Source: an uncultured Gemmatimonadota bacterium
GTDB taxonomy: Bacteria; SM23-81; DAOVCL01
Assembly (NCBI GenBank): GCA_964626665.1
Contig: CAZVGK010000007.1
Coordinates: 24,505 to 88,504 of the forward strand
DNA: 64,000 nt
Direction: 5' to 3'
Part shown: positions 1-64,000 of the stretch, in pieces
How the letters are laid out: every line of letters begins with the position of its first letter
How positions within the stretch are numbered: the first letter of the stretch is position 1
Translations under genes and position numbers: made by a program
The notes under the pieces: generated by a model
What the model saw: the letters and a program-made list of their open reading frames with translations, nothing else
Told to the model about the DNA's origin: nothing
Databases searched by the model: none

Positions 1-47
1 GGATTTCCGTGCTCATCGATAAATCCCTTGACCATTCGTCTCGTCAT
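1..47 (-). CDS. 5' end of a gene running off the window (M T R R M V K G F I D E H G N...). By position it partners the upstream small ORF; by analogy with the 57711-58420 pair it may be an aspartic-protease-like gene.
   Basis: ATG at 47 lies 2 nt after the stop of ORF 50-292 on the same strand. Only 15 codons are visible. The function is assigned by analogy only. Confidence 0.2.
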   Translation of the reverse strand, partial: MTRRMVKGFIDEHGN

Positions 48-49
48 TA

Positions 50-292
50 TTATCGAAAGGAAACACCCGCCTTAGCGCCAATTCTTGCAAAGTAAAAAAT
101 CTTATCCGGATATCTACGCTTAGCTTTGTCTCCTGCCTCCGAATGAGTTCTACCGAGAAAATAATCACCACTTTCTATCTCTATGGCTACTATTTCCCCT
201 ATGTGTTCTGGCTTTAGCTTTTCCTCGATACTTTTGAATATGGCCTCCCCCTTCTGAGCAAATAGCTCTTTATCAACTGGCTGTATTTTCAT
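50..292 (-). CDS. small hypothetical protein, DUF5678-like (resembles the 84-aa protein at 57711-57965)
   Basis: 80-aa ORF with visibly lower G+C than its surroundings. Shares a motif pattern (KYPD/KPEH..IVAI/FVAV..D) with the ORF at 57711. It is immediately followed by another gene start. Confidence 0.45.
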   Translation of the reverse strand: MKIQPVDKELFAQKGEAIFKSIEEKLKPEHIGEIVAIEIESGDYFLGRTHSEAGDKAKRRYPDKIFYFARIGAKAGVSFR

Positions 293-336
293 AACTGGGC
301 ACCTCCACTATTTAGAATTACTAACCTAAATTATTT

Positions 337-380
337 ATGCCACAAAGACACCAAGCCTCAAAGTGTTGATAGAATGAGGA
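337..380 (+). repeat. solo terminal copy of the MITE-like element found complete at 28865-29025
   Basis: ttatgccacaaagacaccaagcctcaaagtgttgatag matches the reverse complement of 28980-29022. Confidence 0.5.
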
Positions 381-419
381 TTAAAAAATAATAATGGGGT
401 CACATCTTTATTCTTGATT

Positions 420-870
420 TTCCAATCCTCGGTCTCCTGACCTCAACATCCATCGGCATCAGGAGATGCCTCCCACAATACGCTCTTCTACCCAGCTTTA
501 GCTGGGGTAACCGCTTTAGGGCTTTAGCCCCTTTTGGAGTGCTATGACAGGGTCACAGCCTACGTCAACAGGAGTTACCACACTTCATAGTAACTCGCAC
601 TAAAGTGCGGTAGAAATTAAAATTCGCCCCCGAGATGGCGGAAGCCCTCTTCTGTCACCCTTCCCTTTTTGCCGTCAGAATCGGGGTTCTGACGGCTCGG
701 GCAGGGGATCTGACCGCTCAGCAGCTTAGATGTAGGGACAGACATTTATGTCTGTCCGCTTCCTTCGGACAGGTCTAAAGACCTGTCCCTACAGTTCATT
801 ATCTATGTAGGAGAGGTCTCCAGACCTTTCAAGAGCTGTCAGGAGGTAACTCCTGACAGCACATTTTTGC
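420..870. repeat. dense array of at least nine distinct short hairpin/palindrome modules (REP/BIME-like mosaic)
   Basis: Hairpins read directly: ggcatcaggagatgcc (455-476); cccagctttagctggg (488-507); gggctttagccc; gtcacagcc...gtcaacagg; cgcactaaagtgcggtagaa (594-615); gccgtcagaatcggggttctgacggc (671-697); nested gtagggacag..ctgtccctac (731-800); aggtctccagacct; gctgtcaggaggtaactcctgacagc (836-866). Each family recurs in other intergenic regions of the window. Confidence 0.85.
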
Positions 871-943
871 AAATCATTAAACTGACCGCTGCCCGCTTCA
901 GTGTAGCGACCACCTCTATTATAATGAAATTTTTCCCTCCCTG

Positions 944-2932
944 TCAAGGGCATTCTTCCACCCTAAGGGGATTGAACTCCCCTATGTAATCGGCCATCTG
1001 CTCGGTCCCCAGGACCTCCCTCAGGGCATCATCCTGGAAATTGGAGGGGAGATAACGGAAGAAGGAACCAAGGTTAAGCTGCTCCAGCAATGGGCCCCTA
1101 AACCTTTCTAAAACCCTGTCCATCTCCTCGCCCGGAAGCCAAAGGAGCTCCTCCAGGTTAGGGTTCCCCTCTAAGGTGATGAGTATGCCCCCAGAATCCT
1201 CTGCTTTTATCCCCTTAACCAGGCTGATATACTTGGCCCAAATCCCTCCCCACATAGGCCCTAAGAAATGATAGACCTTGGTAATCCCCCCCGCATAACA
1301 GAAGGGAAGGTCATCCTCCTTGGCCCCCACAAAAAACTTCCTCTTCAGTTTTGCCCCCAAGGAGTGGCCCCAAATCCGGCCTCCCCCCCCACAGAACACC
1401 CCCTTTGCCCCCACCCCTTGGTAATCCAAGGGGCGGACATAAACCTTGGAGCCATCCTTTCTCTCCACCTCCCAACTCCTTCCCTTGAGGACGAACTGGG
1501 GGCTTAAAGTCTCTATCGAGCCAATCTCCCTCCCGGACTTCAGGTCAAAGACCTGATAGCTCCCCTGGCTGCGGTCTATATTGGAATGGATAAACCCCCT
1601 CTCCGCTATAGCCTCGGCTCTGGGACCCAGCCAGTACACCCCCCCACCTGGCGACTGCACGAATTCGACCTTCTCCAAATGAATGAGAAGTTCCATAACA
1701 TCGGTAAGCTCTAAACCCAAGGGGGAGAGAGCCCTTTGGATGGCTTCTGGGGTGGCCCCTATCCTTCTCTTCTGATAAAGATAAGAGAGTATCTGCTGCA
1801 CCGCCACCGAGAGATAGAGGGGAGGATCCTCCTCCTCCAGCCACCCTAATTGGGCAAGTTCAAAGAGAAGCTTAAAGAAGGTTAACTCCCAATTATCCTT
1901 ATAGAGACCGTAAGCTACCAATTCTCCCCTTCTCCTGTTGCCTCGTCCCAACCTCTGTAGCAAAGCACTCAGCGAAGGGGGCGGGGAGATGAGAACCACC
2001 GCCTCAATGTCACCTATGTCCACCCCCAACTCCAGGGTCATCGTGGCCACACAGATCCCCACCCTCTCCCGATTCATCCCCCTCTCCACCCTTTCCCTCT
2101 CCACCCTGCTCAGGCTGGCATGATGCACCCATATCCTCTCCGGGTATTTCCAGAGCCTCTTTAGGAGCAAGGCTACCTCCTCCACCTTCTTCCTGGTGTT
2201 GCAGAAGACCAGGGCCTTCTTGATCCCCTTCCCCTCAAGCTCCCTGATCAACCCCTGCAGGTTATCGTCAAAGGGAAGCAGGGTATGTTTAATCACCCTC
2301 TTCCCCTTGGCCTGAACCACCTCAAAGGGGAAGAAATACCTCTCCCCTAAGGATATGGGATCAGCTATCGTTGCCGAAATAGCATAAAAGCGGAGGGGTT
2401 CCCCCCGCAGAAGCCGCAGCCTCTGCAGGAGCACCCGCAACTGATCGCCCCGATAGGTTCCATCTAAGAGGTGGATCTCATCCAGGCAGACGGCCTGCAG
2501 AGACTCCAATGCCTGGGGCGCCCGACAGAGGAGGGAGTCGAAGGACTCCGGGGTGGTAACGAGAGCAGGGGTGGGTTTCTGGGGGCGAAAATCTGGGTGA
2601 TCCATCGTCTTCCTAGACAGGCCAATCCTCAACCGCTCCAAAGGGCCTTTTAACCTCTTGTAGAGGTCGTTAACCAAAGCCCTGGTGGGGGAGACATAGA
2701 GGATGCTCAGCCCCCCCCAATCCTCCTTGAGGAGAAGCTCGGCCAAGGGGGCCATCACGGCCTCCGTCTTCCCGGTGGCCGCAGGCGAGGAGACGACCAG
2801 GTTTCTCCCTTGTAACACCCGGGGTATGGTCAGCCTCTGAATGGGGAGAAGATGGGGGAATGGGGAGAAGAAAGCCCCCCAAGAATGGCTCAGAAGCTCC
2901 CTGACCTCCCGCTCAGACCCCTTGAGGTTCAT
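944..2932 (-). CDS. superfamily-2 DEAD/DEAH-box helicase, Lhr-core-like (BrxHI-like?), last gene of the four-gene operon
   Basis: Walker A AATGKTEA, DEAH-type box CLDEIH, helicase C domain (VFCNTRKKVEE..), followed by a winged-helix-like and ~250-aa C-terminal region. It overlaps the upstream gene by 20 nt. Confidence 0.8.
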   Translation of the reverse strand: MNLKGSEREVRELLSHSWGAFFSPFPHLLPIQRLTIPRVLQGRNLVVSSPAATGKTEAVMAPLAELLLKEDWGGLSILYVSPTRALVNDLYKRLKGPLERLRIGLSRKTMDHPDFRPQKPTPALVTTPESFDSLLCRAPQALESLQAVCLDEIHLLDGTYRGDQLRVLLQRLRLLRGEPLRFYAISATIADPISLGERYFFPFEVVQAKGKRVIKHTLLPFDDNLQGLIRELEGKGIKKALVFCNTRKKVEEVALLLKRLWKYPERIWVHHASLSRVERERVERGMNRERVGICVATMTLELGVDIGDIEAVVLISPPPSLSALLQRLGRGNRRRGELVAYGLYKDNWELTFFKLLFELAQLGWLEEEDPPLYLSVAVQQILSYLYQKRRIGATPEAIQRALSPLGLELTDVMELLIHLEKVEFVQSPGGGVYWLGPRAEAIAERGFIHSNIDRSQGSYQVFDLKSGREIGSIETLSPQFVLKGRSWEVERKDGSKVYVRPLDYQGVGAKGVFCGGGGRIWGHSLGAKLKRKFFVGAKEDDLPFCYAGGITKVYHFLGPMWGGIWAKYISLVKGIKAEDSGGILITLEGNPNLEELLWLPGEEMDRVLERFRGPLLEQLNLGSFFRYLPSNFQDDALREVLGTEQMADYIGEFNPLRVEECP

Positions 2933-4262
2933 AGCGGTAATGGCGGTAATGATCCAGCAATTCCACCGCCTCCCTGAGGAACATCCTCACCCCCCTCTCC
3001 TTCAAATCCTTGGTCAACAGGGCTCTCACCCCTTGGTCCGCCCGAAATGAGGGGAAGGCCTGGCCGTAAAGTTCAATGACCTTCTCTAACATCAGGGAGT
3101 ACTCGGAGGTGGAGAGGGGGGAAAGGGTAATGGTTTTCCCCTGAGGGACAAGCTCCTCTATCCCCTGGTAGTAAGGGGAAGAGGAGGGGGTATAGCCGAG
3201 GACCAAAAATATATGGGAGGGACGCTGATAAAGGTAGGGGAAGGGACGCATACCGGAGTGAATGTACCCCTCCTCATCAACCCAACCTACATTTAGGCCT
3301 GGGTCCCTCTCCCCATCCCCCTTCTTTATCGCGGTCAACCGAGGAAGGTTGAGGGCGGTGCCCACCAGGCCCTTAAAGAGATAAAGGCCAATCCTCTGAT
3401 AGGGGGTCCACCAGAGGTGAAAGAGGGTCTCAGCCTCATCGATGACCAGCACCAACCCCTTTCCTCCTAATCCCTTAATCAGGTATCCTAAGCCGCTAAG
3501 CAGGTAACAGTAGATGTCCACTGCCGGGGTGTGATCTAAGAGGACCGGCAATTTCCAATATCTAAGGTAGTTTAAGTAATCCCTCCCCATCTCTTCCCCC
3601 CCGATCCAATTCCAGAGGGCAGGAAGGTCCTCATCCTGGGAGAGGAGCCAGAGGGCCTTGGAGAGGAAGAAATGGGGGGAGGGAAGGTCCATCCCCTTGG
3701 CTCTCCTCAATATTTCCGGGAAGCCTATCTCCTCATTCCCCTGGATAAACCTCAGGGTCCTGGTCAATTCCCGGTAGATGTGCTTGGGGCGATATGGGGT
3801 GACATCAAACCTATCGAGTTGCGCCCGGCCCACAGCGTATCCCTGCCGCAGGGCCCAGCCAAGGATATAGTCCAAGAGGTGGGTCTTCCCTGACCCATAC
3901 TCTCCCTCTATGGCCAGAACCTCACCGCCCTTGTGGGAGAAACCCTCAAAGGCCTGCTCCACCTCCCGCAGCTCCTTATCTCGGCCAAAGGTGAAGTCAC
4001 TGATGGCCAAGGAGGGAACCACTCCTAATCTGAAGGCCTCGATCATCCTTCGTGATCGGAAATCCCCCCCCTTGGTGGGGATATGCCGGGGCTGAGCAGG
4101 TGGTTTCTTCCTCTCGACCGGGGTAAGCAGCTTTAAGGTCTCCCGGTTCATCCAAAGGGTGAGGCCATTGGCAAACTCCACCAAGAGATGCATCCCTCGC
4201 CATCTGGTATCCACAACCTTCCCCTCACCTAAGCCTTGATGATAGACCTTACTCCCAATCAT
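2913..4262 (-). CDS. P-loop NTPase paralog 2 (GEYGSGKTHLLD Walker A; VLVIDEAE Walker B), BrxD/DUF2791-like
   Basis: 449-aa ORF with Walker A/B motifs and an N-terminal KOW-like region. It is a paralog of the preceding gene. Its start abuts the stop of the upstream gene (4262/4263). Confidence 0.75.
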   Translation of the reverse strand: MIGSKVYHQGLGEGKVVDTRWRGMHLLVEFANGLTLWMNRETLKLLTPVERKKPPAQPRHIPTKGGDFRSRRMIEAFRLGVVPSLAISDFTFGRDKELREVEQAFEGFSHKGGEVLAIEGEYGSGKTHLLDYILGWALRQGYAVGRAQLDRFDVTPYRPKHIYRELTRTLRFIQGNEEIGFPEILRRAKGMDLPSPHFFLSKALWLLSQDEDLPALWNWIGGEEMGRDYLNYLRYWKLPVLLDHTPAVDIYCYLLSGLGYLIKGLGGKGLVLVIDEAETLFHLWWTPYQRIGLYLFKGLVGTALNLPRLTAIKKGDGERDPGLNVGWVDEEGYIHSGMRPFPYLYQRPSHIFLVLGYTPSSSPYYQGIEELVPQGKTITLSPLSTSEYSLMLEKVIELYGQAFPSFRADQGVRALLTKDLKERGVRMFLREAVELLDHYRHYRYEPQGV

Positions 4263-5540
4263 TTAATACTCCTTATGATTCGCCTCTTCCTGAAGCTCCA
4301 TCTCCAAGGTCATCAATTGATCCCGAATAATCCTTCTGGCCATCTCCCTTCCTATGGGCTCAGCGGGATTGTTTCTCAGGAGGTGAAAGGCCTGAATTAT
4401 CCCCTTCACAAAGACCCGCCTATGGCCCACATCAGCATACCTCTCCTCATAGGCCACCTGGGCCAGGTGGGAGATGGTCTCCCTAAGGTTATCCCGGTGG
4501 AAGCTAAAGGGGGGATAGGCAGCCTGGTAGATAGCGGAGAGCTTCTCCCCCACTTCCCTGAGGAACTCCACCGGCTCCATCCCCAACTCCTCCAGGTTTA
4601 TCCTCACCCCACTGGGATTAAGCCCAGTGAGAACCCCGGAAAGCCTCTGACGCAGGGCTTCATAGACCTCCAATCTCTCCTCCAAGAGCTGCCTTTCATC
4701 GGGAATGGCATAGAAGATCATCACCCCGGGGAGCCTGCTGTTTCCACATTCATCTATCAGTTGCCTGAGGTTATCCATAGCTGCCCTCCTCTCCCGGGAG
4801 GAGGCAATGCTTAAACCTCTCTCCGCCTCATCAAAGAGGAGGACCAGGCCTGCATAGCCAATGGCCTTGATCCACTGGGCCAAGGATCTGAGCTGGCGGA
4901 AGGCGGTGGGCTTGTCCACCCTTTCGGTGATCCCATACTCATTGCGGATGGGGCGATCGATCTCTTCCCCCTTCAACCACTGGAGTATCCGTTCATAGTC
5001 CTGACCTCCCCTCTGCAGGGAGAGAAAGGCCTCCTTGACCGCATTGGCAAAGCTGGAGGACTCTATCCCTGCCAGGGAGCGGACATAGGAGGTGAGGTAC
5101 TCCTCCCCTTTCTCCCCAAACTCCTCCACCTTCTCCATATACCAGTTGCGGAGGAAACCATCGATCCCCCTCTCCCAGGGCTTTATCTCTCCCTCCCCCC
5201 TCATCGGATACATCAGGTTGGCCATCGTAGCCTTATAGACAAGCTCCAGCTTGTTGAAGGGGCATTCCACCGGGGAGAGGGCCACATAACTTACCGCATA
5301 ACCTCGCGACCAGCCTATATCCCTCATCCGGTAGAGGAAGTGGGTCTTCCCCCCTCCGTAATTGCCAACTACTAACTTGAAGGCCGAACCTCCTAACTTG
5401 ATAAAACTCTCTAAATACTCCTCATCTATTATCCCCAACCAGGGGTCCAACCCCACGGTAAAGGACTCTACCCCAAACTCTGGGGGGGTCCCGGTCCCCC
5501 CCAACCTGTTTATTATAGCCTTGGCCAACCCTGGTTTCAT
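4263..5540 (-). CDS. P-loop NTPase paralog 1 (GNYGGGKTHFLY Walker A; VLLFDEAE Walker B), BrxD/DUF2791-like
   Basis: 425-aa ORF with the same motif architecture as 2913-4262. It lies 4 nt downstream of the first gene. Confidence 0.75.
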   Translation of the reverse strand: MKPGLAKAIINRLGGTGTPPEFGVESFTVGLDPWLGIIDEEYLESFIKLGGSAFKLVVGNYGGGKTHFLYRMRDIGWSRGYAVSYVALSPVECPFNKLELVYKATMANLMYPMRGEGEIKPWERGIDGFLRNWYMEKVEEFGEKGEEYLTSYVRSLAGIESSSFANAVKEAFLSLQRGGQDYERILQWLKGEEIDRPIRNEYGITERVDKPTAFRQLRSLAQWIKAIGYAGLVLLFDEAERGLSIASSRERRAAMDNLRQLIDECGNSRLPGVMIFYAIPDERQLLEERLEVYEALRQRLSGVLTGLNPSGVRINLEELGMEPVEFLREVGEKLSAIYQAAYPPFSFHRDNLRETISHLAQVAYEERYADVGHRRVFVKGIIQAFHLLRNNPAEPIGREMARRIIRDQLMTLEMELQEEANHKEY

Positions 5541-5544
5541 TGGC

Positions 5545-6378
5545 TTACCCCCTTATGGAGAGATAGGCATATCTCGTCCCCTTCTCCTCATCATCAGGGA
5601 CAAAGATTACTTTGTCTCTCCTCTTTGTTGCCTCGAAAGTAGCCACCCAGAGGGATAACTCCTCCCCCCTTATCCTCCTTAAGCGGTAGAGATCGTAGCC
5701 AAATTGTGCCCTTCCGTAACCAATATAATTCGACTTGATGGGATTTGCCTTAAACCTATCCCCTTGCCTGAGAAAGGCAAGCTCTCCCAAAACCCCAACA
5801 ATCAGTGCCCTCTCCCCTTCCCCTCCCCTTAAGGCCCGGTGGTAGGCCTCCTTGAGCAGGGAGAGATAAGAATCGGGCTCAAATGGGCTTCCCTTAAGCT
5901 CCTCCTCAAACCTGAGGATGGAATCTACCACCTCCTGGGGGTTAAGCCTTATCTTCTTCACCGGTTCCGGCCCCCAGGAGATGGCCACCTCCCCCTGCAG
6001 GAAGTTGGGCTTCAGGGAGTAGAGGCCAGCATAGAGGTTAGGATACTGCCCACGCAGCTTAAACCCCTTAGCCTGCAACTCCCCCTCTAACTTCCGGCCA
6101 AAGTCGGATTTAAACTCCTCCTTCCACCGCTTTAACCTCAGCCTCTGATCATCCAGCCAGCGGCTCAAATTGGGGATAAGCTGGCCAGGTTCCAACCCAG
6201 CCTTGAGCTTCTCCATCTTCAAAAGGAGGGCCTCCATAACAAAGGGATTGGAAGAGGGCTCCCCCTCCATTCTCCCATATCCAGCCAGAAGATTGGCCAA
6301 CTCCTTGGCCCTCCTCTGAAACCTCAAAAGCCTATCCCTTAACTCCTTCATATTCCCCCTTCTATGGCCTTCAGTCAA
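5545..6378 (-). CDS. hypothetical 277-aa protein, first gene of the four-gene operon (unrecognised family)
   Basis: Long ORF co-directional and nearly contiguous with the two ATPases and the helicase. I recognise no motif in it. Confidence 0.6.
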   Translation of the reverse strand: MTEGHRRGNMKELRDRLLRFQRRAKELANLLAGYGRMEGEPSSNPFVMEALLLKMEKLKAGLEPGQLIPNLSRWLDDQRLRLKRWKEEFKSDFGRKLEGELQAKGFKLRGQYPNLYAGLYSLKPNFLQGEVAISWGPEPVKKIRLNPQEVVDSILRFEEELKGSPFEPDSYLSLLKEAYHRALRGGEGERALIVGVLGELAFLRQGDRFKANPIKSNYIGYGRAQFGYDLYRLRRIRGEELSLWVATFEATKRRDKVIFVPDDEEKGTRYAYLSIRG

Positions 6379-7125
6379 CCTTTACTTGCTGTTGGGGTTG
6401 AAGCCAGAATCATCGAAGTGGGTTGGCAACTCCCCTCGCTATAATTATAACCTTTACCTTCCCGAAATCAAGCAAATTATTTTCTCGAAAATAGCTCCCT
6501 GGCTAAATCACTGCTTCCCTAACTGAACAACCATCTCCGTAGTTGCCGATTATATCAGGTAACTAACTCTTCAGAGCCGAGGGATTACAATTTGCCTCTG
6601 TTACTTGAATGGGGAACTGGCGTGGGGAGTAAAGAAAACAGCTAAAGAATTTCTAAAAATAGCCGATAATAGGATCAAACTGTAGTAGCCCACAACAAAA
6701 ATCAAACATAATCGTTGCTTCTGTCGTTATGGATGATGAAATCCATAAGGAGACAAGATGTGGAGGACATCTCCCCTGGGCGGAGCCTCGGGCAAGCCTG
6801 ATGTCGACTTTACCTCTCCCTTGCAGGGAAAGGTTGGAGCCTACCCTGAGTCTTCGGCCCGAACTCAAGCCGAGAACTTGCCGAAGGATGAGGGTGAAAT
6901 TCCCCTCTAAGAAACCCCCTCCTTCTAACTCCCTCCCACCAGTGGAGGGAGAATTATAATCGAGGTCTGGAGACCTCTCCCACAACTGTGGTCAGAGAAC
7001 AGGGATCAGGGGAATCCATGGCAACCGACACCTGCCTGCCGTGCTCCCTGACCTCCGTAAGCTGTCAACAATTGGATAAAATTTTTTGTGAGCCACTATA
7101 GTTGCTCAAATTATCAATTTTCCCC

Positions 7126-7154
7126 TTGACAGACCTTTTGTAATCTGATAATCT
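7126..7154 (+). promoter_or_regulatory. sigma70-like promoter (TTGACA - 17 nt - TAATCT) upstream of the lipoprotein gene
   Basis: TTGACA at 7126-7131, 17-nt spacer, TAATCT at 7149-7154. An AGGAGGA ribosome-binding site (RBS) precedes the ATG at 7184. Confidence 0.4.
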
Positions 7155-7183
7155 TGAGAACAAAATCTAAACCAGGAGGAAAA

Positions 7184-9292
7184 ATGAGGGGCAAAAAGCT
7201 TATATTCTCCATATTTACCCTAATCCTGATGTTCGGGCTCTGGACAGGCTGTGGGAAGAAGGAGGGCCTTAACCCCGTCCAGGAAACCACTGGCACAGTT
7301 TTCATAGATACCCTTTACGCTTCCTCTGATACCCTGCAGGCTGGCGATACCCTGCTCATCACCGCCAGGGTAGTGGATGAGGACAACCTGCCCCGGCAGG
7401 GGGAGACGGTCAATTTCACTACCTCCTATGGAACCATAAGCCCAGGCTCGGCTACCTCGGATAGCCAGGGAGGGGTTTGGACCAACCTCATTGCCCAAGC
7501 CGATACCGCCGATCATCTGGCCAGGGTAACGGCAACGGTCACATCAAGTGGGGACAGCATGGGGCTCACCATCCCCGTTAAAGGAAGAAGGGAGGTGACC
7601 CCAGGCGCACCCTTTAATATCAGCCTAAAGATAACCCCCACCTCCCCCCTGTTGGCCAATGGGGCGGACACGGCCACCGTTGTGGCCACTGTAACCGACA
7701 TCCAGGGTCAGCCTGTTCCTGATGGAACACCGGTCACCTTCGTTGCGGGGGAGAAATTTGTGGATATCAACGGCGATGGCTCCTTCACCTCAGGGGTGGA
7801 CTCCCTGGTCATTGATGCCAACGGCGATGGGGAGTGGAATGCAGTGGGGAGCATCCCCTCAACGGCAACCACCTCCGGTGGCCAGGCTACCGTCCACTAC
7901 ATCTCCGGAACAAGCCCTCAAGCGGTCTACATCAAAGCCACCGCGGGGGCCGCCCAGAGCGATGGAGTAATCACCCTCAAGCCCTTGAGGCAAATCTGGG
8001 GTATAGACATTGGGGTGGACAGATCCTTCATTCAGGTCAAGGGGACCGGAGGAAATGAGGTGTGCGAGATCACGGCAACCGGACTGGACATATTCAACAA
8101 TCCCGTCCCTCAGGGATTGGAGATCTCCTTCCGCATCCTCCAGGGGCCAGCGGGAGGCGAGAGCCTGGAGGACTCCGGCTACGGGCCGATAACGAAGCTA
8201 ACCGACTCCGGCGGCCAGGCCAAGGTTCATCTACACAGCGGCACCCTCTCGGGAACCGTGCAAATCGAAGCCTTCTCCGATGGGGTCTATTCCCAGGCAA
8301 CTCAGGTGACGATCTGCAGTGGTCCCCCTTATGTTATCTCCCTGAGCGCAGATCCGCTAAACATAAGGGGTTGGGACATAGATGATGTCCCTTCAAATGT
8401 TTTGGCAATAGTCAGCGACAGGTTTGGCAATCCAGTTCCAGACGGCACCGCAGTTTACTTCTCTACGGAGGAGGGGCAGGTAGAGACGAAGAACAGCGTT
8501 ACCACAAATGGAAAGACTGAAGTTACCTACATCAGTTCCACTGACCCTTGGGATGACGGCATAGCCTGGGTGGTGGGCTCCACCAGAACCACCGATCCCC
8601 AGACAAGAACCATCAAGGACAGCGTGGGAATTATCGTTTCCGGACCGCCGGTTACCATCAACTTTATCGGGTATCCCCCGAGCTTGGAAGCGGACGGAAA
8701 GGACAAGGGCAAGATATTTGTGGAGGTCTTAGATGTAAACGGCCACTATGTTGTAGGGGGGACCGAGGTTAAGTTCGAGACGACTCAGGGGACGATCAGC
8801 GGCTCGGCAACAACTGAGGATGGGGTGCATGCCAGCATAGCCGAGGCCGAGATAACCAGTGAGATATTGGATAAGGACTACTCACTCACTACCCCTGATG
8901 ATGGAATAGGAGCTGTTGCTGCTGTAACGGCAAGATCAGGGTTGCTCGGGGGGGCTAGTGCCACTGTAAACATCAACTTCCGCACTACCTCGGCCAGTTC
9001 AGAAAATTCCTCCATTGATATTCCCGCTACGGTGGATATTAGTTCTCAAAATGCCTTCTCGGTTAATATCGAGGACTACTATGGCAACCCCTTGGGGGGA
9101 CACCAATTAAATGTAAGCTCCCAAGGAGGAGGGTCAGTTGCTCCTCCTTCTGGGACAACAAATGAATATGGAGTGGCCTCCGGTTTCATCTTCACTGCTC
9201 CCCCTGATTCGGGGAAGGTCTCCATCATAGTGGAAGATGCTGATCCAGGCTATGGAGGGATTACCTTGAGCAAAACGGTTGAGGTCAAATGA
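7184..9292 (+). CDS. surface lipoprotein with tandem bacterial Ig-like (Big/invasin-type) domains
   Basis: Signal peptide plus lipobox (LWTGC). Repeated ~90-aa units with the pattern TATVTD..G.PV.DGT.V.F. RBS AGGAGGA. The start is chosen at the internal ATG 7184 rather than 7154. Confidence 0.7.
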   Translation: MRGKKLIFSIFTLILMFGLWTGCGKKEGLNPVQETTGTVFIDTLYASSDTLQAGDTLLITARVVDEDNLPRQGETVNFTTSYGTISPGSATSDSQGGVWTNLIAQADTADHLARVTATVTSSGDSMGLTIPVKGRREVTPGAPFNISLKITPTSPLLANGADTATVVATVTDIQGQPVPDGTPVTFVAGEKFVDINGDGSFTSGVDSLVIDANGDGEWNAVGSIPSTATTSGGQATVHYISGTSPQAVYIKATAGAAQSDGVITLKPLRQIWGIDIGVDRSFIQVKGTGGNEVCEITATGLDIFNNPVPQGLEISFRILQGPAGGESLEDSGYGPITKLTDSGGQAKVHLHSGTLSGTVQIEAFSDGVYSQATQVTICSGPPYVISLSADPLNIRGWDIDDVPSNVLAIVSDRFGNPVPDGTAVYFSTEEGQVETKNSVTTNGKTEVTYISSTDPWDDGIAWVVGSTRTTDPQTRTIKDSVGIIVSGPPVTINFIGYPPSLEADGKDKGKIFVEVLDVNGHYVVGGTEVKFETTQGTISGSATTEDGVHASIAEAEITSEILDKDYSLTTPDDGIGAVAAVTARSGLLGGASATVNINFRTTSASSENSSIDIPATVDISSQNAFSVNIEDYYGNPLGGHQLNVSSQGGGSVAPPSGTTNEYGVASGFIFTAPPDSGKVSIIVEDADPGYGGITLSKTVEVK

Positions 9293-9306
9293 GAAGGAGG
9301 GATGTT

Positions 9307-10077
9307 ATGGTCAAAAGGATAGCCGTTGGTGCCATTCTCTGTTTCCTCGTTTCTATCCCCAATATAAAGGAGAGCAGAGCCCAATCCTTGGGAAATGTGA
9401 TCGGGATAGAGGAGGCGAGGGGGGAAAGGGTAGCGGTTGAATATAACTATGTGGGAAGGATTGTGGAGGAGAGCGGGGCGACGTCGCCCAAGAAGTTTGA
9501 GATCGCCTCTCACCGCTTTTTCATCAAGGGAACCTATGGTCTATCCGATTATGCAGACTTTTTCCTGAAGCTGGGAGCGGCGAACCTTAAGGTCCCCTCC
9601 AAAGCCGCTGGTTTCAGTGATTTCCAGGGCGATACCCGCTTCGCCTATGGTGGGGGGATAAAAATTAAGCCCATAAAAATAGGGAGATCGAGGTTCCTCC
9701 TTATGGGCCTGGGGGTGGCCTTTACCTCCCAGGGCTCTGTCCAGAACAACCATTTTCGTATCAACAACAAATATGATTGGAGGGAATATCAGGCCGCCCT
9801 GGCCTTTGCCACTCAGATAAAGAAGGTTGACCTCTATCTGGGGTTGGAGAAAACCTGGCTTGATGGAAAGAAGGATTGGACCAAGTATCTAATCTCCTCC
9901 AACCAGTCGATGGCCAAAAGCAGCAATGACTTCTCCGACGACCAGCAATCCCTCCGTCCAGTCATCGGGCTGGATATCCAACTGCCCCAGGGTTATGCGC
10001 TATCCTTAGAGGCGGGAGGGGTGGGCAAGAACGAGATAACTCTGATGCTGGGCTTCAGTCAGAAATCATCAAGGTAA
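9307..10077 (+). CDS. secreted/outer-membrane beta-barrel-like protein (hypothetical)
   Basis: N-terminal signal peptide (IAVGAILCFLVSIPNIKESRAQ), an alternating hydrophobic pattern, and an AGGAGGG RBS before ATG 9307 (the ORF could also start at 9289). Confidence 0.55.
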   Translation: MVKRIAVGAILCFLVSIPNIKESRAQSLGNVIGIEEARGERVAVEYNYVGRIVEESGATSPKKFEIASHRFFIKGTYGLSDYADFFLKLGAANLKVPSKAAGFSDFQGDTRFAYGGGIKIKPIKIGRSRFLLMGLGVAFTSQGSVQNNHFRINNKYDWREYQAALAFATQIKKVDLYLGLEKTWLDGKKDWTKYLISSNQSMAKSSNDFSDDQQSLRPVIGLDIQLPQGYALSLEAGGVGKNEITLMLGFSQKSSR

Positions 10078-10114
10078 ATTCCCAACTACCAAGAACTGCT
10101 TAAAGGAGGTTTCT

Positions 10115-10411
10115 ATGACCGATCAACCGCCGAAATTCTTCAAGAACCCAGGAATTGCCACTGTTCTTTCCTTCTTCTATATGGGACTTGGTCAAATCTA
10201 TAACGGACAGATTGGCAAAGGGATTGGCTTCATCATCCTCTATGCGGCATCCATCGCCCTGATGTTTGTCATAGTTGGTTTCATCACCACGCCCCTACTC
10301 TGGATATGGGGGATGATTGATGCAAACAGATCAGCCAAGAAGATCAATGAGGAGTTAGCTGCGGGGTCACCACAAAATCAGACTCTAACCGAGGGCACAA
10401 ATAGCAGTTAA
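10115..10411 (+). CDS. small membrane protein (TM2-like, two transmembrane segments)
   Basis: 98-aa ORF with a GGAGG RBS and two hydrophobic helices. It is followed by a hairpin plus T-run terminator. Confidence 0.6.
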   Translation: MTDQPPKFFKNPGIATVLSFFYMGLGQIYNGQIGKGIGFIILYAASIALMFVIVGFITTPLLWIWGMIDANRSAKKINEELAAGSPQNQTLTEGTNSS

Positions 10412-10483
10412 CCCGGATTAGTCATAGGTCAGATGTTCTCATCCTCACCGACGGGCTATCAGGTGCCCAGACTTGAAGGCAAA

Positions 10484-10522
10484 CCAGGCGGCAGAACCGG
10501 AGTTCTGCCGCCTGGTTTTTTG
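10484..10522 (+). terminator. rho-independent terminator (ccaggcggcagaaccggagttctgccgcctgg + TTTTTTGT) built from a gcagaa..ttctgc family hairpin
   Basis: 12-bp perfect stem followed by a T-run, downstream of the small membrane protein gene. Confidence 0.6.
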
Positions 10523-10734
10523 TCTCCAAAGAAGTCCTCCAGCGTAGCGATAGAAAAGCCCGCCTTCCTTAACCACAGCAGGTCACACATCTTCTTACCC
10601 CCCTTACAGCTATATCATAGGGATTGGGTTGAGGCCCAAATCCATCGCCAACTCCCCAGAAATATCAGTGGACTCGGAAATTATCGGTTGACGGCCCCAC
10701 CCCTTTTTGCTAATTTAACCCCGAAAGGAGCAAA

Positions 10735-11700
10735 TTGCCGCGCATAAGAATAGGTGTAATTGGGGTTGGCCACTTAGGCAAGTATCATCTCCAGAGGCTT
10801 TTAGAGCTTCCCCTAGCCCAGGTGGTGGGCCTCTTTGATAAAGACCAGGCAAAGGGGGAAAGGGTAGCCAAAAGTCTGGGGGTGAGGGCCTGGCCCCACC
10901 TAAGTGACCTCCTCAAGGAGGCAGAGGCCGTAGTGGTTGCTGTCCCCACCAGCTCCCATTACGAGGTAGTTATAGAGGCCCTCTCTCAGGGGCTGGCGGT
11001 CCTGGTGGAGAAACCCCTTGCCGGTAGATTGGATGAGGGGGTGGAGATGGTGAAGATGGCCCAAAGCAAGGGGAAGGTCCTTCAGGTAGGACATATAGAG
11101 AGGTTCAACCCCGCCTTTACCTCGCTTAGGGGGTTGAAAATTGAGCCCCGGTTTATAGAGGCCCATAGGCTCTCCCCCTTCCACCCGCGGGGAATGGATG
11201 TGGCTGTGGTCTTGGACCTGATGATCCACGACCTGGACCTTGTCCTTGCCCTGGTCAACTCCCCTCTACAGTCCGTGGAGGCTATGGGGGTGGCTGTGGT
11301 CTCTGATCAGGAGGACATCACCAACGCCCGCCTTAGCTTTGAAAACGGCTGTGTGGCCAATCTCACGGCCAGCAGGATATCGGCCAAATCGATGCGCAAG
11401 CTGCGCATTTTCCAGAGGGATTCCTATCTCTCCCTCGATTTTATCCAGAAGAACACAGAGGTATACAGGCTTCTCCCCTCCTCAGGAGGGGTCAATGGCG
11501 AAAAGATATTTGACCTTGCTGGCCGGTACCTTATCCGCAAACTAATAACCGACAAGGGGGTTGATCCCCTCAAGGAGGAGCTCTCCTCATTCCTCTCGGC
11601 AATAGCAGGCCACCATCCTCCCCCTGTCTCTGGCCAGGAAGGGCTAAAGGCCCTAAGGTTGGCCCTGAGGGTGTTAGAGGCCATAAGATGCAGAACTTAG
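10735..11700 (+). CDS. Gfo/Idh/MocA-family NAD-dependent oxidoreductase (possible GnnA-like UDP-GlcNAc 3-dehydrogenase, by lipid A context)
   Basis: N-terminal Rossmann motif IGVIGVGHLGKYH. It lies immediately upstream of lpxB. Confidence 0.75.
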   Translation: MPRIRIGVIGVGHLGKYHLQRLLELPLAQVVGLFDKDQAKGERVAKSLGVRAWPHLSDLLKEAEAVVVAVPTSSHYEVVIEALSQGLAVLVEKPLAGRLDEGVEMVKMAQSKGKVLQVGHIERFNPAFTSLRGLKIEPRFIEAHRLSPFHPRGMDVAVVLDLMIHDLDLVLALVNSPLQSVEAMGVAVVSDQEDITNARLSFENGCVANLTASRISAKSMRKLRIFQRDSYLSLDFIQKNTEVYRLLPSSGGVNGEKIFDLAGRYLIRKLITDKGVDPLKEELSSFLSAIAGHHPPPVSGQEGLKALRLALRVLEAIRCRT

Positions 11701-11756
11701 CTCGCTTCGCTCGCAAAGTTCTCCATAGGGTCTCACGACCCTTCCCGACCTACAGT

Positions 11757-11815
11757 CGGGACTCGGATTGCCCATCTGTCACCCTTGAAGGGGGCTTACC
11801 CCCTTCAAACAACCC
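11757..11815. repeat. repeat containing hairpin gaagggggtaagcccccttc, shared with 57566-57620 and 19826-19858
   Basis: gtttgaagggggta(a/t)gcccccttcaagggtgacag..gcaatccgag occurs in both places. The spurious N-terminal extension of the lpxB ORF covers it. Confidence 0.6.
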
Positions 11816-11858
11816 CCAACCTATCGGAATTTCCAAGAAATCCCGATGGGTCAAGTTA

Positions 11859-12971
11859 ATGGTCCTGGCCGGTGAGGCTTCCGGGGACCTGCATGCCGCT
11901 GGCCTCATCCATCAACTAAAGAAGCTCCTCCCCTCAGTTACCTTCTTCGGAATGGGAGGGGCAAAGATGGAGGAGGAAGGGGTTGAACTTATCTACCACC
12001 TGCGAGATCTCTCCCTCATTGGGTTTACGGAACCATTGAGGAAGCTCCCCTTCTTTCGGCGGGCAATGGGGAAGATGACCAAGCTCCTCAAGGAGAGGGA
12101 GCCCGATCTGGTAATCCTGGTGGACTACCCTGGTTTCAACCTGAGATTTGCCCGCCAGGTAAAAAAGAGAGGGATTCCCCTTGTCTATTACATCTGCCCT
12201 CAGGTCTGGGCCTGGGGGAGATGGCGGATAAAGAAGATTGCTAAGCTGGTGGATAGGGCCATAGTCTTTTTCCCCTTTGAGCGTAATCTCTATCAACGGG
12301 CAAAGCTGAGGGCCGATTTTGTCGGCCATCCTCTGATAGAGATTATCAGGGAGGAGCAGAAGGGAGAGGTTTTTCGGCGGCAGATGGGGATAGAAAAGGG
12401 AGAAGAGGTTCTGGGCCTCTTTCCAGGAAGCAGGGAAGGTGAGGTAAGAAGAATCCTTCCCCTGATGCTGCAGGCTTACAGGTTGTTGGCAAAGAAGGTT
12501 AAGATGAGGGCCTTCTTGGCTCTCTCTCCAAATATCCCCCTTGATCTGGTCAAGGGTTATGAGGTGGAGATCCTCCAGGGGAGAAATTATGAGCTTATGG
12601 CTGGCTCATCTCTGGTCTTAGTGGCCTCAGGAACGGCAACCATAGAGGCCACCATCTTAGGGACGCCAATGCTAATCATCTACCGCATTTCCCCCCTCTC
12701 CTGGCTCTTAGGGAGGTTGCTGGTGAGGCTTCCCTATATAGGGATGGTCAACATATTGGCCGGGAAACAATTGGTCCCTGAGCTCATCCAGAGGAGGGCA
12801 AACCCCCCGCAGATAGCCGCTGCGGCCTGGAGATTGCTGAATGATGAGGGGAGAAGGGAGGAGATGAAGAGGGGATTAGAAAAGGTGAAAAGAGGGCTGG
12901 GAGAGCCAGGTGCCTACCTCAGAGCTGCCCAAATAGTGCACGAGGTCTTCAGGGGTGGCCGGCAAGCTTAG
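11859..12971 (+). CDS. lpxB: lipid-A-disaccharide synthase
   Basis: MVLAGEASGDLHAAGLIHQLKK is a typical LpxB N-terminus. The internal ATG at 11859 is chosen as the start. Confidence 0.85.
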   Translation: MVLAGEASGDLHAAGLIHQLKKLLPSVTFFGMGGAKMEEEGVELIYHLRDLSLIGFTEPLRKLPFFRRAMGKMTKLLKEREPDLVILVDYPGFNLRFARQVKKRGIPLVYYICPQVWAWGRWRIKKIAKLVDRAIVFFPFERNLYQRAKLRADFVGHPLIEIIREEQKGEVFRRQMGIEKGEEVLGLFPGSREGEVRRILPLMLQAYRLLAKKVKMRAFLALSPNIPLDLVKGYEVEILQGRNYELMAGSSLVLVASGTATIEATILGTPMLIIYRISPLSWLLGRLLVRLPYIGMVNILAGKQLVPELIQRRANPPQIAAAAWRLLNDEGRREEMKRGLEKVKRGLGEPGAYLRAAQIVHEVFRGGRQA

Positions 12972-13584
12972 CCTAAATCTGGCTGCCCTCTTGGGTCCTC
13001 CGCTTCTTTTGGCCTGGGGGAAGAGCCTGCGGATAAGATTTTTAAAAGAGAGATTAAAAAAGAGGAGGGTCATCTATGCCCTCTGGCATGGGAGAATGTT
13101 CATCCTCATCTATTTCTACCGAAACAGGGGGATAGATGTGCTGATTAGTCAACATTCAGATGGGGAGTTGGTAGCCAGGATGGTGCAGGGCTTAGGCTAT
13201 CTCCCGGTGAGGGGGTCAAGCACCAGGGGAGGACTGCAGGGGTTCTTTGCGCTATCCCAAGGGGCAAAGGGGAGAAGTTTGGCCATTACCCCAGATGGCC
13301 CGCGGGGACCAAAGGAGGTCGTGCAACCTGGGATCATCCTGCTGGCCCAAAGGACTGGCCTACCCATTGTCCCCTTAGGGGCATCCGCCCAGAATGGGGT
13401 GGTTCTTCCCAGTTGGGATAGCTTCCTCATTCCCCACCTCTTCTCCCGGGCAGTGGTCATTGAGGGTCCTCCCCTCCAAGTGGAGAGGGAGCTAAGGGAT
13501 GAAGGGCTGGAGGAGAGGAGAGGTGAGCTGGAGAGGAGGCTAAGGGTGGTTAACCGCCAGGCAGACGATTTCTTCTTAAGATGA
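12955..13584 (+). CDS. lysophospholipid acyltransferase-like / DUF374 protein commonly linked to lpxB-waaA
   Basis: 209-aa ORF translationally coupled between lpxB and waaA. Conserved gene order. Confidence 0.6.
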   Translation: MAGKLSLNLAALLGPPLLLAWGKSLRIRFLKERLKKRRVIYALWHGRMFILIYFYRNRGIDVLISQHSDGELVARMVQGLGYLPVRGSSTRGGLQGFFALSQGAKGRSLAITPDGPRGPKEVVQPGIILLAQRTGLPIVPLGASAQNGVVLPSWDSFLIPHLFSRAVVIEGPPLQVERELRDEGLEERRGELERRLRVVNRQADDFFLR

Positions 13585-14822
13585 GAGGCATATATACATT
13601 TACATTTTGGTTCGCTCTACTTAGCTTCCTCCCCATCCTTCTCCCCCTTTCCCTGCTCAAGGGGTATGGGATAAGGGAGAGGTTGGGGTTCCTCCCCCGG
13701 GGGATGAGGAGGGGCGGGATCTGGCTTCATGGGGCCTCCATTGGGGAGGTGAGCCTTCTGGTTCCTTTGGCCAGAGGGATAAGGGCTCAGACCCCCTTGC
13801 TTCCCCTTTTCCTCACGGCAACCACCCGCACCGGACTACAAAAGGCCCGCTCACTCCTCCCGGAAGCCACATCCTTCCTCCTCCCCCTGGACCTTCCCCC
13901 CCTAATGGCCAAACTGTTTAACTCTCTTAGACCAAAGGCCTTGATCATCGCGGAATCCGAGCTTTGGCCTAACCTCATATACCAAGCTAAACTGCACGGG
14001 TGTCCCCTTTTTTTAGTTAACGCGCGTATATCCTCTAAATATAAGCTCTTGAAGTCCCTTTTCCCCTACCTCTTTGGCTCATTCACCAGGATCTTCTGCC
14101 GAGAGGAGAAGGATAGGAGGAAATTTGAGAGCTTAGGGGTAAAGGGGGAGAGGTTGACCGTGGTCGGGGAACTTAAATTCAATCGCCCGCAAAAGTCCTC
14201 CCTATCCCCTAACCTCCGGGGAAACCTGGGGATTGGACCTGAGGAAAAGGTTTTGGTGGCTGGCTGCACCAGAAAGGGTGAGGAGGAGAGGGTTCTCCAG
14301 GCCTTCTCCCAGGTGGCTTCACCCCAGGTAACCCTCATCTTAGCCCCGCGGCATCTGAATAGGTTGGAGGAAGTGGAAAAGATCTTGCGGAAAGGGGGAT
14401 TTGATTATATCCGTCGCAGTCAGGCCTCCCAACGAGGAAAGGAGAGGGTTATCCTCCTGGATACCTATGGGGAACTTTCCTCCATCTATGCGCTCTGCTA
14501 CGCAGCATTTATCGGGGGGAGTTTGGAACCGCTGGGGGGACACAACCCCCTGGAGCCGGCTTTCTTTGGGGTTCCCGTTATCTTCGGCCCCTCTATGGAG
14601 GGTAACCCCGAGGGAGCAGAGGTCCTTTTAAAGGCCGGAGGAGGAATTAGGGTCGGGAATGAGGAGAAGCTAGCTCAGGTCTGGGGGAGGCTTCTCCAAA
14701 ATCCGCAGGAGAGGGAAGAGAGAGGGAAATCCGCCCTCAGGGCACTAGAGGAAAGGACGGGGAGAGCTGAGCGGGTAACTCAGGAAATCTTGAGGGAGAT
14801 AGGAGTTGCAGTCAAAGGTTAA
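13581..14822 (+). CDS. waaA: 3-deoxy-D-manno-octulosonic acid (Kdo) transferase
   Basis: GIWLHGASIGEV motif. 413 aa. Overlaps neighbours by 4 nt. Confidence 0.85.
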   Translation: MRGIYTFTFWFALLSFLPILLPLSLLKGYGIRERLGFLPRGMRRGGIWLHGASIGEVSLLVPLARGIRAQTPLLPLFLTATTRTGLQKARSLLPEATSFLLPLDLPPLMAKLFNSLRPKALIIAESELWPNLIYQAKLHGCPLFLVNARISSKYKLLKSLFPYLFGSFTRIFCREEKDRRKFESLGVKGERLTVVGELKFNRPQKSSLSPNLRGNLGIGPEEKVLVAGCTRKGEEERVLQAFSQVASPQVTLILAPRHLNRLEEVEKILRKGGFDYIRRSQASQRGKERVILLDTYGELSSIYALCYAAFIGGSLEPLGGHNPLEPAFFGVPVIFGPSMEGNPEGAEVLLKAGGGIRVGNEEKLAQVWGRLLQNPQEREERGKSALRALEERTGRAERVTQEILREIGVAVKG

Positions 14823-14823
14823 A

Positions 14824-15864
14824 ATGTCCCCCCTACCCCTTCTGGGCCTCCCCCTAGTTCCTTTCTACTTCTTGGGCTGGAGGTTGAGGTTGGCCCTCTA
14901 TCAAAGGAGGATTATCCCCAAAAGGAGGCTACTAGCCAAGGTCATCTCGGTGGGGAACCTCACCTTAGGGGGGAGCGGCAAAACCCCACTTGTCCTCTAC
15001 CTAAGCCAGGGGCTAGAGCAAAGAGGATACAATCCAGCAGTGCTCAGTCGCGGTTACGGCCGCAAGGGAAGGGAGCCTCTTCTAATGGAGAAGACAGGGG
15101 AGTTAAACCCGCAGGATGCGGGAGATGAACCCTTTCTTCTGGCTAAATATGGCATTCCGGTTCTGGTGGAAAAGGACAGATTCCACTCTGGAACGATGGC
15201 CCAGGCAAGGGGCTATTCCCCTCTAATCTTAGACGATGGCTATCAATATATAGGTCTTCACCGGGATGTGAATATTTTAATCATTGACTCCTCTAATCCC
15301 TGGGGCAACGGATTCCTCCTTCCCGCCGGCTCCTTGCGGGAACCCTTAAGTGAGGCGAAGAGGGCCGACATTATCATCATCAATAGGGCAGATCAGGCAG
15401 GTAACTTGACCTCTTTGAAGCGGAAGCTGAGGAACATCAAGGGAGATATCCCCCTCTTTGAGTCCCTCTATCTTCCTCACTCCCTCCATTGGCTGGGGGA
15501 AGATGAGGAGATCCCCCTAACGGAACTAAGGGGCAGAAGGGTTTATGCCCTCTCCGCCTTAGGGAATCCCACATCCTTTGAGAACGCCCTTGAGGGGCTG
15601 GGGGCAGTCTTAGTGGGTAAAAGGAGATTCCTTGACCATCACTTTTATAGCAAAGGGGATGTAGAGGAGGTGAGGAAGAGGGCAAAAAGGAAGGGAGCTG
15701 ACTGGCTGGTGACCACGGAGAAGGATGAGGTGAAACTCACTCATCTCCTCCCCGGTAATTTCCCCCTCCTCTCCCTGTGCATGCGGTTAACCATCAGGAA
15801 AGAGGAGGATTTTTGGCAGGCAATGGATGCCCTGTTAGCAGGAGGTTCTCTCCGAACAACTTAA
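14824..15864 (+). CDS. lpxK: tetraacyldisaccharide 4'-kinase
   Basis: P-loop VGNLTLGGSGKTP. The start is taken at ATG 14824 directly after the waaA stop. Confidence 0.85.
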   Translation: MSPLPLLGLPLVPFYFLGWRLRLALYQRRIIPKRRLLAKVISVGNLTLGGSGKTPLVLYLSQGLEQRGYNPAVLSRGYGRKGREPLLMEKTGELNPQDAGDEPFLLAKYGIPVLVEKDRFHSGTMAQARGYSPLILDDGYQYIGLHRDVNILIIDSSNPWGNGFLLPAGSLREPLSEAKRADIIIINRADQAGNLTSLKRKLRNIKGDIPLFESLYLPHSLHWLGEDEEIPLTELRGRRVYALSALGNPTSFENALEGLGAVLVGKRRFLDHHFYSKGDVEEVRKRAKRKGADWLVTTEKDEVKLTHLLPGNFPLLSLCMRLTIRKEEDFWQAMDALLAGGSLRTT

Positions 15865-15949
15865 CAGTTGTCGGGGATCAGTATACAGGGATCAGGGAAA
15901 ATACCTGACTGCTAACCACTGACTCCTGTGAGCTGCCTTAAGGGGAAAG

Positions 15950-16918
15950 ATGAGAGTGACAACATTACTCAATGATTTAAAAAAAGGGAAGATAGCCCCT
16001 TCCTACCTCTTCTTTGGGGAGGAAGAGTTCTTGCTTGAAGAGGCCATCGAGGCCCTTACCGAGAAGTTAATTGACCCTTCACTGCGACCTTTTAATCTCG
16101 ATCTAGCCTATGGAGACGAGGTTGATAGGGAGAAGCTCATCGACTCAGCCACTACCCTCCCTATGCTCTCGGGAAGGAGGCTCTTCCTGATTAGAAGGGC
16201 CAATCGACTCAACTTAGGGGTGAGAAATACGCTCCTCGAACTCCTGCAATCGCCACCTTCCACTACTTGTTTGGTGCTCATCGCCCCTCATACGGATCCG
16301 CGATCTGCTTTCATCAGGGATTTCTCTCAGGTATCCACCCCTGTTCAATTCTTCCCCTTAAGGGAGAGGGAGATCGGCCCCTGGATAATGAGAAGGGTAG
16401 GGAGATGGGGGAGACGGATAACAAAGGAAGCTTCCTATAGGCTTTGGCTTTTGGCCGGAGAGGACCTGATGGCCCTTTCCAACGAGCTGGAGAAGCTCTC
16501 CCTTTATGTCGGCCAGAGGGAGGAAATCGGCGAAGAGGATGTCCTCAAGCTATTCACCGGGGGGAAGACTTTCAACATCTTCAACCTGACCACTGCCTTG
16601 GGAAATGGGGAGCTGGGAAAGTCCTGGAGGATACTCGATGCCCTTCTAAGGGGTGGCGAATCTCCCGGAGGAATCCTATCGATGATAGCCAGGCACTTCA
16701 CTACCCTCTTGAAGATAAAATTAGGCGCCACCCAGAACTTGGGGGTCCATCCCTATTACCTCAAGGAATATGTCCATCAGGCCCAGGGATTTACGGCCCA
16801 AAGCTTAGAGAGAAAGTTAGAGCACATCCTCCGGGTAGAGGTGGAGATAAAGAGCGGTGGTTCCGAGCCAAGGTTGGCCCTGGAGTTCCTCACCTACAAG
16901 CTCTGCCGAGGTGAATAG
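15950..16918 (+). CDS. holA: DNA polymerase III delta subunit
   Basis: N-terminal SYLFFGEEEFLLEEA motif. 322 aa. Confidence 0.8.
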   Translation: MRVTTLLNDLKKGKIAPSYLFFGEEEFLLEEAIEALTEKLIDPSLRPFNLDLAYGDEVDREKLIDSATTLPMLSGRRLFLIRRANRLNLGVRNTLLELLQSPPSTTCLVLIAPHTDPRSAFIRDFSQVSTPVQFFPLREREIGPWIMRRVGRWGRRITKEASYRLWLLAGEDLMALSNELEKLSLYVGQREEIGEEDVLKLFTGGKTFNIFNLTTALGNGELGKSWRILDALLRGGESPGGILSMIARHFTTLLKIKLGATQNLGVHPYYLKEYVHQAQGFTAQSLERKLEHILRVEVEIKSGGSEPRLALEFLTYKLCRGE

Positions 16919-16919
16919 G

Positions 16920-17490
16920 CAACCAGGAGACAGTTCACGGGGCGGCAAAGCCGCAAAGTTTAAAGAAAAAGACTCACCACGGATTTACACGGAATAACAC
17001 GGGAAGAGAATAGAGACTGCCGTCAGAATCGGGATTCTGACGGCTCAGGAATTTCCATTTTCTATTTTCTTGGATATAGGTTTGTTTCTGTGTCTTTCCG
17101 TGAGATTCCGTGGTGAGTTGTTATGATCTTCTTATCTATTCGAGTAGATTCGTTTATTCGTGTCATTCGTGTTCCTTCTTTAAGGAGTTGTGGGAGGCAT
17201 CTCCTGATGCCAATAAAAATGGTGCTGTCAGGAGTTATCTCCTGACAGCTCTTAAAAGGTCAGGAGACCTCTTCCACAAAAGAGGGATCTAACAGACCCC
17301 AATGCCGGATAGAGAGATTCCTACCGCACTTTAGTGCGGGCCTTAAGTCAATTACTAAATCCGAATGACGAAAAAGGCTTAAACCCAATAAACCTATGAG
17401 TAACGAGCTATGATTGCATTTTCCCCAGCAGCGGAATCCGTGTAATCCGTGGCTATTGTTTATCCGTGAGGTTCCGTGGTAAACTCTGCG
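16920..17490. repeat. intergenic hairpin/repeat mosaic (ccgtcagaatcgggattctgacgg 17019-17044; ggaggcatctcctgatgcc 17194-17213; gtgctgtcaggagttatctcctgacagc 17222-17249; 20-mer 17321-17340; 65-bp repeat 17398-17462 shared with 21990-22056)
   Basis: Modules match those at 420-870, 34836-34878, 57106-57134 and elsewhere. Confidence 0.85.
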
Positions 17491-17494
17491 TTCT

Positions 17495-18199
17495 TTGCGA
17501 CTTTGCGCTGCTATGGTGATCAGTGGTGAGATTTTACCTATGAGCTCCCCTAAGGTCGAGAAAATATACCAACTCCTCCAGGCTGAATACGGTTATCCCC
17601 GCCGGAAAGAGAGGAGAGATCCCCTGGCAGAGCTCATTGCCACCATCCTCTCTCAGAACACATCCGACCTCAATTCCCATCGTGCCTTTAGAAACCTCAC
17701 ACAGAGGTTCCCTACCTGGGAAGATACGCGCAAGGCTCCCCAGGAAGAGATAGCCGAGGCCATAAAGCTCGGTGGCCTCTCCCAACAGAAGGCCCAGAGG
17801 ATAAAGGACCTCTTGGAGGAAATCCATCTGCGAGAAGGGGAATCCAACCTTAGCTTCCTGGCTAAGATGGAGGCCGATGAGGTCCAGAGATACCTTTTAA
17901 AGTTCAAAGGGGTAGGGCCAAAGACTGTCGCCTGTGTGCTGTTGTTCTCCTTGGGAAGGCCATCTATGCCAGTGGATACCCATATTTTTAGGGTATCCAA
18001 GAGGATAGGCCTCGTCCCCCAGAAGGCTAATGTCGTTCAGGCTCAAGCCATCTTAGAGGCAATTACTCCCTCCCAACTCATCTACCCTCTACATTTAAGC
18101 CTTATCGAACATGGAAGGAGAGTCTGTAAAACCCGACAGCCCCTCTGTGCAGGATGCATCCTCAGGGCCGAGTGCGATTACCTAGAAAAAACGAATTAA
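17495..18199 (+). CDS. nth: endonuclease III-type DNA glycosylase/lyase (HhH-GPD with a C-terminal 4Fe-4S cysteine cluster)
   Basis: HhH motif (GVGPKT) and a cysteine cluster near the C-terminus (CKTRQPLCAGC...C). The start may be the internal M at 17543. Confidence 0.8.
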   Translation: MRLCAAMVISGEILPMSSPKVEKIYQLLQAEYGYPRRKERRDPLAELIATILSQNTSDLNSHRAFRNLTQRFPTWEDTRKAPQEEIAEAIKLGGLSQQKAQRIKDLLEEIHLREGESNLSFLAKMEADEVQRYLLKFKGVGPKTVACVLLFSLGRPSMPVDTHIFRVSKRIGLVPQKANVVQAQAILEAITPSQLIYPLHLSLIEHGRRVCKTRQPLCAGCILRAECDYLEKTN

Positions 18200-18381
18200 C
18201 TAAAAAAAAGACTTGACACTGAAGAATTGGTGTGTTAGTTATTAAAGAAATTTGAGGCCGTTTCCTTAGATGAAGGAAAATCATATCGTAAAAGGGGGTG
18301 ATAAAATAAAGATAGAGGCAGCCTAAGAAGCAGACGCTCTTTTGGTTTATGAAGGGACATTATTAAGAAGGAGGTAGGGAA

Positions 18382-19797
18382 GTGAAAAGAATCATATTTT
18401 TTCTGATGGTCTCCATTCTGGCCCTGGGCTTAACCCTTCCTGCCCTGGGGGTTGATCTCACCGGTAAGATAGGGGTAGGGGGATTGGTTTCCCCGGTAAA
18501 GCCCGTGTTGAGCGATCACTCGGATATCTGGGCCGTTGGAGGACAAGGGAAACTACTGGTCAAGTATGGGATCAACAAGAACTTTGCTGTTGGATTAAGT
18601 GCTGGATTTGCCAGGGTCTGGAACGACACTACCACTGGCAGTGATGGGGTTGGCTTCACCTTCCCCAGCCCAAGTGATAAGGCTTCCTTAGTCTGGGATC
18701 TCATTCCTGTAGGGGTAAATGGCTATTACAGCATCATCCCTGACAACCCCAAATTAAACCCTTATGTAACCTTGGGATTAGAGGCCAACATCTGGAAGGT
18801 AACCGATTATAGCACAGGCAATGATGTCCCTATCCTTGACAAGGATGATAATCTCAGGCCGGACTTCAAGGCCACAGAGGTTACCGTTGGGGTCGGTGGT
18901 GGCTTGGAATATTTCGTCAAGGAGAACATAGGGATAAACGGTGGGGTCAAGTTTAACTTCCTCACCGGTTTAGGGGCTGACCTCAGCACTAACACAGATC
19001 TGGTAGACAGAAGCAGGGGCATTGTAGAGGGATTTGCTGGAGTAACCTACTACATCGAGATAAAAAAAGACTCGGATGGAGATGGCATAAAAGACGACCT
19101 TGATGCTTGCCCACTGCAACCTGAGGATTTCGATGGCTTTGAGGACGATGATGGCTGCCCTGACCCCGATAATGACAACGATGGCATCCCGGATATCTCC
19201 GACAAATGTCCCAACGAGCCTGAGGATTTAGACGGTTACCAGGATGATGACGGCTGCCCAGACCCAGATAATGACAATGACGGGGTCTTGGATGTGGAGG
19301 ATAACTGCCCCAATGAGGCAGGACCCGCCTCCAACCATGGCTGCCCCATTGTCGATTCCGACAAGGATGGGGTATTGGATCCAGATGACCGCTGCCCCAA
19401 CACCCCTATGAGGGTGAAAGTAGACAGGTATGGATGCCCCACCGCGGCCAAGATAGTGGGGAAGTTGGTCTTGGAGGGTGTGAATTTTGCCTCTGGGAAA
19501 ACAAAATTTACTCCTAGTTCAGAGGCCAAATTGGATGAACTGTACAAATCCCTGAAGGCCTATCCTGACTTAAGGGTAGAGATCCAGGGATATACGGATA
19601 GTTGGGGCAGAGCCAAGGCCAACAAGGCCCTTTCTGAGAAGAGGGCAAAGGCAGTGATGAACTACTTGATTAACAAGGGGATAGCCTCCTACAGGCTAAA
19701 AGCTGTAGGTTATGGGGAGGTCAATCCCATTGCCAGCAACAAGACCAAAGCTGGCCGTGCCAAAAATAGAAGGATCGAGATCCTTCCCCTGAAGTAG
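18382..19797 (+). CDS. OmpA-family outer-membrane protein with thrombospondin type-3 (TSP3) Ca-binding repeats
   Basis: GTG start with a GGAGG RBS. Signal peptide, N-terminal barrel, DxDxDGxxDxxD repeats, and a C-terminal OmpA domain. Confidence 0.85.
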   Translation: MKRIIFFLMVSILALGLTLPALGVDLTGKIGVGGLVSPVKPVLSDHSDIWAVGGQGKLLVKYGINKNFAVGLSAGFARVWNDTTTGSDGVGFTFPSPSDKASLVWDLIPVGVNGYYSIIPDNPKLNPYVTLGLEANIWKVTDYSTGNDVPILDKDDNLRPDFKATEVTVGVGGGLEYFVKENIGINGGVKFNFLTGLGADLSTNTDLVDRSRGIVEGFAGVTYYIEIKKDSDGDGIKDDLDACPLQPEDFDGFEDDDGCPDPDNDNDGIPDISDKCPNEPEDLDGYQDDDGCPDPDNDNDGVLDVEDNCPNEAGPASNHGCPIVDSDKDGVLDPDDRCPNTPMRVKVDRYGCPTAAKIVGKLVLEGVNFASGKTKFTPSSEAKLDELYKSLKAYPDLRVEIQGYTDSWGRAKANKALSEKRAKAVMNYLINKGIASYRLKAVGYGEVNPIASNKTKAGRAKNRRIEILPLK

Positions 19798-19799
19798 TA

Positions 19800-20030
19800 A
19801 CTCTTTGGGTAGAAGGGGGTGTCGTCTTCTTTAGCGATGCCCCCTTCTGTTATTGGTTAGACTCCGATTTTCATTTCGGGAATTGACTGAGCGGTCAAAT
19901 GTCCTCATCTGACCGTCCCTCCGTCAAGCCGTCAGGTGCCTTCACCTGAAGGCGATAGAGAAAGGTGGTAGAATTGGGGTTCTGCCACCTCGCTTTTGGT
20001 TTACTTTGAGTTTAAATAACAAAGAAAGAG
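19800..20030. repeat. composite hairpin element (gaaggggg..cccccttc 19826-19858; tgagcggtcaaatgtcctcatctgaccg 19888-19914; caggtgccttcacctg; ggtggtagaattggggttctgccacc 19965-19989)
   Basis: The same three-hairpin composite recurs at 36368-36434 and 60606-60706. Confidence 0.8.
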
Positions 20031-20037
20031 AGGGGGA

Positions 20038-20904
20038 ATGAGGAAGCTCGCACTCTTTCTACCTGTGATATTGGCTTTTCTAGGATGTGGTAAGGGGCCG
20101 ACAGGGCCACGAGGACCAGCGGGAGCAGAAAGAATCTATGTCCTTGGTCAGGTTGACAGCAAAAGCCAGGCTTGGGTGACGGTTTACTTCCCACCAGTTA
20201 TTCCCTGGGTCACGATAAATCAAGATACACTGAGTATGTGGGAGGACAGAATTGATCCAACCTATGATTATTACGGAACAGTTTTCATCGCGGATTCTGT
20301 GTCAGTAAGTGCAGGAGATTTAGCCAATCTTAAAGTAGATTACACCGAGGGTATTGCCATTGCCTCTGCTGGGGTACCAGGTAACTTTGATATCATTTCC
20401 CCCGATACATCACAGACAGCCCAGATTCCTGTGAATAGTTCTTTTACCGTTACCTGGTCTACCTCAAGTCACGCTGACTTCTATCCTGTCTATTTCCATC
20501 TTAACTATAGCTACTATGACACTTCAGGAAACTACGGATACTTCAATCTCTATGTGGACACTTCTATAACCTCCACTTCTATAACCTTCCCCGCTAGTAG
20601 ACTCTTCCCAGGCGATATTGATTCAATAAGGTATAGCGGGGGATATTTTGGTGTTTCCGCAATGAGTGGCCCAGAGGTAAAACCTGGTGCCCGTGGAAAT
20701 GTGACCGGCGATGGGAGCGGGTTCTTCTGGGGTAGGAATTATGGGGTAGAGATATATGTTGCAGTTCAGGGAACGAAGACGAAAGCTGCCAAGAAGCCAC
20801 CTAAAGAAGAGTTGACAAACAAGCTTTTTGAGAAGATAAGGGAGATGGATCCCAATTATCAGTTGTTGAAGGAGAGATGGTTGAGCAAAGGGTATAAAAA
20901 CTGA
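20038..20904 (+). CDS. hypothetical lipoprotein
   Basis: Signal peptide with lipobox LGCG. 288 aa. Confidence 0.6.
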   Translation: MRKLALFLPVILAFLGCGKGPTGPRGPAGAERIYVLGQVDSKSQAWVTVYFPPVIPWVTINQDTLSMWEDRIDPTYDYYGTVFIADSVSVSAGDLANLKVDYTEGIAIASAGVPGNFDIISPDTSQTAQIPVNSSFTVTWSTSSHADFYPVYFHLNYSYYDTSGNYGYFNLYVDTSITSTSITFPASRLFPGDIDSIRYSGGYFGVSAMSGPEVKPGARGNVTGDGSGFFWGRNYGVEIYVAVQGTKTKAAKKPPKEELTNKLFEKIREMDPNYQLLKERWLSKGYKN

Positions 20905-20983
20905 AAGCAGGTGGTTCATATCAATTCGTTGACATGCATGGTCTTTTAAGGATTGGTAAGCAAAAGGGTAAACAAAAGGAGAA

Positions 20984-21628
20984 ATGATGAAAAAGGCATT
21001 ATTTTTCTTAGTAGTGGCCTCCTGCCTTAGTTGGACTGTCGCTTTTGGTGGTGGCCTCGGAGTGGGGTTAGGTGTTGGAACTACAGCTTTTTTGGGTGAG
21101 GACGACTTAATGCTCCCCAAGACGGTTTCTGGGATGTTGTCAATGGATTTAAGTGACAATGTGATGGTGAGAGGCTCCATAGGGTTTGCCTATACCAGTA
21201 TGCACGAGGAAAGAACTCCCGTGACAGGGACAAAATCTACAGAGGACAATAGGTTAATCGGATTCCCCATAGAGTTGGAGTTTTTACCATTTTTTACCAG
21301 GGATGAGGGGAGGGTCAGAATATACCCAGGAGCCGGTTTTGGTTTCTACCATTACAGTTACAAACATAAGACAAAATATGGGAATACTTCCACGGAGCCT
21401 CCAACAGAGCATTACTCCGGTTTTGGCCAGTTTTTCGTGCTGGGAATAGAAGCTCAGTTGACCGAGAATCTGAGCCTTTTTTCGGAATGGTCTAAAATGA
21501 CCTTTGCCGTGATGAAACATTCATATGAACAAACTGACTATCTTGGCAATAAAATTGCTAAGGTGAAGGAAGATGTGATCCCTTTCAAGTATGGGATCCG
21601 CTTTGGGGTTAGAATGTCCCTCTTCTAA
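20984..21628 (+). CDS. small outer-membrane beta-barrel protein (ends in Phe)
   Basis: Signal peptide, alternating hydrophobic strands, C-terminal F. Confidence 0.6.
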   Translation: MMKKALFFLVVASCLSWTVAFGGGLGVGLGVGTTAFLGEDDLMLPKTVSGMLSMDLSDNVMVRGSIGFAYTSMHEERTPVTGTKSTEDNRLIGFPIELEFLPFFTRDEGRVRIYPGAGFGFYHYSYKHKTKYGNTSTEPPTEHYSGFGQFFVLGIEAQLTENLSLFSEWSKMTFAVMKHSYEQTDYLGNKIAKVKEDVIPFKYGIRFGVRMSLF

Positions 21629-21829
21629 AGGCGGACCGGCAATTTATAACGATAAAAGGCCAGCCAGAAGGTAGTTCCTGGTTGGCCTTTTGATAACGGA
21701 TCCATCCAAATTACTGCGAAAATTCGAAAAATCTCACTAAAGGATTTGTCTCTCTCTGCCGATATAGAAATAGAAGGGCATTCCAACCAGGATGACGTGC
21801 TAAAAAAGAATGAGACTTCAAAAGATTAT

Positions 21830-22095
21830 TAGATGACAGAAGAGGGCTTCTGCCACTCCCTGGGGAGCCTTCAACCACCCGTCCCGAACCGGAGCGGGTC
21901 GGGGAAGCTGGGTAGATGGGTTCTACCACACTTTAGTGTGGGTCTTCTATCCATGTCCGCTGAAGGGGCTTAAGCCCCGGGAACCCAACGAGTAACGAGC
22001 TACGATTGTAGTTTTTCCCATCAGTGAAATCCGTGTGATCTGTGGCTGTGCTTGGTTGCGGCCTTGTTGCACTGAGAATCCCTGGAAGAAAGGAC
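21830..22095. repeat. intergenic repeat cluster (20-mer variant ctaccacactttagtgtggg 21923-21942; 65-bp repeat 21990-22056; aatccgtgtgatctgtggctgtg..gttgcggccttgttgc 22035-22082, shared with 17437-17470 and 26597-26645)
   Basis: Direct sequence matches to the other regions listed. Confidence 0.8.
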
Positions 22096-22100
22096 ATCCT

Positions 22101-24140
22101 GTGGCTTTAAAAATTAAAGAATGGAAGGTTTTCCTCAAAACCGGTTTATTATTTCTTCTTCTCCTCCAGGTCTTCACCGCTTGTTCGGTGAAGAAGCCGG
22201 AGTCCCCTTCCTGGGATATAAATGTTATCCTCCCCCTGATGAACAAAACCTACAAGATGCCCAAGATAGCCGGAGATGAGGACTACCTCTCCATTATTGG
22301 CGATAGCCTCTTTTTCTCCCTGAGGGATACCCTGTCTGGCTTTAGGGTGGATGATAACCTCACGATCGATCCCACCACCAAGGGGTATCGTAAGGAGTTG
22401 GGATCTATAAAAGTCAGTGGAGCCCAGGCCGATACGGTAAATGTTAGACTGACGGAGGTCAATCCTTCCTTGGGTCAGTTTCAGGGGATGAGTATCCCTA
22501 TAGATCCCTTCACTTTTCCACCTTTGGAGAAGAAGAGCAGGTTCAGCACCTTCGATTATGTAACAGTGGACAGCGGATACTTTAGGGTAAATCTAATCAA
22601 CCACTTCCCCTTTCCCCTGGAGAATATGGTAATCTCTGTTACCGATAGCACCAGTGGAATAACCGTTGGAGAGTTGAACTTCGCTGGCCTTATCGACCCA
22701 GAGGAGGAAGCTATTGACTCCCTTGATTTGGAGGGCCAAACCATCCATTCCATCCAGATCCTGGGTATCTCCGGGCGAACACCCGGAACCAATGGAGAAT
22801 CTGTCCATATCGACACCCTCACCCAGATGATCGACCTCATGCCCAGCATCTCCAACCTTAAGGTGAGCGAGGCGCAAGCCCAGATCCCCCCTCAGATGAT
22901 AACCAAGGTCGATTCAATCGAAGTAGAGAGCGACAATCTCATCCAGGAGGCGGTGATAGAGGAAGGGAACATCCACTTTAACTTATTGAGTGAACTCAAA
23001 CTGAGTGGCAAGGCAACACTTACCCTTTTGGACTTTAGTAAAGAGGGCTCTACTTTTTCCGACTCCCAGGGGATAGAAGAGTATGGTAGCATCTCGAGGG
23101 ATATCTCCCTGGATAAGTGTATTTTTCGCCCCATCAGCTTGGATAAACCTCAGTTTATCCGTTTTAGGGTAGAGGTGAAAACAGACGATACAGGAGATGA
23201 GAAGGTTTATGTCTCCAGTTCACAGACAATCAGGGGTAATGTAGAGAGTAGTCGGATAATTTTCTCCCGCTTTGCTGGGGTCCTGGAGCCAACCAGGATA
23301 AGAATGGAACCTGAGGAGCTGTTGCTTGACCTGCCCAAAGGCTTGAAGGCGATTTCCCTCTCCACCGTCAGGATGGATCTGGAGGTGAGAAACGGAGTCA
23401 ACTTTCCTTTGGAACTCGATTCCCTATGTTTACAGGGATATGACCAGGAAGGCCTCCCCTTAGAGGAGCTAACTATACCGCCGGGCCAGGAGTATGTCCC
23501 TCCTGAGGCAGAAAAAACCATCCCGTTCACTAGGGATAACAGCAACATAGTCCCTTTTGCCAACTCCCTGCCCAGGAGGATCGAAACCCAGGGTAGCATT
23601 GTGGTAGGGGGTAGGGGATACAATGGTGATGCCGAGAGCTCTGATACAGTCCTCATCAGCTACCACATTTGGTCTCCGCTGGAGCTCATCCTTTGGCCCC
23701 AAACCATAGAGGGAGGCACCACCAGGGTAGAGATCGGGGAGGATACCAGGGATTTTGTTAAGAACCGTCTCCAATCGGGGGCAATCATCTCCGAGGTAAT
23801 GAATCATCTCCCCTTAGGGGCCTCAGTTACTTACTACTTCGATCCTGACTCCACCAATCTGGACAGCGGGGCTTCCCTTATTATCCCAACCCCCCCAGAC
23901 AGCCTTGAGCTAAAACCAGGCCATACCGATGCATCTGGGATAGTTGATCGGGCCGTAAAAAGCAAGCTCTCCATCCACCTCAGCCATCAGGACCTCCAGG
24001 TCTTTCAGGATTCACTTCTCTTCCTGCGCACCAAGATAGGGATCCCCGGCACCCAGGGAAAGTCGATAAAGATCTGCCCCGGAGATTACCTGCGGATAAC
24101 CGCCAGGCTGGAGGTAGGAGCCAGACTGGGGAAGGATTAG
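22101..24140 (+). CDS. large hypothetical lipoprotein (~680 aa)
   Basis: GTG start with a basic N-region, a hydrophobic core and ..FTACS. The upstream part of the listed ORF overlaps repeat DNA and is likely not translated. Confidence 0.55.
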   Translation: MALKIKEWKVFLKTGLLFLLLLQVFTACSVKKPESPSWDINVILPLMNKTYKMPKIAGDEDYLSIIGDSLFFSLRDTLSGFRVDDNLTIDPTTKGYRKELGSIKVSGAQADTVNVRLTEVNPSLGQFQGMSIPIDPFTFPPLEKKSRFSTFDYVTVDSGYFRVNLINHFPFPLENMVISVTDSTSGITVGELNFAGLIDPEEEAIDSLDLEGQTIHSIQILGISGRTPGTNGESVHIDTLTQMIDLMPSISNLKVSEAQAQIPPQMITKVDSIEVESDNLIQEAVIEEGNIHFNLLSELKLSGKATLTLLDFSKEGSTFSDSQGIEEYGSISRDISLDKCIFRPISLDKPQFIRFRVEVKTDDTGDEKVYVSSSQTIRGNVESSRIIFSRFAGVLEPTRIRMEPEELLLDLPKGLKAISLSTVRMDLEVRNGVNFPLELDSLCLQGYDQEGLPLEELTIPPGQEYVPPEAEKTIPFTRDNSNIVPFANSLPRRIETQGSIVVGGRGYNGDAESSDTVLISYHIWSPLELILWPQTIEGGTTRVEIGEDTRDFVKNRLQSGAIISEVMNHLPLGASVTYYFDPDSTNLDSGASLIIPTPPDSLELKPGHTDASGIVDRAVKSKLSIHLSHQDLQVFQDSLLFLRTKIGIPGTQGKSIKICPGDYLRITARLEVGARLGKD

Positions 24141-24144
24141 CGCT

Positions 24145-26148
24145 ATGATAAAGAAGATAATCCTATTTTCCCTGCTTTTTTTCTCCTTAACCTGTGGTAA
24201 GGCCTGGTCATTCCTGGGATTTCAGGCCAGAAGCTTAGGGATGGCCGGGGCTTACTCGGCCATAGCCAGAGGGGAGGAGTCGGTCTACTTTAACCCTGCC
24301 AACCTGGGTCTCTCAGATGGCCCCAGCTTCTCCCTTTCCTTTCCCTCCTTTGGCCTTGGCCTGGGAAACAACAGCTTTACCCTCTCCGATTACAACCGCT
24401 ACAACGGCAGCTACCTCTCGGATGGGAACAAGAGGACCATCTTACGCAAGATACCCTCAGCGGGCCTCTCTCTGGATAGCGGAACCGAAATCGGGCTTCT
24501 TGGCCTCTCCTACAAAAACTATGCATTCTTCATTCAAGGCTCAGGGGCAACCTATATCACCCTACCTCGTGACCCCTTTGAACTTATCCTCTACGGGAAC
24601 GAACTGAACAGGTCATACGAGATCGGCGATGTCGATGGGGAGGCCTTGGCCCAAGCAACCGCAGGTTTCTCTGCGGCTAAACGAATTAACCTTAAGGGGT
24701 TTAACGAATTCAGCGTAGGGGCGAGTCTGAAGTATCTCAGGGGACTATACTATGCAGAGGTGACCAGGTCAGGGGGGAGCATATTGACCACGGAGAGCTC
24801 GATTGAGGGGGAGGGGGAGATAGTCTATCGTCACGCTCAGGGCGGACAGGGGTTTGGTCTGGATTTTGGCGCTGCCGGCTCCTTCGGCAGGGGCTGGACA
24901 GTAGGACTAACCCTCTTCAACCCCTGGGGGTCCATCAAATGGAGCAGAGAAACCGAGGAGGGTTTTTTCACCTTTAAGGCTGAATCCTTAACCGTCAGCT
25001 CAACCAATAAGGATACCCTGGTGACTTCAGATGATTCCAGCTATGAGATCGGTTCCTTCAGATTACATCTCCCCTCTTACCTGAAAATGGGGGTTTCTCG
25101 CCGTTTTCGCAAGTTCCTCCTTGGCTTTGACTACGAGCAGGGGTTTAGAAACACAGCGGGAGTAAGCACCACACCAAGGCTGGCGGCTGGGGTCGAATAT
25201 AACCTCTTGAAGTGGCTGCCCCTAAGGGGAGGTCTGGCCATAGGGGGGAGGGAGGGATTCAACAGCGCGCTTGGTCTGGGCCTCCATTTAGGAAGCTTCC
25301 AGTTGGATGTCTCCACATCCAGCAGAGGACTGGTCTTTACCCCCTGGAGTAAAGGGATTGGCTTAGCTGCCTCCTTTGGCCTCAGATTTGGCAAAACTCC
25401 CCAGGCCATCACTGATCAGGACAAGGATGGCATCCCAGATAACCTTGACCTCTGTCCACTCCAGCCTGAAGATCTCGATGATTTTGAGGATACCGACGGA
25501 TGTCCAGACCCAGATAACGATAAAGATGGCATCCCTGACATCTCCGACAAATGCCCCAACGAGCCTGAGGACATCGATGGCTACCAGGATACCAACGGTT
25601 GCCCCGACCCGGATAACGACCGGGATGGGGTCTTAGATGTGCAGGACAATTGTTCCAATGAAGCAGGCCCAGCCTCCCATCAGGGCTGCCCTATACCTGC
25701 GGATTCTGATAGTGACGGAGTGCTGGACCCTGATGACCACTGCCCCCACACCCCAATGGGGGTGAAGGTAGACAGGTATGGATGCCCCACTGCAGGCAAG
25801 ATCGTGGGGAAGATGGTGCTGGAAGGAGTGAATTTTGCCTCTGGGAAGGCTAAATTTGCCCCTGGCTCAGAGACCAAGTTGGATGAACTATATGAGTCTC
25901 TGAGAGCCTATCCTGAGATAAGGATAGAGATCCAGGGATATACGGACAGTCGGGGGAGAGCCGAGGCCAACAAGACCCTTTCCCAGAAGAGGGCAGAGGC
26001 AGTGATGAACTATCTGATTAACAAAGGGATAGCCTCTTACAGGCTCAAGGCTGTAGGTTATGGGGAGGCCAACCCCATTGCCAGCAACAAGACCAAAGCT
26101 GGCCGTGCCACAAACAGGAGAGTAGAGATCCAGGTATTCCAACAATAG
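24145..26148 (+). CDS. OmpA-family outer-membrane protein with TSP3 repeats (paralog of 18382-19797, with a larger N-terminal barrel)
   Basis: Signal peptide. The C-terminal ~240 aa (TSP3 + OmpA module) are nearly identical to the gene at 18382. Confidence 0.85.
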   Translation: MIKKIILFSLLFFSLTCGKAWSFLGFQARSLGMAGAYSAIARGEESVYFNPANLGLSDGPSFSLSFPSFGLGLGNNSFTLSDYNRYNGSYLSDGNKRTILRKIPSAGLSLDSGTEIGLLGLSYKNYAFFIQGSGATYITLPRDPFELILYGNELNRSYEIGDVDGEALAQATAGFSAAKRINLKGFNEFSVGASLKYLRGLYYAEVTRSGGSILTTESSIEGEGEIVYRHAQGGQGFGLDFGAAGSFGRGWTVGLTLFNPWGSIKWSRETEEGFFTFKAESLTVSSTNKDTLVTSDDSSYEIGSFRLHLPSYLKMGVSRRFRKFLLGFDYEQGFRNTAGVSTTPRLAAGVEYNLLKWLPLRGGLAIGGREGFNSALGLGLHLGSFQLDVSTSSRGLVFTPWSKGIGLAASFGLRFGKTPQAITDQDKDGIPDNLDLCPLQPEDLDDFEDTDGCPDPDNDKDGIPDISDKCPNEPEDIDGYQDTNGCPDPDNDRDGVLDVQDNCSNEAGPASHQGCPIPADSDSDGVLDPDDHCPHTPMGVKVDRYGCPTAGKIVGKMVLEGVNFASGKAKFAPGSETKLDELYESLRAYPEIRIEIQGYTDSRGRAEANKTLSQKRAEAVMNYLINKGIASYRLKAVGYGEANPIASNKTKAGRATNRRVEIQVFQQ

Positions 26149-26149
26149 A

Positions 26150-27160
26150 AGATCTAGCGCAGCTTCGCCTCAAACCGACGAGGCGGGAAGCCTGCCCCGT
26201 GGGTAGTTTCACACCCTACGGGGCAAGTAAGGAAATCCTAAATCCGAATATCGAAATCCGAGACAAATCCCAATTCACCCCGTTAGATAGACAATTCTTT
26301 ATCTAACGGGGTGAACCAAATTCCAAATTCTCTAAACTAAGAACCCTTTGCCAAAAGCAGGTTTGCCTCAGGCTGCTTTCCACATTTGAATTTCGATGTT
26401 GCTCGCCCCGTTAAGTAGCTGGTTTTTCATTAGAACTCCTTGTGGTGAAAATTAGCAAAACCAGGGGAATCACTTACTGACGCATAAATAGATACTTAAC
26501 GGGGTAAAAATTTCGTGCTTCGAATTTAAAGGCAGCAGGGTTTATTGTTCAGCCCAAAACCTGACACAAATTTTAAGATCTTGCCTTATGAAGCCAGCTA
26601 GACATAGCGCAACAAGGCCGCAACCAAACAACAGCCACGGATTACACGGATAGAACATTCACCCTGCACTTATATTAAGTGCAGGGCAGGTGACACGAAT
26701 GGATGAATCTACACTAATAGATAGTTGTATAAATGCACCCCCTACATTTCTACCCGGCTTTAGCCCATTTGGAATGCTGTGACCGTGTCACAGCATGCGT
26801 CAACAGGGTTGACGCACTCTATATAAGGGCCTAAAGGCCCTGAACCCGCACTAAAGTGCGGTAGAAGTCTTCTACTCATCACAACCTGATAAACCTTGTC
26901 AAAAAAACAAGATCTTGCAAGATTGCAGTACAGCGGAGTAAGCAATCGGCTACGCGACTTATCAGGTGGTCATTCAGGACTTAAATTAGGTAGACCCTCC
27001 CCTTGGTATAATTAGGACGCAGATTTTCGCCGATAACCGCAGAAAATTAAAATCTTGACAATCTGCGTTCACCCCGTTAGATAAGATGTTAAAACTCATT
27101 AAATTTGATAAAAGACCTAATCTAATTATCTAACGGGGTTTATCTGCGTCCAAAAAAGGA
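26150..27160. repeat. 1-kb non-coding repeat mosaic: 14-bp-stem hairpin caccccgttagata..tatctaacggggtg 26275-26315; ggtggcagaa-family partial; caagatcttg element 26903-26930; hairpins 26775-26825; 20-mer 26845-26867; caccccgttagataa/ttatctaacgggg inverted repeat 27072-27150
   Basis: Read directly, with matches to other intergenic regions. Confidence 0.8.
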
Positions 27161-27165
27161 ATTTC

Positions 27166-27450
27166 CTATGCTTTCCAGTTACGCGCCCCATGCACGACTC
27201 CAGTAATCCAGACTTCATTGCCTTCAAGCCGATACATAATACGATAGGGTCTGTAAATGATTTCTCGGCAGGATTGATTGCCAATTTCAGGTATTACACG
27301 TCCAGAGAAGGGAAATTCCTGCAAACGATCCGTAACTTCCAATAACCGAGCTACAAAAAGAGTCGCTTGGTCAACAGAATCTCTCGCGATATATTCCGCG
27401 ATAGAATTGACATCATCTAATGCAGATGGTGCCCAAATTACTTTGCCCAT
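27166..27450 (-). CDS. parE: type II toxin, ParE/RelE family
   Basis: 94 aa with a typical ParE C-terminus (..EVWITGVVHGARNW). It overlaps the upstream antitoxin by 13 nt. Confidence 0.75.
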   Translation of the reverse strand: MGKVIWAPSALDDVNSIAEYIARDSVDQATLFVARLLEVTDRLQEFPFSGRVIPEIGNQSCREIIYRPYRIMYRLEGNEVWITGVVHGARNWKA

Positions 27451-27620
27451 TTTTGCAGCTTCTGCTTTGCCTCTTCGTGTGAAATGCCCTTCCCCTCTTG
27501 AACTTCACGTTCACCATGTTCAAACTTGATCTTGATGTACAGCGCATGGATAATGTCATCCATGGTTGCCTCATCTGGCAGAGTATCAATTACCTGTTTG
27601 GCTATGTCTTTAATGGCCAT
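27438..27620 (-). CDS. type II antitoxin (small helical, partner of ParE)
   Basis: 60-aa ORF upstream of, and overlapping, the toxin. Confidence 0.6.
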   Translation of the reverse strand: MAIKDIAKQVIDTLPDEATMDDIIHALYIKIKFEHGEREVQEGKGISHEEAKQKLQKWAK

Positions 27621-27957
27621 TTTATCCCTCCTTGTGGTGAAACCCCAGATATAATACCTAAGTTCCGCATTGCCAGACCCTTTTTAACCATCTAACAACC
27701 ACGCTATAGGGTGCAGTGGAGTAAAGTAAATTCCACAAGATCAGTATCAGTGCTTGGAAAATATTTGACCCTCATTTTCTAATCCTCCTTAAAAGACCTA
27801 TCGAAAAAGGCATTATGTACTGCTTCTCCATCCTCTAACAAGACAACTCTCAGATACTTATCCTCCTCTGATATTTTTGCCAACTTCTTAATCCTTCCAT
27901 CCGATTGGACTTCAGTTTTCGCAGGGTTGCGGAATAGCGATCAGGTGCAGCGATTTC

Positions 27958-28222
27958 TTAGGCCAATTCCCGTAGTAATCTGTCATATTCAGGATGAGTA
28001 CCAATCCAAAACCAGATTAAACCCTCATCTATTTCCACTGCCAGAGTTCGGTGCTTTCTGCCTACTCTGGCCGACCAGTACTTACCAGCTTTCTTGAGAT
28101 GTAAAGTAAGGATGTTTAGGGTTAGTTTTAAGAAGCTTGAAATTCTTATCTGCCAAGTCCTGAACAGATGATGGTAGTTGTTCATAGCAGGTCCAAAATG
28201 ACGGATTAGCAAAGTGTTTCAT
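27958..28222 (-). pseudogene. RelE/HigB-superfamily toxin interrupted by a +1 frameshift in a T-run
   Basis: ATG at 28222 overlaps the antitoxin TGA (ATGA). Frame 1 gives MKHFANPSFWTCYEQLPSSVQDLADKNFKLLKTNPKHPY.. then a stop. The C-terminal toxin core (LHLKKAGKYWSARVGRKHRTLAVEIDEGLIWFWIGTHPEYDRL) is in the +1 frame. Removing one T from cttt near 28100 restores a continuous ~87-aa toxin. Confidence 0.55.
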
Positions 28223-28419
28223 AACTCTTTGCACTTACCAGCCCGAAAGTCCGTTATGGCTTTATTGGCCAATTTCTCAAGCTTTCCTGATTGGACATCT
28301 TCCTCAAACTGGTTATCCCATATTTTTGCCTCAAACTCCTCAAACCATTCCCTCAAAGCCGCTAAGTCATCTTTTGGTAGCTGAGTAATTGCTTTTTCAA
28401 TTTCCTGTACTGTATTCAT
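28219..28419 (-). CDS. antitoxin, putative addiction-module component (TIGR02574-like)
   Basis: GGAGGTGA RBS 7 nt before ATG at 28419. MNTVQEIEKAITQLPKDDLAALREW.. motif. The longer ORF to 28545 is probably a spurious extension. Confidence 0.6.
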   Translation of the reverse strand: MNTVQEIEKAITQLPKDDLAALREWFEEFEAKIWDNQFEEDVQSGKLEKLANKAITDFRAGKCKEL

Positions 28420-28580
28420 CTGTATATCACCTCCTATGGGGCCTAACTTAACTTTTAAGCCGTATAAATCGCCAAAAAATACTTGATATAGCGTATATCT
28501 GTAAAAATTGTAGCCTAATCCCAAATTTTCTTTTATCTCTTCCAAGAAATTCTTATGTTATTACTAAATCATCGAGAATG

Positions 28581-28711
28581 CCCCGCAGCTTGCTGCGGGG
28601 ATGAATCGTGAGGTGGAGGGGTAAGCAGCGTCTTTAGGCGCTGCAAAGCAAATTCGAGTGACAAAGGTGCGAGAATTTGCATCACAGATACCCCGCAGCT
28701 CTGCTGCGGGG
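28581..28711. repeat. two 20-bp palindromic direct repeats (ccccgcagcttgctgcgggg 28581-28600; ccccgcagctctgctgcgggg 28691-28711) bracketing ~90 nt that contains a further hairpin gcagcgtctttaggcgctgc
   Basis: Read directly. The only ORF over it is an unlikely 81-aa reading frame. Confidence 0.6.
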
Positions 28712-28864
28712 AGATTCATTCCCTGCATGTTTCTGCATTTTTTCAATATACTAATTTCCCTTGGATGTGACAAGGATAAAATATGGGTAACCTGACTTAG
28801 AACTCCCAAAGACTATGCCATAGGGTGACGACAATAATACCCGTCAATGGCTCCTACACCCGGA

Positions 28865-29025
28865 TTATTCATAAATTTTAGCCACGAAGACACCAAGCAT
28901 GTCCTGAGCGAAGTTGAAGGATCACTAAAAATATAAAACATAAGAGAGTCGACCTGTTTAGTTTGTGCACTTTTCTTGTAACCTATATTTTATCAACACT
29001 TTAGGGCTTAGTGTCTTTGTGGCAT
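28865..29025. mobile_element. MITE-like ~160-bp element with terminal inverted repeats gccacgaagacaccaagc / gcttagtgtctttgtggc
   Basis: Inverted repeats at 28872-28889 and 28998-29020. The AT-rich interior has no ORF. A solo end copy lies at 337-380. Confidence 0.55.
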
Positions 29026-29108
29026 ATGAATCATTCAGGCTAATAGAAAATGCAGCCGAACGATCAGTTTTCTGAAGCCTTGAAGACGAAGGTTCTATCT
29101 GGGATGGA

Positions 29109-29816
29109 TTAAGATTTCTTTATTTTAGCCATATAATCCTCCACCTTCCTCCTTAGTGCATCCTCCGGGGAGAGCCCCAAAATCCGTGCCAGGCTCACCA
29201 AGGAGAAGAGCAAAGCACCCAAACTCCCCTCCTCCGCATCGACATCTCCCCTCCGAACAACCTCCCTTAATTCGGACAACTTTCCCTCAACTTCCTTATA
29301 TAACCCTTCAGTTTTGCCTTGGTCGGCCTTTACCCTGGAAAGCTTCTCCTGCACCCTGAAGGCTTTAAGAAGGGCAGGGAGGCTCTTGGGGACGCCGTCC
29401 AGAATTGTCCCTTCCCTTTCCTCTCCCTTTATCTTCTCCCAATTTTTCAAAACCTCCTGAGAGTTTCTCACCTTTACCTGACCGAAGACATGGGGATGTC
29501 TTCTGATCAGCTTCTTCACTATCCCATCAATTACCTCATAGATATCGAACTTCCCTTCCTCCCTGGCCATCTGGGAGTGAAAGACGATCTGCAGCAGGAG
29601 ATCCCCCAACTCCTCCTTAAACTTCTCATCATCCCCGGAATCAATGGTCTCTAAGACCTCATAGGTCTCCTCCAAAAGGTATGGTCTGATGCTTTGATGG
29701 GTTTGCTCTCTGTCCCAGGGGCATCCCCCAGGGCCCCTGAGTGTGGCCATTAATTCCACTAATTGGGTAAATTTACCCTCTTCCTCCAAGTTCCCTCCTC
29801 TATAACAGTTCACCAC
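29109..29816 (-). CDS. mazG: nucleoside triphosphate pyrophosphohydrolase MazG
   Basis: LVELMATLRGPGGCPWDREQTHQSIRPYLLEETYEV is the canonical MazG N-terminal motif. Confidence 0.85.
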   Translation of the reverse strand: MVNCYRGGNLEEEGKFTQLVELMATLRGPGGCPWDREQTHQSIRPYLLEETYEVLETIDSGDDEKFKEELGDLLLQIVFHSQMAREEGKFDIYEVIDGIVKKLIRRHPHVFGQVKVRNSQEVLKNWEKIKGEEREGTILDGVPKSLPALLKAFRVQEKLSRVKADQGKTEGLYKEVEGKLSELREVVRRGDVDAEEGSLGALLFSLVSLARILGLSPEDALRRKVEDYMAKIKKS

Positions 29817-29824
29817 GGAATCTC

Positions 29825-30250
29825 ACGGAGAAAGCAATTAAAATTGAGAATTAAACCTTCCTGCCATCAGGAGAGGACTTCTGATGAGGGGATGAAAATA
29901 GGAATTGGAAAATGGAAATTCCCTGAACTGGTAGGTCCCTCATCTAGCGGCTCTGAGGAATCCTTCTACCGCACTTTAGTGCAGGGTCCGTTTCCGTCAG
30001 GGCAGGAGCCCAGACGGCACACCCTCAGCTAAAGCCGGGTAGAAAGGGTTCTGCCACCTCAATCCATTTTCGGTGCCTGATGTTATGAATAATATGTGTT
30101 GTTTATCCTGTCTAAAAACGTAATTTCCTATAAGGTAGGGCAGTTGACGAATTGCTCCTACAACCTATGCAGGCCAATATATCTATTTGAGGCTTCAGAG
30201 GCAAGGGCAAAAAGGGCTTGATTTAGAGGATGTAATTTAATATATAAAGG
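29825..30250. repeat. intergenic hairpin cluster (gagattccgtggtgaac; aaaataggaa IR-family fragment; 20-mer variant 29966-29985; gctaaagccgggtagaa; ggttctgccacctc)
   Basis: Matches other arrays. Confidence 0.7.
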
Positions 30251-30253
30251 GAG

Positions 30254-32149
30254 ATGAGTAAGGATTATCGCTCCTGGGCCCAGATTGACCTCAAAGCTCT
30301 GGCCGAGAACATAGCGCAGATCAGATCCTTAGTGGGGCCAAATGTGAGGTTGCTTCAAGTAGTCAAGGCCGACGGCTATGGTCATGGGGCCTTGCAGGTG
30401 GCCAAGGTGGCCCTCTCCAATGGTGCCTATGGGTTAGGGGTGGCAAACGCCGAGGAGGGGATAACCTTAAGGCTGGGGGGTATAGAGGCTCCCATACTCA
30501 TCCTCAGCCCTTCCCTACCTGCTGAGGTCACTGAGATAGTAGAATATGGTCTCTCCCCTACCCTCTCCGACGACACCATTCTTTTTCTCCTCTCCCAAGA
30601 GGCCCTGAAGGCGGGTAGGGAGGTTATCGTCCATATTGAGGTGGATACCGGCATGGGCAGATCGGGCATCAGGCCTGAGGAGACAGGGGGATTGGCCAGG
30701 GAAATCCTCTCCCAGAATGGTCTAAAGCTGGGAGGCATCTTCTCCCATTTTGCCTCTGCTGACTTAGTGGATAGGGACTTCTGCTGGCTTCAGTTAGAAA
30801 GGTTTAGGGCGGTAATCGCCGAACTAAAGAGGGAGGGGATAAATTTTCCCTTAAAACATATAGCTAATAGTGCGGCCACCCTGGAGTTCCCCGATGCTTA
30901 CTTCGATCTGGTCAGGCCTGGGCTTCTCAGTTATGGCCTCTACCCATCTGAGAGGGTTAAAAAGAGAATAAAAGTTAAACCAGTCCTCAGCTTCAAGACC
31001 AAAGTAGCCCAGATAAAGGAGATCATTCCCGGTGAGTCGGTTAGCTATGGAAGAACCTGGAAGGCCCAAGCCCCCACTATGGTCGCCGTTATCCCCGTAG
31101 GATATGGGGATGGATACGATTTCCTCCTCTCCAATAATGGGGAGGTTCTGGTCAAAGGGAAAAGAGCTCCCATAGTGGGAAGGGTGACCATGGATCTGAC
31201 TATGGTGGATATAACTGGTATCCCTGGGGTTAAGATCGGGGACGAGGTGACCATCATCGGGAGGGATGGAGGAGAGGAGATAACTGCGGGGGAGGTGGCC
31301 GAGAGGGTGGGCACCCCGAGCTATGAGGTCCTCTGTCTTATTGGTAAGAGAGCGCCGCGGGTCTATACCCAGGGGGAGAGGGTTGGGGGGGTAAGGCGGG
31401 CTTTAAGGAGGAAGGATGTCTTAGACCAGCTTATCCCCCCTGGGGAGATGGAGGAGATGATCAAGGATTTCCTCCAACTGAGGTTGAATGAGGAGGTGGG
31501 GGAAGCCTTATACCATAGCCTCCTCAAGGCCATCTTTGGCCAGAAGGGGAGAGAGCTCCAGTATCGTCGGGACCTCAGGCATATAATCCGGTTTGCCGAG
31601 GAGGGGGAGGGATACAAGGTCAAAGCGAAGATCGAATATTATAAGATCCTCCGCTCTGACTCCTTCTATGTGGCCTGCGCCAGGGATGAGGCCAGTCTGT
31701 CCCGCTACTTTCAGGATCCCCGCTGTGAGTACAGATGGCTTTTGGAGAGCGGCAAGATAGGGGCCGCTGATTTCCAGGTCAAGGAGGTCAGGGTCGATGG
31801 CCGGAAGCTTGCCCCGCGCGAGGCCAAGCTAACGGAGAGGGGCTACGAGATCTACTTCCAGGAACCCAACCTCGGCCCTAAGCTCAACCAACCGGTAAAG
31901 ATGGAGATTGAGACCCAAACCTGGCAGGCCAAGGAGAACAGGGAACTTCCCATATATATCGTCTATCCCACCAAGGGAATGAAGGTAACCTTTGACTATA
32001 CGGAAACCGGCATTGCCGCCGTTAAAGCCATCAGCTTTTTGGCCGGCAAGGACAGATACCCGCAGAGAAGTACTTCTCAGGGGAAGTCAATTACCCTTTC
32101 CTTGGAGGGTTGGGTCTTCCCCAACAGCGGAATAACCTTTGTCTGGTAA
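30254..32149 (+). CDS. alr: alanine racemase fused to a ~260-aa C-terminal domain of unknown function
   Basis: The N-terminal 370 aa have the PLP-binding motif VVKADGYGHG and the racemase barrel. The ORF then continues a further ~260 aa (RRALRRKDVLDQL...GITFVW) with no stop. Confidence 0.8.
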   Translation: MSKDYRSWAQIDLKALAENIAQIRSLVGPNVRLLQVVKADGYGHGALQVAKVALSNGAYGLGVANAEEGITLRLGGIEAPILILSPSLPAEVTEIVEYGLSPTLSDDTILFLLSQEALKAGREVIVHIEVDTGMGRSGIRPEETGGLAREILSQNGLKLGGIFSHFASADLVDRDFCWLQLERFRAVIAELKREGINFPLKHIANSAATLEFPDAYFDLVRPGLLSYGLYPSERVKKRIKVKPVLSFKTKVAQIKEIIPGESVSYGRTWKAQAPTMVAVIPVGYGDGYDFLLSNNGEVLVKGKRAPIVGRVTMDLTMVDITGIPGVKIGDEVTIIGRDGGEEITAGEVAERVGTPSYEVLCLIGKRAPRVYTQGERVGGVRRALRRKDVLDQLIPPGEMEEMIKDFLQLRLNEEVGEALYHSLLKAIFGQKGRELQYRRDLRHIIRFAEEGEGYKVKAKIEYYKILRSDSFYVACARDEASLSRYFQDPRCEYRWLLESGKIGAADFQVKEVRVDGRKLAPREAKLTERGYEIYFQEPNLGPKLNQPVKMEIETQTWQAKENRELPIYIVYPTKGMKVTFDYTETGIAAVKAISFLAGKDRYPQRSTSQGKSITLSLEGWVFPNSGITFVW

Positions 32150-32156
32150 GGGAAAG

Positions 32157-33575
32157 ATGAAAGCCTATGTAAATGGAAGATGGATAGAGGGAGGGGGAAG
32201 CTTCCCGGTCCACAATCCCTATAACAACCAACAGATAGGATCTGCCCCTCTGCTCTCCCCTCAAGATGTGAGGGAAGCGGTACACGGAGCTAAAGAGGGC
32301 TTGGCCCAGATGGATTCCCTCTCCGCGTACCAACGTTACCAGATACTCCAGAGGGCGGCCTTAGGGTTAGAGGAGGCCACAGAGAAGTTCGCCCACCTCC
32401 TCTCCCTGGAGGTGGGTAAAACTATCAGGGAGGCCAGAGGGGAGGTCTCCCGGGCAATCTAGACACTTACCCTCTCTGCAGAGGAGGCCAAGAGGATTGG
32501 GGGGGAGGTGGTTCCCTTCGGCTCTGCCCCCGGTTCCGGGGAGAGGATTGGCTTCTACCTCAGGGTTCCCATTGGGGTTGTTGCGGCCATTACCCCTTTC
32601 AACTTTCCCCTTAACCTGGCTTTACACAAGGTGGCCCCGGCTTTGGCTGCCGGCAATAGCGTCATCCTCAAGCCCGCCTCGGCCACACCCCTCACCAGTG
32701 AGCTCCTCTGCCAGCTTCTCTTAGATGCTGGCCTCCCTTCCAGGGCGATTAGCCTGGTCACCGGAAAGAGGGAGGAGGTGGGGGAAGCCTTGGTCAGGGA
32801 TGAAGGGGTAAGGATGATTACCTTCACCGGATCTCTGGAGGTAGGGAAGAGGATAATGGGGGGATTGGGCTTGAAGAAGGCCACTATGGAGTTGGGTTCC
32901 AACTCTGCGGTAATCGTGGAACGGGATGCCCTCCTCTCAGAGGCCCTCCCCCGGATAAGGGATGGGGCCTTTGCCCTTGCCGGACAGGTCTGCATCTCGG
33001 TGCAGCGGGTCTATGTGCAGGAGGGGATATACGATGAATTCTTAAGTGGCTTTATCCCCTTAGCCCAAGAGCTAAAATCGGGAGATCCCTTAGATGAGAC
33101 AACCGATATGGGGCCGATGATCTCTCCCCAGGCCGCGCAGCGGGCCAGGGAATGGGTGGAGGAGGCCATGGAAAGGGGAGGGAAGCTCCTTTGCGGTGGG
33201 GAGATAGAGGGGAGTTTTATGCAGCCCACCGTGCTGGCCCAAGTCTCCCGGGACTGTCGGGTTTGCTCCCAGGAGGCTTTTGCCCCTCTGGTGGTGGTCA
33301 ATCCCTATACCGAGCTTGATGAGGCCATTGAAGAGGTAAACAATTCCATATATGGCCTGCAGGCAGGGATATATACACAGGATCTCGATCGGGCCCTCAA
33401 AGCAGCACGCAAAATAGAGGTGGGAGGGGTAATCATAAATGACATCCCCACTTTCCGGGTTGATCTTATGCCCTATGGTGGGGTAAAAGGAAGCGGCTTA
33501 GGCCGGGAGGGACCTAAATATGCAAGGGAAGAATTCACCCAGCCAAAACTTGTCTCCATCAAGCTCCATAAGTAG
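32157..33575 (+). pseudogene. NAD(P)-dependent aldehyde dehydrogenase interrupted by one in-frame TAG (32460-32462). It may be a pseudogene, a sequencing error or stop-codon readthrough.
   Basis: ORFs 32139-32462 and 32508-33575 are in the same frame, separated only by a TAG at the ALDH position ..EVSRAI*TLTLSAEEA. The rest is intact (catalytic-Cys region CISVQRV present; length ~472 aa). Confidence 0.7.
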
Positions 33576-34734
33576 GGTTCTGGTCATCGTCTTAGATGGA
33601 GTGGGGGTGGGAGAGCTACCCGATGCAGGGGAGTACGGGGATAAGGGCTCAAATACCTTAGGCAACCTGGCCCGAGCCGTGGGTGGGCTGAATCTGCCCA
33701 ACCTGGAGCTTATGGGCCTGGGGAACATCATCCAGATAGAGGGGGTGGCACCTCAACAATCCCCCCAGGCGAACTTCGGTAAACTCCGGGAGAGAGCCCC
33801 GGGGAAGGATTCCACCTCCGGCCACTGGGAGCTGATGGGATTAACCCTAAAGAGGCCTCTTCCCACTTATCCCCATGGCTTTCCCCCTGAGCTAATTGCT
33901 AAGTTTGAGTCGAGGATTGGAAGGAAAATCTTAGGAAACTATCCCGCCTCCGGAACCCAGATCATCCAAGAGTTAGGGGAGGAACACCAGCGGAAGGGAT
34001 GGCCCATCGTCTATACATCTGCGGATAGCGTCTTCCAGGTTGCCGCCCATGAGGAGATCATCCCCCCGGAGGAGCTATACCAAATCTGCTTACAGGCCAG
34101 GGAGATCCTCACCGGCGAAAATGAAGTGGGGAGGGTGATCGCCCGTCCCTTTTTGGGCCAACCCGGCTCCTACTTTAGGACGGAGCGGAGGAGGGATTTT
34201 TCCCTACCCCCCCCGGGGGATACAGTCCTCAACCTATTGAAGAGAAATGGCTATCCGGTGGTAGGAATAGGCAAGATCCCCGACCTCTTTGCCGGGAAGG
34301 GGTTTACCAAGACCGTAAAGGCCAAGAGAAACCAAGAGAATATGGCCAGGGTCCTGGAGACCTGCCGCCGGGTAGAAAGGGGCTTTATATTCACCAACCT
34401 GGTGGACTTCGATATGCTCTGGGGACATAGAAACAACCCTCAGGGATTTGCCCAGGGATTGGAGGAATTTGATAACTGGCTGCCCCATCTCTTAGAGATT
34501 CTCACACCCTCCGATCTTCTCCTCATCACCGCAGACCACGGCTGCGATCCTACCACCCCCAGCACCGACCACTCCCGGGAATATGTGCTCGTCTTAACTT
34601 GGGGTAAGGGGATAAGATCTGGGGTGGACTTAGGAACAAGGGATACCTTTGCCGACCTGGGAGCGACCATATCCCAGGCCCTGGGGATCAGGGGAACAGG
34701 GGAGGGAAGGAACTTCCTGGGGGAGATAGTTTGA
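33520..34734 (+). CDS. deoB: phosphopentomutase
   Basis: VLVIVLDGVGVGE metal-binding N-terminus, ~400 aa. The true start may be the TTG at 33550. Overlaps the ALDH end. Confidence 0.8.
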   Translation: MQGKNSPSQNLSPSSSISRVLVIVLDGVGVGELPDAGEYGDKGSNTLGNLARAVGGLNLPNLELMGLGNIIQIEGVAPQQSPQANFGKLRERAPGKDSTSGHWELMGLTLKRPLPTYPHGFPPELIAKFESRIGRKILGNYPASGTQIIQELGEEHQRKGWPIVYTSADSVFQVAAHEEIIPPEELYQICLQAREILTGENEVGRVIARPFLGQPGSYFRTERRRDFSLPPPGDTVLNLLKRNGYPVVGIGKIPDLFAGKGFTKTVKAKRNQENMARVLETCRRVERGFIFTNLVDFDMLWGHRNNPQGFAQGLEEFDNWLPHLLEILTPSDLLLITADHGCDPTTPSTDHSREYVLVLTWGKGIRSGVDLGTRDTFADLGATISQALGIRGTGEGRNFLGEIV

Positions 34735-34739
34735 CAAGA

Positions 34740-35000
34740 ATTACCATTTTGGACAGGATGAACAGGATAAATGAAAATCGTCCACCCACGCTCTCCTTGT
34801 ATGGGTTACATCTAAGCGAGTTAGGATGTAGGAGGCATCTCCTGATGCCGATCAAAAGTGTGCTGTCAGGAGTTGCCTCTTCTGCCTGGAATCCCGTCGG
34901 AACGGGGCTGACAGCTCTTGCAATAGACGGGATGGAGGGGATGAATAAAGATCCTGTAAATCCTGTTATCCCGTCAGAAAAGTCCCGCCGCAGAGCGTTA
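34740..35000. repeat. intergenic hairpin cluster (ggaggcatctcctgatgcc 34836-34856 + half of gctgtcaggag hairpin 34859-34875, same composite as 17194-17250)
   Basis: Direct match. Confidence 0.75.
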
Positions 35001-35005
35001 AGTTT

Positions 35006-35398
35006 ATGTCTCGAAAATTTGAAGAGCTAATAGAAAGGGCAAGCCAGGCCCAGAGCAAAGCCTATGCTCCCTACTCCGGGTTCAAGGTAGGAGCGGCTAT
35101 CCTCACCGAGGATGGCGAGATCTACAGTGGCTGCAATGTAGAGAACTCCTCCTATGGGCTAACCATCTGTGCGGAGAGAGTGGCCCTCTTCAAGGCAGTC
35201 TCCGCGGGTAAACAGAAGTTTAAGCAATTGGCTATCTTCTCCGATAGGCTGGCCTACCCCTGTGGGGCTTGCCTCCAGGCCTTGGCCGAGTTCTCCCCGG
35301 GGATGGAGGTCTGCTTAGCCAGCAGCCAGGGGGAGCTAAAGAGGTTCAATCTTAAGGATCTTCTTCCCCAACCGTTTAGAATGAACAATAACCAATGA
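35006..35398 (+). CDS. cdd: cytidine deaminase
   Basis: C..AE......CAERVALF.. zinc-binding motifs. 130 aa. Confidence 0.85.
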   Translation: MSRKFEELIERASQAQSKAYAPYSGFKVGAAILTEDGEIYSGCNVENSSYGLTICAERVALFKAVSAGKQKFKQLAIFSDRLAYPCGACLQALAEFSPGMEVCLASSQGELKRFNLKDLLPQPFRMNNNQ

Positions 35399-35399
35399 T

Positions 35400-36520
35400 C
35401 AATTAGCAATGCAAATGACACCCCTCCCCCCTTCCGTGAAAGAATAGTCTCCTTAATTTGTGTTGATGATAGCGGGGGCTACAACTAAGCAATCAAGGGG
35501 CTTTGGCTAGCATGTTGATCCTAAAAATGTGCTGTCAGGAGGCAACTCTTGACAGCACTTAAGGGAAACCTCTTCCACAAAATCCCCGAGCGGTCAGATC
35601 TCACATCTAAGCCATCAGAATCCCGATTCTGGCAGTGAAGATGGTAGAAAGAAACAGGGAACCGCAGATTTACGCGGATATGCGCTGGTAGGGCTCTGCC
35701 CTACCAGGCAAGGATTCCACCGCACTTTATTGCGGGTCCTTCTATGGAGCTAAAGCCCCATAACCCCAGCTAAAGCTGGGTAGAATGGAGAAAATAGGAA
35801 GTGTCCCTATTTTCTATTTAGTGTCTGTCCGGGAATCCAGTTTTGAGGGAGATGTCATTGCGAGGAGTGAGGGACGAACGACGAAGCAATCCCTTTATTT
35901 CCAGGAGATTGCTTCGCTCCTTTCAGTCGCTCGCAATGACGGAAATATTTCAATTTTGGTAGTTTTCGGACAGACACTATTTAGATATCCGAGCGTATTT
36001 CCCAGACTCTGAATCTGTGAATAGGGCTTTACGTTGTTTAATTCCACTGCTGCCCAAAAAACATAGAGCAAAGGATAAGAAAGCCTAACAAGGCGCTGCA
36101 CCTGACCGCCAACAGCGTGGCAGTTTTCTAAAGTTTTGTGCCCTATCAAAGTTTAGTGTTTTTTTTTCAAAGTTTGTGCTCCAAATTTTCAAACCACTAT
36201 TCAGTCTGAGGCGACACGGTATGCTTTGCGAATGAAGGGGTAAACTCTCCCCAATCATATGCTTCGGATTTCGAAATTGAACCTTAGCTGGTTTCATAAG
36301 GCAACATCTTAAAATTTGTGCCAAGTTTTAGGGTCAAAAAATAGACTCTACTGATTTGAAATCCTCCTGAGCGGTCAGATGCCCTTGGCTGACCACAGGA
36401 TGGAGAGGTGGCAGAATCGGGGTTCTGTCACCTCAAGCAAAATTTGTGTCAAGTTTTGCAGCTACCGATTTTCCCCGTCACTCAATCCTCGATTTGCTTA
36501 ATATCAGGTGCCTCCCTTCG
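35400..36520. repeat. 1.1-kb non-coding region of stacked repeats: gtgctgtcaggaggcaactcttgacagcac 35529-35558; cagaatcccgattctg; 20-mer variant 35717-35736; cccagctaaagctgggtagaa 35763-35785; MITE-like element with GTGTCTGTCCGG terminal IRs ~35822-35975; four copies of AAARTTTGTGYCAAGTTT 36130-36470; three-hairpin composite 36368-36434
   Basis: Read directly. ORF 35785-36012 lies wholly within the IR element and is considered spurious. Confidence 0.8.
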
Positions 36521-36526
36521 CTTTTT

Positions 36527-39500
36527 TCAATCACAGTTGGGGTTCCCTCTTTTTGTTAAGTCTACCTCTTTGGTTTCTCCCCCTCTCAGTTCAAAGACCT
36601 CATCCCTAACCTGTACCTTCATTGGTTCTGCACCGCCGGGAAGGGCTTTAATTTTCAGATTGTCGTTACCAATGTCCAGATCAAGCCAATGCCCCCGATA
36701 TCGAAGATGAAAACTCACCACCTTTATCTCATCAGGGAATGAAGGATTAAACCTCAGTATATCACCGCGTGTCTCCAATCCTGTATAGCCCCGGGCAAGC
36801 ATATCCACACAGCCGGCCATGGCCCCGAGATGGATACCTTCCGGAGTGGTGCCGCCCTGAATATCGGCCATGTCTGTCTTCAGGGCCTGATTAAAGAGTT
36901 CCCACGAGCGTTCCCTGTCCCGCCGAGCAGCCACCCAGGAATGGACAATCCAGCTCAGGGACGAGCCGTTGGAGGTGCGTTTCAGGTAATAATCGATGTT
37001 TTGGGGGATGGTTTCATATTCAAAGGGGTAGCCAAGTTGGTTGAATAGCTTTTCCAGTTCCTCCGCGCTAAGGAGATAAAAGAGCATCAGGACATCGGCC
37101 TGTTTGGAGACCTTGTAACGGTTGGGAGTGTCCCCCTCAGCCTCCAGTATACGGTCCAGACGCTGGATATTCCCATACTTCTTTTGATAACCTTCCCAGT
37201 CGAACTCCTCCAGGCGGTCATATCCCTCAAACTGGCTGATGATCCCGCCATCGTGAAAAGCAACCCGCATCTTGTGGCTCATCTCTTCCCATCTCTCTAT
37301 CTCCGCTTTTTTTATGTCGAGTTTTTCGCATAGCTGCCTCCACTGCTCTTTAGGGAGAAGGTGAGGCAGCTCCAGGGCGCGGTTCATCACAAAGGCCACC
37401 ATAATGTTGGTGTAGGCGTTGTTGTTCAGGCCAGGCTGATCGGCTCCGGGATAGCTGTCATGATATTCGTCTGGGCCCATGACGCCATGGATCTCGTACC
37501 GTTCAAGCTCCCGGTTATAGGTGGCTATACTGGCCCAGAAACGGGCGATCTCCAGGATCATCTCACCTCCGTAAAAGGACAAAAAATCTAAGTCGTTAGT
37601 GATCTGGCAGTACTGCCATATATTATGGACAATGGCAACATTTATGTGCCGCTGCAGATGCGAATTGTCCGGGTGCCAGCGGCCTGATTTTGGGTTGAGA
37701 TGGACCAGTTGGGTCTCCTCCCTGCCGTTACTTGCACTCTGCCACGGATACATAGCCCCTTTGTAGCCAAGCTTGCGAGCGGCCCGCCGGGCCTCTTTGA
37801 GACGGCGATAGCGATACATTAGCAAGGTCCGGGTAATCTCAGGAGCCCTATAGTTAAGAACAGGGAAAATAATCATCTCATCCCAGAATATGTGTCCCCG
37901 GTAAGCCTCGCCGTGCCAGCCCCGGGAGGGCATCCCCACATCAATATCGATGGAGTGCATAGAAGAGCTTTGCAGAATGTGGAAGCTGTATAAACGGATG
38001 GTTCTCTGTATTTCATGATCAACTGCGGAGGCACTGAATTTCGCCCTGATGTCAAACCTGCGCCATTGATGTTCCCAGGTAAGGCTATGAGACCGAAGCA
38101 AACCGGCGAATCTTTCGGCGGCCACAACCACCTTCTCCGCCTCCAGGGCGCACTCAGAGACAGCAGGATCCCGGGAGGTAAACAAGGAAACCGTCTTTTC
38201 TATGGTGAGGTCGGCCCCTCTGGTAAGCTCTACTATAAAGTGTTGGGCAATATAGCCGGGCTCCCTCACTGGTTTAGGTTCAACAACCCAGGGTTCGCTA
38301 TCACGGAAGATTTCAGTCCTTGCCCCCAGCGCCACTTCCAACCTAGATTGATTGGTGCGCACCTTCAAAAGCATGCTGTTCTCATTAATCCTCCTGCTTT
38401 CCACCGGCTTCAGGTGCTTGTTATTCAAGTTCTTATAACGTTCCACGCCGGAGTTGGTGATTCGACCATCCAAGGCGGAGCTAATCTCTAATTTTCCAGC
38501 CCAGTTTAACGGCGTAATAACGGTCTCCAGGCCCGCCAAATGCATGTCTCCTGCGTGGACCAGGCGGCGCTGGAGCAGCCTAGTTTCCCTGCCTTTCTGG
38601 TCCCGGAACCGCACCGTCCGGTGGAGTACCCCTCTCTTGATATCCAGATATTGATGGTAGCAAAGTATCTTCACCGCCTCCAAATCAAACCATTCCTCAT
38701 CCGGGATGCGGAAATTGAGGCAAAGCCAGTTAGGCATATTGACCAGGTCCTCGTTTTCTATGGTGCGGCCAGGCATTTTTGTCTTCAGGCGGTTGTAGCC
38801 TCCGGCCAGGTAGGTTCCGGGATAGTGGACATTACCCGCGTTTGCCTCTGGCGCTGCCCCCCGGGTGGCAAAATAACCGTTTCCCAGGGTACACAGCGCC
38901 TCCCTCAGACCTTCTTCCTGGGGATCAAACCCCTCATATGTCAGGGACCAACTCCTCCCTTCTTCCAGCGCTGGGGTCAGTTTCTGCAGAAACTCCAGAA
39001 CCTGATTGGGGGATTCCAGCCTGGACACAGCCTCCGTGGATCGGGAACCTTCCCCTACCACAATGGCTATGCCACGCCCGGCAAGTGCCTCAAAGGCATC
39101 CTCATCGGTGATATCATCTCCTATATAAAAGGGAAAGATCCCTGGACCAACAAGATCCAAGGTGTCCAGAAGCCAAAAGAGTGCTTCTCCCTTATCCCAG
39201 TCGATGTCGGGCCTCAGTTCATAGACCTTCTTCCCCTCTGCCTTGCGAAGCTTGGGATAAAGTCCAATCATCTGATCTACAACCTCTTCCACCGAACCAA
39301 CCTGTTTGGCCTCAACATTTCGGTAATGAACCGCAATGGAAAATCTCTTGCGCTCCACCTGGGCGCCATCGATACTCGTAAGTTGCTGTTTCAGTTTGTC
39401 TTCTACCTCATCGATCACCGGGAGGAGTTTTTTGGCTTCATTATGCTCCAACCTAAGACCTCCCGGTCCCTCTATCTCGAAACCGTGGCTGCCTGCATAA

Positions 39501-40501
39501 TAGAGGTTGTCAATATCCACCCTCTCTTTCACATCTTTAAGGCCTCTTCCACTTATTATCGCTACGAGGCATTGATCGGCCAAGCTGGTAAGCGTTTTTC
39601 GCATCTCTTCAGAGAGGATGGCATCCTCGGGATGGGAGACAATCGGGGTTAGTGTGCCGTCATAATCGAGAAAAACGACTACCTCTTTGCCTTCTATCTG
39701 CTCCTTGATTTTCTCAAAGGAGTCCAGGGCATGGGGAAGTTCCCTTATCTCGGCCGCCATTTCTATTTCCGAAAGGTCCTCGACTACCAGGTCGGCTCCC
39801 CCCTCTTTCAGCGCTTTTTCCTGGTGTGCACGATCTACTCCGATAACCAGGCCAAAGTTCCCTTTGCTTCCCGCCTGAACCCCGGAGACAGCATCCTCCA
39901 CCACCACGCTCCTTTCCGGTTTAACCTTCAGCCGCCGGGCTGCCTCCAGAAAGATGTCCGGGTCAGGTTTGCCCATAAGGTCAAGGCTCTCCGCGTCCAC
40001 CCCGTCCATCTTAGCATCAAACAGGCCAGTGATACGGGCCGCATCCAGGATATTAACACAGTTCTTGCTGGAAGAGACGATGGCAGTCTTAAAGCCTCCC
40101 TTTCTGAGCCGGTTGATCAAGTCTATGGTGGATTCATAGACCTCCACCCCTTCACTTTTCAGCCGCTTCAAGAACAGCCGGTTTTTCCTGTTCCCCAGTC
40201 CGCAAACCGTTTCTTCATCGGGTGAATCAGCAACATTGCCGTATGCAATCTCTATGCCCCGGGAGATAAGAAAGCTCTTCACTCCGTCATAACGGGGTTT
40301 GCCATCAACCCATTTGCGATACTCTACATCGGAATCAAAGGGTTTAAATGTTCCGCCCTCGCCGTGTTTCTGCAGATATTCATCGAACAGTTCCTTCCAT
40401 GCCTGAGCATGAATTTTGGCGGTTTTAGTAACTACTCCATCCATATCAAAAATAACCGCGTCATACCCACCTCTGGAGATTTTATGTTTCTTATTACTCA
40501 T
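36527..40501 (-). CDS. trifunctional fusion: HAD beta-phosphoglucomutase + trehalose-6-phosphate phosphatase (OtsB-like) + GH65 trehalose/kojibiose-type phosphorylase
   Basis: N-terminal VIFDMDGVVTKT (beta-PGM HAD motif I), a second HAD domain VVFLDYDGTLTP (TPP), and a large central/C-terminal GH65 region. 1324-aa continuous ORF. Confidence 0.8.
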   Translation of the reverse strand: MSNKKHKISRGGYDAVIFDMDGVVTKTAKIHAQAWKELFDEYLQKHGEGGTFKPFDSDVEYRKWVDGKPRYDGVKSFLISRGIEIAYGNVADSPDEETVCGLGNRKNRLFLKRLKSEGVEVYESTIDLINRLRKGGFKTAIVSSSKNCVNILDAARITGLFDAKMDGVDAESLDLMGKPDPDIFLEAARRLKVKPERSVVVEDAVSGVQAGSKGNFGLVIGVDRAHQEKALKEGGADLVVEDLSEIEMAAEIRELPHALDSFEKIKEQIEGKEVVVFLDYDGTLTPIVSHPEDAILSEEMRKTLTSLADQCLVAIISGRGLKDVKERVDIDNLYYAGSHGFEIEGPGGLRLEHNEAKKLLPVIDEVEDKLKQQLTSIDGAQVERKRFSIAVHYRNVEAKQVGSVEEVVDQMIGLYPKLRKAEGKKVYELRPDIDWDKGEALFWLLDTLDLVGPGIFPFYIGDDITDEDAFEALAGRGIAIVVGEGSRSTEAVSRLESPNQVLEFLQKLTPALEEGRSWSLTYEGFDPQEEGLREALCTLGNGYFATRGAAPEANAGNVHYPGTYLAGGYNRLKTKMPGRTIENEDLVNMPNWLCLNFRIPDEEWFDLEAVKILCYHQYLDIKRGVLHRTVRFRDQKGRETRLLQRRLVHAGDMHLAGLETVITPLNWAGKLEISSALDGRITNSGVERYKNLNNKHLKPVESRRINENSMLLKVRTNQSRLEVALGARTEIFRDSEPWVVEPKPVREPGYIAQHFIVELTRGADLTIEKTVSLFTSRDPAVSECALEAEKVVVAAERFAGLLRSHSLTWEHQWRRFDIRAKFSASAVDHEIQRTIRLYSFHILQSSSMHSIDIDVGMPSRGWHGEAYRGHIFWDEMIIFPVLNYRAPEITRTLLMYRYRRLKEARRAARKLGYKGAMYPWQSASNGREETQLVHLNPKSGRWHPDNSHLQRHINVAIVHNIWQYCQITNDLDFLSFYGGEMILEIARFWASIATYNRELERYEIHGVMGPDEYHDSYPGADQPGLNNNAYTNIMVAFVMNRALELPHLLPKEQWRQLCEKLDIKKAEIERWEEMSHKMRVAFHDGGIISQFEGYDRLEEFDWEGYQKKYGNIQRLDRILEAEGDTPNRYKVSKQADVLMLFYLLSAEELEKLFNQLGYPFEYETIPQNIDYYLKRTSNGSSLSWIVHSWVAARRDRERSWELFNQALKTDMADIQGGTTPEGIHLGAMAGCVDMLARGYTGLETRGDILRFNPSFPDEIKVVSFHLRYRGHWLDLDIGNDNLKIKALPGGAEPMKVQVRDEVFELRGGETKEVDLTKRGNPNCD

Positions 40502-40559
40502 TAAGTTGTCTCCATATAAAGGACTTACAAAAATTGAGTTTAAACCCCTCTCTCACCGG

Positions 40560-41790
40560 AAAGATGAAAACCTATTTTCTGGAAGATTCTTATATAATCT
40601 GCACTATAATCTTGCAATATCTTGTTTTTGAGCAAAGTTTCCCAAGTCGGCTTGAACAGTCAACTTCTACCGCACTTTAGTGCGGGTTAAAGGCCTTTAG
40701 ACCCCTCTTATTAAGGGCTAAAGCCCTTACCTACCCCCCGCTTTAGCGGGGGTAGAAGTGTAGGGGTCGCATTTATACGATCCGCCCGGGCTCCGATTCA
40801 TCGGAGCCCGCACAAGGAACCAAGGGATTTACATGACCTGACAGTGGCAGAAGCGGGGTTTTGCCACCTCAAAAAAGAACACTACAAGTAGAAGCAACGA
40901 TCCCCGAGCAACAATGGTCTTTTGGTTGCGGCTGCGCTGTGGGAATCTGCGTTCGCCCCGTTAAAGAATTTAGCGACCGTAAGGAGTTAATTTATCTCTA
41001 AATCCCTGTTTTTAAGACCTCATTAATTTCCTCAATCAATCCAAATGTCTGCAGAAATTACATAGCAATTCCCTTGCCATCCAATCATACCTAAAGGGGA
41101 AGATTTCACCCTTCAAATCATAATTTGTTCCTTATTAAGAGCTTAAACGGAAAGATTCTTCCCATAATGTTTAGTAGAACTGGATTTGACCCTGGCTTTG
41201 GGGATTGCAATTTACCCTAAGATTCTCGGAATGCAAAGGAAAAAAATAGAAAAAAATAGGAAAAATAGGGACACTTCCCATTTTCTCTGGGGGTTCTCTC
41301 CTGCGCGGGTTCGGAAGAGCCCTTCTCAAAGGGCAGGCATCTTAAGGGGAGATGGATCTGTGAGAATTTTGTTGGTAGAGACAGTACAAAGAAGAATGAC
41401 TCCTAACCAGGTAACAGCCTAAGAGGGATAGCCCCAAAAATGGGAAGTGTTCCTATTTTCCTAAGGTGGAGGGACTTTTCATCTTGACAGAGGGGGATGG
41501 CTTTACTAACTTGTAGCATAAGAATCTCCATTTTTAGACAGGATTGTCAGGATAAGCGAACCTCCCCGCCCACAAGGCGGGGCATCCAAAACAGTCTCCT
41601 CCCCCTTGATGGGGGAGGACTAAAGAGGGGGTGAAAATTATATCCGCTTTCCCCCTCACCCTAACCCTCTCCCACTAGGGGAGAGGGAACTATAAGGATG
41701 TCATTCATCCCCGTTCACAGAACGGGGTATTCTGATAGGTTTTCATAAAAATCATGTAAATCCTGTCCATCCTGTCAGAGAAACCCACCG
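40560..41790. repeat. 1.2-kb non-coding repeat region (caagatcttg element 40598-40630; 20-mer 40665-40686; gggctaaagccc; ccccgctttagcgggggtagaa 40733-40760; gtggcagaagcggggttttgccac 40844-40867; ttagcgaccgtaagg 40969-40990; IR pair aatagggacacttcccatttt / aaaatgggaagtgttcctatttt ~41262-41460)
   Basis: Read directly. ORF 41186-41422 lies inside the IR element and is considered spurious. Confidence 0.8.
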
Positions 41791-41793
41791 ATC

Positions 41794-44745
41794 TTGGTTA
41801 AGTTCGCAATTCACCCCTGGAGTGAAGAATTGGGCTTTGAACCAGAGGACATCTTAGAGGGGTTAAACCCCAAGCAGAGGGAAGCGGTGATCCATGGGGA
41901 GGGACCCCTGTTGATCATCGCCGGGGCCGGAACCGGAAAGACAAAGGTCATCACCCACCGGATTGCCTGGCTGGTGGCCACAAAGATGGCCAGACCAGAG
42001 GAGATACTGGCCCTCACCTTCACCGATAAGGCCGCCTTGGAGATGGAGGAGAGGGTGGATGTCCTTCTTCCTTACGGCTTTGCCAATGTGTTCATCAGCA
42101 CCTTCCATGCCTTTGGAGACAGGCTGCTCCGGGAGTATGCCCTGGAATTGGGACTATCGAGTGAACTTAAGGTCCTCTCCCGGCCGGAGCAGCTTATCTT
42201 CTTCCGCCAGCACCTCTTTGAATTCCCCTTGAACTACTATCGGCCCTTGGGCTCACCCACCAAGTTCGTGGGGGCTATGGTGAACCTCTTCAGCCGGGCC
42301 AAGGATGAGGATGTCAACCCCAGGGATTATTTAAGCTATGCCCAAGCACTAAGGGAAGAGGCAACGGGAGATCCCCAACTCTCCGAGGAGGTCCAAAGAC
42401 AGGAAGAGCTTGGCCGCACCTACCAGCTCTATGAGGAGCTGATGGCCAAAGAGGGGGTGCTTGACTTTGGGGATCAGGTTGCCCTGGCCCTCAAGCTCCT
42501 GCGGGAGAGGGGCGGGGTCTTACGGGAGGTGCAGGGAAGGTTCAAGTTCATCCTGGTTGACGAATTTCAGGATACGAACTACTCGCAGTTTCAACTGCTT
42601 AACCTTTTAGCCCAAAGCCATAAAAACCTCTGCGTGGTCGGGGACGACGATCAATCCATCTACAAGTTCAGGGGGGCGGCGATCAGCAACATCTTGGGCT
42701 TTGCCGATGCCTATCCCGGAGCGAAAAAGGTTGTCCTCACTAAAAACTATCGTTCCGCCCAGGTTATCCTAGACTCCGCCTATCGGCTCATCCAGAACAA
42801 CAACCCCGATAGACTGGAGGTAAGGGAGGGGTTGGAGAAGAGGCTGGAGGCGACCATCGAGGGAGCCAGCGAGGTCAAGCACCTTCATTTTGACACGCTG
42901 ACCACGGAGTCGGATCGGGTGGCCGGGCTCATCGAGGAGAAGGTAGAGGGAGGGGGATATAAATACTCCGACTTTGCCATCTTAGTAAGGTCAAACAACG
43001 ATGCCGATCCCTTCCTTAGGGCTTTGAATATGAGGGGAATCCCCTACCGTTTCTCCGGCAATCGGGGCCTCTACCAGAGGGAAGAGATAAGGCTCTTGAT
43101 CTCCTTCCTCCGCTGCCTAGCGGATTTTCAGGACTCGGTCTCCCTCTTCAACTTGGCCTCTTCCCCCATCTATCGCCTAAATATGGAGGATCTAGTCAGG
43201 TGTATGACCTCAGCCAAAAGGGGGAACCGCACTCTGCATTGGGTCTTTGCCCACCCCGATGAATTCCCCCTATTGGAGGAGCTATCCCCCCACTCCCGGC
43301 AGAGGATAGAAAGGATAAGGGAGGATATCCATCGTTTCCTGGAATACAGCCGCACCGACCCTACCGGAGTGGTCCTCTACAAGTTTTTGACCGAAACTGG
43401 CTACCTGGCCCAGCTTACCCAATCAAAAAACCCGCAGGACCATCTCAAGGTGCAGAACATAGCCAAGTTCTTTGAGCTGGCCCGCAGGTTCCGGGAGCTT
43501 GCAGCCGAGGACAGGGTGCAGACCTTTGTGGAGCATTTAGACTCCTTGATGGAAGCCGGTGATGACCCCGCGGCCGCCGAGGCCGACCTGGATGCCGAGG
43601 CGGTGCAGGTTTTGACCATCCATCAGGCAAAGGGCCTGGAATTCAGGGTAGTGATTATGGTAGGGTTGGTGCAGAACAAGTTCCCTCACTCTAAGAGAAA
43701 GGAACCCCTTCCCCTTCCTGAAGGATTCATCAAGGAGGTTCTCCCCTCAGGGGACTTTCATCTCCAGGAGGAGAGGAGGCTCTTCTATGTGGGGATGACC
43801 CGGGCCAAGAGGGAGCTCTGGCTGACCAGTGCCCGGGACTACGGCGGCCAGCGGCCCAGAAAGATCAGCCAGTTCGTGCTGGAGGCCCTGGATAAGCCCA
43901 GGGCGGACACCGACTACCTTTCCACCTCCGCCCTAGAGGCCATTAGGAGGAATGCCCCGCGGCCCCAGAGGATAGCCGAACACCTCCCCCCTTGGCCCCA
44001 GGGGAAGCTTCTCCCCTTGAGTTTCTACCAGATGGATGACTACCTCACCTGCCCCCTTAAATACAAGTATATCCATATCCTCAGGGTCCCCCTTCTCCCC
44101 CACCACACAGTCATCTATGGCCAGGCCCTCCACGAGGCTGTGAGGGAATACTATCGGCGGAAGATAAAGGGAAGGCCGGTGAGTTTAGCTGATCTCATCG
44201 GGATATTTGAGGGTGCCTGGAGGAGCGAGGGTTTCCTCTCCCCCCAACATGAGGAGCAGAGCCTGCTTTCCGGGAGGAGGGCCCTCTCCAGCTTCTTCGA
44301 GGCCCAGGAGAGGGAAAGGATCATCCCCATCTTGGTGGAGGAGGAGTTCAGCTTCATCCTCGATGGAAACAGGGTCACCGGCAGGTGGGATCGGGTTGAC
44401 CGGCGGGATGGGGGGATCTACATCGTGGATTTCAAATCCTCACAGGTAAGGGACCAAGAGAGGGCAGACAAAAGGGCAAGGGAGAGCACCCAATTGGCCC
44501 TCTATGCCTTAGCCTATGAGCAGATCTATGGGGAGGTGCCCCAGAGGGTAGAACTCCATTTCTTAGAGTCAGGGATGGTGGGATTGCACCCCATAGGTGA
44601 AAGGGACCTCAGTAGGGCCAGGGAACTGGTGCAGGAGGCCTCCAAGGGGATTAGAAAGAGGGATTTCCCCCCTCGCCCCAAGTGGCTGGCCTGCAAGTAT
44701 TGTCCCTTCTCCGGGATCTGCCCCCATTCATCCGATGGGGTTTAG
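41794..44745 (+). CDS. UvrD/PcrA-like superfamily-1 helicase fused to a C-terminal PD-(D/E)XK RecB/Cas4-type nuclease with an Fe-S cysteine cluster (AdnB/AddA-like)
   Basis: GAGTGKT Walker A, UvrD motifs. C-terminus has C..(LTCPLKYKY)..CKYCPFSGIC. TTG start presumed. Confidence 0.8.
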   Translation: MVKFAIHPWSEELGFEPEDILEGLNPKQREAVIHGEGPLLIIAGAGTGKTKVITHRIAWLVATKMARPEEILALTFTDKAALEMEERVDVLLPYGFANVFISTFHAFGDRLLREYALELGLSSELKVLSRPEQLIFFRQHLFEFPLNYYRPLGSPTKFVGAMVNLFSRAKDEDVNPRDYLSYAQALREEATGDPQLSEEVQRQEELGRTYQLYEELMAKEGVLDFGDQVALALKLLRERGGVLREVQGRFKFILVDEFQDTNYSQFQLLNLLAQSHKNLCVVGDDDQSIYKFRGAAISNILGFADAYPGAKKVVLTKNYRSAQVILDSAYRLIQNNNPDRLEVREGLEKRLEATIEGASEVKHLHFDTLTTESDRVAGLIEEKVEGGGYKYSDFAILVRSNNDADPFLRALNMRGIPYRFSGNRGLYQREEIRLLISFLRCLADFQDSVSLFNLASSPIYRLNMEDLVRCMTSAKRGNRTLHWVFAHPDEFPLLEELSPHSRQRIERIREDIHRFLEYSRTDPTGVVLYKFLTETGYLAQLTQSKNPQDHLKVQNIAKFFELARRFRELAAEDRVQTFVEHLDSLMEAGDDPAAAEADLDAEAVQVLTIHQAKGLEFRVVIMVGLVQNKFPHSKRKEPLPLPEGFIKEVLPSGDFHLQEERRLFYVGMTRAKRELWLTSARDYGGQRPRKISQFVLEALDKPRADTDYLSTSALEAIRRNAPRPQRIAEHLPPWPQGKLLPLSFYQMDDYLTCPLKYKYIHILRVPLLPHHTVIYGQALHEAVREYYRRKIKGRPVSLADLIGIFEGAWRSEGFLSPQHEEQSLLSGRRALSSFFEAQERERIIPILVEEEFSFILDGNRVTGRWDRVDRRDGGIYIVDFKSSQVRDQERADKRARESTQLALYALAYEQIYGEVPQRVELHFLESGMVGLHPIGERDLSRARELVQEASKGIRKRDFPPRPKWLACKYCPFSGICPHSSDGV

Positions 44746-45847
44746 GATCTTACACTTTGCGGACCTCCACCTGGGGGCCTCCTTTGCCGGGATCGGTATG
44801 CCCCAGGAGGTAGCCAGCAGGTATCGGGGGATGCTGCGCGAGACCCTGATCAGGATAGTCGATCTGGCCATCTCCGAGGGGGTGGACCTGATCACCTCAG
44901 GTGGTGACCTCTACGAGGGGGAGAGGTTTACCCCCCAGTTGGGGGAATTCCTCCGCGGAGAGTTTGAGAGGCTGGAGAAGATCCCCATCCTCTTAGTTCC
45001 CGGAAACCATGACCCCTTGGTGAAAGATTCCCTTTACAACCTGGTGAGCTGGCCTCCCAATGTCTGGCTCATTAGGTCACCCCAGCTTGCCCCCTTCCCC
45101 CTAAAGGATGGGTTGACCATCTGGTCCTTTGCCCACTTCTCCTTCTCCCAGAAGAAGCCCCCATTGCAGGGGTTTAAAGCCCCAGCCCAGGGGACCCACC
45201 TCCTCCTGATGCACGGCTCGGATACCTCCTCCCTCCCTCCCCAGAAGGAGGCCCACTCCCCTTTCAGGCCAGATGAGGTAAGGGAGGCCGGCTTTAAAAT
45301 TGCCCTCTTGGGCCATTACCACCGGGCCCACCTCTACCCTCCTCAGAGCCCCTTTCTGGCCTATCCGGGGAGCCCAGAGCCCTTAAGCTTTGATAACGGC
45401 CAACCTCATGGGGTAATCATTGCAGAGATCGGGGAAGGAGGGACCAAATGTGACTTTCTCCCTTTGAGTAGGTTCTCCTTCCTGCAGGAGAGGCTTGACC
45501 TGAGCAGTGAGGGCAGCCATAGCCAGCTACGAGGGAGGTTGGAAAGGTGGGCAAGGGAAAGGGGAGGAAAGGAGAGGGTTGTCCGGCTAATTCTGGAAGG
45601 CCAACTGAACCCAGATCTGGAAATTGACCCCTCCTCAATAGAGGAATCGCTCAGGGAGAGGTTCTTTTTCCTTAAGCTCGTCAACCATACCTACCCAGCC
45701 TATGACCTGACCGCTCTCTCCCAGGAGCAGACTGTGCGCGGGGCCTTTGTCCGCCGCCTGCTCCAAGAGGGCAAGGGGGAGGAGACCACCAACGCGCTCA
45801 TCTATGGCCTGCAGGCATTTGAGGGAAGGCAGATACGACAGAGGTGA
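44735..45847 (+). CDS. sbcD: SbcD/Mre11-like metallophosphoesterase nuclease
   Basis: ILHFADLHLG and GNHD phosphoesterase motifs. The start ATG at 44735 overlaps the helicase stop. Confidence 0.75.
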   Translation: MGFRILHFADLHLGASFAGIGMPQEVASRYRGMLRETLIRIVDLAISEGVDLITSGGDLYEGERFTPQLGEFLRGEFERLEKIPILLVPGNHDPLVKDSLYNLVSWPPNVWLIRSPQLAPFPLKDGLTIWSFAHFSFSQKKPPLQGFKAPAQGTHLLLMHGSDTSSLPPQKEAHSPFRPDEVREAGFKIALLGHYHRAHLYPPQSPFLAYPGSPEPLSFDNGQPHGVIIAEIGEGGTKCDFLPLSRFSFLQERLDLSSEGSHSQLRGRLERWARERGGKERVVRLILEGQLNPDLEIDPSSIEESLRERFFFLKLVNHTYPAYDLTALSQEQTVRGAFVRRLLQEGKGEETTNALIYGLQAFEGRQIRQR

Positions 45848-45982
45848 TAGTCCACCACAGAAGAAAAAGAACAATTATCAATTAGCAATTGGCAAGTCAA
45901 AATGAAAACTGAAGACTGTGTAGTGTCCTTTCCCATTGCTAATTGTTCATTGATCATTACTAATGATCCACAGAGGTGACCG

Positions 45983-48652
45983 GTGCAGATCCTTTCATTG
46001 GAGATAAAGGGGTTTGGCAACTTAGGCCAAAGGGAGCTGAGGTTAGGCCCAGGTCTTAACCTTTTCTTCGGCCCCAACGAAGCAGGGAAATCCACCCTCC
46101 AGACAGCCATTCTCACCTTGCTTTATGGCTTCTACTCCTCTAACCGGGCTAAAAAGGGCGAGAGGGAGGAGCAGGAGCGGCACCGCCCCTGGAAGGGGGG
46201 ACCCTATTGGGGAAGGCTGCGGTATCGGCTCAGGGAGGGAATGGAGGTAGAGATAACCAGGGACTTCTCCTCCTGGGATCTGCCCACCAGCCTACGGGAC
46301 CCGCTTACCGGCAGGGATCTAACCCAGCAGTTTAAGGTCGGTAGACACGGGAATATCCCCTTTGCCCAGGAGCACCTGGGGATGGCCAGGGAGATCTTTG
46401 AGGCCTCCGCCTTCGTGCATCAGGCCCAGGTGAGAGGGCTGAGGAATTCTGTTCACATAATTGACCAGGTAACCAGCCTTTTGGACACCGGTTCTCTGGA
46501 TATGACTGCCCAAAAAGCCATTGAAAATCTAAAGGAGAAGTTGGGAGAGGTAGGAGGAGAGAGAGCTCGCAAGGCCAGGCTCCCCCTTCTTTTCAAGAAG
46601 TTAGGCAACCTGCAATTGGAAAAGGAGAAACTGGAGGAGGCCAGGAGGTCCCTGAGCCAAGATGTGGAGAGAAGGGAAAGGGCAGAGGAGGAGTTGGCCG
46701 TGCTCAAGGGGAAGATTGAAAGGGCGGAATACCTCCTAACTGTTCAAGAGACGGAGGAGGTAAAAGCTCGGTTGAATAGCCTCAGGGAAGCCACCGAAAG
46801 GATCAAGCAACTGGAGAAGGAGGCCAGACCCTACAAACCCTATGCCGAATTTCCCCTCCATCTTAAGGAGGCCTTCCTGCGCCATCAGCAGGATCTGCTC
46901 AATGAGAGGGAGAAGATAAAGGAGATAGAGGAAAAGCTTGCCGGGGAGAGGGAGGAATTGCAGAGACTGGAGAATGCCCTCAAGGGTTACCAGGAGATTG
47001 CCGGGCTGGACCTGGAGAGGTTGCAGAAATTGGGAGTTAGGTGGGAAATGCTCGATCAGAGGTGTAGAGAGGGGGAGGAAAGGCTTGTCCAGATGAAGGA
47101 GGGATTCCCCGGTGATGAAGATGCCCTCTCGCAACTTAACCCTCAGGGAATGGAGGAGATAAAGGCACTAGAGGATGGCCTAGGCCAATTGGCCAGAGGG
47201 ATAGGTAGGGCTGTTTGGAGATGGAGATGGCTGGCCCTGGGATGGGCCGCCCTCAGCCTGGGTGGGGGGCTCTCTTCCCTCTTCCCCCTTCGCTGGGGGG
47301 GCATCGGCCTGTTGATCTTCTCAGGGCTCTGGCTTTGGGTCCAACTCAGGTTGCATCATCTCAGGGTTAAGATAGAAAAAATGCGCAGGGAGCTCAAGGG
47401 GAAGTTCTCTTCCTATGGGGTGGAGAGCTACCAGGAACTCTTGGAGGCAAAGGAAAGGTTCCACAGTTACCTCTCCAGCGCACAAGCCTTGGCCCAGGAG
47501 AAGAAGGAGAGGGAGGAGAGGGAGGGGGAACTCCTGGCCATGCTTAGTAAGATGGGGATAGCCGAGATAACTACCCAGGCTCTTGCTCTTGCGGAGGAAA
47601 GAATCCAGGATTACCAGGCCCAGAGGGGGAAATGGGAGGAGCTCAGAAGGAGGATAGATGAGCTGGAGAAGTCCTTAGCCCAGGCCAAAACCAAGGAGGA
47701 GACCACCGAGATTTCCCAGAGGGAGATCCTCTCCCAGGGAAAGATATGGGAAAGGGATTTGGGGAAGGGAGAGGCCACATTTCGTCAAGGGCTGGACCAT
47801 AGGGAGAGATGGGAAAAGATCAATGGTCAGAGGGAGAAGGAGGAGGCGAAGCTCAAGGGGATACTCTCCCTCAAATCCCAGGGACAGTTAGAGGAGGAGC
47901 TAAAGGAACTTAGCCTCAGGGCCTTAGAGCTGGAAGGGAGGAACCCCAAACTTAAGGGGATTCCTCCTCAGGGGGAGCTGAAGGAGATCCAATCCCGCCA
48001 CCAGGGGTTGCAGGCCCAAAGGGAGAAGTTGGAGAAGGAGTTGGAGAGGATAAAGGAGAGGATAGACAATAGGTTAAGAGGTTATCGTTCCCTCTCCGAG
48101 ATAGAGGAGGAGTTGACTCAGGTGGAGGGGGATGTAGAGTTCCTAAAGAGGTTTCGCGGGGGCCTGCAAAAGGCCAAGGAGACCATCGAGGAAGTCTCCG
48201 ATTCCTATCACCGGGATTTGGTTCCCCACCTGAATCAAGCCGTTAGCCAAGGGATAAAAAGGATAACCCGAGGGAGGTATCAGGAGGTAATGATTGATCC
48301 TCAGGATCTGAGGTTGCAATTGAGGGTGCCGGAGAGGGAGGAGCCCACTCCAGCAGAAAACTTAAGCCTGGGGACCCAGGAGCAGTTATATCTCCTCCTC
48401 AGGCTGGCCATTGTGCAACTTCTGAGCGAGAAGGGGGAGAAGATACCCCTCATCCTCGATGATCCCTTTGTCCACTTCGATCAGGCCAGGCTGGAAGCGG
48501 TTTTACACCTACTTGAGGATCTATCCGGGGAGAATCAGATATTGCTCTTTACCAAGGATGAGTTCATCGCCGATTGGCTAAAGGAAAAGGGAGGGAAGAT
48601 ATTTAACTTAGAAAGAGAAAATGGCACTGAGAGGGAAGGAGTTCGAATATAA
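45983..48652 (+). CDS. SbcC/Rad50-like ATPase with a long coiled coil and two internal predicted transmembrane helices
   Basis: N-terminal FGPNEAGKST Walker A. C-terminal LILDDPFVHFD Walker B/D-loop. Hydrophobic stretch WLALGWAALSLGGGLSSLFPL..IGLLIFSGLWLWV in the middle. Confidence 0.75.
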   Translation: MQILSLEIKGFGNLGQRELRLGPGLNLFFGPNEAGKSTLQTAILTLLYGFYSSNRAKKGEREEQERHRPWKGGPYWGRLRYRLREGMEVEITRDFSSWDLPTSLRDPLTGRDLTQQFKVGRHGNIPFAQEHLGMAREIFEASAFVHQAQVRGLRNSVHIIDQVTSLLDTGSLDMTAQKAIENLKEKLGEVGGERARKARLPLLFKKLGNLQLEKEKLEEARRSLSQDVERRERAEEELAVLKGKIERAEYLLTVQETEEVKARLNSLREATERIKQLEKEARPYKPYAEFPLHLKEAFLRHQQDLLNEREKIKEIEEKLAGEREELQRLENALKGYQEIAGLDLERLQKLGVRWEMLDQRCREGEERLVQMKEGFPGDEDALSQLNPQGMEEIKALEDGLGQLARGIGRAVWRWRWLALGWAALSLGGGLSSLFPLRWGGIGLLIFSGLWLWVQLRLHHLRVKIEKMRRELKGKFSSYGVESYQELLEAKERFHSYLSSAQALAQEKKEREEREGELLAMLSKMGIAEITTQALALAEERIQDYQAQRGKWEELRRRIDELEKSLAQAKTKEETTEISQREILSQGKIWERDLGKGEATFRQGLDHRERWEKINGQREKEEAKLKGILSLKSQGQLEEELKELSLRALELEGRNPKLKGIPPQGELKEIQSRHQGLQAQREKLEKELERIKERIDNRLRGYRSLSEIEEELTQVEGDVEFLKRFRGGLQKAKETIEEVSDSYHRDLVPHLNQAVSQGIKRITRGRYQEVMIDPQDLRLQLRVPEREEPTPAENLSLGTQEQLYLLLRLAIVQLLSEKGEKIPLILDDPFVHFDQARLEAVLHLLEDLSGENQILLFTKDEFIADWLKEKGGKIFNLERENGTEREGVRI

Positions 48653-49724
48653 TCTCCTCATCGTGGAGAAAGATGAGGAGGTAAGAGACTTGCTTATCAA
48701 GTCATTAGACGGGGAGGAGGTGCTCACCAAGGTGGGACGGGCCTTCTTAGAGGGGGATTCGGATAGCGGCGGGATTATGGAGGAGGCTACGGAGTATAAG
48801 GGAAAGATAACCTTTCGCTTAGAGGGTGAGAAGCTAACCAGGGTCCTCCACCTGCAAACCGCGGGTTCGGTGCTGGAGGCCCGCCAGAGGCTGGAGAACT
48901 ATCAGGATATCCTTCTCCTGGACCTTTCCCTTCCCTATCACCCCTTAGAGAAGGGAAAGATAGGGAGGGGGCTGGAGTTGGTGGAGGAGATCAAGGGGAA
49001 AAGCCCCAGCACGGAGATCATAGCGATGACCAGCTCCGAGATCCCTGACCTTGCCGAAAATGCTATATCCAAGGGAGCCTTCTACTTCTTGGAGAAGCCG
49101 GTGCGGAAGGGACTCTTCAAGGCCCTATTGGGAACCGTAATTGGTCGCAAGGAGTCCGAAAAGCTCTCCCATTACGATGCCCTCACCGGCATATACACCA
49201 GGGGGCTCTTTGACCTCATCTTAGAGAAGGAGATAGAGAGCTTAGGGAAGGGTTCACTTAAAGGGGAGCGCCAGGTGGGCCCCCTCTCGGTGATCATCTC
49301 CGATATTGATCTCTTCAAAACCTACAACGATACCTATGGCCATGTGGAGGGTGACCTGGCCCTCAAGGCCGTCACCCAGGCAATGGCTAACTCCCTGAGG
49401 AAGGGGGATACATTAGCCCGTTGTGGAGGAGAAGAGTTTGGGGTTATCCTCCCCAACACCTCCAAGCCTGAGGCCCTCAGGCTGGCCGAGAGACTGCGGA
49501 TGGCGGTGGAGAGGGTTGCCCTCCATCCCAAAGGGGTAAAGGAGGCCGGGTTAACCATCTCCTTGGGGGAAGCTACCTCCTCCGACCACCCCGCCGAGGA
49601 GCTTTACAAGAAGGCCGATGATGCCCTGGTCTACTTTGCTAAGAAAGGGAGAAACAGGACCTGTGGCTGGGACAGCCAGGGGGGGGTGAAAGAGGCCAAG
49701 GAGATCCTCCGGGGGGCTAATTGA
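48621..49724 (+). CDS. receiver-like domain + GGDEF diguanylate cyclase
   Basis: GGEEF motif in the C-terminal domain. N-terminal CheY-like fold. Confidence 0.75.
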   Translation: MALRGKEFEYNLLIVEKDEEVRDLLIKSLDGEEVLTKVGRAFLEGDSDSGGIMEEATEYKGKITFRLEGEKLTRVLHLQTAGSVLEARQRLENYQDILLLDLSLPYHPLEKGKIGRGLELVEEIKGKSPSTEIIAMTSSEIPDLAENAISKGAFYFLEKPVRKGLFKALLGTVIGRKESEKLSHYDALTGIYTRGLFDLILEKEIESLGKGSLKGERQVGPLSVIISDIDLFKTYNDTYGHVEGDLALKAVTQAMANSLRKGDTLARCGGEEFGVILPNTSKPEALRLAERLRMAVERVALHPKGVKEAGLTISLGEATSSDHPAEELYKKADDALVYFAKKGRNRTCGWDSQGGVKEAKEILRGAN

Positions 49725-50794
49725 GGATACTGGACAGATATATAGCCTCCTCCTTTTTTAAGGTCCTCCTCCTTTCCCTTCTGACCTTTTGGCTCATCTC
49801 GGTCTTAGTGAACCTGGTTGACAACATAGACATCTACATTGACCACAAAGCCCCCTTGGCCTCCATCCTCAAATATTACCTCTTCTCCGCCCCTTACACC
49901 CTCATCCTCACCCTGCCTATGGCCACACTTTTGGCCAGCCTCTTCTCCTTGGGCTACCTCTCCGGTTCAAACCAACTCATCGCAATGAGAGGGGCCGGGC
50001 TTAGCCCCCCCCGCATCCTCTCCCCTCTATTCATCGGCTCATTTCTCATCAGCCTTTTTGCCTTAAGCTTTGTCGAGTTGGTCGTCCCCCCCGCCAACAG
50101 CAGGATGGTCTATGTGAAGAGAGTGGAGATAAAGAAGAGGCCGCAGAGGAGGGCCGGACTAATCAAGGACCTCTACTTCCAAGGTCAGGGGGATAGGGTC
50201 TTCTACTTCCATCGCTGGGATGCGCAGCAGAAAAGAGGGGAAGGGGTCTCCATCCAGACCTATCGGGGAGAGAGCCTTAGCTCCAGGATTGATGCCTCCC
50301 AGATGTGGTGGGAGGATGGGGTCTGGGTGCTCAAGGATGGATACAGGAGAAGGTTCACCAAAAAGGGGGAAGAAGTAAACCACTTTACCGACCTCAGCTT
50401 AACCCTGCGGGAAAAACCCTCAGACTTCTCCCGCCTTCCTAGCGACCCCCAGGGGATGAACTTCTACAAGCTCAGGGACTACATCAGGGGGGCAAGAAAG
50501 GGGGGGAAGGAAGTGGCCAGGGAGCTAGTTGATCTCCACCTCAAGTTCTCCTTCCCCTTAGCCAATTTTATCATCGTCCTCTTTGGGGCCCCCATAGCCT
50601 GTCGGAAGAGGAGGAGGGGAATGGCGGTAAACATAGCCACCAGCTTGGGGATAACCTTTGTCTACTATGGCTTCCTGCGGGTGGGCCAGGTTCTGGGCTA
50701 TAACGGCTCTCTCTCCCCCTTCTGGGCCGCCTGGCTGGGAAACCTGCTCTTTGGGGGAGCTGGTCTGCTTCTCCTCTGGTGGGGGAGGAGGTAA
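49721..50794 (+). CDS. LptF/LptG-family LPS export permease
   Basis: MRILDRYI.. N-terminus typical of the YjgP/YjgQ family. Six transmembrane segments with a periplasmic loop. Confidence 0.8.
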   Translation: MRILDRYIASSFFKVLLLSLLTFWLISVLVNLVDNIDIYIDHKAPLASILKYYLFSAPYTLILTLPMATLLASLFSLGYLSGSNQLIAMRGAGLSPPRILSPLFIGSFLISLFALSFVELVVPPANSRMVYVKRVEIKKRPQRRAGLIKDLYFQGQGDRVFYFHRWDAQQKRGEGVSIQTYRGESLSSRIDASQMWWEDGVWVLKDGYRRRFTKKGEEVNHFTDLSLTLREKPSDFSRLPSDPQGMNFYKLRDYIRGARKGGKEVARELVDLHLKFSFPLANFIIVLFGAPIACRKRRRGMAVNIATSLGITFVYYGFLRVGQVLGYNGSLSPFWAAWLGNLLFGGAGLLLLWWGRR

Positions 50795-51202
50795 AAGTTC
50801 AGCATAACAGTTCACAGGGATCAGTTTCCAGGGATCAAGAAAAGTAGCAGACTTGGATACTCATATCCAAATAGCCGTTTCTGCAGGACAGGAAGAAAGA
50901 GAAGAACAAAGGAGTTGAGACTCAAACTTGGTTGTCTCCAGTCAACAGTCTCCCCGCATGCTTCTTGTGGATGTTATCATCCACAGCGAACTCAGGTGCA
51001 TGCTGATTAGCCGGCTTCATAAGGCAACTTCTTTAAATTTGTGTCAAGTTTCTGAAGCCATCAAGAACAGATTGAGAAATACATGCTCTGTGGGAGTGGA
51101 AGAGAGGAGAGAACAATGTGACTGAGGCCCAGACTCCGTTGCTCCGGGCCAATAGTTTCTTACATTTTTAATTCGTAACTATTTACCCAAGTGAAGTGCA
51201 AG

Positions 51203-51655
51203 GTAATCGGTGATCGGGTTATCGGTAATCGGTGAGAAGAAATGGAACATGCAAAAAGTTTTCGGGATTTAGAGGTTTACAAATTGGCTCGGCAGTTATC
51301 ACGAGAAATCTATGAGATCTCTAAGGACCTTCCTAAAGAAGAAATGTTCTCACTGACAGATCAAATCAGACGTTCATCGCGATCTGTCGGTGCACAAATT
51401 GCAGAGGCTTGGGCAAAACATCGGTATGAAAAACACTTTATCAGTAAGCTGACAGATGCTGATGGGGAACAGCAAGAAACACAACACTGGATTAAAACGG
51501 CCAGTGATTGTAATTATTTGTCAGCGAAGCAAACCAAAGATTGGCTGGATCGCTATGCTTCAGTGGGACGAATGTTGAATTCAATGATTAACAAAGCAAC
51601 TCAGTTCTGTTCTTAAGCGTTAAACCCGATCACTGATCACTGGTTACCGATTACC
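51203..51655. mobile_element. low-G+C cassette carrying a four-helix-bundle protein gene, flanked by imperfect inverted repeats (ggtaatcggtgatcgggtt... / ...aacccgatcactgatcactggttaccgattacc)
   Basis: IRs at ~51203-51240 and ~51620-51655. Interior G+C is visibly lower than the flanks. Confidence 0.5.
51242..51616 (+). CDS. four-helix-bundle protein (TIGR02436 / 23S-rRNA-IVS-protein / Avd-like family)
   Basis: 124-aa sequence with the characteristic ..EVYKLARQLSREIY...RRSSRSVGAQIAEAWAK.. signature. Confidence 0.7.
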   Translation: MEHAKSFRDLEVYKLARQLSREIYEISKDLPKEEMFSLTDQIRRSSRSVGAQIAEAWAKHRYEKHFISKLTDADGEQQETQHWIKTASDCNYLSAKQTKDWLDRYASVGRMLNSMINKATQFCS

Positions 51656-51870
51656 AAAGCTCCGCTTCAGATGGCTAAAATGTTAATTTAATTCTACATT
51701 TTGCATTCTAAGCTTCGCCCAGTTTATACTGCCAGACCTCGTCGGCTTGCCCGTCCCGGGCCAGGAAGGCGAAGCTTCGCTAGGGGAGAAGGAGATAGAG
51801 GGAGGGAGGGGTCTGGTGCGGAGGTCAGAACATATGCCTTGGTGCCATCTAAAGGAGGTGAACATCTCTT

Positions 51871-56236
<4,366 letters not shown>

Positions 56237-57071
56237 GATGAGGGAAGAACGGACAAAGCTCCTCCTGACCTGGCTGGGGTTATCCTTTATGGTTATCTTC
56301 TGCCTCACCCCCTTTTTCTTTATGATAATGGTCTCTCTGAGCAAAGACCCCACATTCCTATCCTTGCAGAAGGTTAAATATCTCCTCACCCTAAGGAACT
56401 ATATTCACATCCTGAGAGCGGGATCGCTTCACTTCCCCGCCTACTTGAGAAATAGCCTGATCATCTCCGCCCTGGTGGCAATCTTTGCCACATTTGTGGC
56501 CGGGCTGGCTGCCTATGCTTTTTCCAGGTATCGTTTTCCGGGAAGGGTTCTCATCCCCCTGGGAGTCTTGGGAATCTCTATGTTCCCCCAGATAAGCGTA
56601 GTGGGCTATCTTTTCAAGATAATGACGGGATTGGGCTGGATAAATACCTATAATGCCTTGATTTTCCCTTATATAGCCTGGGCCTTACCCCTTGCCCTCT
56701 GGATAGTCCTGAGCTATTTTATGCAGATCCCCCAGGAGCTGGACAGGGCCGCCTTGGTGGATGGGGCGTCCCGATTTCAAACCCTCTATAAGATAATCTT
56801 CCCCTTGGCATTACCAGGGCTCTTCTCCACCGCATTGTTGGTCTTTATCTTCTCCTTCAATGAGTTTCTCTTTGCCCTGATGCTTACCACAGACCAGGCG
56901 GCCAGGACCATTCCGGTGGGGATTGCCCTCTTCCAAGGCCTCCATGGAGAGATACCCTGGGGGCATATTATGGCGGCTTCCACAATTTCCTCCATCCCTC
57001 TGGTTCTGCTTACCGTTGGCTTTCAGCGCTATATCATTCAGGATTTAACCAAAGGGGCATTGAAGGGATAA
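56237..57071 (+). CDS. sugar ABC transporter permease (MalG/ThuG-like)
   Basis: ATG at 56237 directly after the TGA of the previous permease. Six transmembrane segments. Confidence 0.75.
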
Positions 57072-57074
57072 CCC

Positions 57075-57700
57075 CGGATTAGGCAACAAGGAACCACGAG
57101 ATAATGTGCTGTCAGGAGTTACCTCCTGACAGCCCTTGAGACCTCTGGTTGTGCTGGTAGGGCTCTGCCCTGACGGAAATGGTTCTACCGCACTTTAGTG
57201 CGGATTATTATGGAGTGCGTCAACCCTGTTGACGTGGGCTGTGACAGGAGTCACAGCACTCCAAATAGACTATCCGTCCGAGCCGTCAGAACCCTTGTTC
57301 TGACGACAAAGGAGAAGGTGGGAGAAAAGGGAAATAAGTTGGTAATTTGGAAAGTCAAGACTAAAGATGTGACCCCATATTTCACCATATTTCTCCACCT
57401 TATTTGCCCAAATGACCCACATTGTAGGGGTTTGATTCATCAAACCCGCTGCGGTGAACGAGGGGTTTGGAGTGAATCCCGAATTATCGGAATTCCACTT
57501 GACTTTTAATTGAATTTGTGGTAATTTTACGTTTCGGAATTTCTAAGAAATTCAAAAACGTAGGGGGATGTTTGAAGGGGGTATGCCCCCTTCAAGGGTG
57601 ACAGCGGAGCAATCCGAGCTGGCGTAGGATTGCGGAGCGCCATAGGGCCGGTGAGGCCCTCTGGAGAAGTTAGCGACCGTAAGGGAGCTAAGTTCTGGAT
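57075..57700. repeat. intergenic repeat cluster (gtgctgtcaggagttacctcctgacagc 57106-57134; gtagggctctgccct; 20-mer 57184-57203; gtcaacagggttgacg..gtcacag; 115-bp repeat 57283-57395, shared with 61021-61130; gaagggggtatgcccccttc 57581-57600; ttagcgaccgtaagg 57655-57680)
   Basis: Direct matches. ORF 57198-57509 is considered spurious. Confidence 0.8.
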
Positions 57701-57710
57701 AAGGAGGTGA

Positions 57711-57965
57711 TTGAAGATGAAAACTCAAACCCTGATGCAACAGCTTGAAGGTTTTGAAAAGGATATGGATTGGTTAAACAGTAGGTATGAGGAGCTGAAG
57801 AGTAAATATCCGGATGAGTTCGTGGCAGTTTTAAGAGAAAACATTGTAGATCATGATAGAGATTTGAGCAAGCTGATGGGCAGATTAGAAACCAGATTTC
57901 CCGAGGATTTCCCAAGAATTGCGATAAAGTTTGTGAGCACAAAGAGAGTTGAGTTGATCCTATGA
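57711..57965 (+). CDS. small protein, DUF5678-like, partner of the downstream aspartic protease
   Basis: 84 aa. Its ATGA overlaps the next gene. Lower G+C. Confidence 0.5.
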   Translation: MKMKTQTLMQQLEGFEKDMDWLNSRYEELKSKYPDEFVAVLRENIVDHDRDLSKLMGRLETRFPEDFPRIAIKFVSTKRVELIL

Positions 57966-58420
57966 AAATCAAAGGGAGCTGGGGTGAGTTTGATGCCCCT
58001 TACCTGAGGGGAGCGTTTATTTGTCACAAACTGAATCTTATGAGATATATCGATCTCTTGATTGACACAGGCGCAAGCAGCACAACTATTTTAGATAATG
58101 ACGCGCTAAGATTGGGTATAGATTATAACAAGATAGAAAAGTTGGCAGAAGGAACAATGGGAATAGGTGGGTCTGTTGACACTTATGTTATACCAGATGT
58201 AATGATAGCATTCAGAACTATGGAAGGGATCCACAGAGAGAAATTTGGTAATGTATTTGTTGTCAGACACATGCCCAGAAACAGAGAAGAGGAAGAAAGA
58301 ATAAAAAGAATACCATCACTTTTGGGCAGGGATTTTCTCAATAAGTACAGCTTATTTTTGAATAGGAAGGATAAGATCGTCACAATTAGTGATAAATCGG
58401 GGGCAGCTCTCAGAAAATAG
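57962..58420 (+). CDS. retropepsin-like (clan AA) aspartic protease
   Basis: LIDTGASSTTI active-site motif. 152 aa. Confidence 0.65.
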   Translation: MKIKGSWGEFDAPYLRGAFICHKLNLMRYIDLLIDTGASSTTILDNDALRLGIDYNKIEKLAEGTMGIGGSVDTYVIPDVMIAFRTMEGIHREKFGNVFVVRHMPRNREEEERIKRIPSLLGRDFLNKYSLFLNRKDKIVTISDKSGAALRK

Positions 58421-58440
58421 ATATTGGTATCTTTCTGAAG

Positions 58441-58700
58441 GTTACTTACTTATGGCAAAACCTCTGCGCATTGAGTTGGCCTGGAGCGCTGTATCACCTC
58501 ACAGACCGAGGGAACGGGCGGTAGGTGATCTTTCGCTATGAGCGTGATCGGCGACATCACATGCTTGCGTATGTCAGGGGACCAAGCTCATGTATCTGGC
58601 TCAGAGGTAGAATGGGAGATCAATGTGCCAATTGGCAAGGAGCTTAGGAGGAATAGATTCTGTGTTCTGGTGTTCTGGGGACACCATACTTGTTTTTTAA
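58441..58700 (+). pseudogene. decayed N-terminal remnant of a COG1943 IS200-like / RAYT-type Y1 (HUH) transposase
   Basis: Frame 1 gives MAKPLRIEL. The +1 frame continues PGALYHLTDRGNGR, then TAG. This matches the conserved (R)PLRIE.PGA.YHVT.RGN.R N-terminus of this family. Downstream, ..HHMLAYV..P...IWL looks like a degraded HuH (HAYVLMPNHVHLL) region. Confidence 0.5.
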
Positions 58701-58779
58701 CATAAGCGTAGAGTGAGAACACGGTCAGCTCTTGATATTTGACCAATACTTCTATAGGCTTGTTTAAGACTTAGAATTG

Positions 58780-59045
58780 ATCAGGAAAGGAGGAATCACC
58801 ATAAAATTGTAAAAACCTTTTTTCCCAATTTTCTCCATACTATTTCGTTATTTTCTCAAGCTCATCGGTCGTCCCTTCAACAAATCGCATATCTGTTGCT
58901 CGGACCTTTAAAATCTTCATACCTATCATCCGTCTAAACGCTTACCTTCCCTCTGAGGAATGCCCTCGGCGCAATCGGTTTAATCCTCTTCTTTCTACTT
59001 GTACTCAAGCAAACGGTCGCTTATATTTTACTCATAGGAAGATAT
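58780..59045. repeat. ~260-bp direct repeat, copy 1 (copy 2 at 60095-60545); the pair flank a toxin-antitoxin pair
   Basis: ataaaattgtaaaaacctttttcccaattttctccatactatttcg...caatcggtttaatcctcttctttct...cgcttatatt is shared with copy 2 at roughly 85-90% identity by eye. Confidence 0.7.
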
Positions 59046-59433
59046 GTCCCCAAGGGTTTTCGATCTTCCTCCTGTATTCGTTGACCAACTTTTGCCTGCC
59101 TAAATAGAGGAGAGAGAATCTATGCAGGATGGTTAATATGCGGGGTCATCGGCGAGGTTAACCCCAAAAGTTCCTTGACCGTGGGCTCCTGAAAGAGTAT
59201 ATTGGTATGTAGTTGGGAGAAAGATGGTGATAAGCAAATGCAAATGGATAATGAGGTGGCAGAAGAGAGCTTCTGCCACCTCAAACAGAATTTTTCCGCT
59301 GTTATCCAGTCAAGAGCGGGGTGTTATACGGAAACCATATGAGCCGTAGTTCGGTAAAAAATATACAACTTGCACACTGGCAGCCAAAAAATAAATTCGA
59401 GTATATGTGCTGCCCCACTATAAGGAGGTAAAA

Positions 59434-59658
59434 ATGAATCCAAACGATATTTCCGTATTCGACCTAAGTCCACCGGAGAAGTTACAGTTGGTGGAAGACC
59501 TCTGGGATGATCTCGCGGCTACGCCTTCAGAGGTTCCTGTGCATGAATGGCAAAAAGAAGAGTTGGCTCGCCGAAAAGCTAACTTGATGAGCAAGCCGGG
59601 TTCGGGGCTTTCGTGGGACGAAGTCAAACGCAGGATTCGAACTCGCTATGGCCGTTGA
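59434..59658 (+). CDS. antitoxin, putative addiction-module component (TIGR02574-like)
   Basis: GGAGG RBS + ATG at 59434. LSPPEKLQLVEDLWDDL motif. Confidence 0.65.
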   Translation: MNPNDISVFDLSPPEKLQLVEDLWDDLAATPSEVPVHEWQKEELARRKANLMSKPGSGLSWDEVKRRIRTRYGR

Positions 59659-59884
59659 ACTAATAATCGCGCAGGAAGCACAACAGGACGTCGATGAGGC
59701 ATATAGCTGGTATGAAGATCGTAGACCTGGCTTGGGGGAAGAGTTTCTTACCTGTGTGGACGCGTGTATTCAGGCGATCTGTCGTGTGCCCGAACTGTAT
59801 GCCAAAGTCCACGAGAAGATAATCGTCTACAGCATCTTTCATACATCCCGGGATTCAAAAAAGTGGAGGGATCGCTTGGTTTGA
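59648..59884 (+). CDS. ParE/RelE-family toxin, possibly carrying an internal deletion
   Basis: Overlaps the antitoxin by 11 nt. ParE-like N-terminus and a C-terminal ..IFHTSRD. About 12-15 residues expected before the final strand appear to be missing. Confidence 0.5.
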   Translation: MAVELIIAQEAQQDVDEAYSWYEDRRPGLGEEFLTCVDACIQAICRVPELYAKVHEKIIVYSIFHTSRDSKKWRDRLV

Positions 59885-59974
59885 CTTGCCAATCTTCGCC
59901 GAACCTGTCAGTCCACCTGACTGGTGTTCCGCTACGCCTCACACCGGCAGGTGACTTTATTGTTAGCAACTATA

Positions 59975-60010
59975 AAAAGGGGGAGTAAGTGAGCTCCTCC
60001 CTTTTTTGTT
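59975..60010 (+). terminator. rho-independent terminator (aagggggag..ctcctccctt + TTTTTTG)
   Basis: Stem-loop followed by a T-run directly after the toxin gene. Confidence 0.5.
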
Positions 60011-60094
60011 GGCTCCCCGGGTCAGTGGGGTCTGCCCTTGACATTGGATAAACACTTGCATAGACTTGTTTAAACTTACAAGTAATCAGAGAGG

Positions 60095-60545
60095 GGAAAG
60101 CCCCCCATAAAATTATAAGAACCTGTTTTCCCAATTTTCTCCACACTATTTCGTGTCTGTCCGGAAATACCCATATTTCTTGTCATTCCGGCGATCTTTA
60201 AGCCGGTATCTACTTAAAATCAGTAATGGATTCCCGCTAACGGTAGGCGGGAATGACAAATTGGGACAGACGATATTTCCTTATTTTCTCAGGTTTATCG
60301 GTTGTCCCTTCAACAAATTGCATATCTGTTACCAAGTATCCATTGTTTGAACCTTTAAAACCTTCATGCCCATCATCCGTTCTAAAGGCCCTCATCCCCT
60401 CTGACGTATGCCCTCTCCACTTTGATTAAACCCAATTCTTTGGGCTTTTTGGTGTGCTCAGAGTATGTCCTCAACGCAATCGGTTTAATCCTCTTCTTTC
60501 TGCTTGTGCTCAGATAAGCCGCCGCTTATATTCTACTCATTAGTG
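60095..60545. repeat. ~260-bp direct repeat, copy 2, interrupted by a ~125-bp hairpin insertion (60160-60285) with GTCTGTCCGG-type terminal inverted repeats
   Basis: Aligns with 58780-59045 on both sides of the insertion. The insertion has tgtctgtccgg...ccggcg / cgggaatgacaaattgggacagacg inverted ends, related to the element at 35822-35975. Confidence 0.65.
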
Positions 60546-60579
60546 AAATACGGCTTAAGTTCCCCCCTCAAATCTGCCG

Positions 60580-61700
60580 ATATTATATTTAAAGCCACCA
60601 ATGATTGAGCGGTCACATGCCCTCATCTGACCGTTATCGGCCAACCATTAAGTGCTCTTACTTGACGGCACGGGGGATGGTGGCAGAATCGGGGTTCTGC
60701 CACCTCGTCTTTGGGATCTTTACTACAATCTTGCAAGATCTTGTTTTTTGGGCAAAGTTACTTGGGTGGGTTTGAGTAAGGGCGCAAGGCCTTGCGCCCC
60801 TACGAAACCATATCCGTGCTGGTTCTAACGAGCCGTGAGAACCCCGATTCTGACGGCAAAGATGGAAGGGGGCGGTTTCTACCGCACTTTAGTGCGGGCC
60901 TTCAGTCAATGGCAAAATCCCAATATCAAATGATGAAAGAACTGTCAAGTCGCTCCGCTCTTCGCAATGACCCATCCTTTGCCCATCATTGCGAGCAAAG
61001 CGAAGCAAGCTTTCTCCCCACCGTCAGAATCCCTGTTCTGAAGGCAAAGAAGAAGGTGGGAGAAAAGGGAAATAAGTTGGTAATTGGAAAAGTCAAGACC
61101 AAAGATGTGACCCCATATTTCCGGAGGTTGTGGTTACGGTCTCCCACAAAACTTCCTTTAATGTCCCTCTCCCTCTAACTCCCCACCCCTGGTAGCCGCA
61201 GACTTCAGTCTGCCTATCTGTCAACCTACGAGGTTGTGACTACCCTCCCACCAGGGGAGGGAGGATTTGTGCTGTCAGGGCAGGAGTCCTGACAGCACCA
61301 AAAAGTAAGCAGGGGTCGCTTTTATGCGACCCAAATCCTGCGGGCTTGATAAATCAAGCCCCTACAAGCAGGTCAATTGCCCTCAGATCAGGAGATACAA
61401 CAGCTCAGTTAAAGAGACCACGGATAACCACGGAAAAGGAAGGCAGAAAACCGTCAGCGTAGAAGCCCTGACAGCACAAAAGGGGGGGAATTGCCGTCAG
61501 ATGAGGGAATCTGACGGCTCGCTACCATTCGGAGTTTAAAATTGATGGATTGCTTCCACCATGCTCCTTGTGGATGTTATCACCCACAAGGAGGTGTTCT
61601 TGGTTTATTATAGGAGCTGTAGATGATAACATCCACAGCGAGCTCAAGGAGGTTTCCTTCATTTTTAATTCTACATTTTTAATTCTACATTCGAAGCTTC
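60580..61700. repeat. 1.1-kb non-coding repeat mosaic (three-hairpin composite 60606-60706; caagatcttg element 60713-60745; 20-mer 60877-60898; 115-bp repeat 61021-61130; gtgctgtcagggcaggagtcctgacagcac 61269-61298; gggtcgcttttatgcgaccc; gccgtcagatgagggaatctgacggc 61493-61518; ttgtggatgttatcacccacaa 61566-61594; ttaattctacatt motif 61665-61702)
   Basis: Direct matches to other intergenic regions. ORFs 60792-61178 and 61324-61539 are considered spurious. Confidence 0.8.
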
Positions 61701-61715
61701 GATAGATTGTTATCC

Positions 61716-64000
61716 TCAAACAAATCTTCCGCAACAGTTCTTATACTTCTTCCCCGATCCGCAAGGGCAGGGATCGTTCCTCCCTATCTTCTTCTTGACC
61801 CTTAGCGGGGCTGGCTTGCCAGTAGGGGGAGTATGAGGAGTTGGGGTTGAGGAGACAACCCCTTGGGCCTGGGAATGCAGCTCCCTCATCTCCTCCGGCT
61901 GCAGGATGGGGGCGATCAATGGCCTTATCTGGGCCTTAAATATGACCTCTAACACCTCCTGATTTATCTGATCAAGAAGGCCCAGGAACATATCGAAGGC
62001 CTCTCTTTTGTATTCCACCAAAGGGTCCTTCTGCCCATAGGCTCTCAGTCCTATCCCTTCCTTCAACTGGTCGAGCTCGTAGAGGTGTTCCTTCCACCGC
62101 TCATCGATCACTTGCAGGGTAGCCAGTCTCTCCAGCTCCCTCAGTTGTTCCTCGCCCAACTCTGCCTCCCTACTCTTGTAGGTGGCCAACACCGCATTCT
62201 TTACCAACTCCTTTAACCCTAAATCCTTCCCCTTCTTCCTCTCCACCTCACCAAACTCCACCTCCACCAAGAAGAGCCTCCGCAGCTCCTCATTTAACCC
62301 CTCCAAATCCCACTCCTCTGGATAGAGCTTGGGATCCACATAGGAGGAGATCTTGTTCTCTATCCACTCGGCTATCATCTCCACTATATCCTGGCGGAGA
62401 TTCTCCCCCTCCAGGGCATGGAGCCTACGATCGTAGATCACCTCCCTTTGACGGTTCATTACATCGTCATACTCCAAGAGGTGTTTCCTGATGGAGAAGT
62501 TCTGGGCCTCTACCCTCTTCTGGGCCCTCTGGATAGCTCTGGTGACCATAGGGTGTCTGATCACCTCCCCCTCCTTCACCCCCAACTTATCCATCACCGC
62601 GGCTATCCTCTCCGAGCCGAAGAGCCTCATCAGGTCGTCATCTAAGGAGAGGTAGAAGCGGGAGGAGCCGGGATCTCCTTGCCGGCCACTTCTTCCCCGG
62701 AGCTGACGGTCGATGCGGCGGGCCTCATGCCGCTCGGTGCCGATGATGCGCAGGCCACAGGGGACATCCTCCTCACATCTGAGCTCATCGTAATAAGGAC
62801 AGACCTCCCCCTCTTCTGGAAGGGCAACAACCCGACAACCCGGGTGCTTGACCACCCCTGGCCCCAGCTTTATATCCGTTCCCCTACCGGCCATATTGGT
62901 GGCGATAGTCACTGCCCCCTTCTGGCCGGCCAGGGCCACTATCTCTGCCTCCCTCTGATGGTGCTTAGCATTGAGCACCGCATGGGGTATCCCCTGGTGG
63001 CGGAGCATGCGGGAAAGGGTCTCAGAGACATCTACGGAGACGGTCCCCACAAGCACGGGGTGCCCCTTCTGGTGGAGCCTGGCCACCTCCTTGATGATGG
63101 CATTATATTTCTCCCTCTTTGTGCGAAAGATCACATCATCATAGTCAATGCGGCGCACAGGCTCGTTGGTGGGGATAACTGCCACATCGAGCTTGTAGAT
63201 CTCCCAGAACTCGTTTGCCTCTGTCTCCGCTGTGCCGGTCATCCCAGCCAGCTTATCATAGAGCCGGAAGTAGTTCTGCAGGGTGATAGTAGCCAGGGTC
63301 TGGGTCTCCCTCTCGATCCTTACCCCCTCCTTGGCCTCCAGGGCCTGATGGAGACCATCCGAATATCTCCTTCCCGGGAGGAGGCGGCCGGTGAATTCAT
63401 CAACTATCATCACCTTACCATCCTGAACCACATAATCCACATCCTTTTCAAAGAGGGAATGGGCCTTAAGCAGTTGGTTGATGTTGTGGATCTTCTCGCT
63501 GCGCTCCGCATACTCCCTGTAGACCTTGTCCTTTAACCGCGACTTGTCCGTCGGGGAGAGGGAATCATCTGAATCGATGCGGTGGATCTCCACGCTCAAA
63601 TCAGGCAGGACGAAGAGTTCCCTCTGCTGAGGGGTCAAAAGCTGGATGCCCTGTTCCATCAGGTTGATGCTGTTCTCCCTTTCGTCGATGCTGTAGTAAA
63701 GCTGCTCATCGATCTCCCCCATCCGCTTATCCCGCAGATAGTCGTTCTCCACCTTCCCGATGAGTTTCTTTACCCCTTGCTCCTTCAAAAGCTTCATTAG
63801 CCTCTTGTTCTTGGGGGCCCCCCTGCTGGCAGTGAGAATTTCAATCCCAGCTTCATAATCCTTCCCCTCCTTAAGGAGCTCCTCTCCCTCGGCCACCAGC
63901 CGGTTAACCAGCACGGTCTGCTTCCTCACCATTCCCTTCACCTGGGGATGTAGCTCATCATACCGGTGGGTGGAGACCGAGACCGGGCCGGAGATGATCA
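61716..64000 (-). CDS. secA: preprotein translocase ATPase SecA, C-terminal ~760 aa (N-terminus beyond the window edge)
   Basis: SecA motifs throughout. C-terminal zinc finger ..CPCGSGKKYKNCCG. The ORF is open to the window edge. Confidence 0.9.
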   Translation of the reverse strand, partial: IISGPVSVSTHRYDELHPQVKGMVRKQTVLVNRLVAEGEELLKEGKDYEAGIEILTASRGAPKNKRLMKLLKEQGVKKLIGKVENDYLRDKRMGEIDEQLYYSIDERENSINLMEQGIQLLTPQQRELFVLPDLSVEIHRIDSDDSLSPTDKSRLKDKVYREYAERSEKIHNINQLLKAHSLFEKDVDYVVQDGKVMIVDEFTGRLLPGRRYSDGLHQALEAKEGVRIERETQTLATITLQNYFRLYDKLAGMTGTAETEANEFWEIYKLDVAVIPTNEPVRRIDYDDVIFRTKREKYNAIIKEVARLHQKGHPVLVGTVSVDVSETLSRMLRHQGIPHAVLNAKHHQREAEIVALAGQKGAVTIATNMAGRGTDIKLGPGVVKHPGCRVVALPEEGEVCPYYDELRCEEDVPCGLRIIGTERHEARRIDRQLRGRSGRQGDPGSSRFYLSLDDDLMRLFGSERIAAVMDKLGVKEGEVIRHPMVTRAIQRAQKRVEAQNFSIRKHLLEYDDVMNRQREVIYDRRLHALEGENLRQDIVEMIAEWIENKISSYVDPKLYPEEWDLEGLNEELRRLFLVEVEFGEVERKKGKDLGLKELVKNAVLATYKSREAELGEEQLRELERLATLQVIDERWKEHLYELDQLKEGIGLRAYGQKDPLVEYKREAFDMFLGLLDQINQEVLEVIFKAQIRPLIAPILQPEEMRELHSQAQGVVSSTPTPHTPPTGKPAPLRVKKKIGRNDPCPCGSGKKYKNCCGRFV

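Follow-up and report, generated by a model that had tools for sequence, protein, structure and literature searches.

To our knowledge, work on REP/REPIN-RAYT systems has been almost confined to Proteobacteria, where they are seen as long-lived, vertically inherited residents; REP-RAYT (TnpA-REP) systems were reportedly the subject of Nunvar 2010 and Ton-Hoang 2012. Binding of IHF, gyrase and Pol I has been reported for enterobacterial BIMEs. The small dispersed repeats (SDRs) of Nostoc and Anabaena are very short hairpin units of several families, which are nested and packed as mosaics between genes, and we know of no transposase linked to these cyanobacterial repeats. GTAG-tagged REPs or REPINs together with their RAYT (TnpA-REP) constitute 'REPtrons' (Bertels and Rainey 2011, PMC3116915; Di Nocera 2013, PMC3733652), and the names TIRYT or 'TIRtron' are used where a RAYT-like gene has flanking inverted repeats that are not GTAG REPs (Di Nocera 2013, PMC3733652). 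A further group, the CGTC-tagged REPs, includes dRS3 of Neisseria and RPE-4 and RPE-6 of Rickettsia; these have an unpaired terminal tag and a CCA tail, and their stem of 8-9 bp, which begins with A-T pairs, carries a loop of 4-5 nt (Di Nocera 2013, PMC3733652).

The window, the 64,000-nt stretch of DNA analysed here, comes from an uncultured sediment bacterium related to Zixibacteria and contains arrays that are a dense new example of this known phenomenon, BIME-like and of the REP/REPIN type, with one unusual variant. About one-fifth of the window is non-coding, and hairpin repeats of several co-resident families make up much of that fifth. The first-pass annotation had read the intergenic regions as BIME-like mosaics of short palindromes, a reading supported by a first family (class 1), which has the features of a GTAG-tagged REP, and by a second (class 2), which flanks RAYT-like genes. 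In our estimate, the probability is about 75% that the mosaics consist of small mobile repeats, non-autonomous and clustered, each a hairpin with a tag, of the REP/REPIN kind, and that at least two of the families have a cognate RAYT. The REP/REPIN-RAYT kind of system would thereby reach an uncultured lineage of the FCB group.

As in enterobacterial BIMEs, oppositely oriented REP-type palindromes are interleaved with short conserved motifs between genes. The likeness, already pointed out in the first-pass annotation, is one of kind and architecture. The arrays have no sequence similarity to the BIMEs of E. coli and so are not enterobacterial Y/Z-type REPs with linker motifs; they differ also in the many more unrelated hairpin families per array and in the filling of divergent promoter gaps. 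E. coli genomes, plasmids and phages and two IMG/VR pattern scans yielded no match to the arrays, nor did blastn find the array at 420-870 among 5,426 E. coli genomes. The mosaic packing and nesting are like those of the Nostoc/Anabaena SDRs, but the sequences are unrelated and two of the families described here have a transposase link. In the literature no paper was found that connects Zixibacteria with REPs; three class-2 hairpin strings had no match, and the matches for GTAGGGACAG were unrelated primers only.

Density, recurrence and spread of the hairpins

Perfect hairpins (stem of at least 7 bp, loop of 3-9 nt) number 43 in the 13,078 nt of non-coding DNA, where about 5 are expected by chance (mean 5.05, maximum 9, in 20 first-order Markov randomisations), whereas coding DNA contains 39 compared with 28.2 expected. 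The excess over chance, approximately 8.5-fold, is confined to non-coding DNA (3.29 hairpins per kb, versus 0.77 in coding DNA). Core motifs were counted in the window with up to three mismatches and compared with 100 dinucleotide-preserving shuffles: TCTACCGCACTTTAGTGCGG occurs in 9 copies (0.00 expected), CCGTCAGAA-N6-TTCTGACGG in 7 (0.01 expected) and GCTGTCAGGAG-N4-CTCCTGACAGC in 5 (0.00 expected). Of the non-coding DNA, 21.5% is covered by exact 15-mers that also occur elsewhere, versus 3.6% of the coding DNA. These 15-mers replaced 12-mers, the sharing of which covered coding and non-coding DNA equally and was uninformative because chance matches dominate.

The hairpins lie where they had been placed at first pass, at 420-870 and in the other intergenic regions listed there. 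The three composite units singled out at the time (19888-19989, 36368-36434 and 60606-60706) are real and are also present in a related MAG (locus L007). The hairpins of the 'ten or more' families are real as well, but the count does not hold, most being sub-hairpins of about 6-8 composite elements; for two of them, families C and D, the hairpins stand and the 7-nt loop gives way to one of 6 nt, or of 4 nt with a longer stem. In the folding check proposed at first pass, every composite outdid shuffled sequence (z-scores between -3.6 and -9.6).

Confinement of the motifs to the window, or their origin in faulty assembly, had been named as grounds for abandoning the idea. However, a 19-mer is present in 26 loci of other genomes, repeat elements occur in the remainder of the window's own contig, and independent assemblies of the same population show 100% identity with the window. 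Assemblies of this population end exactly within repeats, at window positions 840 and 29804, and short-read assemblies are thus broken by these repeats. In every stretch sampled, all from partial genomes, the elements are extragenic and multi-copy, and they are found in both orientations.

Class 1: GTAG-tagged doublets and a probable cognate RAYT

The class-1 unit consists of 5'-GTAG followed by a GGAC...GTCC hairpin. Units of the form GTAG-GGACAGACA-TTTA-TGTCTGTCC and its variants were found in 51 copies in 18 sequences, with about 6-8 in the window, and are paired as REPIN-like inverted doublets. Among adjacent pairs, the tags lie outside in 10 and inside in 1, and no pair is in tandem; the spacer of the tags-outside pairs is mostly 9-12 nt. 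The 5' GTAG tag, the stem of 7-10 bp, the short loop, the 'head-head' arrangement with outward tags and a 9-12-nt spacer, and, as far as the sampled stretches go, the extragenic, multi-copy occurrence are all shared with GTAG REPs and REPINs. In array 1 a doublet at 729-795 comprises the above unit, a 9-nt spacer and GGACAGGTC-TAAA-GACCTGTCC-CTAC (folding z -5.4). Single class-1 REPs are located at 57424-57447 and 60780-60803, and class-1-like doublets at 40759-40815 and 61306-61365.

A further likeness to REPtrons, doublets around a single small Y1 gene, was found in locus L016, which is orthologous to window 702-3290 with 80% nucleotide identity. It contains a 171-aa gene with GTAGGGACAG doublets on both flanks. 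The encoded protein scored 57.6 bits against Pfam Y1_Tnp and 118 bits against the NCBIfam model NF047646 'REP-associated tyrosine transposase' (cut-off 80), and its best PDB sequence match was 4er8, TnpA-REP. The window doublet (731-793) is 94% identical to those flanking the L016 RAYT gene, and RAYT homologues with 84%, 86% and 65% identity have the same class-1 flanks (L031/L032, L033/L034 and L092). At the site that in L016 is taken up by the RAYT gene, three doublets and a class-2 composite, the contig of the window contains REP fragments only, the remnants of a decayed orthologous RAYT site. Neither tblastn nor an HUH/Tyr motif scan revealed a RAYT gene in the window or the adjoining 9 kb of left flank, so that the RAYT link rests on relatives.

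This lack of a RAYT in the window, with the orthologous site decayed, is one difference from the GTAG REPs described so far. Class 1 differs also in its host, an uncultured Zixibacteria-type organism rather than a proteobacterium, in a stem whose distal half is free (GGGC/GCCC, ACA/TGT, CTCCG/CGGAG) above a fixed GTAGGGAC foot, and in sharing its arrays with at least five further families. Single mismatches on the GTAG strand were 11 G.T versus 1 A.C. Judged by its sequence features, class 1 is a canonical GTAG-tagged REP with a putative cognate RAYT in relatives of the window organism.

Class 2: composites with TTCTAC/GTAGAA ends and a divergent RAYT-like clade

Class-2 (E2) elements have one end of the form TTCTAC-stem-TTTA-stem-GGGTT and an opposite end of the form AACCC-stem-TAAA-stem-GGTAGAA, which enclose up to four inner hairpins in a total of 70-130 nt. 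The 130-nt composite at 486-616 (minus strand) in array 1 shares 85% identity with L016:3253-3386 and has a folding z of -3.6; it reads TTCTACC-hairpin(TTTA), internal hairpins, hairpin(TAAA)-GGTAGAA. Other composites occupy 26748-26866 (minus strand), 29964-30044, 35715-35785 and 40665-40757, and a left part 57183-57265; hairpins of this class stand at 17319-17339, at 21921-21941, with the covarying stem CCACAC/GTGTGG, and at 60877-60897.

Several observations speak for selection on structure. Of 944 TYCYAC sites, 126 have a perfect hairpin directly behind the tag, compared with 0-2 hairpins in 221-420 sites for each of six permuted control tags, and 40 distinct stems occurred beneath the conserved TTTA loop. 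Single mismatches on the TYCYAC strand were 41 A.C versus 8 G.T, that is, G.T wobble on the GTAGAA strand. Such asymmetry between the strands, in class 1 as in class 2, is expected if one specific strand folds. On the wobble-paired strand of class 2, the hairpin comes first and the tag (G)TAGAA follows on its 3' side, which is not the canonical 5' GTAG geometry but its mirror image.

The protein family associated with class 2 comprises approximately 190 aa and keeps the motifs NHYHLKF (HUH) and GYIIGNLLKH (Tyr). Y1_Tnp was matched by 24 of 26 proteins; scores against the NCBIfam RAYT model (38.7 and 35.6 bits) remained below the cut-off of 80. An AlphaFold model (pLDDT 88.5) had as its best structural match 4er8, a RAYT bound to a REP hairpin (E 1.2e-8, TM 0.60/0.71). 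The class-2 protein is thus predicted, from the model, to be a divergent Y1/HUH transposase of RAYT fold. In L013 the gene is bracketed by inverted repeat copies. An exact TTCTACC or TCCTACC tag was found within approximately 130 nt upstream at 19 of the 42 class-2 gene loci, and GGTAGAA or GGTAGGA within approximately 110 nt downstream at 20 of them. Several of the proteins end in ...AKAG*, which arises when the hairpin is translated as far as the TAG in the tag. Contig L057/L093, of 50% GC, comes from the same sampling project and has the same repeat families as the window; it carries a class-2 gene between two full composites, each approximately 90% identical to window copies. Its tetranucleotide correlation with the window is only 0.78, and this class-2 RAYT contig may be that of a related organism and not of the window organism itself. 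With 28 cluster representatives at E<=1e-30 in a set of 1.84 billion, the clade is small; it is centred on Patescibacteria and also found in Zixibacteria-like contigs of the same sampling project.

The conserved hairpins, covarying stems and fixed TTTA/TAAA loops of class 2, and a fold significantly better than that of shuffled sequence, would also be seen if the composites, especially the 130-nt unit, were multi-copy genes of a structured non-coding RNA. We regard this as highly improbable. The Rfam search that had been advised at first pass returned no relevant match: none of the covariance models reached its gathering score in the window, and at E<0.5 there were only chance-level eukaryotic matches. 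Moreover, copies are truncated, nested and in both orientations, and the two ends are inverted copies of one tag plus hairpin that bracket a transposase gene in the manner of IS ends. A tRNA scan gave nothing relevant to the arrays.

A Y1/HUH gene bracketed by inverted hairpin ends is what class 2 shares with TIRYTs or TIRtrons and with IS200/IS605, the ends of which have subterminal hairpins; moderately abundant gene-less end copies, dimers and clusters are shared with TIRtrons. Class 2 differs from TIRtrons in a GTAG-containing tag that follows the hairpin, on its 3' side, in the strand that folds, in a non-autonomous copy of 70-130 nt with four to six hairpins, and in its small protein clade. 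GGGGWSAS, a motif common to some TIRs (Di Nocera 2013, PMC3733652), is absent from its ends.

It is conceivable, though somewhat doubtful, that class 2 is a previously undescribed REPIN-RAYT lineage marked off by four features. Its tag may stand on the 3' side of the hairpin in the strand that folds, and the second base pair may be a conserved G.T wobble. In place of a simple doublet, the non-autonomous unit may be a cassette of 70-130 nt with four to six hairpins. As to the ends, transposase and hairpins may be near nucleotide-identical across genomes labelled Patescibacteria, Zixibacteria, Bacteroidales and Betaproteobacteria. Finally, the Zixibacteria arrays may be intergenic 'hairpin ecosystems' that class 2 shares with at least four orphan families. 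If this were true, ends that cross phyla would imply a RAYT unit that is still moving horizontally, like an IS, in contrast to the vertically inherited, domesticated RAYTs of Proteobacteria. Together, the class-2 hairpin and the small divergent RAYT clade form a concrete predicted enzyme-substrate pair of unusual geometry and cross-phylum distribution.

In Bacteroidales loci the class-2 hairpin terminates tandem units of approximately 230 nt.

Families without a transposase link

Four families, class 3, E4, E5 and E6, have no transposase link. Class 3 consists of GAG-tagged CAGAA hairpin doublets built from the hairpins 3a, 3b and 3c. In array 1 a doublet at 636-722 (minus strand; 94% identical to L028:2233-2298) contains a truncated 3b, a complete 3a (671-698, GAG-CCGTCAGAA-CCCCGA-TTCTGACGG) and a 3c fragment (GAGCGGTCAGAT). 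The three-hairpin unit at 19884-19992 (array 6; folding z -6.5), which is also present in L007, has the order TGAG-3c hairpin, CCGTCAGGTG hairpin, 3b hairpin-CTC; further units lie at 36364-36437 and 60602-60709. A 3c plus 3a-like doublet occupies 35588-35640, a 3b-like hairpin 40840-40870, and an isolated 3b hairpin with a 14-bp stem (TGAGGTGGCAGAAG-AGAG-CTTCTGCCACCTCA) 59246-59293. Hairpin 3a recurs at 57281-57383, followed by a 70-nt tail, and in array 15 at 60829-60862, 61019-61121 (with tail) and 61492-61523.

With the CGTC REPs, class 3 shares a CGTC or TGTC near the hairpin foot, inverted doublets and no associated transposase. Assignment to that group was nevertheless rejected: CGTC is paired within the stem, the foot is G/C-rich, the flanks are GAG...(A)AAG or CTC, and an A-T stem start and a CCA tail are lacking. 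A class-3 RAYT was sought by comparing peptides of the class-3 hairpins with RAYT homologues; the sole lead, P0006 (...LSGQISGQT), has class-1 REP flanks.

E4 is a three-hairpin TTGTGGGAG element with terminal inverted repeats TTGTGGGAG.../...CTCCCACAA. A complete copy is found in array 5 at 17188-17278 (folding z -6.3). Array 1 holds an end fragment at 425-478 (plus strand; GGTCTCCTGACC hairpin, GGCATCAGGAGATGCC, TCCCACAA), an inverted match to 17188-17214 with 96% identity, and a part at 806-868 (minus strand; AGGTCTCCAGACCT hairpin and GCTGTCAGGAG-GTAA-CTCCTGACAGC hairpin), 89% complementary to 17216-17278. An E4 end (AGGTCTGGAGACCTCTCCCACAA) accompanies a CCCTCCC-loop-GGGAGGG hairpin in the small array at 6929-6990; a further E4 element lies at 34827-34880, E4 hairpins at 35531-35556 and 57103-57148, and an E4-like hairpin at 61269-61298. 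E5 consists of inverted repeats with three CACGGA iterons per arm. The long inverted repeat at 16972-17118 (array 5; folding z -9.6) has a 3a hairpin (17019-17046) nested inside, an E5 end lies at 29802-29829, and E5-like ends occur at 17419-17494 and in array 7. E6 is a CCCCGTTAGATA inverted repeat with the ends CACCCCGTTAGATA ... TATCTAACGGGGTG, which form 14-nt terminal inverted repeats around variable interiors of 10-90 nt; three copies lie in array 8, at 26276-26313, 26404-26506 and 27070-27140, among other repeats.

Additional repeats include that at 11701-11865 (plus strand), which contains a TTGAAGGGGGC-TTA-CCCCCTTCAA hairpin and aligns to L010 and to the reverse complement of 57510-57700 in array 14. 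The GGGGCTTAAGCCCC hairpin of array 7, GCTGGTAGGGC-TCT-GCCCTACCAG at 35685-35707, a hairpin cluster at 41564-41727, the TGTGGATG-TTAT-CATCCACA hairpin at 50966-50985, a repeat at 51008-51051 common to 26557-26600 and 36285-36340, and a CCCTCCC hairpin at 61243-61261 are further examples.

The orphan families bear on the view that some or all families are ordinary MITEs, that is, deletion derivatives of DDE-type ISs with double-stranded TIRs and target-site duplications, and not substrates of a RAYT. The 14-nt TIRs of E6 with their variable interiors, and the direct repeats of 7-8 bp (ATCTGCGT or TGCAGAT) that flank two of its six copies, would be more in keeping with a DDE-type MITE; the TIRs of E4 and E5 are long, each of these two elements folds as a single long hairpin, and an ISL3 transposase adjoins the RAYT gene in L035, so that DDE elements exist in these genomes. 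However, the direct repeats may be two iterons of a host element, as the CGCAGAT motif recurs at approximately 10-nt spacing in other copies, and no DDE transposase with matching ends was encountered in the approximately 300 kb of related sequence examined. As to classes 1 and 2, Y1 transposase genes with flanking elements argue against this view, as do the strand-asymmetric wobble pairs of both classes and the covariation of class-2 stems under a fixed tag and loop, neither of which is expected of double-stranded recognition. As an account of the arrays, MITEs are therefore unlikely. We take the four orphan families to be the same sort of object as classes 1 and 2; some of the four may be ordinary TIR-type MITEs.

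Nearby toxin-antitoxin cassettes and the GTTAGAT core in E6 had brought an integron attC site to mind. This candidate was dropped, since the E6 cores, GTTRRRY...RYYYAAC, are inside-out with respect to attC, and no integrase is present.

Position of the arrays and proposed origin of the mosaics

Array 1 (291-943; 55% in repeated 15-mers) lies between the 3' end of a helicase gene and the next gene and includes 420-870. The other large arrays extend over 16919-17494 (array 5; 15-mer coverage 56%), 19798-20037 (array 6), 21830-22099 (array 7), 34735-35005 (array 10), 35399-36526 (array 11), 50795-51236 (array 13) and 57072-57710 (array 14). Arrays 8 (26149-27165) and 15 (59885-61715) fill convergent gaps, and arrays 9 (29817-30253) and 12 (40502-41793) divergent, promoter-side ones. 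In the genomes studied to date, most REPs are located between genes that converge or run in one direction (PMC3733652). The arrays in divergent gaps count against the REP reading.

Many arrays sit downstream of genes, which would also be the place for signals selected by the host, such as terminators, stabilisers of mRNA 3' ends or protein-binding sites, whose similarity would reflect convergent constraint. The plus-strand site at 10481-10518, a 17-bp hairpin with a T-run and a core (GGCGGCAGAAC..GTTCTGCCGCC) resembling 3b, is a textbook terminator; ACATTTTT follows the E4 hairpin on one strand in several copies, and the G.U-compatible asymmetry would suit a function in RNA too. Secondary roles of this sort are reported for REPs elsewhere (PMC3733652). 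Yet none of the 43 perfect hairpins has at least six T in the next 9 nt on either strand, and a looser consensus scan added only 10481-10518 and a few E4 copies. Terminators were thus rejected as the explanation of most hairpins, and the earlier remark that most lack T-runs proved correct, 10481-10518 being the only strong terminator-like site. Arguing further against signals selected in place are the filled divergent gaps, the occurrence in both orientations, and composites of 60-130 nt whose identity is 85-94% across unlinked loci, and also across genomes with coding DNA only 80% identical. In addition, elements flank transposase genes, and whole elements differ between orthologous sites, which points to turnover. 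We consider such signals improbable as the origin of the hairpins; any role as terminator or mRNA stabiliser would be secondary.

In the mechanism proposed for RAYT-type mobile repeats, the working part of each repeat would be a hairpin of single-stranded DNA plus its short tag. The RAYT would bind the folded hairpin on the GTAG-bearing strand while the DNA is single-stranded, for example at a replication fork, and its catalytic tyrosine would cut beside the tag and rejoin the strand elsewhere, such that copies spread. If new copies repeatedly landed beside or inside older ones, and copies then suffered partial deletions and recombined with one another, the patchwork of the arrays would result.

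The repeats also leave their mark on gene prediction. As suspected at first pass, many open reading frames over the arrays are artefacts: FLPHFSAG peptides originate from the class-2 hairpin, and the repeat at 11701-11865, although it lies between two genes of an operon, is inside the longest lpxB ORF, the N-terminus of which runs through this copy. Spurious ORFs and wrong start codons, as in lpxB, are created in this way, and masking of the repeats is advisable when such MAGs are annotated.

Repeat content and host

The intergenic repeats form a system that probably works in the manner of REP/REPIN-RAYT, RAYT being the REP-associated Y1/HUH tyrosine transposase (TnpA-REP). The hairpins listed in the first-pass annotation at 420-870 and in other gaps are present in the sequence. 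Non-coding DNA, which by the gene mask comprises 13,078 of the 64,000 bases of the window (20%), contains 43 perfect hairpins (stems of 7 bp or more, loops of 3-9 nt), whereas randomised sequence averages 5.05 and never exceeds 9; coding DNA contains 39, with 28.2 expected. With up to 3 mismatches allowed, three core motifs are present in 9, 7 and 5 copies, versus 0.00, 0.01 and 0.00 in shuffled sequences. Exact 15-mers that recur elsewhere account for 21.5% of the non-coding versus 3.6% of the coding DNA, and for more than 50% of the arrays at 291-943, 16919-17494 and 57072-57710. Most repeated 15-mers within coding DNA are explained by the paralogy of two OmpA-family genes (18382-19797 and 24145-26148), whose ~570-nt 3' portions are 77-83% identical (repeat families D1 and D2). 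Compared with shuffled sequence, every composite tested folds far better (z-scores -3.6 to -9.6). The suggestion that a few hairpins double as terminators holds for 10481-10518, the one convincing case. A hairpin formed by CCCCGCAGC and GCTGCGGGG around a loop occurs twice, at 28581-28600 and 28691-28711, 110 nt apart, with no further copies in the window. Neither tRNA genes (tRNA scan) nor Rfam families were found in the window.

Confinement of the motifs to the window and assembly artefacts are both ruled out, since a 19-mer of the class 2 repeat occurs at 26 loci of other genomes (11 from the Zixibacteria MAG, 9 from one unclassified MAG, the rest from others) and the same elements are found on the contig beyond the window. 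Other assemblies of this population, made independently, match the window at 100% identity and break off within repeats, at 840 and 29804.

The sequence lies within the 103.8-kb JGI metagenome contig 3300031365|Ga0307443_1000042, recovered from several samples, and its gene content is of the Gram-negative type (lpxB, Kdo transferase, OmpA family, SecA, a BrxC/D-helicase cluster). The host is a Zixibacteria relative, because 702-3290 (2.6 kb) is orthologous, with 80% nucleotide identity, to L016, a contig from a MAG that carries the label Candidatus Zixiibacteriota. Adjoining the first array, at 944-5540, is a defence-like cluster of two BrxC/BrxD-type ATPases and a DEAD/Cas3-like helicase, which is conserved in L016.

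Structure of the elements

The first-pass annotation distinguished at least ten hairpin families. The hairpins are real, but side-by-side comparison of many copies revealed that most are sub-hairpins of fewer, larger composites. Class 1 reads GTAG-GGAC(A)-variable distal stem-TTTA/TAAA/TGAA loop-GTCC and typically forms an inverted doublet, GTAG...CTAC, with a spacer of 9-12 nt, as at 729-795. Class 2 (E2) begins with TTCTACC-GCAC-TTTA-GTGC-GGGTT followed by GGGCC-TTnAG-GGCCC, may contain the middle hairpins GGAGTGCTGTGACAGGAGTCACAGCACTCC and GCGTCAAC..GTTGACGC, and ends with GGGC-TAAA-GCCC followed by TTACCCC-rGC-TAAA-GCy-GGGTAGAA. The 14 distinct full copies are 71-132 nt long; those in the window are at 486-616, 26748-26866, 29964-30044, 35715-35785 and 40665-40757. 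cccagcTTTAgctggg and gggctTTAgccc, previously listed as separate families, both fall within this element.

In class 3, (y)GAG precedes each of three related hairpins: 3a, CCGTCAGAA-yCCCGA-TTCTGACGG; 3b, GTGGCAGAA-..-TTCTGCCAC; and 3c, CGGTCAGAT-..-ATCTGACCG. These hairpins often occur as inverted doublets or as the three-hairpin composite recognised earlier. Three of the families first listed are joined within E4 (~95 nt; 17188-17278), which reads TTGTGGGAG-GCATCTCCTGATGCC ... GTGCTGTCAGGAG-TTAC-CTCCTGACAGC ... GGTCAGGAGACC-TCTTCCACAA. E5 (16972-17118) has long inverted repeats with three CACGGA iterons per arm and a 3a hairpin nested inside, and E6 is bounded by CACCCCGTTAGATA ... TATCTAACGGGGTG, with variable interiors.

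Class 1 and its RAYT

At the L016 locus orthologous to the first array of the window, class 1 doublets lie on both sides of a gene encoding 171 aa. The protein contains the HUH motif PDHLHLL and the tyrosine motif YIFHNPVRKKLV, scores 57.6 bits against Pfam Y1_Tnp and 118.4 bits against NCBIfam NF047646, 'REP-associated tyrosine transposase' (cut-off 80), and has as its best PDB sequence match 4er8, the E. coli TnpA-REP. Homologues on other contigs (84%, 86% and 65% identity) are likewise surrounded by GTAGGGAC flanks. Among the 51 class 1 units in the sampled sequences, adjacent pairs have their tags outside in ten cases, inside in one and in tandem in none. The tags-outside arrangement is the 'head-head' dimer, which PMC3733652 describes as predominant in most GTAG REP families. 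Class 1 agrees with REP/REPIN-RAYT systems in its GTAG-tagged palindrome, in its inverted doublets and, in relatives, in a RAYT gene flanked by these REPs, and its copies are multiple and extragenic in each stretch sampled. It is assigned as a canonical REP/REPIN with its RAYT in relatives.

On the contig of the window, the gap between hicA and the next gene (L036 14440-14575, ~1.5 kb beyond window position 1) contains half-hairpins and one intact REP and nothing more; the same gap in L016 carries three REP doublets, a class 2 element and the RAYT gene. This site, orthologous to the L016 RAYT locus, lacks the RAYT copy and resembles a deletion scar. Loss by deletion is the likelier course, as pieces of the doublets that precede the RAYT in L016 and L033 persist there. 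Compared with L016, the class 1 RAYT of L033 (2201-2686) and L034, from two samples of one project, lacks 8 nt close to its 5' end, so that the called gene encodes only 117 aa; it may be a decaying copy.

Class 2 and a divergent RAYT-like clade

Class 2 pairs with a divergent RAYT-like clade. In L013, a Patescibacteria single-cell genome, a 208-aa ORF is flanked 3' by the class 2 19-mer and 5' by a TTCTACC-hairpin. The protein family (~190 aa; NHYHLKF and GYIIGNLLKH conserved) matches Y1_Tnp in 24 of 26 members, some of which JGI names RayT; the two proteins scanned, from L057 and L013, match NF047646 below the cut-off. An AlphaFold model (pLDDT 88.5) has 4er8 as its top structural match (E 1.2e-8, TM 0.60/0.71), followed by IS200/IS605 TnpA structures. 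Among 1.84 billion proteins, the clade accounts for 28 cluster representatives (E<=1e-30). At 42 metagenomic gene loci, exact TTCTACC/TCCTACC lies upstream in 19 and GGTAGAA/GGTAGGA downstream in 20; others have variant tags, e.g. TTCCAC/GTGGAA. Several proteins terminate in ...AKAG, the hairpin being translated through the TAG of the tag.

In L057/L093 (a contig of 50% GC from the same sampling project), intergenic regions contain E2, class 3 and E5 repeats, and the gene for the class 2 protein P0241, with intact motifs, lies between two full composites ~90% identical to the window copies. Its tetranucleotide usage correlates with that of the window at only 0.78, and it may come from a related organism. 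Genomes that bear the labels of four different phyla share an identical class 2 hairpin, possibly through horizontal spread, enzyme constraint or mis-binning. In a Bacteroidales MAG (L005 2300-3300, L019 2700-3700, L030 5750-6750) the identical hairpin CTACCGCACTTTAGTGCGG closes a series of tandem units of ~230 nt (AAGCATAAAAACC..ACTCAGAGGAATCGTGTGGG..); no Rfam family matched these three loci.

Strand-specific folding

A perfect hairpin directly follows TYCYAC at 126 of 944 sites, as compared with 0-2 hairpins per 221-420 sites for each of six permuted tags. These hairpins have 40 different stems, with TTTA as the loop in 74 and CTTG in 25. Among copies with one stem mismatch, the GTAG strand of class 1 has 11 G.T versus 1 A.C, and the TYCYAC strand of class 2 has 41 A.C (18 distinct sequences) versus 8 G.T. 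The latter A.C mismatches, mostly in the second base pair, are G.T wobbles on the complementary hairpin-GTAGAA strand. The excess of G.T over A.C on the GTAG-bearing strand argues that this strand folds in both classes. Relative to a canonical REP, class 2 is a mirror image, with its tag 3' of the hairpin on the folding strand. For IS608, ISDra2 and TnpA-REP, structures establish that HUH/Y1 enzymes recognise hairpins in single-stranded form, and the wobble asymmetry is the pattern expected of such recognition; it would also suit a function as RNA.

Proposed formation of the arrays

A RAYT would bind the hairpin foot and the tag on single-stranded DNA; its tyrosine would cut the strand and rejoin it at another place, such that gene-less doublets and composites multiply. 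The arrays would grow as new copies insert in or beside older ones and are afterwards reshaped by recombination and deletion. Three observations fit this model. A 3a hairpin is nested within E5. In L080 (1330-1420), a class 2 RAYT locus of 33% GC, a CCCCGTTAGATA...TATCTAACGGGG inverted repeat of the E6 family lies inside a class 2 hairpin loop, a nested insertion of two families of the window in a very different genome. Finally, L016 and the window differ by whole elements in their orthologous arrays. Class 3, E4, E5 and E6 have no linked enzyme, and for E4-E6 an origin as DDE-type MITEs is a live alternative to RAYT-driven spread. Class 3 was considered as a CGTC REP and rejected, as it departs from the definition.

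The BIME-like architecture proposed at first is upheld, without relationship to the BIMEs of E. coli. The system belongs to a known kind, since GTAG-tagged REPs were already known from over 80 species in 8 phyla (PMC3733652) and RAYT diversity has been surveyed (PMC5581495, PMC6006769). No paper was found in the literature that mentions these repeat sequences or REPs in Zixibacteria. Unusual features are how densely the families are packed and how many of them reside together, as well as the class 2 variant, whose transposase clade is small and divergent. The arrays also fill divergent gaps, unlike those of most REP-rich genomes (PMC3733652).

Genes beside the repeats

Small genes of the toxin-antitoxin type lie inside or beside the largest repeat-rich regions (27166-27620, 28219-28545, 57711-58420, 59407-59884; L036 14008-14460). 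Among these are a ParE toxin and its partner, an Unstab_antitox whose partner is ParE-like, and a DUF5678 protein accompanied by a retropepsin-like aspartyl protease. A HicAB pair is located immediately outside the window. A further repeat, a 165-nt unit, occurs at 11701-11865 and 57510-57700, and at 11688-11865 the longest lpxB ORF begins within the former copy. The true start codon is probably ~170 nt downstream of the one that an ORF caller would choose, because the Pfam LpxB match starts at residue 58 and a typical N-terminus, MVLAGEASGD, is encoded from ~11859.

Follow-up and report, generated by a model that had tools for sequence, protein, structure and literature searches.

The minus strand of the window (the whole 64-kb stretch of DNA analysed here) carries a cassette of four tightly packed genes, X - ATPase-1 - ATPase-2 - helicase, which is a self-contained and co-inherited unit. 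By sequence comparison, its ATPase and helicase genes form a sister lineage of the BrxD-BrxHI pair of type-2 BREX and the SngB-SngC pair of Shango. The combination matches no system model in PADLOC-DB 2.0.0, and no description of a four-gene cassette of this kind was found in the literature or among database models, in agreement with the first-pass annotation, which had recognised no named multi-gene system. We infer a defence function, and consider the chances about even that the cassette represents a new form of the ATPase-plus-helicase defence module, acting as a helicase loader.

In the ORF list the cassette occupies positions 944-6351, and the junction sequences confirm the spacing first claimed for it: X and ATPase-1 are separated by 4 nt (TAA-GCCA-ATG), ATPase-1 and ATPase-2 abut with a 0-nt gap (TAAATG), and the reading frames of ATPase-2 and the helicase overlap by 20 nt. 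All features given below lie on the minus strand. The first gene is listed as an ORF of 277 aa with a TTG start (5545-6378), but the most likely start is the ATG at 6351, yielding a protein of 268 aa (5545..6351), as judged from the ribosome-binding site GAAGGGGGAAT that precedes this ATG, from the homologues, which all begin at the matching position, and from the source's own gene call of 268 aa. The initial description of a 277-aa protein without a recognised motif was thus right about the motif, since Pfam, PADLOC, NCBIfam and PHROGs gave no match, and probably wrong about the length. Residues 1-94 (6070..6351) would form a three-helix bundle, residues 95-180 (5812-6069) a five-strand beta-meander with the invariant motifs GQYPNLY and WGPE followed by two helices, and residues about 181-268 (5548..5811) a winged-helix-like domain. 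The AF2 model (pLDDT 91.2) consists of a helical bundle and a winged helix, the latter being closest in structure to those of ORC1, Cdc6 and Cdt1, and the Asgard copies carry an additional Rho_N/SAP-like motif as an insert. There are 16 close homologues (37-100% identity), and a profile search recovers 913 clusters (50% identity) at E<=1e-3, of which 263 reach E<=1e-30; together with the survey of loci, these homologues show that the extra upstream gene is genuine and conserved, and that its linkage to the other genes is obligatory.

The two ATPases are diverged paralogues of the BrxD/DUF2791 type, as had been proposed. Both match the Pfam family PF10923 (BrxC_BrxD), with 162 bits for ATPase-1 and 85 bits for ATPase-2 against a cut-off of 22.2, and both stay far under the NCBIfam BrxD cut-off of 350 (126 and 76 bits, respectively). 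ATPase-1 (4263..5540, 425 aa) is a full-length BrxD/SngB-type P-loop ATPase, with Walker A GNYGGGKT at 5343-5366 and Walker B LFDEAE at 4821-4838; it aligns to profile positions 6-404 of 414 (2.7e-47) and matches the PADLOC models BrxD (5e-36) and SngB (4e-22). It is also the most conserved component of the cassette, with 47-92% identity across phyla and about 90 invariant positions among 19 orthologues. ATPase-2 (2913..4262, 449 aa) covers profile positions 5-124 only (6.7e-24) and matches SngB at 6.5e-12, and its Walker A (GEYGSGKT, 3882-3905) and Walker B (IDEAE, 3429-3443) are invariant in 16 orthologues. Its ATPase part is preceded by a beta-barrel (4119-4262) and a Pro/Lys-rich linker, and the barrel is, as far as profile matches can tell, a UvrD/PcrA-CTD-like Tudor domain: the profile finds the KDM4A Tudor (3e-4), the UvrD CTD (7egs_B, 2e-3) and the PcrA CTD (6yi2_A, 5.7e-3) in the PDB, a single-sequence search returns matches restricted to UvrD-type CTD entries, aligned over RVRHxxFGEGT, and Pfam adds weak hints.

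The fourth gene (944..2932) encodes a predicted SF2 helicase of 662 aa, with motif I AATGKT at 2765-2782, motif II DEIH at 2471-2482 and motif VI QRLGR at 1943-1957, and it is of the BrxHI/SngC/Lhr type, in support of the Lhr-like, BrxHI-resembling helicase proposed at first reading. Pfam identifies DEAD and Helicase_C domains, and the best PADLOC models are BrxHI (3.2e-73, residues 25-506) and SngC (2e-69). The best solved relatives are structures of the Lhr helicase of M. smegmatis (5v9x and 7lhl, E 1e-24), with which the SF2 motifs are shared. On the other hand, the NCBIfam Lhr-type models align through about residue 502 with 165-169 bits, far below equivalog cut-offs of about 850, and no model matches the C-terminal ~150 aa. 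The known partners of Lhr are MPE or Nei2, whereas in the genome the cassette helicase is paired with PF10923 ATPases.

The cassette gene order is kept in Zixibacteria, Gemmatimonadota, Latescibacterota, Methanoperedens and one Asgard archaeon, and it was found again in dozens of unrelated contigs, many of them from uncultivated bacteria and archaea, which speaks against a chance arrangement. Homologues of its genes are thus co-localised in other genomes, with a patchy distribution over both domains of life (FCB-group bacteria, Aminicenantes, Methanoperedens and Promethearchaeota). All four genes are colinear in L011, L012, L014, L016, L018, L026, L028-L030, L033, L034, L035 and L056; ATPase-1 follows X in 21 of the 23 loci located via X. 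Of 14 metagenome contigs with readable sequence downstream of X, 12 show this succession as well. Moreover, the identities of the four proteins co-vary across loci. X, ATPase-1 and ATPase-2 are the invariant core, the ATPase pair being present in each copy examined, and the fourth position is variable, being filled mostly by the Lhr-like helicase. In one archaeal lineage (L039, L040), the ATPase-2 that comes after X and ATPase-1 is fused to a Zn-ribbon and a PIN domain, no helicase is present, and HD and AAA_15/21 genes adjoin; in many WOR-3 genomes, the core has no adjacent helicase. Two plasmids carry the gene order as a divergent branch, pDESTI.01 of Desulfomonile tiedjei beside AbiEi/AbiEii and an Aulosira plasmid immediately after PglZ-BrxD-BrxHI of type-2 BREX, and in both cases the first gene encodes 279 aa and matches the profile of X (hhalign probabilities 85% and 95%, respectively). 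X occurs without its cassette partners in L021, L025 and L050.

BrxD has been described as an ORC/Cdc6-type stand-alone ATPase that is tightly linked to BrxHI, an Lhr-like helicase with winged-helix and beta-barrel modules, and is its proposed loader or activator (PMC12839542), while SngC, BrxHI, DruE and DpdJ make up an immunity-associated SF2 clade (PMC12278908). The cassette resembles the BrxD-BrxHI dyad of type-2 BREX/Pgl in this linkage of ATPase to helicase, and BrxD and BrxHI are its best PADLOC matches, but it stands alone, without PglZ, PglX, BrxC or PglW, its ATPase is duplicated, X is added, and its ATPases, besides falling short of the BrxD equivalog threshold, share ~25% identity with plasmid BrxD proteins. 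All-against-all bit scores suggest separate clades: the ATPase-1 clade scores 330-480 internally and 70-85 to BrxD or SngB, and the helicase clade 236-560 internally and 119-179 to BrxHI or SngC.

If the cassette is a defence module, the two paralogous ATPases, of the ORC/Cdc6 AAA+ clade according to the literature, would probably form a hetero-oligomeric ATP-driven switch. They appear to have no DNA-binding domains of their own, and X may provide in trans the winged helix that ORC/Cdc6-type ATPases normally carry, probably targeting the complex to nucleic acid, while the Tudor domain of ATPase-2 is probably a partner tether, plausibly to RNA polymerase. The target would most likely be the DNA of an invading phage or plasmid, or intermediates of its replication or transcription, and recognition would lead the complex to load or activate an effector, be it the 3'-5' Lhr-type helicase or, in the variant, the PIN domain; such interference would need no methylation-based mark of self and non-self. 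An analogy is the loading of MCM by ORC/Cdc6 and Cdt1 in eukaryotes and archaea, which shares the working principle only: ATPases of the ORC/Cdc6 AAA+ clade (PMC12839542), a winged-helix partner structurally closest to the ORC1, Cdc6 and Cdt1 domains, and a helicase. Sequence homology of the cassette proteins to ORC, Cdc6 or Cdt1 is not detectable, and in place of the hexameric MCM stands an Lhr-like SF2 enzyme of the monomeric type. The plasmid copies, with AbiE or type-2 BREX as neighbours, and the substitution of PIN for helicase strengthen the inference of defence.

A less probable, though serious, reading is a housekeeping genome-maintenance machine, in which the ATPase heteromer and its winged-helix adaptor, tethered by the Tudor domain, would load the Lhr-type helicase where RNA polymerase has stalled, R-loops have formed or DNA is damaged, with mostly vertical inheritance in lineages such as WOR-3. 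The first-pass annotation had placed the operon in a typical defence island, bounded downstream by a hairpin-repeat array and a DUF5678-like/protease-like pair, and none of this is supported: the repeat region consists of short individual hairpins lying close together, in which Tandem Repeats Finder detected no array and Rfam no match, the pair has no Pfam support, and the operon is surrounded by genes for LPS biosynthesis, adhesin-like proteins and other housekeeping functions, the nearest defence-type genes being a HicA/HicB pair about 2 kb past the helicase. Most chromosomal copies likewise have housekeeping neighbours, such as FtsK (L010, L015), purH (L007), a UvrA-like giant ABC protein with PheRS (L009), FBPase and LPS genes; top6B-top6A (Topo VI B/A) is found directly upstream in two loci of Methanoperedens, and in L019 X is abutted by V-ATPase subunits. 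These neighbours, together with the lack of a toxic effector (nuclease, toxin and modification enzyme are absent from most copies), keep a maintenance role alive. It is further favoured by the flanks that L011 has in common with the window, by a local synteny common to two WOR-3 genomes (the core, then a cNMP-binding and an OmpA-like protein), which looks like vertical inheritance, by the repair helicase Lhr as best solved relative, by the Tudor match to the RNAP-binding CTD of UvrD and PcrA, and by the searches of viral contigs and PHROGs, in which no copy was found. The conservation of ATPase-1 is also unusual for a defence gene, with archaeal and bacterial versions sharing 47% identity. Neighbours, WOR-3 synteny, missing effectors, lack of phage association, this conservation and the solitary X copies all count against a defence module. 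Nevertheless, all characterised PF10923 members and the closest helicase models (BrxHI and SngC) come from anti-phage systems, the helicase scores higher with BrxHI (245 bits) than with Lhr-type repair models (169 bits), and L012 has the operon block alone in common with the window, at 73-88% identity and with different flanks, a hint at mobility; the patchy distribution, the plasmid neighbours and the alternation of helicase and PIN also favour the defence-module reading.

It is improbable that the cassette is a divergent Shango subtype, with X in place of the TerB protein SngA, a duplicated SngB and a shared mechanism. Shango consists of a TerB protein, an ATPase and a helicase, and gives anti-phage protection according to the literature. 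The tightly linked order of accessory protein, PF10923-type ATPase and DEAD/DEAH SF2 helicase is identical, the PADLOC models SngB and SngC match both ATPases and the helicase, respectively, and, as in most cassette copies, no recognised nuclease or methylase is present. However, the cassette contains no TerB protein, X has no TerB domain by Pfam or PADLOC, and a search with the X profile does not register SngA of the reference Shango locus (L036), however permissive the threshold; X is unrelated to SngA. Moreover, the cassette has two ATPases instead of one, ATPase-2 bears an N-terminal Tudor-like domain, and SngB and SngC are no nearer to the cassette clades than BrxD and BrxHI are, and the mutual score of SngC and BrxHI (254 bits) exceeds that of either with the cassette helicase. 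A fragment or accessory module of type-2 BREX (Pgl) with core genes nearby, suggested by the BrxD-like and BrxHI-like matches and the Aulosira arrangement, is refuted for the window locus and hardly credible elsewhere, given that the Aulosira plasmid has a separate BrxD and BrxHI of its own beside the cassette, that both ATPases score so low with the BrxD model, that the other ~25 loci have no BREX core genes in flanks of up to 8-10 kb, and that no PglZ, PglX, BrxC/PglY or PglW was present among all ORFs >430 aa, each identified as something else, in the window (as first claimed) and 10 kb beyond its left end. With neither a BREX core gene in window or flank nor a TerB protein, the cassette thus qualifies neither as a fragment of BREX nor as Shango in its canonical form.

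Upstream of the cassette, a consensus scan matches TTGATT-16-TATAAT at 6444..6471 (10/12 positions, a pattern match only), 66-93 nt from the TTG at 6378 and 93-120 nt from the preferred ATG at 6351, and this site is tentatively proposed as a candidate operon promoter.

The four minus-strand genes form a compact operon, in which a first gene, X, listed as 277 aa from a TTG start (5545-6378), is followed by the genes for ATPase-1 (4263-5540, 425 aa), ATPase-2 (2913-4262, 449 aa) and an SF2 helicase (944-2932, 662 aa). The tight packing described in the first-pass annotation is read directly from the sequence, with successive junctions of TAA-GCCA-ATG (a 4-nt gap), TAAATG (abutment) and a 20-nt overlap. 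The first gene is a real ORF, but its length has to be revised: the ATG at 6351 is preceded by a strong ribosome-binding site, GAAGGGGGAAT, the homologues all begin at the corresponding MKEL and the source gene call is 268 aa, so that X is most likely a 268-aa protein encoded at 5545-6351. A candidate promoter-like site, recognized by pattern only, precedes the TTG codon at 6378 by 66-93 nt. Comparison of the G+C content of the operon (0.52-0.60) with that of the next 10 kb (0.48-0.60) gave no compositional trace of recent acquisition.

Both ATPases are diverged paralogues of the BrxD/DUF2791 type, as had been proposed. ATPase-1 matches Pfam PF10923 (BrxC_BrxD, formerly DUF2791) from end to end (162 bits, 2.7e-47) and ATPase-2 matches it over the N-terminal P-loop part only (85 bits, 6.7e-24), both above the gathering threshold of 22.2 bits and with Walker A and B intact, and in PADLOC the top-ranked model for each of them is BrxD, with Shango SngB next. 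The NCBIfam BrxD equivalog NF033438, with a cut-off of 350 bits, gives 126 bits for ATPase-1 and 76 bits for ATPase-2. Judged by these profiles, the two proteins are inside the BrxC_BrxD family yet are not BrxD; NCBI names them ‘BREX system ATP-binding domain-containing protein’. The Walker A (GxYGxGKTH) and Walker B (DEAE) motifs are invariant in 19 ATPase-1 and 16 ATPase-2 orthologues, among about 90 and 55 invariant positions, respectively, and a sequence search for solved structures resembling ATPase-1 found none. The helicase, with DEAD and Helicase_C domains and a DEIH motif II, is of the Lhr/BrxHI type suggested earlier: the best PADLOC models are BrxHI (3.2e-73, residues 25-506) and SngC (2e-69), and its nearest solved relatives are the mycobacterial Lhr structures 5v9x and 7lhl (1e-24). 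Lhr-core helicases combine an SF2 core with WH and beta-barrel (domain 4) modules; here, Lhr-type NCBIfam models, including PRK13767, reach residues 502-505 or so with 165-169 bits against cut-offs of about 850, while the last 150 or so residues match no model searched; this C-terminal region is shorter or missing in archaeal orthologues of 523-527 aa.

The X protein has no match in four HMM libraries (Pfam, NCBIfam, PADLOC and PHROGs), and it belongs to a large conserved family. A word-indexed search found 16 relatives, and a profile search against 1.84 billion cluster representatives retrieved 913 clusters at E<=1e-3, 263 of them at E<=1e-30, with members nearly all of 260-300 aa, which establishes that the ORF is conserved. 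In the confident AlphaFold2 model (pLDDT 91), residues 1-94 fold as a bundle of three helices. A five-strand beta-meander follows, which includes the invariant GQYPNLY and WGPE motifs, and after it come two helices and then an alpha/beta domain at the C terminus. The predicted structure has the H-H-H-beta-hairpin arrangement of a winged-helix fold; full-length fold searches returned generic helical-bundle matches only. Asgard homologues contain an inserted Rho_N/SAP-like helix-extension-helix motif, with a weak Pfam Rho_N match, an insert that likewise points to nucleic-acid binding. Identification of X as BrxA, BrxB or TerB is rejected for lack of any Pfam or PADLOC match, and a nuclease motif suggested by eye near ATF(D/E)ATK has no fold support.

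ATPase-2 carries an additional unit at its N terminus (residues 1 to about 48), divided from the ATPase by a Pro/Lys-rich linker and with the consensus V-x-H-P-x-F-G-x-G-x-V ... V-x-F ... W. The C-terminal Tudor domain of PcrA/UvrD is defined as a small beta-barrel with an R-V-x-H-x-x-F-G-x-G motif, and the C-terminal domains of UvrD and PcrA bind the RNA polymerase beta subunit. When searched against the PDB, the profile of the N-terminal unit matches the KDM4A Tudor domain (3e-4) and the C-terminal domains of UvrD (7egs_B, 2e-3) and PcrA (6yi2_A, 5.7e-3); with one orthologue sequence as query, 7egs_B and 6yi2_A are the best two matches, with RVRHPLFGEGT aligned to RVRHAKFGEGT. The Pfam PcrA_UvrD_tudor and CarD_TRCF_RID matches are sub-threshold, and PF21196 gives a weak 14 bits for a cut-off of 23.9. 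The Tudor-like domain is carried by bacterial, Methanoperedens, Asgard and high-G+C orthologues and is missing from a divergent plasmid branch.

Homologues of the four genes are co-localized in other genomes of both bacteria and archaea. The window is part of a 103.8-kb metagenome contig whose nearest genome is a Zixibacteriota MAG (81-92% protein identity, flanks in common), and the order X-ATPase-1-ATPase-2-helicase recurs in Zixibacteriota, Latescibacterota, a complete Gemmatimonadota chromosome, several unclassified bacteria and a high-G+C bacterium, as well as in five Methanoperedens species, another archaeon and a Promethearchaeota (Asgard) contig, with the tight spacing and overlaps seen again in other phyla. 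X is followed by ATPase-1 in 21 of the 23 loci found via X (21 distinct mapped loci plus L034 and L035) and in 12/14 metagenome contigs with readable sequence downstream of X, the contigs of that scan being mostly too short to give gene context. ATPase-1 is followed by ATPase-2 wherever the sequence runs on, and all copies examined have two paralogues. The helicase gene is adjacent in 11 of the 23 loci, and also in two loci from other searches (L033 and L056); it lies two to five unrelated genes away in L007 and L009, and was not found in the available flank of L010, L015, L022 and L023 or of two WOR-3 loci located via ATPase-2 (L031 and L032). Identities of the four proteins are 83/92/81/82% in L011, a relative sharing the flanks of the window, 47/67/51/49% in L007 and 30/48/29/42% in L026; this co-variation across loci, displaced helicases included, argues for co-evolution of the four proteins. 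X stands alone in three loci (L021, L025 and L050).

Some individual loci depart from the common layout or have particular neighbors. In the WOR-3 loci (L031 9311-12061 and L032 9334-12019), X and the two ATPases precede genes for a cNMP-binding protein and for a member of the OmpA family that has CarboxypepD_reg repeats, and no helicase was found within 8 kb; there it may be encoded elsewhere or be dispensable. In two Methanoperedens loci (L028 4607-7554 and L030 6824-9771) the cassette begins directly 3’ of the genes for topoisomerase VI subunits B and A, which have the same orientation. In one metagenome contig (L041 1750-1982), with an X 91% identical to that of the window, homology ends where X ends, and the next ORF, judged by eye only, resembles a four-helix bundle of the 23S rRNA intervening-sequence type instead of ATPase-1; this reflects a rearrangement or insertion at strain level, or else a break in the assembly.

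The relation of the cassette to known systems was examined by all-against-all comparison. Within the ATPase-1 clade the bit scores are 330-480, falling to about 80-100 for the plasmid branch and 70-85 for BrxD/SngB, and ATPase-2 is even more distant from all three; for the helicase, the corresponding scores are 236-560 within the clade, 173-246 for the plasmid branch and 119-179 for BrxHI/SngC, with BrxHI and SngC scoring 254 bits against each other. These scores indicate that the cassette is a lineage sister to the BrxD-BrxHI and SngB-SngC pairs and that its ATPase was duplicated long ago. Like type-2 BREX, the cassette places a BrxHI-type helicase beside an ATPase, here overlapping the ATPase-2 gene by 20 nt, but it differs in the core of PglZ (alkaline-phosphatase family), BrxC/PglY and the PglX methyltransferase. 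The absence of PglX, PglZ and BrxC from the window, observed at first reading, holds up: neither these, nor PglY or PglW, were found in the 64 kb or 10 kb past its left end, where every ORF >430 aa is assigned to something else, and among the related loci the cassette is flanked by BREX genes on an Aulosira plasmid only. The cassette is not a BREX fragment. Nor is it a canonical Shango system, a three-gene operon with SngA (TerB domain), a single SngB and SngC: it has two ATPase paralogues per copy, X matches neither TerB nor SngA in Pfam or PADLOC, and the X profile does not pick up the reference SngA (L036). The SngB and SngC models do match cassette proteins (4e-22 and 2e-69), though the clades are distinct by bit score. 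A search of the literature on DUF2791, BrxD, BrxHI, SngB, SngC and Shango found no paper describing the four-gene arrangement. Thus, the module type, a PF10923 ATPase with a BrxHI/SngC-like helicase, is already known, while the autonomous four-gene form, the winged-helix partner family, the duplicated ATPase and the Tudor domain are new.

A tblastn search of plasmids with ATPase-1 as query gave only distant relatives (<=29% identity), of three kinds: canonical BrxD; Shango SngB, exemplified in Mesorhizobium by a TerB_N protein with ATPase and helicase; and two plasmids with the same four-gene layout. One of the latter, Desulfomonile tiedjei pDESTI.01, has AbiEii/AbiEi toxin-antitoxin genes about 3 kb upstream, and in the other, Aulosira laxa NIES-50 plasmid3 (L038 1-10554), a type-2 BREX tail (PglZ-BrxD-BrxHI) is followed immediately by the divergent cassette, so that one conjugative plasmid has both kinds of ATPase-helicase pair next to each other. 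In the D. tiedjei and Aulosira cassettes the first genes (279 aa) are remote X homologues (hhalign probability 85% and 95%, E 6.5e-6 and 5.7e-8). Two Methanoperedenaceae loci (L039 3292-7677 and L040 2752-7104) represent a further variant, in which X (288-299 aa) and ATPase-1 are joined by an ATPase-2 fused to a Zn-ribbon and a PIN_4 domain (739 aa); it has no helicase gene, and HD-domain and AAA_15/AAA_21 genes come next.

BrxD-type ATPases have been described as ORC/Cdc6-clade AAA+ proteins without DNA-binding domains of their own, with an HEH insert after strand 2, an arginine finger and a C-terminal helical lid, and have been proposed to load or activate BrxHI (PMC12839542). Together with this, the winged helix of X, the paired ATPases, the Tudor tether and the helicase or PIN output lead us to infer an effector-loading model. 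X would supply in trans, on the evidence of its structural model, the winged helix that BrxD-type ATPases miss; the two ATPases, with catalytic motifs kept in both, suggest a hetero-oligomeric switch; and the Tudor-like domain of ATPase-2 might tether the complex to a partner, plausibly RNA polymerase. The output would be the Lhr-type helicase, or a PIN nuclease in one lineage, loaded or activated on target nucleic acid in an adaptor-guided, ATP-dependent manner. Few parts of BREX and Shango are as poorly understood as the BrxD-BrxHI and SngB-SngC pairs, and here such a pair forms an autonomous cassette of wide distribution, with two informative extras: a winged-helix family of about 900 clusters without a database entry and a domain that appears to be a Tudor of the RNA-polymerase-binding type. 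As a minimal system, the cassette makes testable the idea that an adaptor guides helicase loading or activation by such ATPases.

A role against mobile elements is somewhat favored as the purpose of this machinery. All characterized relatives of the ATPases, and the closest models of the helicase, come from anti-phage systems, and SngC, BrxHI, DruE and DpdJ have been reported as an immunity-associated SF2 clade (PMC12278908). Moreover, the plasmid copies lie beside AbiE and BREX genes, the exchange of helicase for Zn-ribbon and PIN in Methanoperedenaceae is of the kind typical of conflict systems, a relative with 73-88% identity (L012) has the operon block alone in common with the window, and the distribution is patchy over both domains of life. 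On the other hand, the three nearest genes per side in 23 loci are mainly housekeeping ones (FtsK, purH, PheRS, V-ATPase subunits, FBPase and LPS genes), and a nuclease or toxin is missing from most copies. The defence-island context described by the first-pass annotation does not stand, the sole defence-type neighbor being a HicA/HicB pair some 2 kb past the helicase. Hits to MADS components (mad3, mad8) are due to a UvrA-like ABC ATPase of generic type in L009 and were excluded from the defence context, and PD-T4-6 hits come most likely from the ordinary Ser/Thr kinases beside the cassette in L032 and L035. If the role is defence, the cassette represents a new family, found for the most part in phyla that have been little studied and in Asgard and ANME archaea; in a lesser reading, it could be a new defence family that is widespread and swaps its effectors, X then being a sensor or adaptor with a new fold.

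A role in genome maintenance is rather unlikely, although it would account for part of the same evidence: topoisomerase VI genes (top6B-top6A) lie directly 5’ of the cassette in two Methanoperedens loci, two WOR-3 genomes have local synteny in common, archaeal and bacterial ATPase-1 proteins share 47% identity, and no viral association emerged from PHROGs or from a viral-contig scan with the X profile. In its specific form, which is more doubtful still, the cassette would not be immune at all, being instead a hitherto unrecognized genome-maintenance pathway of FCB-group bacteria, ANME-2d and Asgard archaea. There X, as a Cdt1-like winged-helix adaptor, and a heteromer of ORC/Cdc6-like ATPases would load a helicase of the Lhr type at sites associated with RNA polymerase, with the UvrD-like Tudor domain as the link to these sites. 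If true, this would be a prokaryotic loader, adaptor and helicase machine, ORC-Cdc6-Cdt1-like in logic; ‘BREX-type’ ATPase-helicase modules would then also serve housekeeping, and the annotation of such hits would change. A phage or prophage origin is rejected, since X and both ATPases have no PHROGs match, the helicase matches only generic phage DNA-helicase families there, and the scan of viral contigs found no relative of X.

The immediate surroundings of the operon differ in part from their first description. The supposed 450-bp hairpin-repeat array consists, at about 430-940, of several independent hairpins with 10-11-bp stems and no tandem array, and an RNA element or repeat array 3’ of the helicase is rejected, given the absence of an Rfam match and of tandem repeats. 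Short perfect hairpins cluster at 660-860, including an adjacent pair, GGACAG-N10-CTGTCC, at 736-757 and 767-788 (chance expectation 0.05), both nested in a larger 28-nt imperfect inverted repeat at 731-793. The DUF5678-like/protease-like pair was not recovered, the 80-aa ORF at 50-292 and its 120-aa neighbor having no Pfam match. A perfect sigma-70 consensus, TTGACA-18-TATAAT (12/12), at 918-947 on the minus strand overlaps the helicase stop codon and is oriented into the hairpin-rich 450-nt spacer, towards the 80-aa ORF; this candidate promoter might serve transcription of a small RNA or of the small genes that lie downstream. A 22-nt inverted repeat, TGTAGGAGAGGTCTCCAGACCT, with 21/22 complementary positions at 806-827 and 6963-6984, encloses the operon and its upstream region, and its palindromic core, GGTCTCCAGACC, occurs again with one mismatch at 431-442, 17258-17269 and 38522-38533. 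As evidence of cassette termini or mobility it was rejected: the repeat lies outside the L012-shared block and is missing from L011 and L012, and thus resembles a genome-specific REP-like element. Upstream, a 775-nt gap (6379-7153) separates X from a divergently oriented Big_1/invasin-like gene (7154-9292); a 110-aa TTG ORF at 6653-6985 has no family match and is probably spurious, the source annotation having just a 50-aa gene in that gap.

Elsewhere in the window, an AddA-like UvrD helicase fused to a PD-(D/E)XK nuclease (41794-44745, 983 aa) lies close to an SbcC/Rad50-like AAA_23 protein (45983-48652, 889 aa), and the two are likely a double-strand-break repair cluster. A 1324-aa fusion of HAD hydrolase, trehalose-phosphatase and GH65 glycoside hydrolase/phosphorylase (36527-40501, minus strand), together with an OtsA-OtsB fusion (GT20 and trehalose-phosphatase, 51871-54084), suggests an unusual gene set for trehalose metabolism.

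Follow-up and report, generated by a model that had tools for sequence, protein, structure and literature searches.

Hairpin repeats in the window

The window, the whole 64-kb stretch of DNA analysed here, contains nine matches to the 21-mer TTCTACCGCACTTTAGTGCGG at three or fewer mismatches, all located between genes. None appeared in any of 100 dinucleotide-preserving shuffles (expected 0, observed 9). The preliminary description had reported a REP-like 20-mer occurring at least nine times, and its sites were recovered with coordinates offset by 1-2 nt. This 21-mer forms the left-hand part of a composite, 5'-TTCTACC-hairpin-GGTT-hairpin ... hairpin-ACC-hairpin-GGTAGAA-3', in which two inverted units (TTCTACC...GGTAGAA) enclose a variable set of small hairpins over about 70-150 nt. 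In the window, five composites are complete and four other left units are solo or decayed, and this family accounts for a large share of its repetitive intergenic DNA. These elements are listed below with a REPIN of another family and a decayed Y1 fragment; z is the single-stranded fold score against shuffles.

486-615, minus strand: complete composite with left unit TTCTACCGCACTTTAGTGCGA (595-615), inner hairpins and right unit CCCAGCTAAAGCTGGGTAGAA (486-506); z = -3.55
732-800, no strand given: classical REPIN of family A, distinct from the 21-mer repeat, GTAGGGACAGACATTTATGTCTGTCCG ... CGGACAGGTCTAAAGACCTGTCCCTAC
17319-17339, plus strand: left unit TCCTACCGCACTTTAGTGCGG of a decayed composite, the index copy of the preliminary description
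21868-21941, plus strand: right-type unit followed by a left-unit variant (21921-21941)
26748-26866, minus strand: complete composite with left unit (26846-26866) and right unit GGGCTAAAGCCGGGTAGAA (26748-26766); z = -6.70
29964-30044, plus strand: complete composite with left unit TTCTACCGCACTTTAGTGCAG (29964-29984) and right unit CTCAGCTAAAGCCGGGTAGAA (30024-30044), whose stem is imperfect; z = -6.01
35715-35785, plus strand: complete short composite with left-unit variant TTCCACCGCACTTTATTGCGG (35715-35735) and right unit CCCAGCTAAAGCTGGGTAGAA (35765-35785); z = -2.50
40665-40757, plus strand: complete composite with left unit (40665-40685), GGCCTTTAGACC, TAAGGGCTAAAGCCCTTA and right unit CCCCCGCTTTAGCGGGGGTAGAA (40735-40757); z = -4.71
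57183-57265, plus strand: left unit (57183-57203) with inner hairpins CGTCAAC..GTTGACG and GCTGTGAC..GTCACAGC; right unit missing
58452-58551, plus strand: decayed Y1 N-terminal fragment of about 35 codons with one frameshift and one stop
60877-60897, plus strand: solo left unit, then GCCTTCAGTCAAT..., a downstream variant also present at 17319

The composite at 486-615 has an orthologous copy in locus L012 (about 3253-3390, 85% identical). In L134/L056, the intergenic region orthologous to the 17319 site retains an entire composite that terminates in CCCCCCGCTTTAGCGGGGGTAGAAG, and comparison with it shows that the right half has been replaced in the window. At 21868, the loop of the right-type unit carries a nested hairpin, CCCGTCCCGAACCGGAGCGGGTCGGG (21878-21903), and GGGTAGAT forms the end of the unit; the left-unit variant TTCTACCACACTTTAGTGTGG follows across a spacer of 3 nt, and its arms CCACAC/GTGTGG represent a compensatory double change. 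The inner hairpins of the composite at 26748-26866 are GGGCCTTTAGGCCC, CGTCAAC..GTTGACG and GCTGTGAC..GTCACAGC, and the composite at 40665-40757 folds into a TTCTACC/GGTAGAA closing stem with inner hairpins.

Beyond the window, the 21-mer was found at 26 loci in species-representative genomes, 11 of them in a Zixibacteria MAG, 9 in MAG GMC4 and 3 in a 'Bacteroidales' MAG, and at more than 115 metagenomic loci among the matches listed. The only long match of the window itself was to a Zixibacteria MAG, at 82% identity. Within approximately 1 Mb of fetched DNA there were 219 repeat copies and, in related loci, at least 88 further complete composites; 167 of 170 unique copies lay outside ORFs of at least 150 aa. 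The 21-mer is thus high-copy, short, palindromic and extragenic, as canonical REPs and REPINs are. The HIP1 site GCGATCGC was absent from the window; on this ground and that of the Zixibacteria match, an initially suspected cyanobacterial origin was dismissed.

Anatomy and covariation of the units

Each unit consists of a 5' foot T-TCTAC, a G+C-rich stem of 5-7 bp, a TTTA loop and a 3' GGT(T), and is usually followed by a second small hairpin. Among the 211 unique units of the window and related loci, the TTTA loop was present in 191 and the 3' GGT in 170, while the foot was present in all 211, a set that had been collected on that motif. The stems differ among units (CGCAC, CCGGC, CCAGC, CCGAC, CCCCGC). 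The 'super-family' of palindromes suggested by the preliminary description therefore holds. Perfect palindromes with 5-bp arms had a TTTA or TAAA centre in 15 of the 135 cases having any 4-nt centre. The sibling palindromes that the same description had noted are also real (486-506, 30024-30044, 35765-35785 and 40735-40757, the second being imperfect), and each serves as the right terminus (hairpin-GGTAGAA) of a composite that has the 21-mer at its left; a fifth such right end lies at 26748-26766. The five composites are thus inverted, foldable doublets like those of canonical REPINs.

The stems diverge through compensatory changes. Because the exact 21-mer served to find most loci, the stem statistics of left units are biased; in 100 units lacking the exact bait core, stem positions were paired in 88% of cells, and two-sided stem changes numbered 117 compared with 37 +/- 4.5 in shuffles, the observed value being reached by 0 of 500.

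The observations support the reading of these repeats as REP-like: they are extragenic hairpins, and a conserved tetranucleotide marks their foot. The identity of that tetranucleotide had, however, been read on the wrong side. In canonical REPs the hairpin foot bears an unpaired 5'-GT[AG]G (PMC6006769, PMC3733652), and the GTAG adjoining the palindromes had been taken as this RAYT hallmark. In the present units the 5' foot is TTCTAC, and GTAG occurs solely 3' of the hairpin, on the complementary strand, so the units depart from the canonical REP definition.

Y1 enzymes associated with the repeats

No intact Y1 gene was found in the window, and tblastn detected no cognate transposase in its 64 kb (best E 0.097). 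The preliminary description had pointed to a Y1 remnant at 58441-58700 as the link to a RAYT. A decayed Y1 fragment does exist there, but it covers just 58452-58551 (MAKPLRIE / PGALYHLTDRGNGR*) and is of the PLRIEYPGAxYH type (motif PLRIE.PGA.YH..RGN.R..IF). It looks like a TIRYT/TnpA_Y1 subclass 2.1 protein in its N-terminal motif, the part preserved in the roughly 35 decayed codons that remain and the basis of the assignment; fragments from related loci add NHYH to the likeness. Quentin et al. report that their subclass 2.1 lacks an association with REPs (PMC6006769). Pfam gave no significant match for the 42-aa remnant peptide. Similar fragments occur in L049 and L133. Because it appears to belong to a different subfamily, retains about 35 codons and adjoins no repeat copy, the nearest being 1.2-2.3 kb away, the remnant was discarded as the partner of the repeat.

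The suspected association with a Y1/HUH gene did hold, through another enzyme. A family that we call RAYT-B is bracketed by TTCTACC-hairpin ... hairpin-GGTAGAA units in 8/8 independent loci, drawn from Patescibacteria, unclassified MAGs and contigs sharing the repeat repertoire of the window. Units directly abut RAYT-B in loci found by the repeat alone (L009, L077 and L129). In those found by the protein alone (L147, L149, L150, L152, L154 and L155), a left unit lies 36-174 nt upstream of the ATG and a right unit at or past the stop in every case. The TAG of GGTAGAA is itself the RAYT-B stop codon in four loci. On the two sides of the gene in Zixibacteria-type loci, the gene-proximal units are direct rather than inverted. 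Units flanking a single-copy gene, the arrangement of a REPtron, were thus observed in all eight loci, in relatives and Patescibacteria alike. Given this bracketing elsewhere, the composite of the window can be regarded as the gene-less counterpart of a REPtron-like locus.

RAYT-B behaves as a single-copy, vertically inherited gene. The order pheS-RAYT-B-pheT is common to two Patescibacteria in which PheS is 47% and RAYT-B 56% identical. The listed RAYT-B clusters are mostly on one contig and on 10 at most, and the 10 contigs with P0122 reduce to two sites whose flanking repeats are arranged alike. Two of the RAYT-B contigs, L077 and L129, match the window in G+C content (0.50) and carry two further intergenic repeat modules that it also has, and the genome of the window presumably encodes RAYT-B as well.

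The motifs NH(Y)H, WQ and GYIIGNLLKH vary little or not at all among RAYT-B proteins. TnpA_Y1 class 2 is characterized by an HuH motif and a catalytic Tyr in Y---NP (PMC6006769, Table 1); the Tyr motif of RAYT-B instead gives Y---NL, and a downstream FSSY resembles the class-2 'SS' tail. Profile scores were borderline for Pfam Y1_Tnp (24.3 bits, cut-off 23) and below threshold for NCBIfam RAYT (NF047646; 41.8 and 35.8 bits, cut-off 80) and NCBIfam IS200 (19.1 bits, cut-off 55). Single-sequence and profile searches of the PDB returned no Y1 match. The AlphaFold2 model (pLDDT 92.9) was most similar in Foldseek to 4er8_A, E. coli TnpA_REP bound to REP (E 1.7e-8; TM 0.63 normalised to the target and 0.55 to the query), which ranked ahead of the ISDra2, IS608 and IS200 transposases. 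The model shows a RAYT-like fold, and RAYT-B is accordingly predicted to adopt a Y1 HUH fold like that of TnpA_REP.

The lineage of the window also has a canonical RAYT, RAYT-A, which in L012 scored 118.4 bits against NCBIfam REP_Tyr_transpos (cut-off 80) and whose flanking repeat is another REPIN, of the classical 5'-GTAG kind. The family-A REPIN at 732-800 in the window is a copy of this cognate repeat of the canonical RAYT in relatives. L012, where a full composite lies within a family-A REPIN cluster just upstream of RAYT-A, raised the alternative that our units are substrates of RAYT-A through their GTAG, as a further REP subclass in the manner of E. coli Y, Z1 and Z2. Family-A REPs often lie within a few nt after composites, and TTTA loops are common to both kinds of unit. 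We nevertheless consider this alternative unlikely, and RAYT-A was set aside as the partner of the 21-mer, because the five RAYT-A loci (L012, L027/28, L029/30, L031) have GTAGGGACAG... REPINs on either side, with a composite nearby in L012 only. Furthermore, TnpA_REP enzymes act on 5'-GTAG-hairpin and do not use the inverse strand (PMC8266576), whereas the GTAG of the units is 3' of the hairpin, and Patescibacteria loci lacking the family-A REP still have units of the 21-mer type bracketing RAYT-B.

A probable REPIN-like element and its relation to known systems

Both ends of the composite match those that bracket the divergent Y1 gene in related bacteria, which points to a REP/RAYT-type system. 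The 21-mer is therefore probably the left-hand REP unit of an element that is REPIN-like, lacks genes and has RAYT-B as its partner; a single-stranded DNA mechanism is proposed for it. RAYT-B, encoded elsewhere in the genome, would bind the hairpin, folded as a single strand, along with the foot on its 5' side, and would cut and rejoin ssDNA, most likely at the replication fork; units would thereby be copied, maintained or rearranged, as proposed for TnpA_REP and REPs. In the Marinomonas TnpA_REP, the guide GTAC directs cleavage at GT (PMC8266576). By analogy, one may speculate that the CTAC foot directs cleavage to the conserved GT that immediately follows the hairpin on its 3' side.

Mobilisation was approached with 147 joined-flank queries, which returned no clean empty site or target-site duplication. 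Two informative polymorphisms contrasted a solo right unit with a right unit followed by a spacer and a full composite. These can be explained by insertion or, equally, by deletion between the directly repeated right units.

Hairpins of this kind could be kept for a host RNA or DNA function (mRNA 3'-end protection, attenuation or protein binding), the transposase link being incidental or historical. Classical REPs are documented to act in these ways (PMC3733652). In favour of this view, composites fold far better as ssDNA than shuffles (z from -2.5 to -6.7), compensatory change preserves the stems, and one copy persists at the orthologous position in species with approximately 86% identical genes. 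However, the copies are not clearly biased in orientation with respect to the adjacent genes, (+,+) 35 and (-,-) 27, and, in contrast to REPs that act at 3' ends, they lie more often between divergent genes (19) than between convergent ones (10). The hairpins are not followed by a T-run, and an Rfam search at the gathering threshold combined with tRNA scanning of the window found nothing. A host role also leaves the units bracketing RAYT-B unexplained, and the conserved unpaired foot and loop argue for protein recognition of ssDNA rather than for a generic stem. We regard this explanation as improbable.

It is less probable still that a DDE transposase moves the composite as an ordinary MITE. 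In favour are its terminal inverted repeats (TTCTACC/GGTAGAA), length of 70-150 nt, variable interior, lack of a gene and high copy number, but these inverted repeats are just 7 bp, no target-site duplication is visible in any of the orthologous or allelic alignments, the sole gene between such ends is a Y1/HUH gene in 8/8 loci, and no DDE transposase was seen adjoining composites.

Within the REP/RAYT-type reading, we tentatively propose, as a possibility slightly short of an even chance, that RAYT-B and the TTCTAC-footed REPs form an unclassified domesticated Y1 clade whose guide was retargeted from GTAG to CTAC, that was fixed as a syntenic single-copy gene in Patescibacteria and horizontally acquired by a Zixibacteria-like lineage, where the doublets expanded to hundreds. 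Under this proposal, unit sequence is nearly identical across phyla and cleavage is predicted at the GT 3' of the hairpin.

REP/RAYT is the principal documented example of a domesticated transposase whose satellite repeats are inherited vertically; it has been characterised mainly in Proteobacteria, and its definition rests on the 5' GT[AG]G foot. The present system would extend the phenomenon to Patescibacteria, with their tiny, streamlined genomes, and to a Zixibacteria-like lineage. Curated RAYT models miss RAYT-B, and REP finders requiring GT[AG]G would miss TTCTAC-footed units. The system offers a natural test of the Y1 guide-to-cleavage-site rule, and the near-identity of units across phyla raises the question of horizontal transfer versus strong enzyme-imposed constraint. 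Literature searches combining RAYT or TnpA_REP with Patescibacteria, CPR or Zixibacteria, or using motif strings, returned nothing relevant.

Among known systems, IS200/IS605 elements and their gene-less derivatives have in common with this one a Y1/HUH enzyme, subterminal ssDNA hairpins and a 5' tetranucleotide guide, and the gene-proximal units of Zixibacteria-type loci likewise lie on one strand. Unlike those elements, which are multi-copy, carry Y---Q and often include tnpB, RAYT-B is single-copy, syntenic in distant Patescibacteria and devoid of Y---Q, with no tnpB adjoining it in the loci examined, and the gene-less elements far outnumber the gene. The short group-3 REPs of the Marinomonas REPtron Mb resemble the units in their perfect 5-bp stems and TTTA loop and in having a guide tetranucleotide on the 5' side of the hairpin, but their tetranucleotide is GTAG, 2 nt from the stem, and their partner is a subclass 2.5/group 3 RAYT (DH[LF]H, YI[VI]ANP) (PMC8266576).

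Comparison with REP/REPIN-RAYT systems at large (the E. coli TnpA_REP REPtron and BIMEs, the Pseudomonas REPINs) reveals high-copy extragenic hairpins with a conserved unpaired foot, inverted doublets forming a gene-less element, units that bracket a single-copy, vertical Y1/HUH gene, mosaic clusters with other small repeats, and a partner whose best fold match is TnpA_REP (4ER8). The differences are a 5'-TTCTAC foot in place of 5'-GT[AG]G, a partner below the NCBIfam RAYT cut-off with Y---NL instead of Y---NP, left and right units that keep systematically different stems, and an exact 21-mer found across phyla, whereas classical REPs are usually genus- or species-specific. The logic of REP/RAYT, a hairpin with a foot, inverted doublets and a single-copy Y1 gene in a REPtron, is thus kept, while the foot and the partner differ.

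The 21-mer as one end of a composite repeat

At least nine copies of a REP-like 20-mer had been proposed in the preliminary description, and that count was confirmed: the 21-mer TTCTACCGCACTTTAGTGCGG matched the window nine times at ≤3 mismatches, versus none in 100 dinucleotide-preserving shuffles. Aligning the copies together with their flanks revealed the 21-mer as the left end of a composite, which begins 5'-TTCTACC-[CGCAC TTTA GTGCG]-G-GTTnn-[GGGCC TTTA GGCCC], continues with variable small hairpins, and ends [GGGC TAAA GCCC]-nnACC-[CCAGC TAAA GCTGG]-GGTAGAA-3'. Five composites in the window were complete, and four left units were solo or decayed.

Copies of the 21-mer in the window (coordinates, strand, setting)
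595-615, minus, left end of complete composite 486-615 (minus)
17319-17339, plus, left unit of a decayed composite
21921-21941, plus, solo or decayed left unit
26846-26866, minus, left end of complete composite 26748-26866 (minus)
29964-29984, plus, left end of complete composite 29964-30044
35715-35735, plus, left end of complete composite 35715-35785
40665-40685, plus, left end of complete composite 40665-40757
57183-57203, plus, solo or decayed left unit
60877-60897, plus, solo or decayed left unit

None of the nine copies lay inside a long ORF, every one being intergenic between such ORFs. For the decayed composite at 17319, the orthologous intergenic region of one relative (L134/L056), whose adjacent genes are ~86% identical to those of the window, keeps the left unit and a complete right half. 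As single-stranded DNA, the composites form rows of hairpins, at times closed by TTCTACC/GGTAGAA, with fold z-scores of -2.5 to -6.7. HIP1 sites, tRNAs, and Rfam matches were sought in the window, and none was found. Its sole long similarity was 82% identity across 2.4 kb to contig L012 from a Candidatus Zixiibacteriota MAG; metagenome contigs matched other parts at 85-88%. The window thus probably comes from a Zixibacteria-like bacterium.

Sibling palindromes with other arms and a like layout are indeed present in the window, where TTTA or TAAA centers account for 15 of the 135 5-bp-arm palindromes with any 4-nt center. When units were collected from the window and related loci by the TCTAC motif and a perfect stem alone (211 unique units), the loop was TTTA in 191, always on the strand bearing 5' TCTAC, GGT followed the hairpin in 170, and T preceded TCTAC, while the stems were diverse (CGCAC, CCGGC, CCAGC, CCGAC, CCCCGC, and others); the proposed super-family is thus borne out. 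Among 100 units lacking the exact bait core, 88% of stem cells were paired, compared to only 24-51% in slid registers, and two-sided stem changes numbered 117 against 37 ± 4.5 in shuffles, none of 500 reaching 117; selection therefore acts on the hairpin. The conserved letters are those of the unpaired foot, the loop, and the GGT following the hairpin.

A search of the species-representative genome collection with the 19-mer core gave 26 stretches: 11 in a Zixibacteria MAG, nine in the unclassified MAG GMC4, three in a MAG labelled Bacteroidales, and one each in a Patescibacteria SAG and two further genomes. In metagenomes, >115 stretches with the exact 21-mer were among the matches listed. 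About 1 Mb of fetched DNA held 219 copies at ≤3 mismatches, and only three of 170 unique copies fell within an ORF of ≥150 aa. Copy orientation with respect to neighboring genes, a check proposed earlier and run on unique copies from the window and related loci, showed no clear bias (co-directional 35 versus 27, divergent 19, convergent 10). In the MAG labelled Bacteroidales (L001, L015, L026), the exact 21-mer is part of another conserved element, ~100 nt long and seen in three copies, ...GATGATT-TTCTACCGCACTTTAGTGCGG-TTTAAT...CCGGCTTTAGCCGTTAATGC; if the binning is right, the unit would be present in yet another phylum-level lineage.

Y1 genes and the repeat

The preliminary description had placed a decayed Y1 remnant at 58441-58700. 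A decayed Y1-type fragment is present, recognizable just at 58452-58551 (MAKPLRIE, a frameshift, then PGALYHLTDRGNGR*VIF..ERDR); it adjoins no copy of the 21-mer, and a Pfam search with it returned nothing significant. L049 (MARKPRIEYPGAFYHVIARGNRREPIF...) and L133 (...CLMPNHYHM) contain comparable decayed fragments. Judging from a short motif, the N-terminus of the window remnant is presumably that of the large COG1943 group. This group corresponds to subclass 2.1 (NH[YF]H, Y[IV]HLNP), which is not REP-associated according to Quentin et al. (PMC6006769).

In L012, the orthologue of composite 486-615 is adjoined by a 171-aa Y1 gene (RAYT-A) that scored 118 bits against NCBIfam REP_Tyr_transpos (cut-off 80) and is therefore a bona fide RAYT. 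It carries classical REPINs on both sides, GTAGGGACAGGGCTTTAGCCCTGTCCG ... CGGACAGACATAAATGTCTGTCCCTAC, and so do its homologues P0002 (84% identity), P0007 (86%), and P0016 (64%). This family A, with a canonical 5'-GTAG foot and the doublet pattern GTAGGGACAG-nnn-TTTA-nnn-CTGTCCG, flanks the canonical RAYT in L012 and four more metagenome loci, has one copy in the window, and is distinct from the 21-mer repeat. The RAYT-A stop codon in L012 is the TAG within the downstream GTAG.

Family-A REPINs
732-800, window
2485-2580, L012
3178-3235, L012
3388-3450, L012
4001-4060, L012

Three loci fished by the repeat alone carried a different Y1/HUH gene (RAYT-B) directly abutted by units: L009, a Patescibacteria SAG of 31% G+C with RAYT-B between pheS and pheT, and the metagenome contigs L077 and L129 (G+C 0.50), which have two other repeat modules in common with the window. 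All loci of homologues fetched by protein alone (P0121-P0240, many from Patescibacteria) showed the same arrangement. In 8/8 independent loci, a left-type unit (TTCTACC-stem-TTTA-stem-GGGT) lay 36-174 nt upstream of the RAYT-B ATG, and a right-type unit (CC-stem-TAAA-stem-GGTAGAA) lay at or just past the stop, which in four of them is the TAG of GGTAGAA. In Patescibacteria, a left unit and a right unit enclose the gene, so that it lies within one "composite"; in Zixibacteria-type loci, the elements flanking it are right units or complete composites. This makes the gene-less composite of the window the counterpart of a REPtron-like locus (a RAYT gene flanked by REPs), and RAYT-B is the most likely partner of the 21-mer. 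The suggested tie to a RAYT-type Y1 gene stands through these loci, not through the remnant in the window. RAYT-B itself is not in the window; contigs sharing the window's repeat repertoire have it, and the genome of the window probably encodes it as well. Separately, L009 has REP-like hairpins that are rich in G+C and bear GTAG as their 5' foot (GTAGGGGCAG...CCTGCCC) at 5105-5135 and 7305-7335, inside the pheS and pheT frames, which are unbroken in this AT-rich contig.

RAYT-B shows invariant or nearly invariant motifs (W..YFLT.STF.H.PYF, SIA.NHYH.KF, WQ, GYIIGNLLKHKEV, FSSY) and is 25% identical to RAYT-A, with HuH, WQ, and Tyr in register. It scored borderline against Pfam Y1_Tnp (24.3 bits, cut-off 23), 41.8 bits against REP_Tyr_transpos, below the cut-off of 80, and 19.1 against the IS200 model; the clade is overlooked by curated RAYT models, and the searchable literature yielded no description of it. 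Sequence and profile searches of the PDB found no Y1 protein. Its AlphaFold2 model (pLDDT 92.9) best matched 4er8_A, E. coli TnpA_REP bound to REP (E 1.7e-8), with the ISDra2, IS608, and IS200 transposases ranking behind. The position of RAYT-B between pheS and pheT is shared by two Patescibacteria (RAYT-B 56% identical, PheS 47%), which is how a domesticated, vertically inherited gene behaves, unlike an active insertion sequence.

Unit dynamics and the mosaic intergenic regions

Two pairs of closely related contigs (L048 versus L112, L058 versus L073) are polymorphic, one having a solo right unit and the other a right unit, a 7-9 nt spacer, and a full composite. Three routes could each lead to this difference: a composite inserting beside a unit already in place, recombination involving a circular intermediate, or loss of the DNA between direct repeats. 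The units are putatively mobile. Right-unit loops also take nested insertions, such as a family-A REP in L073. The hairpin CCCGTCCCGAACCGGAACGGGTCGGG is recurrently inserted there (CTA|AAG), in the window at 21878-21903 (CCCGTCCCGA...TCGGG) and in many related loci, e.g. L040, L101, and L102; it thus seems that another mini-element inserts preferentially in this loop.

Other repeats and elements in the window
835-860, 17224-17249, 35531-35556, 57108-57133: intergenic 26-nt perfect palindrome GCTGTCAGGAGTTACCTCCTGACAGC, often upstream of composites, also in L012
634-659, 19964-19989, 21832-21857, 36407-36432, 40843-40868, 59255-59280, 60679-60704: hairpin GGTGGCAGAA-n6-TTCTGCCACC
672-695, 17020-17043, 60833-60856: hairpin CCGTCAGAACCCCGATTCTGACGG
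26903-26924, 40608-40629, 60727-60748: AATCTTGCAAGATCTTGTTTTT with perfect palindrome ATCTTGCAAGAT, then a TTGACA-like sequence
16972-17118: ~150-270 nt insertion with inverted ends ACTCACCACGGA...TCCGTGGTGAGT, missing from the L134 orthologous region
11700-11856: ~157-nt insertion between adjacent/overlapping ORFs 10735-11700 and 11688-12971, with hairpin GAAGGGGG...CCCCCTTC and bounds AACTTA / AGTTA, missing from orthologue L067; related in reverse orientation to 57540-57700
58720-59040, 60030-60550: direct copies of a ~300-nt non-coding segment, 80-89% identical, with no Rfam match; the second is broken at ~60160-60285 by a ~125-nt insert whose inverted ends GTCTGTCC...GGACAGAC resemble family-A arms
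57711-58420, 59407-59885: small paired ORFs typical of toxin-antitoxin modules in repeat-rich regions

The two hairpin modules, common to the window and the RAYT-B-bearing metagenome contigs, form BIME-like mosaic intergenic regions with other repeats. Module AATCTTGCAAGATCTTGTTTTT precedes the left end of a composite by 35-40 nt at 26903 and 40608 and could be an operator or promoter-like module. The 16972-17118 insertion, with its many CACGGA motifs, resembles a MITE family of its own. Small paired ORFs also occur in L012 (2685-3145), where a HicB/HicA-like pair parts repeat clusters that adjoin in the window.

The foot of the hairpin compared with canonical REPs

The repeat is genuine and REP-type; what is novel is its non-canonical foot, a partner clade missed by curated RAYT models, and a unit sequence conserved across phyla. 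Canonical REPs bear a 5' GT[AG]G tetranucleotide at the hairpin foot (PMC6006769, PMC3733652), and TnpA_REP acts on the 5' GTAG strand, not the inverse strand, GTAG being the proposed guide to the cleavage site (PMC8266576). The preliminary description had taken GTAG beside the palindrome as the REP/RAYT hallmark; GTAG, however, is confined to the other strand, 3' of the hairpin. In the Marinomonas system, a GTAG to GTAC change shifted cleavage to GA and GT sites (PMC8266576). By analogy, we speculate that the conserved GT immediately following the hairpin could be the cleavage site chosen by the CTAC foot, a guess that hinges on foot register, given that stem pairing can include the last C.

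In the classification of Quentin et al., the Tyr motif of RAYT-B, Y---NL, fits neither the Y---NP of class 2 nor the Y---Q of class 1 (PMC6006769, Table 1). The composite, 5'-CTAC-hairpin ... hairpin-GTAG-3', is neither a head-head nor a tail-tail dimer of GTAG REPs. The overall logic is that of canonical REPs, but the 21-mer repeat lacks their 5' GT[AG]G because TTCTAC occupies the position 5' of the hairpin.

Follow-up and report, generated by a model that had tools for sequence, protein, structure and literature searches.

A probable young amber allele of an otherwise conserved aldehyde dehydrogenase gene in an uncultured Gemmatimonadota bacterium

The aldehyde dehydrogenase (ALDH) gene described here is, very probably, a young nonsense allele of a normally functional gene, produced by a C-to-T change at the codon for Gln102 (CAG to TAG). 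It lies within a 64,000-nt stretch of DNA from an uncultured Gemmatimonadota bacterium, which we analyzed as a whole and refer to as the window. On our best reading, the allele is either null or leaky, and it is the sole allele found in public assemblies of this strain. Translation of positions 32157-33575 on the forward strand yields 472 codons with a single internal stop, the TAG at 32460-32462 (codon 102), and the frame closes with a terminal TAG at 33573-33575. The parts of the gene and its neighbors are as follows.

30254..32149, forward strand: alanine racemase gene, the upstream neighbor, which ends 8 nt before the ALDH start.
32157..32459, forward strand: ALDH codons 1-101, the segment before the premature stop, with the start MKAYVNGRW as in the orthologues.
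32460..32462, forward strand: premature amber TAG, codon 102; CAG or CAA (Gln) in the orthologues.
32463..33575, forward strand: ALDH codons 103-472 with the natural TAG terminator; holds all catalytic residues.
32508..32510, forward strand: in-frame GTG, 45 nt past the TAG, which gene callers assign as the start of a 355-aa C-terminal fragment.
33550..34734, forward strand: phosphopentomutase gene (deoB; NCBIfam NF003766, E 1e-153, from ORF residue 17).
35006..35398, forward strand: cytidine deaminase gene (cdd), the last gene of the conserved ALDH-deoB-cdd neighborhood.

The initial annotation of this DNA proposed that two open reading frames, 32139-32462 and 32508-33575, belong to one frame and together encode a full-length ALDH. 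Both frames are present and in register with each other, and when codon 102 is replaced by X, the 472-codon translation matches the Pfam family Aldedh from end to end (PF00171; residues 9-466, profile positions 1-461 of 461, 511.6 bits against a cut-off of 23, E 2.1e-153), which bears out the proposal. Gene callers, for their part, list the product of 32157..32459 as a 101-aa "Aldedh" fragment. The translation also aligns without gaps across the stop to solved ALDH structures, namely, ALDH21 (5mz5, E 4e-110) and the Methanocaldococcus lactaldehyde dehydrogenase (3pqa, E 8e-107). The catalytic residues Asn149, Lys172, Glu245, Cys279, and Glu373 are all intact, and all of them lie 3' of the premature stop; four of these (N149, E245, C279, and E373) occupy invariant alignment columns, and the catalytic Cys, the general-base Glu, and the oxyanion Asn are thus still encoded. 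As to the substrate, the nearest NCBIfam model is the equivalog NF040648 (lactaldehyde dehydrogenase, Methanocaldococcus type), for which the protein scores 506.5 bits against a cut-off of 650. We therefore rejected membership in this model and assign no substrate. The gene order is more informative about the likely role. Relatives with only 57-60% identity, one of them a TA06 genome, still have the ALDH linked to phosphopentomutase and to either cytidine deaminase or pyrimidine-nucleoside phosphorylase. Because this linkage persists in such distant relatives, the enzyme of intact genomes probably serves nucleoside or pentose catabolism.

The nature of the ancestral codon can be read from the orthologues. 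A search of 5.8 billion proteins returned four closest orthologues (P0001-P0004; 87, 86, 82, and 81% protein identity), each of them 472 aa long and uninterrupted; these were followed in the ranking by the window's own 355-aa fragment and then by homologues of at most 62% identity. No full-length protein more than 87% identical to the window ALDH was found in that search. At the DNA level, the gene is 1419 nt long in all five genes, which align codon for codon without indels. Codon 102 is CAG in the orthologous loci L007, L009, and L011 and CAA in L010 and L012, and the codons that flank it are conserved (...CGG GCA ATC on the 5' side and ACN... on the 3' side). Over 119 aligned homologues, this column holds Q in 103, E in 9, N in 3, L in 3, and H in 1; a stop is absent at this position from all 119, including the four at 81-87% identity. 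The comparison shows that the ancestral codon, as reconstructed from these sequences, was CAG or CAA, and the Gln codons of the orthologues imply that the TAG arose by a single C>T transition from CAG. The initial annotation had regarded the interrupted position as conserved and had expected Asp there. The first part stands, but the residue is Gln in 103 of the 119 homologues, and Asp occurs only in distant ALDHs such as ALDH21. It had also considered that the two parts might be separately conserved genes; what we found in the orthologues are single 472-aa proteins.

Selective constraint on the gene shows no sign of having been relaxed. Nei-Gojobori dN/dS ratios between the window ALDH and its orthologues range from 0.09 to 0.12 (dS 0.79-1.04) and are alike for the parts of the gene before and after the stop. 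Tajima-type relative-rate comparisons, with L012 as the outgroup, gave 19 versus 21, 20 versus 20, and 24 versus 41 amino acid changes unique to the window and to the respective orthologue, that is, no rate acceleration in the window ALDH. Of 131 columns with at least 90% conservation in 115 more distant homologues, the window deviates at four and the intact close relatives at one to four; the sole deviation specific to the window is G205R (GGG>AGG), in the TGxGxxxG stretch. The observed dN of 0.076 compares with about 0.075 expected at the background ratio, suggesting, as a rough inference, that any neutral period would be short compared with the divergence from the nearest relative. A long-standing pseudogene was considered and rejected, given that there is no excess of dN, that indels are absent, and that the relative rates are balanced. 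The lack of decay in the rest of the gene implies instead that the mutation is young. These results (no indels, low dN/dS, catalytic residues present) agree with the earlier description of the gene as otherwise intact. They also favor the recent nonsense mutation, one of the candidate explanations that had been put forward for the TAG, because the orthologues carry CAG or CAA, a single C>T step separates these from the stop, and nothing else in the gene has decayed.

Base-calling or assembly error had been named as another candidate, and a one-base difference from the orthologous codon is indeed the kind of change that an error would produce, so that the true genome would carry CAG. However, the same base recurs in other assemblies. 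The DNA of JGI contig 3300031365|Ga0307443_1000042 (103.8 kb) is 100% identical to the window, with the TAG included, and the gene is likewise 100% identical, again with the TAG, in the Logan assemblies of runs SRR9705745, SRR8557033, and SRR9700625, the contig from SRR9705745 having been seen in 13 samples. BLASTN alignments to the window extend over 4.3-21.9 kb per contig at 100% identity, with no mismatch. The same TAG is present in loci L001 and L003-L006, and the pair of 101- and 355-aa "Aldedh" proteins is called in every contig that spans the whole gene; the records list the 101-aa fragment for 10 contigs and the 355-aa fragment for 13. These contigs were located through exact-protein look-up of the phosphopentomutase and alanine racemase neighbors, and seven further similar places exist; the contig from a second JGI sample (3300031624) contains only the last 570 nt of the ALDH, 3' of the TAG. 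Being 100% identical, the copies represent one clonal population and have no evolutionary depth, so they do not gauge how long the allele has persisted. An intact counterpart was also sought. Exact look-up of seven repaired full-length alleles (Q, E, K, Y, W, L, or S at codon 102) found none on record, two pattern scans of metagenome contigs for either allele (TAG or repaired) gave zero matches, showing that this species is absent from that collection, and in a scan of genome contigs with the repaired ALDH, the relatives among the matches listed were all at most 55% identical. With the TAG recurring in 100% identical DNA, both in a JGI contig and in other runs assembled by Logan, we no longer entertain an error as a serious candidate and consider an artefact of sequencing, base calling, or assembly very unlikely.

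We then asked what is known of TAG as a codon in this DNA. In a non-overlapping ORF set of the window, TAA closes 18 frames, TGA 14, and TAG 14 (the premature one counted); TAG thus ends 13 of the 45 other window ORFs (~29%; greedy ORF set), and it terminates the ALDH itself in all five lineages. The earlier statement that TAG is used here as a normal stop is well founded on both counts. Of the roughly 70 genes called in ~84 kb of contig, none but the ALDH is split. Other same-frame ORF pairs in the window are antisense or shadow ORFs of real genes or else the tandem BrxD-like paralogues at 2913-5540; the latter pair, which meets at 4262/4263, was examined as a possible second interrupted gene and rejected, as an N-terminal ATPase region is present in both ORFs. 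The surrounding DNA is chromosomal, not phage, and carries housekeeping genes (lpxB, lpxK, kdtA, holA, lptF/G, secA). Judged by SecA, the bacterium belongs to the FCB group, and its nearest named relatives, Zixibacteria and KSB1, are 64-68% identical in this protein. Neither the window nor 83.8 kb of the contig yielded a tRNA gene, no Rfam family matched in the window, and we know of no deviation from the genetic code in the host lineage. A stimulatory RNA structure was not detected either: the 100 nt after the TAG (32463-32562) fold no better than shuffled sequences (z 0.12), and the segment around the stop (32440-32540) has a z-score of +1.79 against shuffles. As a separate observation, the intact orthologues L007 (4650-4690), L010, and L011 have a strong hairpin within the coding region, ~55-90 nt past codon 102 (z-scores of -2.75, -2.47, and -1.30); the equivalent segment of the window (about 32515-32555) folds differently and no better than shuffles, which may be due to chance.

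A stop codon in an intact gene could also be one that is translated. It is conceivable that the UAG at codon 102 is decoded at a useful rate, by a near-cognate tRNA-Gln or by an unlinked amber suppressor tRNA, so that Gln is inserted and the full-length enzyme is made. Apart from the TAG, the gene has no fault and no sign of relaxed constraint, TAG is the only allele sampled, the stop sits exactly at a Gln position, and the base that follows it is A. In Escherichia coli, UAG followed by A is a relatively weak termination context, and near-cognate decoding of UAG commonly inserts Gln, which here would yield small amounts of wild-type protein. Continued translation of the frame would likewise be favored by the overlap with deoB. 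Some points also count against the nonsense-allele reading: a null allele may cost deoB expression, given that the likely deoB start overlaps the 3' end of the ALDH gene, and, with the TAG as the only fault and no intact allele of the strain, a functional read-through gene would look alike. On the other hand, the stop is not a conserved feature, being absent from codon 102 of every orthologue, there is no RNA structure past the stop, and no tRNA gene lies in the 83.8 kb of contig. As TAG ends ~29% of the window ORFs, an efficient suppressor would extend many proteins. The features that suggest readthrough carry less weight than they seem to, since a CAG-to-TAG change hits a Gln codon by construction, an intact remainder is equally expected of a young pseudogene, and a fresh mutation would just as well explain the lack of an intact allele in the collections. 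Programmed readthrough, the third candidate of the initial annotation, finds no backing in the relatives, in the RNA downstream of the TAG, or in the common use of TAG as a terminator, and we regard decoding of the UAG at a useful rate as unlikely. A related proposal, that the amber codon is tolerated through such readthrough and that the allele is a down-tuned gene held by selection rather than a dead one, strikes us as quite improbable. If it were true, readthrough would keep ribosomes on the frame, as the overlapping deoB start would need, and we would have a modestly interesting case of natural amber suppression that restores the wild-type residue.

Two further alternatives, a reading of TAG as an amino acid by rule and an enzyme made in two pieces, appear extremely unlikely. 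TAG is the codon used for Gln or pyrrolysine in known systems: it is recoded to Gln in crAss-like and other phages (PMC9523058; bioRxiv 10.1101/2021.08.26.457843), and it encodes pyrrolysine in some archaea and bacteria (PMC12626013). Here, by comparison, a general reassignment (of the code-15 type, TAG = Gln) or a pyrrolysine codon would have to be reconciled with just one in-frame TAG over 84 kb and roughly 70 called genes, with a TAG that is a frequent, not a depleted, terminator (~29% of ORFs), with orthologues that carry Gln codons and not TAG, and with a chromosomal housekeeping region, not phage DNA, where tRNA genes are absent from 84 kb. To our knowledge, the ALDHs are not a pyrrolysine protein family. 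As for a functional two-piece enzyme, in which the 101-aa fragment and the 355-aa fragment starting at GTG 32508 would assemble non-covalently, both fragments are open reading frames that have potential start codons, and they are called as two separate genes. Yet no relative is split, and the two pieces lack residues 102-116, including the invariant EEAKR motif. Moreover, the GTG and the purine-rich stretch upstream of it are also found in the unsplit orthologues, which makes them a by-product of conserved coding sequence; in the alignment with these orthologues, the stretch corresponds to the conserved segment that encodes AEEAKRIGGE.

Returning to the young nonsense allele, its formation and effects can be pictured as follows. 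A C-to-T transition would have converted the conserved Gln102 codon CAG into the amber codon TAG. Ribosomes would then terminate after 101 residues, ahead of the cofactor-binding and catalytic core and of every catalytic residue, and the strain would make little or no active ALDH, while the rest of the gene would have had too little time to decay. We infer that ALDH activity is absent or strongly reduced and that the strain tolerates this loss. The GTG at 32508, 45 nt 3' of the TAG, is a possible site of reinitiation, but the 355-aa product would lack residues 1-116, the invariant EEAKR motif included, and would be expected to be non-functional. In practical terms, the 101-aa and 355-aa "Aldedh" annotations are best combined into a single entry that is marked as a pseudogene or nonsense allele.

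The stop may also affect the genes that follow. The initial annotation noted a translational overlap between the ALDH gene and deoB; the overlap exists, but its extent depends on which start codon is used, ATG 33520 or TTG 33550. TTG 33550 is the only deoB start codon common to all five lineages and gives a 26-nt overlap with the ALDH 3' end; it has no obvious Shine-Dalgarno sequence. ATG 33520 would give a 56-nt overlap, but three of the four orthologous loci have a stop codon that closes this frame, which is open only in the window and in L012. The premature stop probably reduces translation of the overlapping deoB, and expression of deoB and cdd would be lowered because of it if deoB depends on translational coupling. 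A side observation concerns ALDH codon 457 (33520-33531). In three relatives, the deoB-frame ATG at -56 is followed by a stop in its own frame (ATG CCA TAG or ...TGA); the window-specific change I457R (ATA/ATT>AGG) abolishes this stop and so opens a deoB ATG start 9 nt past GGGAGGG, a Shine-Dalgarno-like motif. Since the same ATG is open in L012 too, I457R is not clearly linked to the nonsense mutation. Upstream of the ALDH, the order alr-ALDH-deoB recurs in L007, L009, and L010; in L011 and L012, the ALDH is directly preceded by partial ORFs. The alanine racemase has a C-terminal extension of ~257 aa (residues about 375-631) with no Pfam match; its equal length (630 aa) in the orthologous loci L007 and L009 indicates that the extension is conserved in this clade.

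Elsewhere in the window, several features deserve mention in their own right. On the reverse strand, 944-6378 carries a four-gene cluster that includes an unknown protein of 277 aa, two tandem BrxD/SngB-like ATPases (4263-5540 and 2913-4262, in the same frame with only TAA-ATG between them), and a BrxHI/SngC-like DEAD/Cas3-like helicase (944-2932); the cluster resembles a defence module, either Shango-like or BREX-accessory. Just outside the start of the window (in L093) are HicAB-like genes. Positions 57000-61720 form a gene-poor stretch of 4.7 kb with diverged duplicated segments (57283-57383 versus 61021-61121, 92% identity; 58799-59035 versus 60105-60540, 84-92%), at least four copies of a family of ~28-nt palindromic hairpins of the GCTGTCAGG...CCTGACAGC type, small toxin-antitoxin-like ORFs (59407-59884), and an aspartyl-protease-like ORF (57962-58420). 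No Rfam match was found in this stretch, which may consist of mobile-element remnants. An unusually fused set of trehalose-metabolism genes is made up of 36527-40501 (reverse strand), which encodes a 1324-aa fusion of a beta-phosphoglucomutase-like HAD domain, a trehalose-phosphatase, and a GH65 phosphorylase/hydrolase, and of 51871-57071 (forward strand), with an OtsA-OtsB fusion (51871-54084) and a sugar ABC transporter nearby. At 51242-51616 (forward strand), a 124-aa protein matches the "23S rRNA intervening sequence protein" or bAvd-like four-helix-bundle family; no reverse transcriptase or rRNA near it was found in the window. Finally, two paralogous outer-membrane genes of the OmpA family (18382-19797 and 24145-26148) occur within 6 kb and have in common a 707-nt segment (19081-19783 and 25426-26131, 82% identity) that lies in their C-terminal TSP3/OmpA parts.

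Taken together, the ALDH case looks like one of an already known kind, an ordinary recent nonsense allele or pseudogene that calls for no special reading of the code. Beyond correct annotation, it carries little weight; it does offer a clean example of very young gene inactivation in an uncultured FCB-group bacterium, within an ALDH-deoB-cdd neighborhood that is conserved across distant lineages. Compared with the ALDH superfamily (PF00171), the window gene has the full-length match, the catalytic Asn, Glu, and Cys, and the EAFAP motif in common, and it differs by its unique G205R in the conserved TGxGxxxG stretch; among curated models and structures, the closest are NF040648/3pqa, the moss ALDH21 5mz5, and the GAPN-like NADP-dependent non-phosphorylating dehydrogenases. 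With the pyrrolysine TAG of methylamine methyltransferase genes, it shares an in-frame TAG in an enzyme gene that is otherwise intact. There, however, orthologues retain the TAG and pylTSBCD is present in the genome, whereas here the orthologues have CAG or CAA and the protein family is unrelated. Suppression by a supE-type tRNA-Gln(CUA) and phage genetic code 15 resemble it in that a TAG stands at a Gln position and its decoding would restore the wild-type protein, but in our case 83.8 kb of contig yielded no suppressor tRNA, TAG commonly serves as a terminator, only a single TAG is in frame, and the region is chromosomal. The closest likeness is to the nonsense-mutation pseudogenes of bacteria, which equally show one stop inside a conserved domain, one step away from a sense codon, intact orthologues and flanking genes, and no decay elsewhere in the gene. 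Nothing essential separates our case from these, its notable features being that the nonsense allele is the sole one sampled and that the likely start of the next gene lies inside the disrupted ORF.
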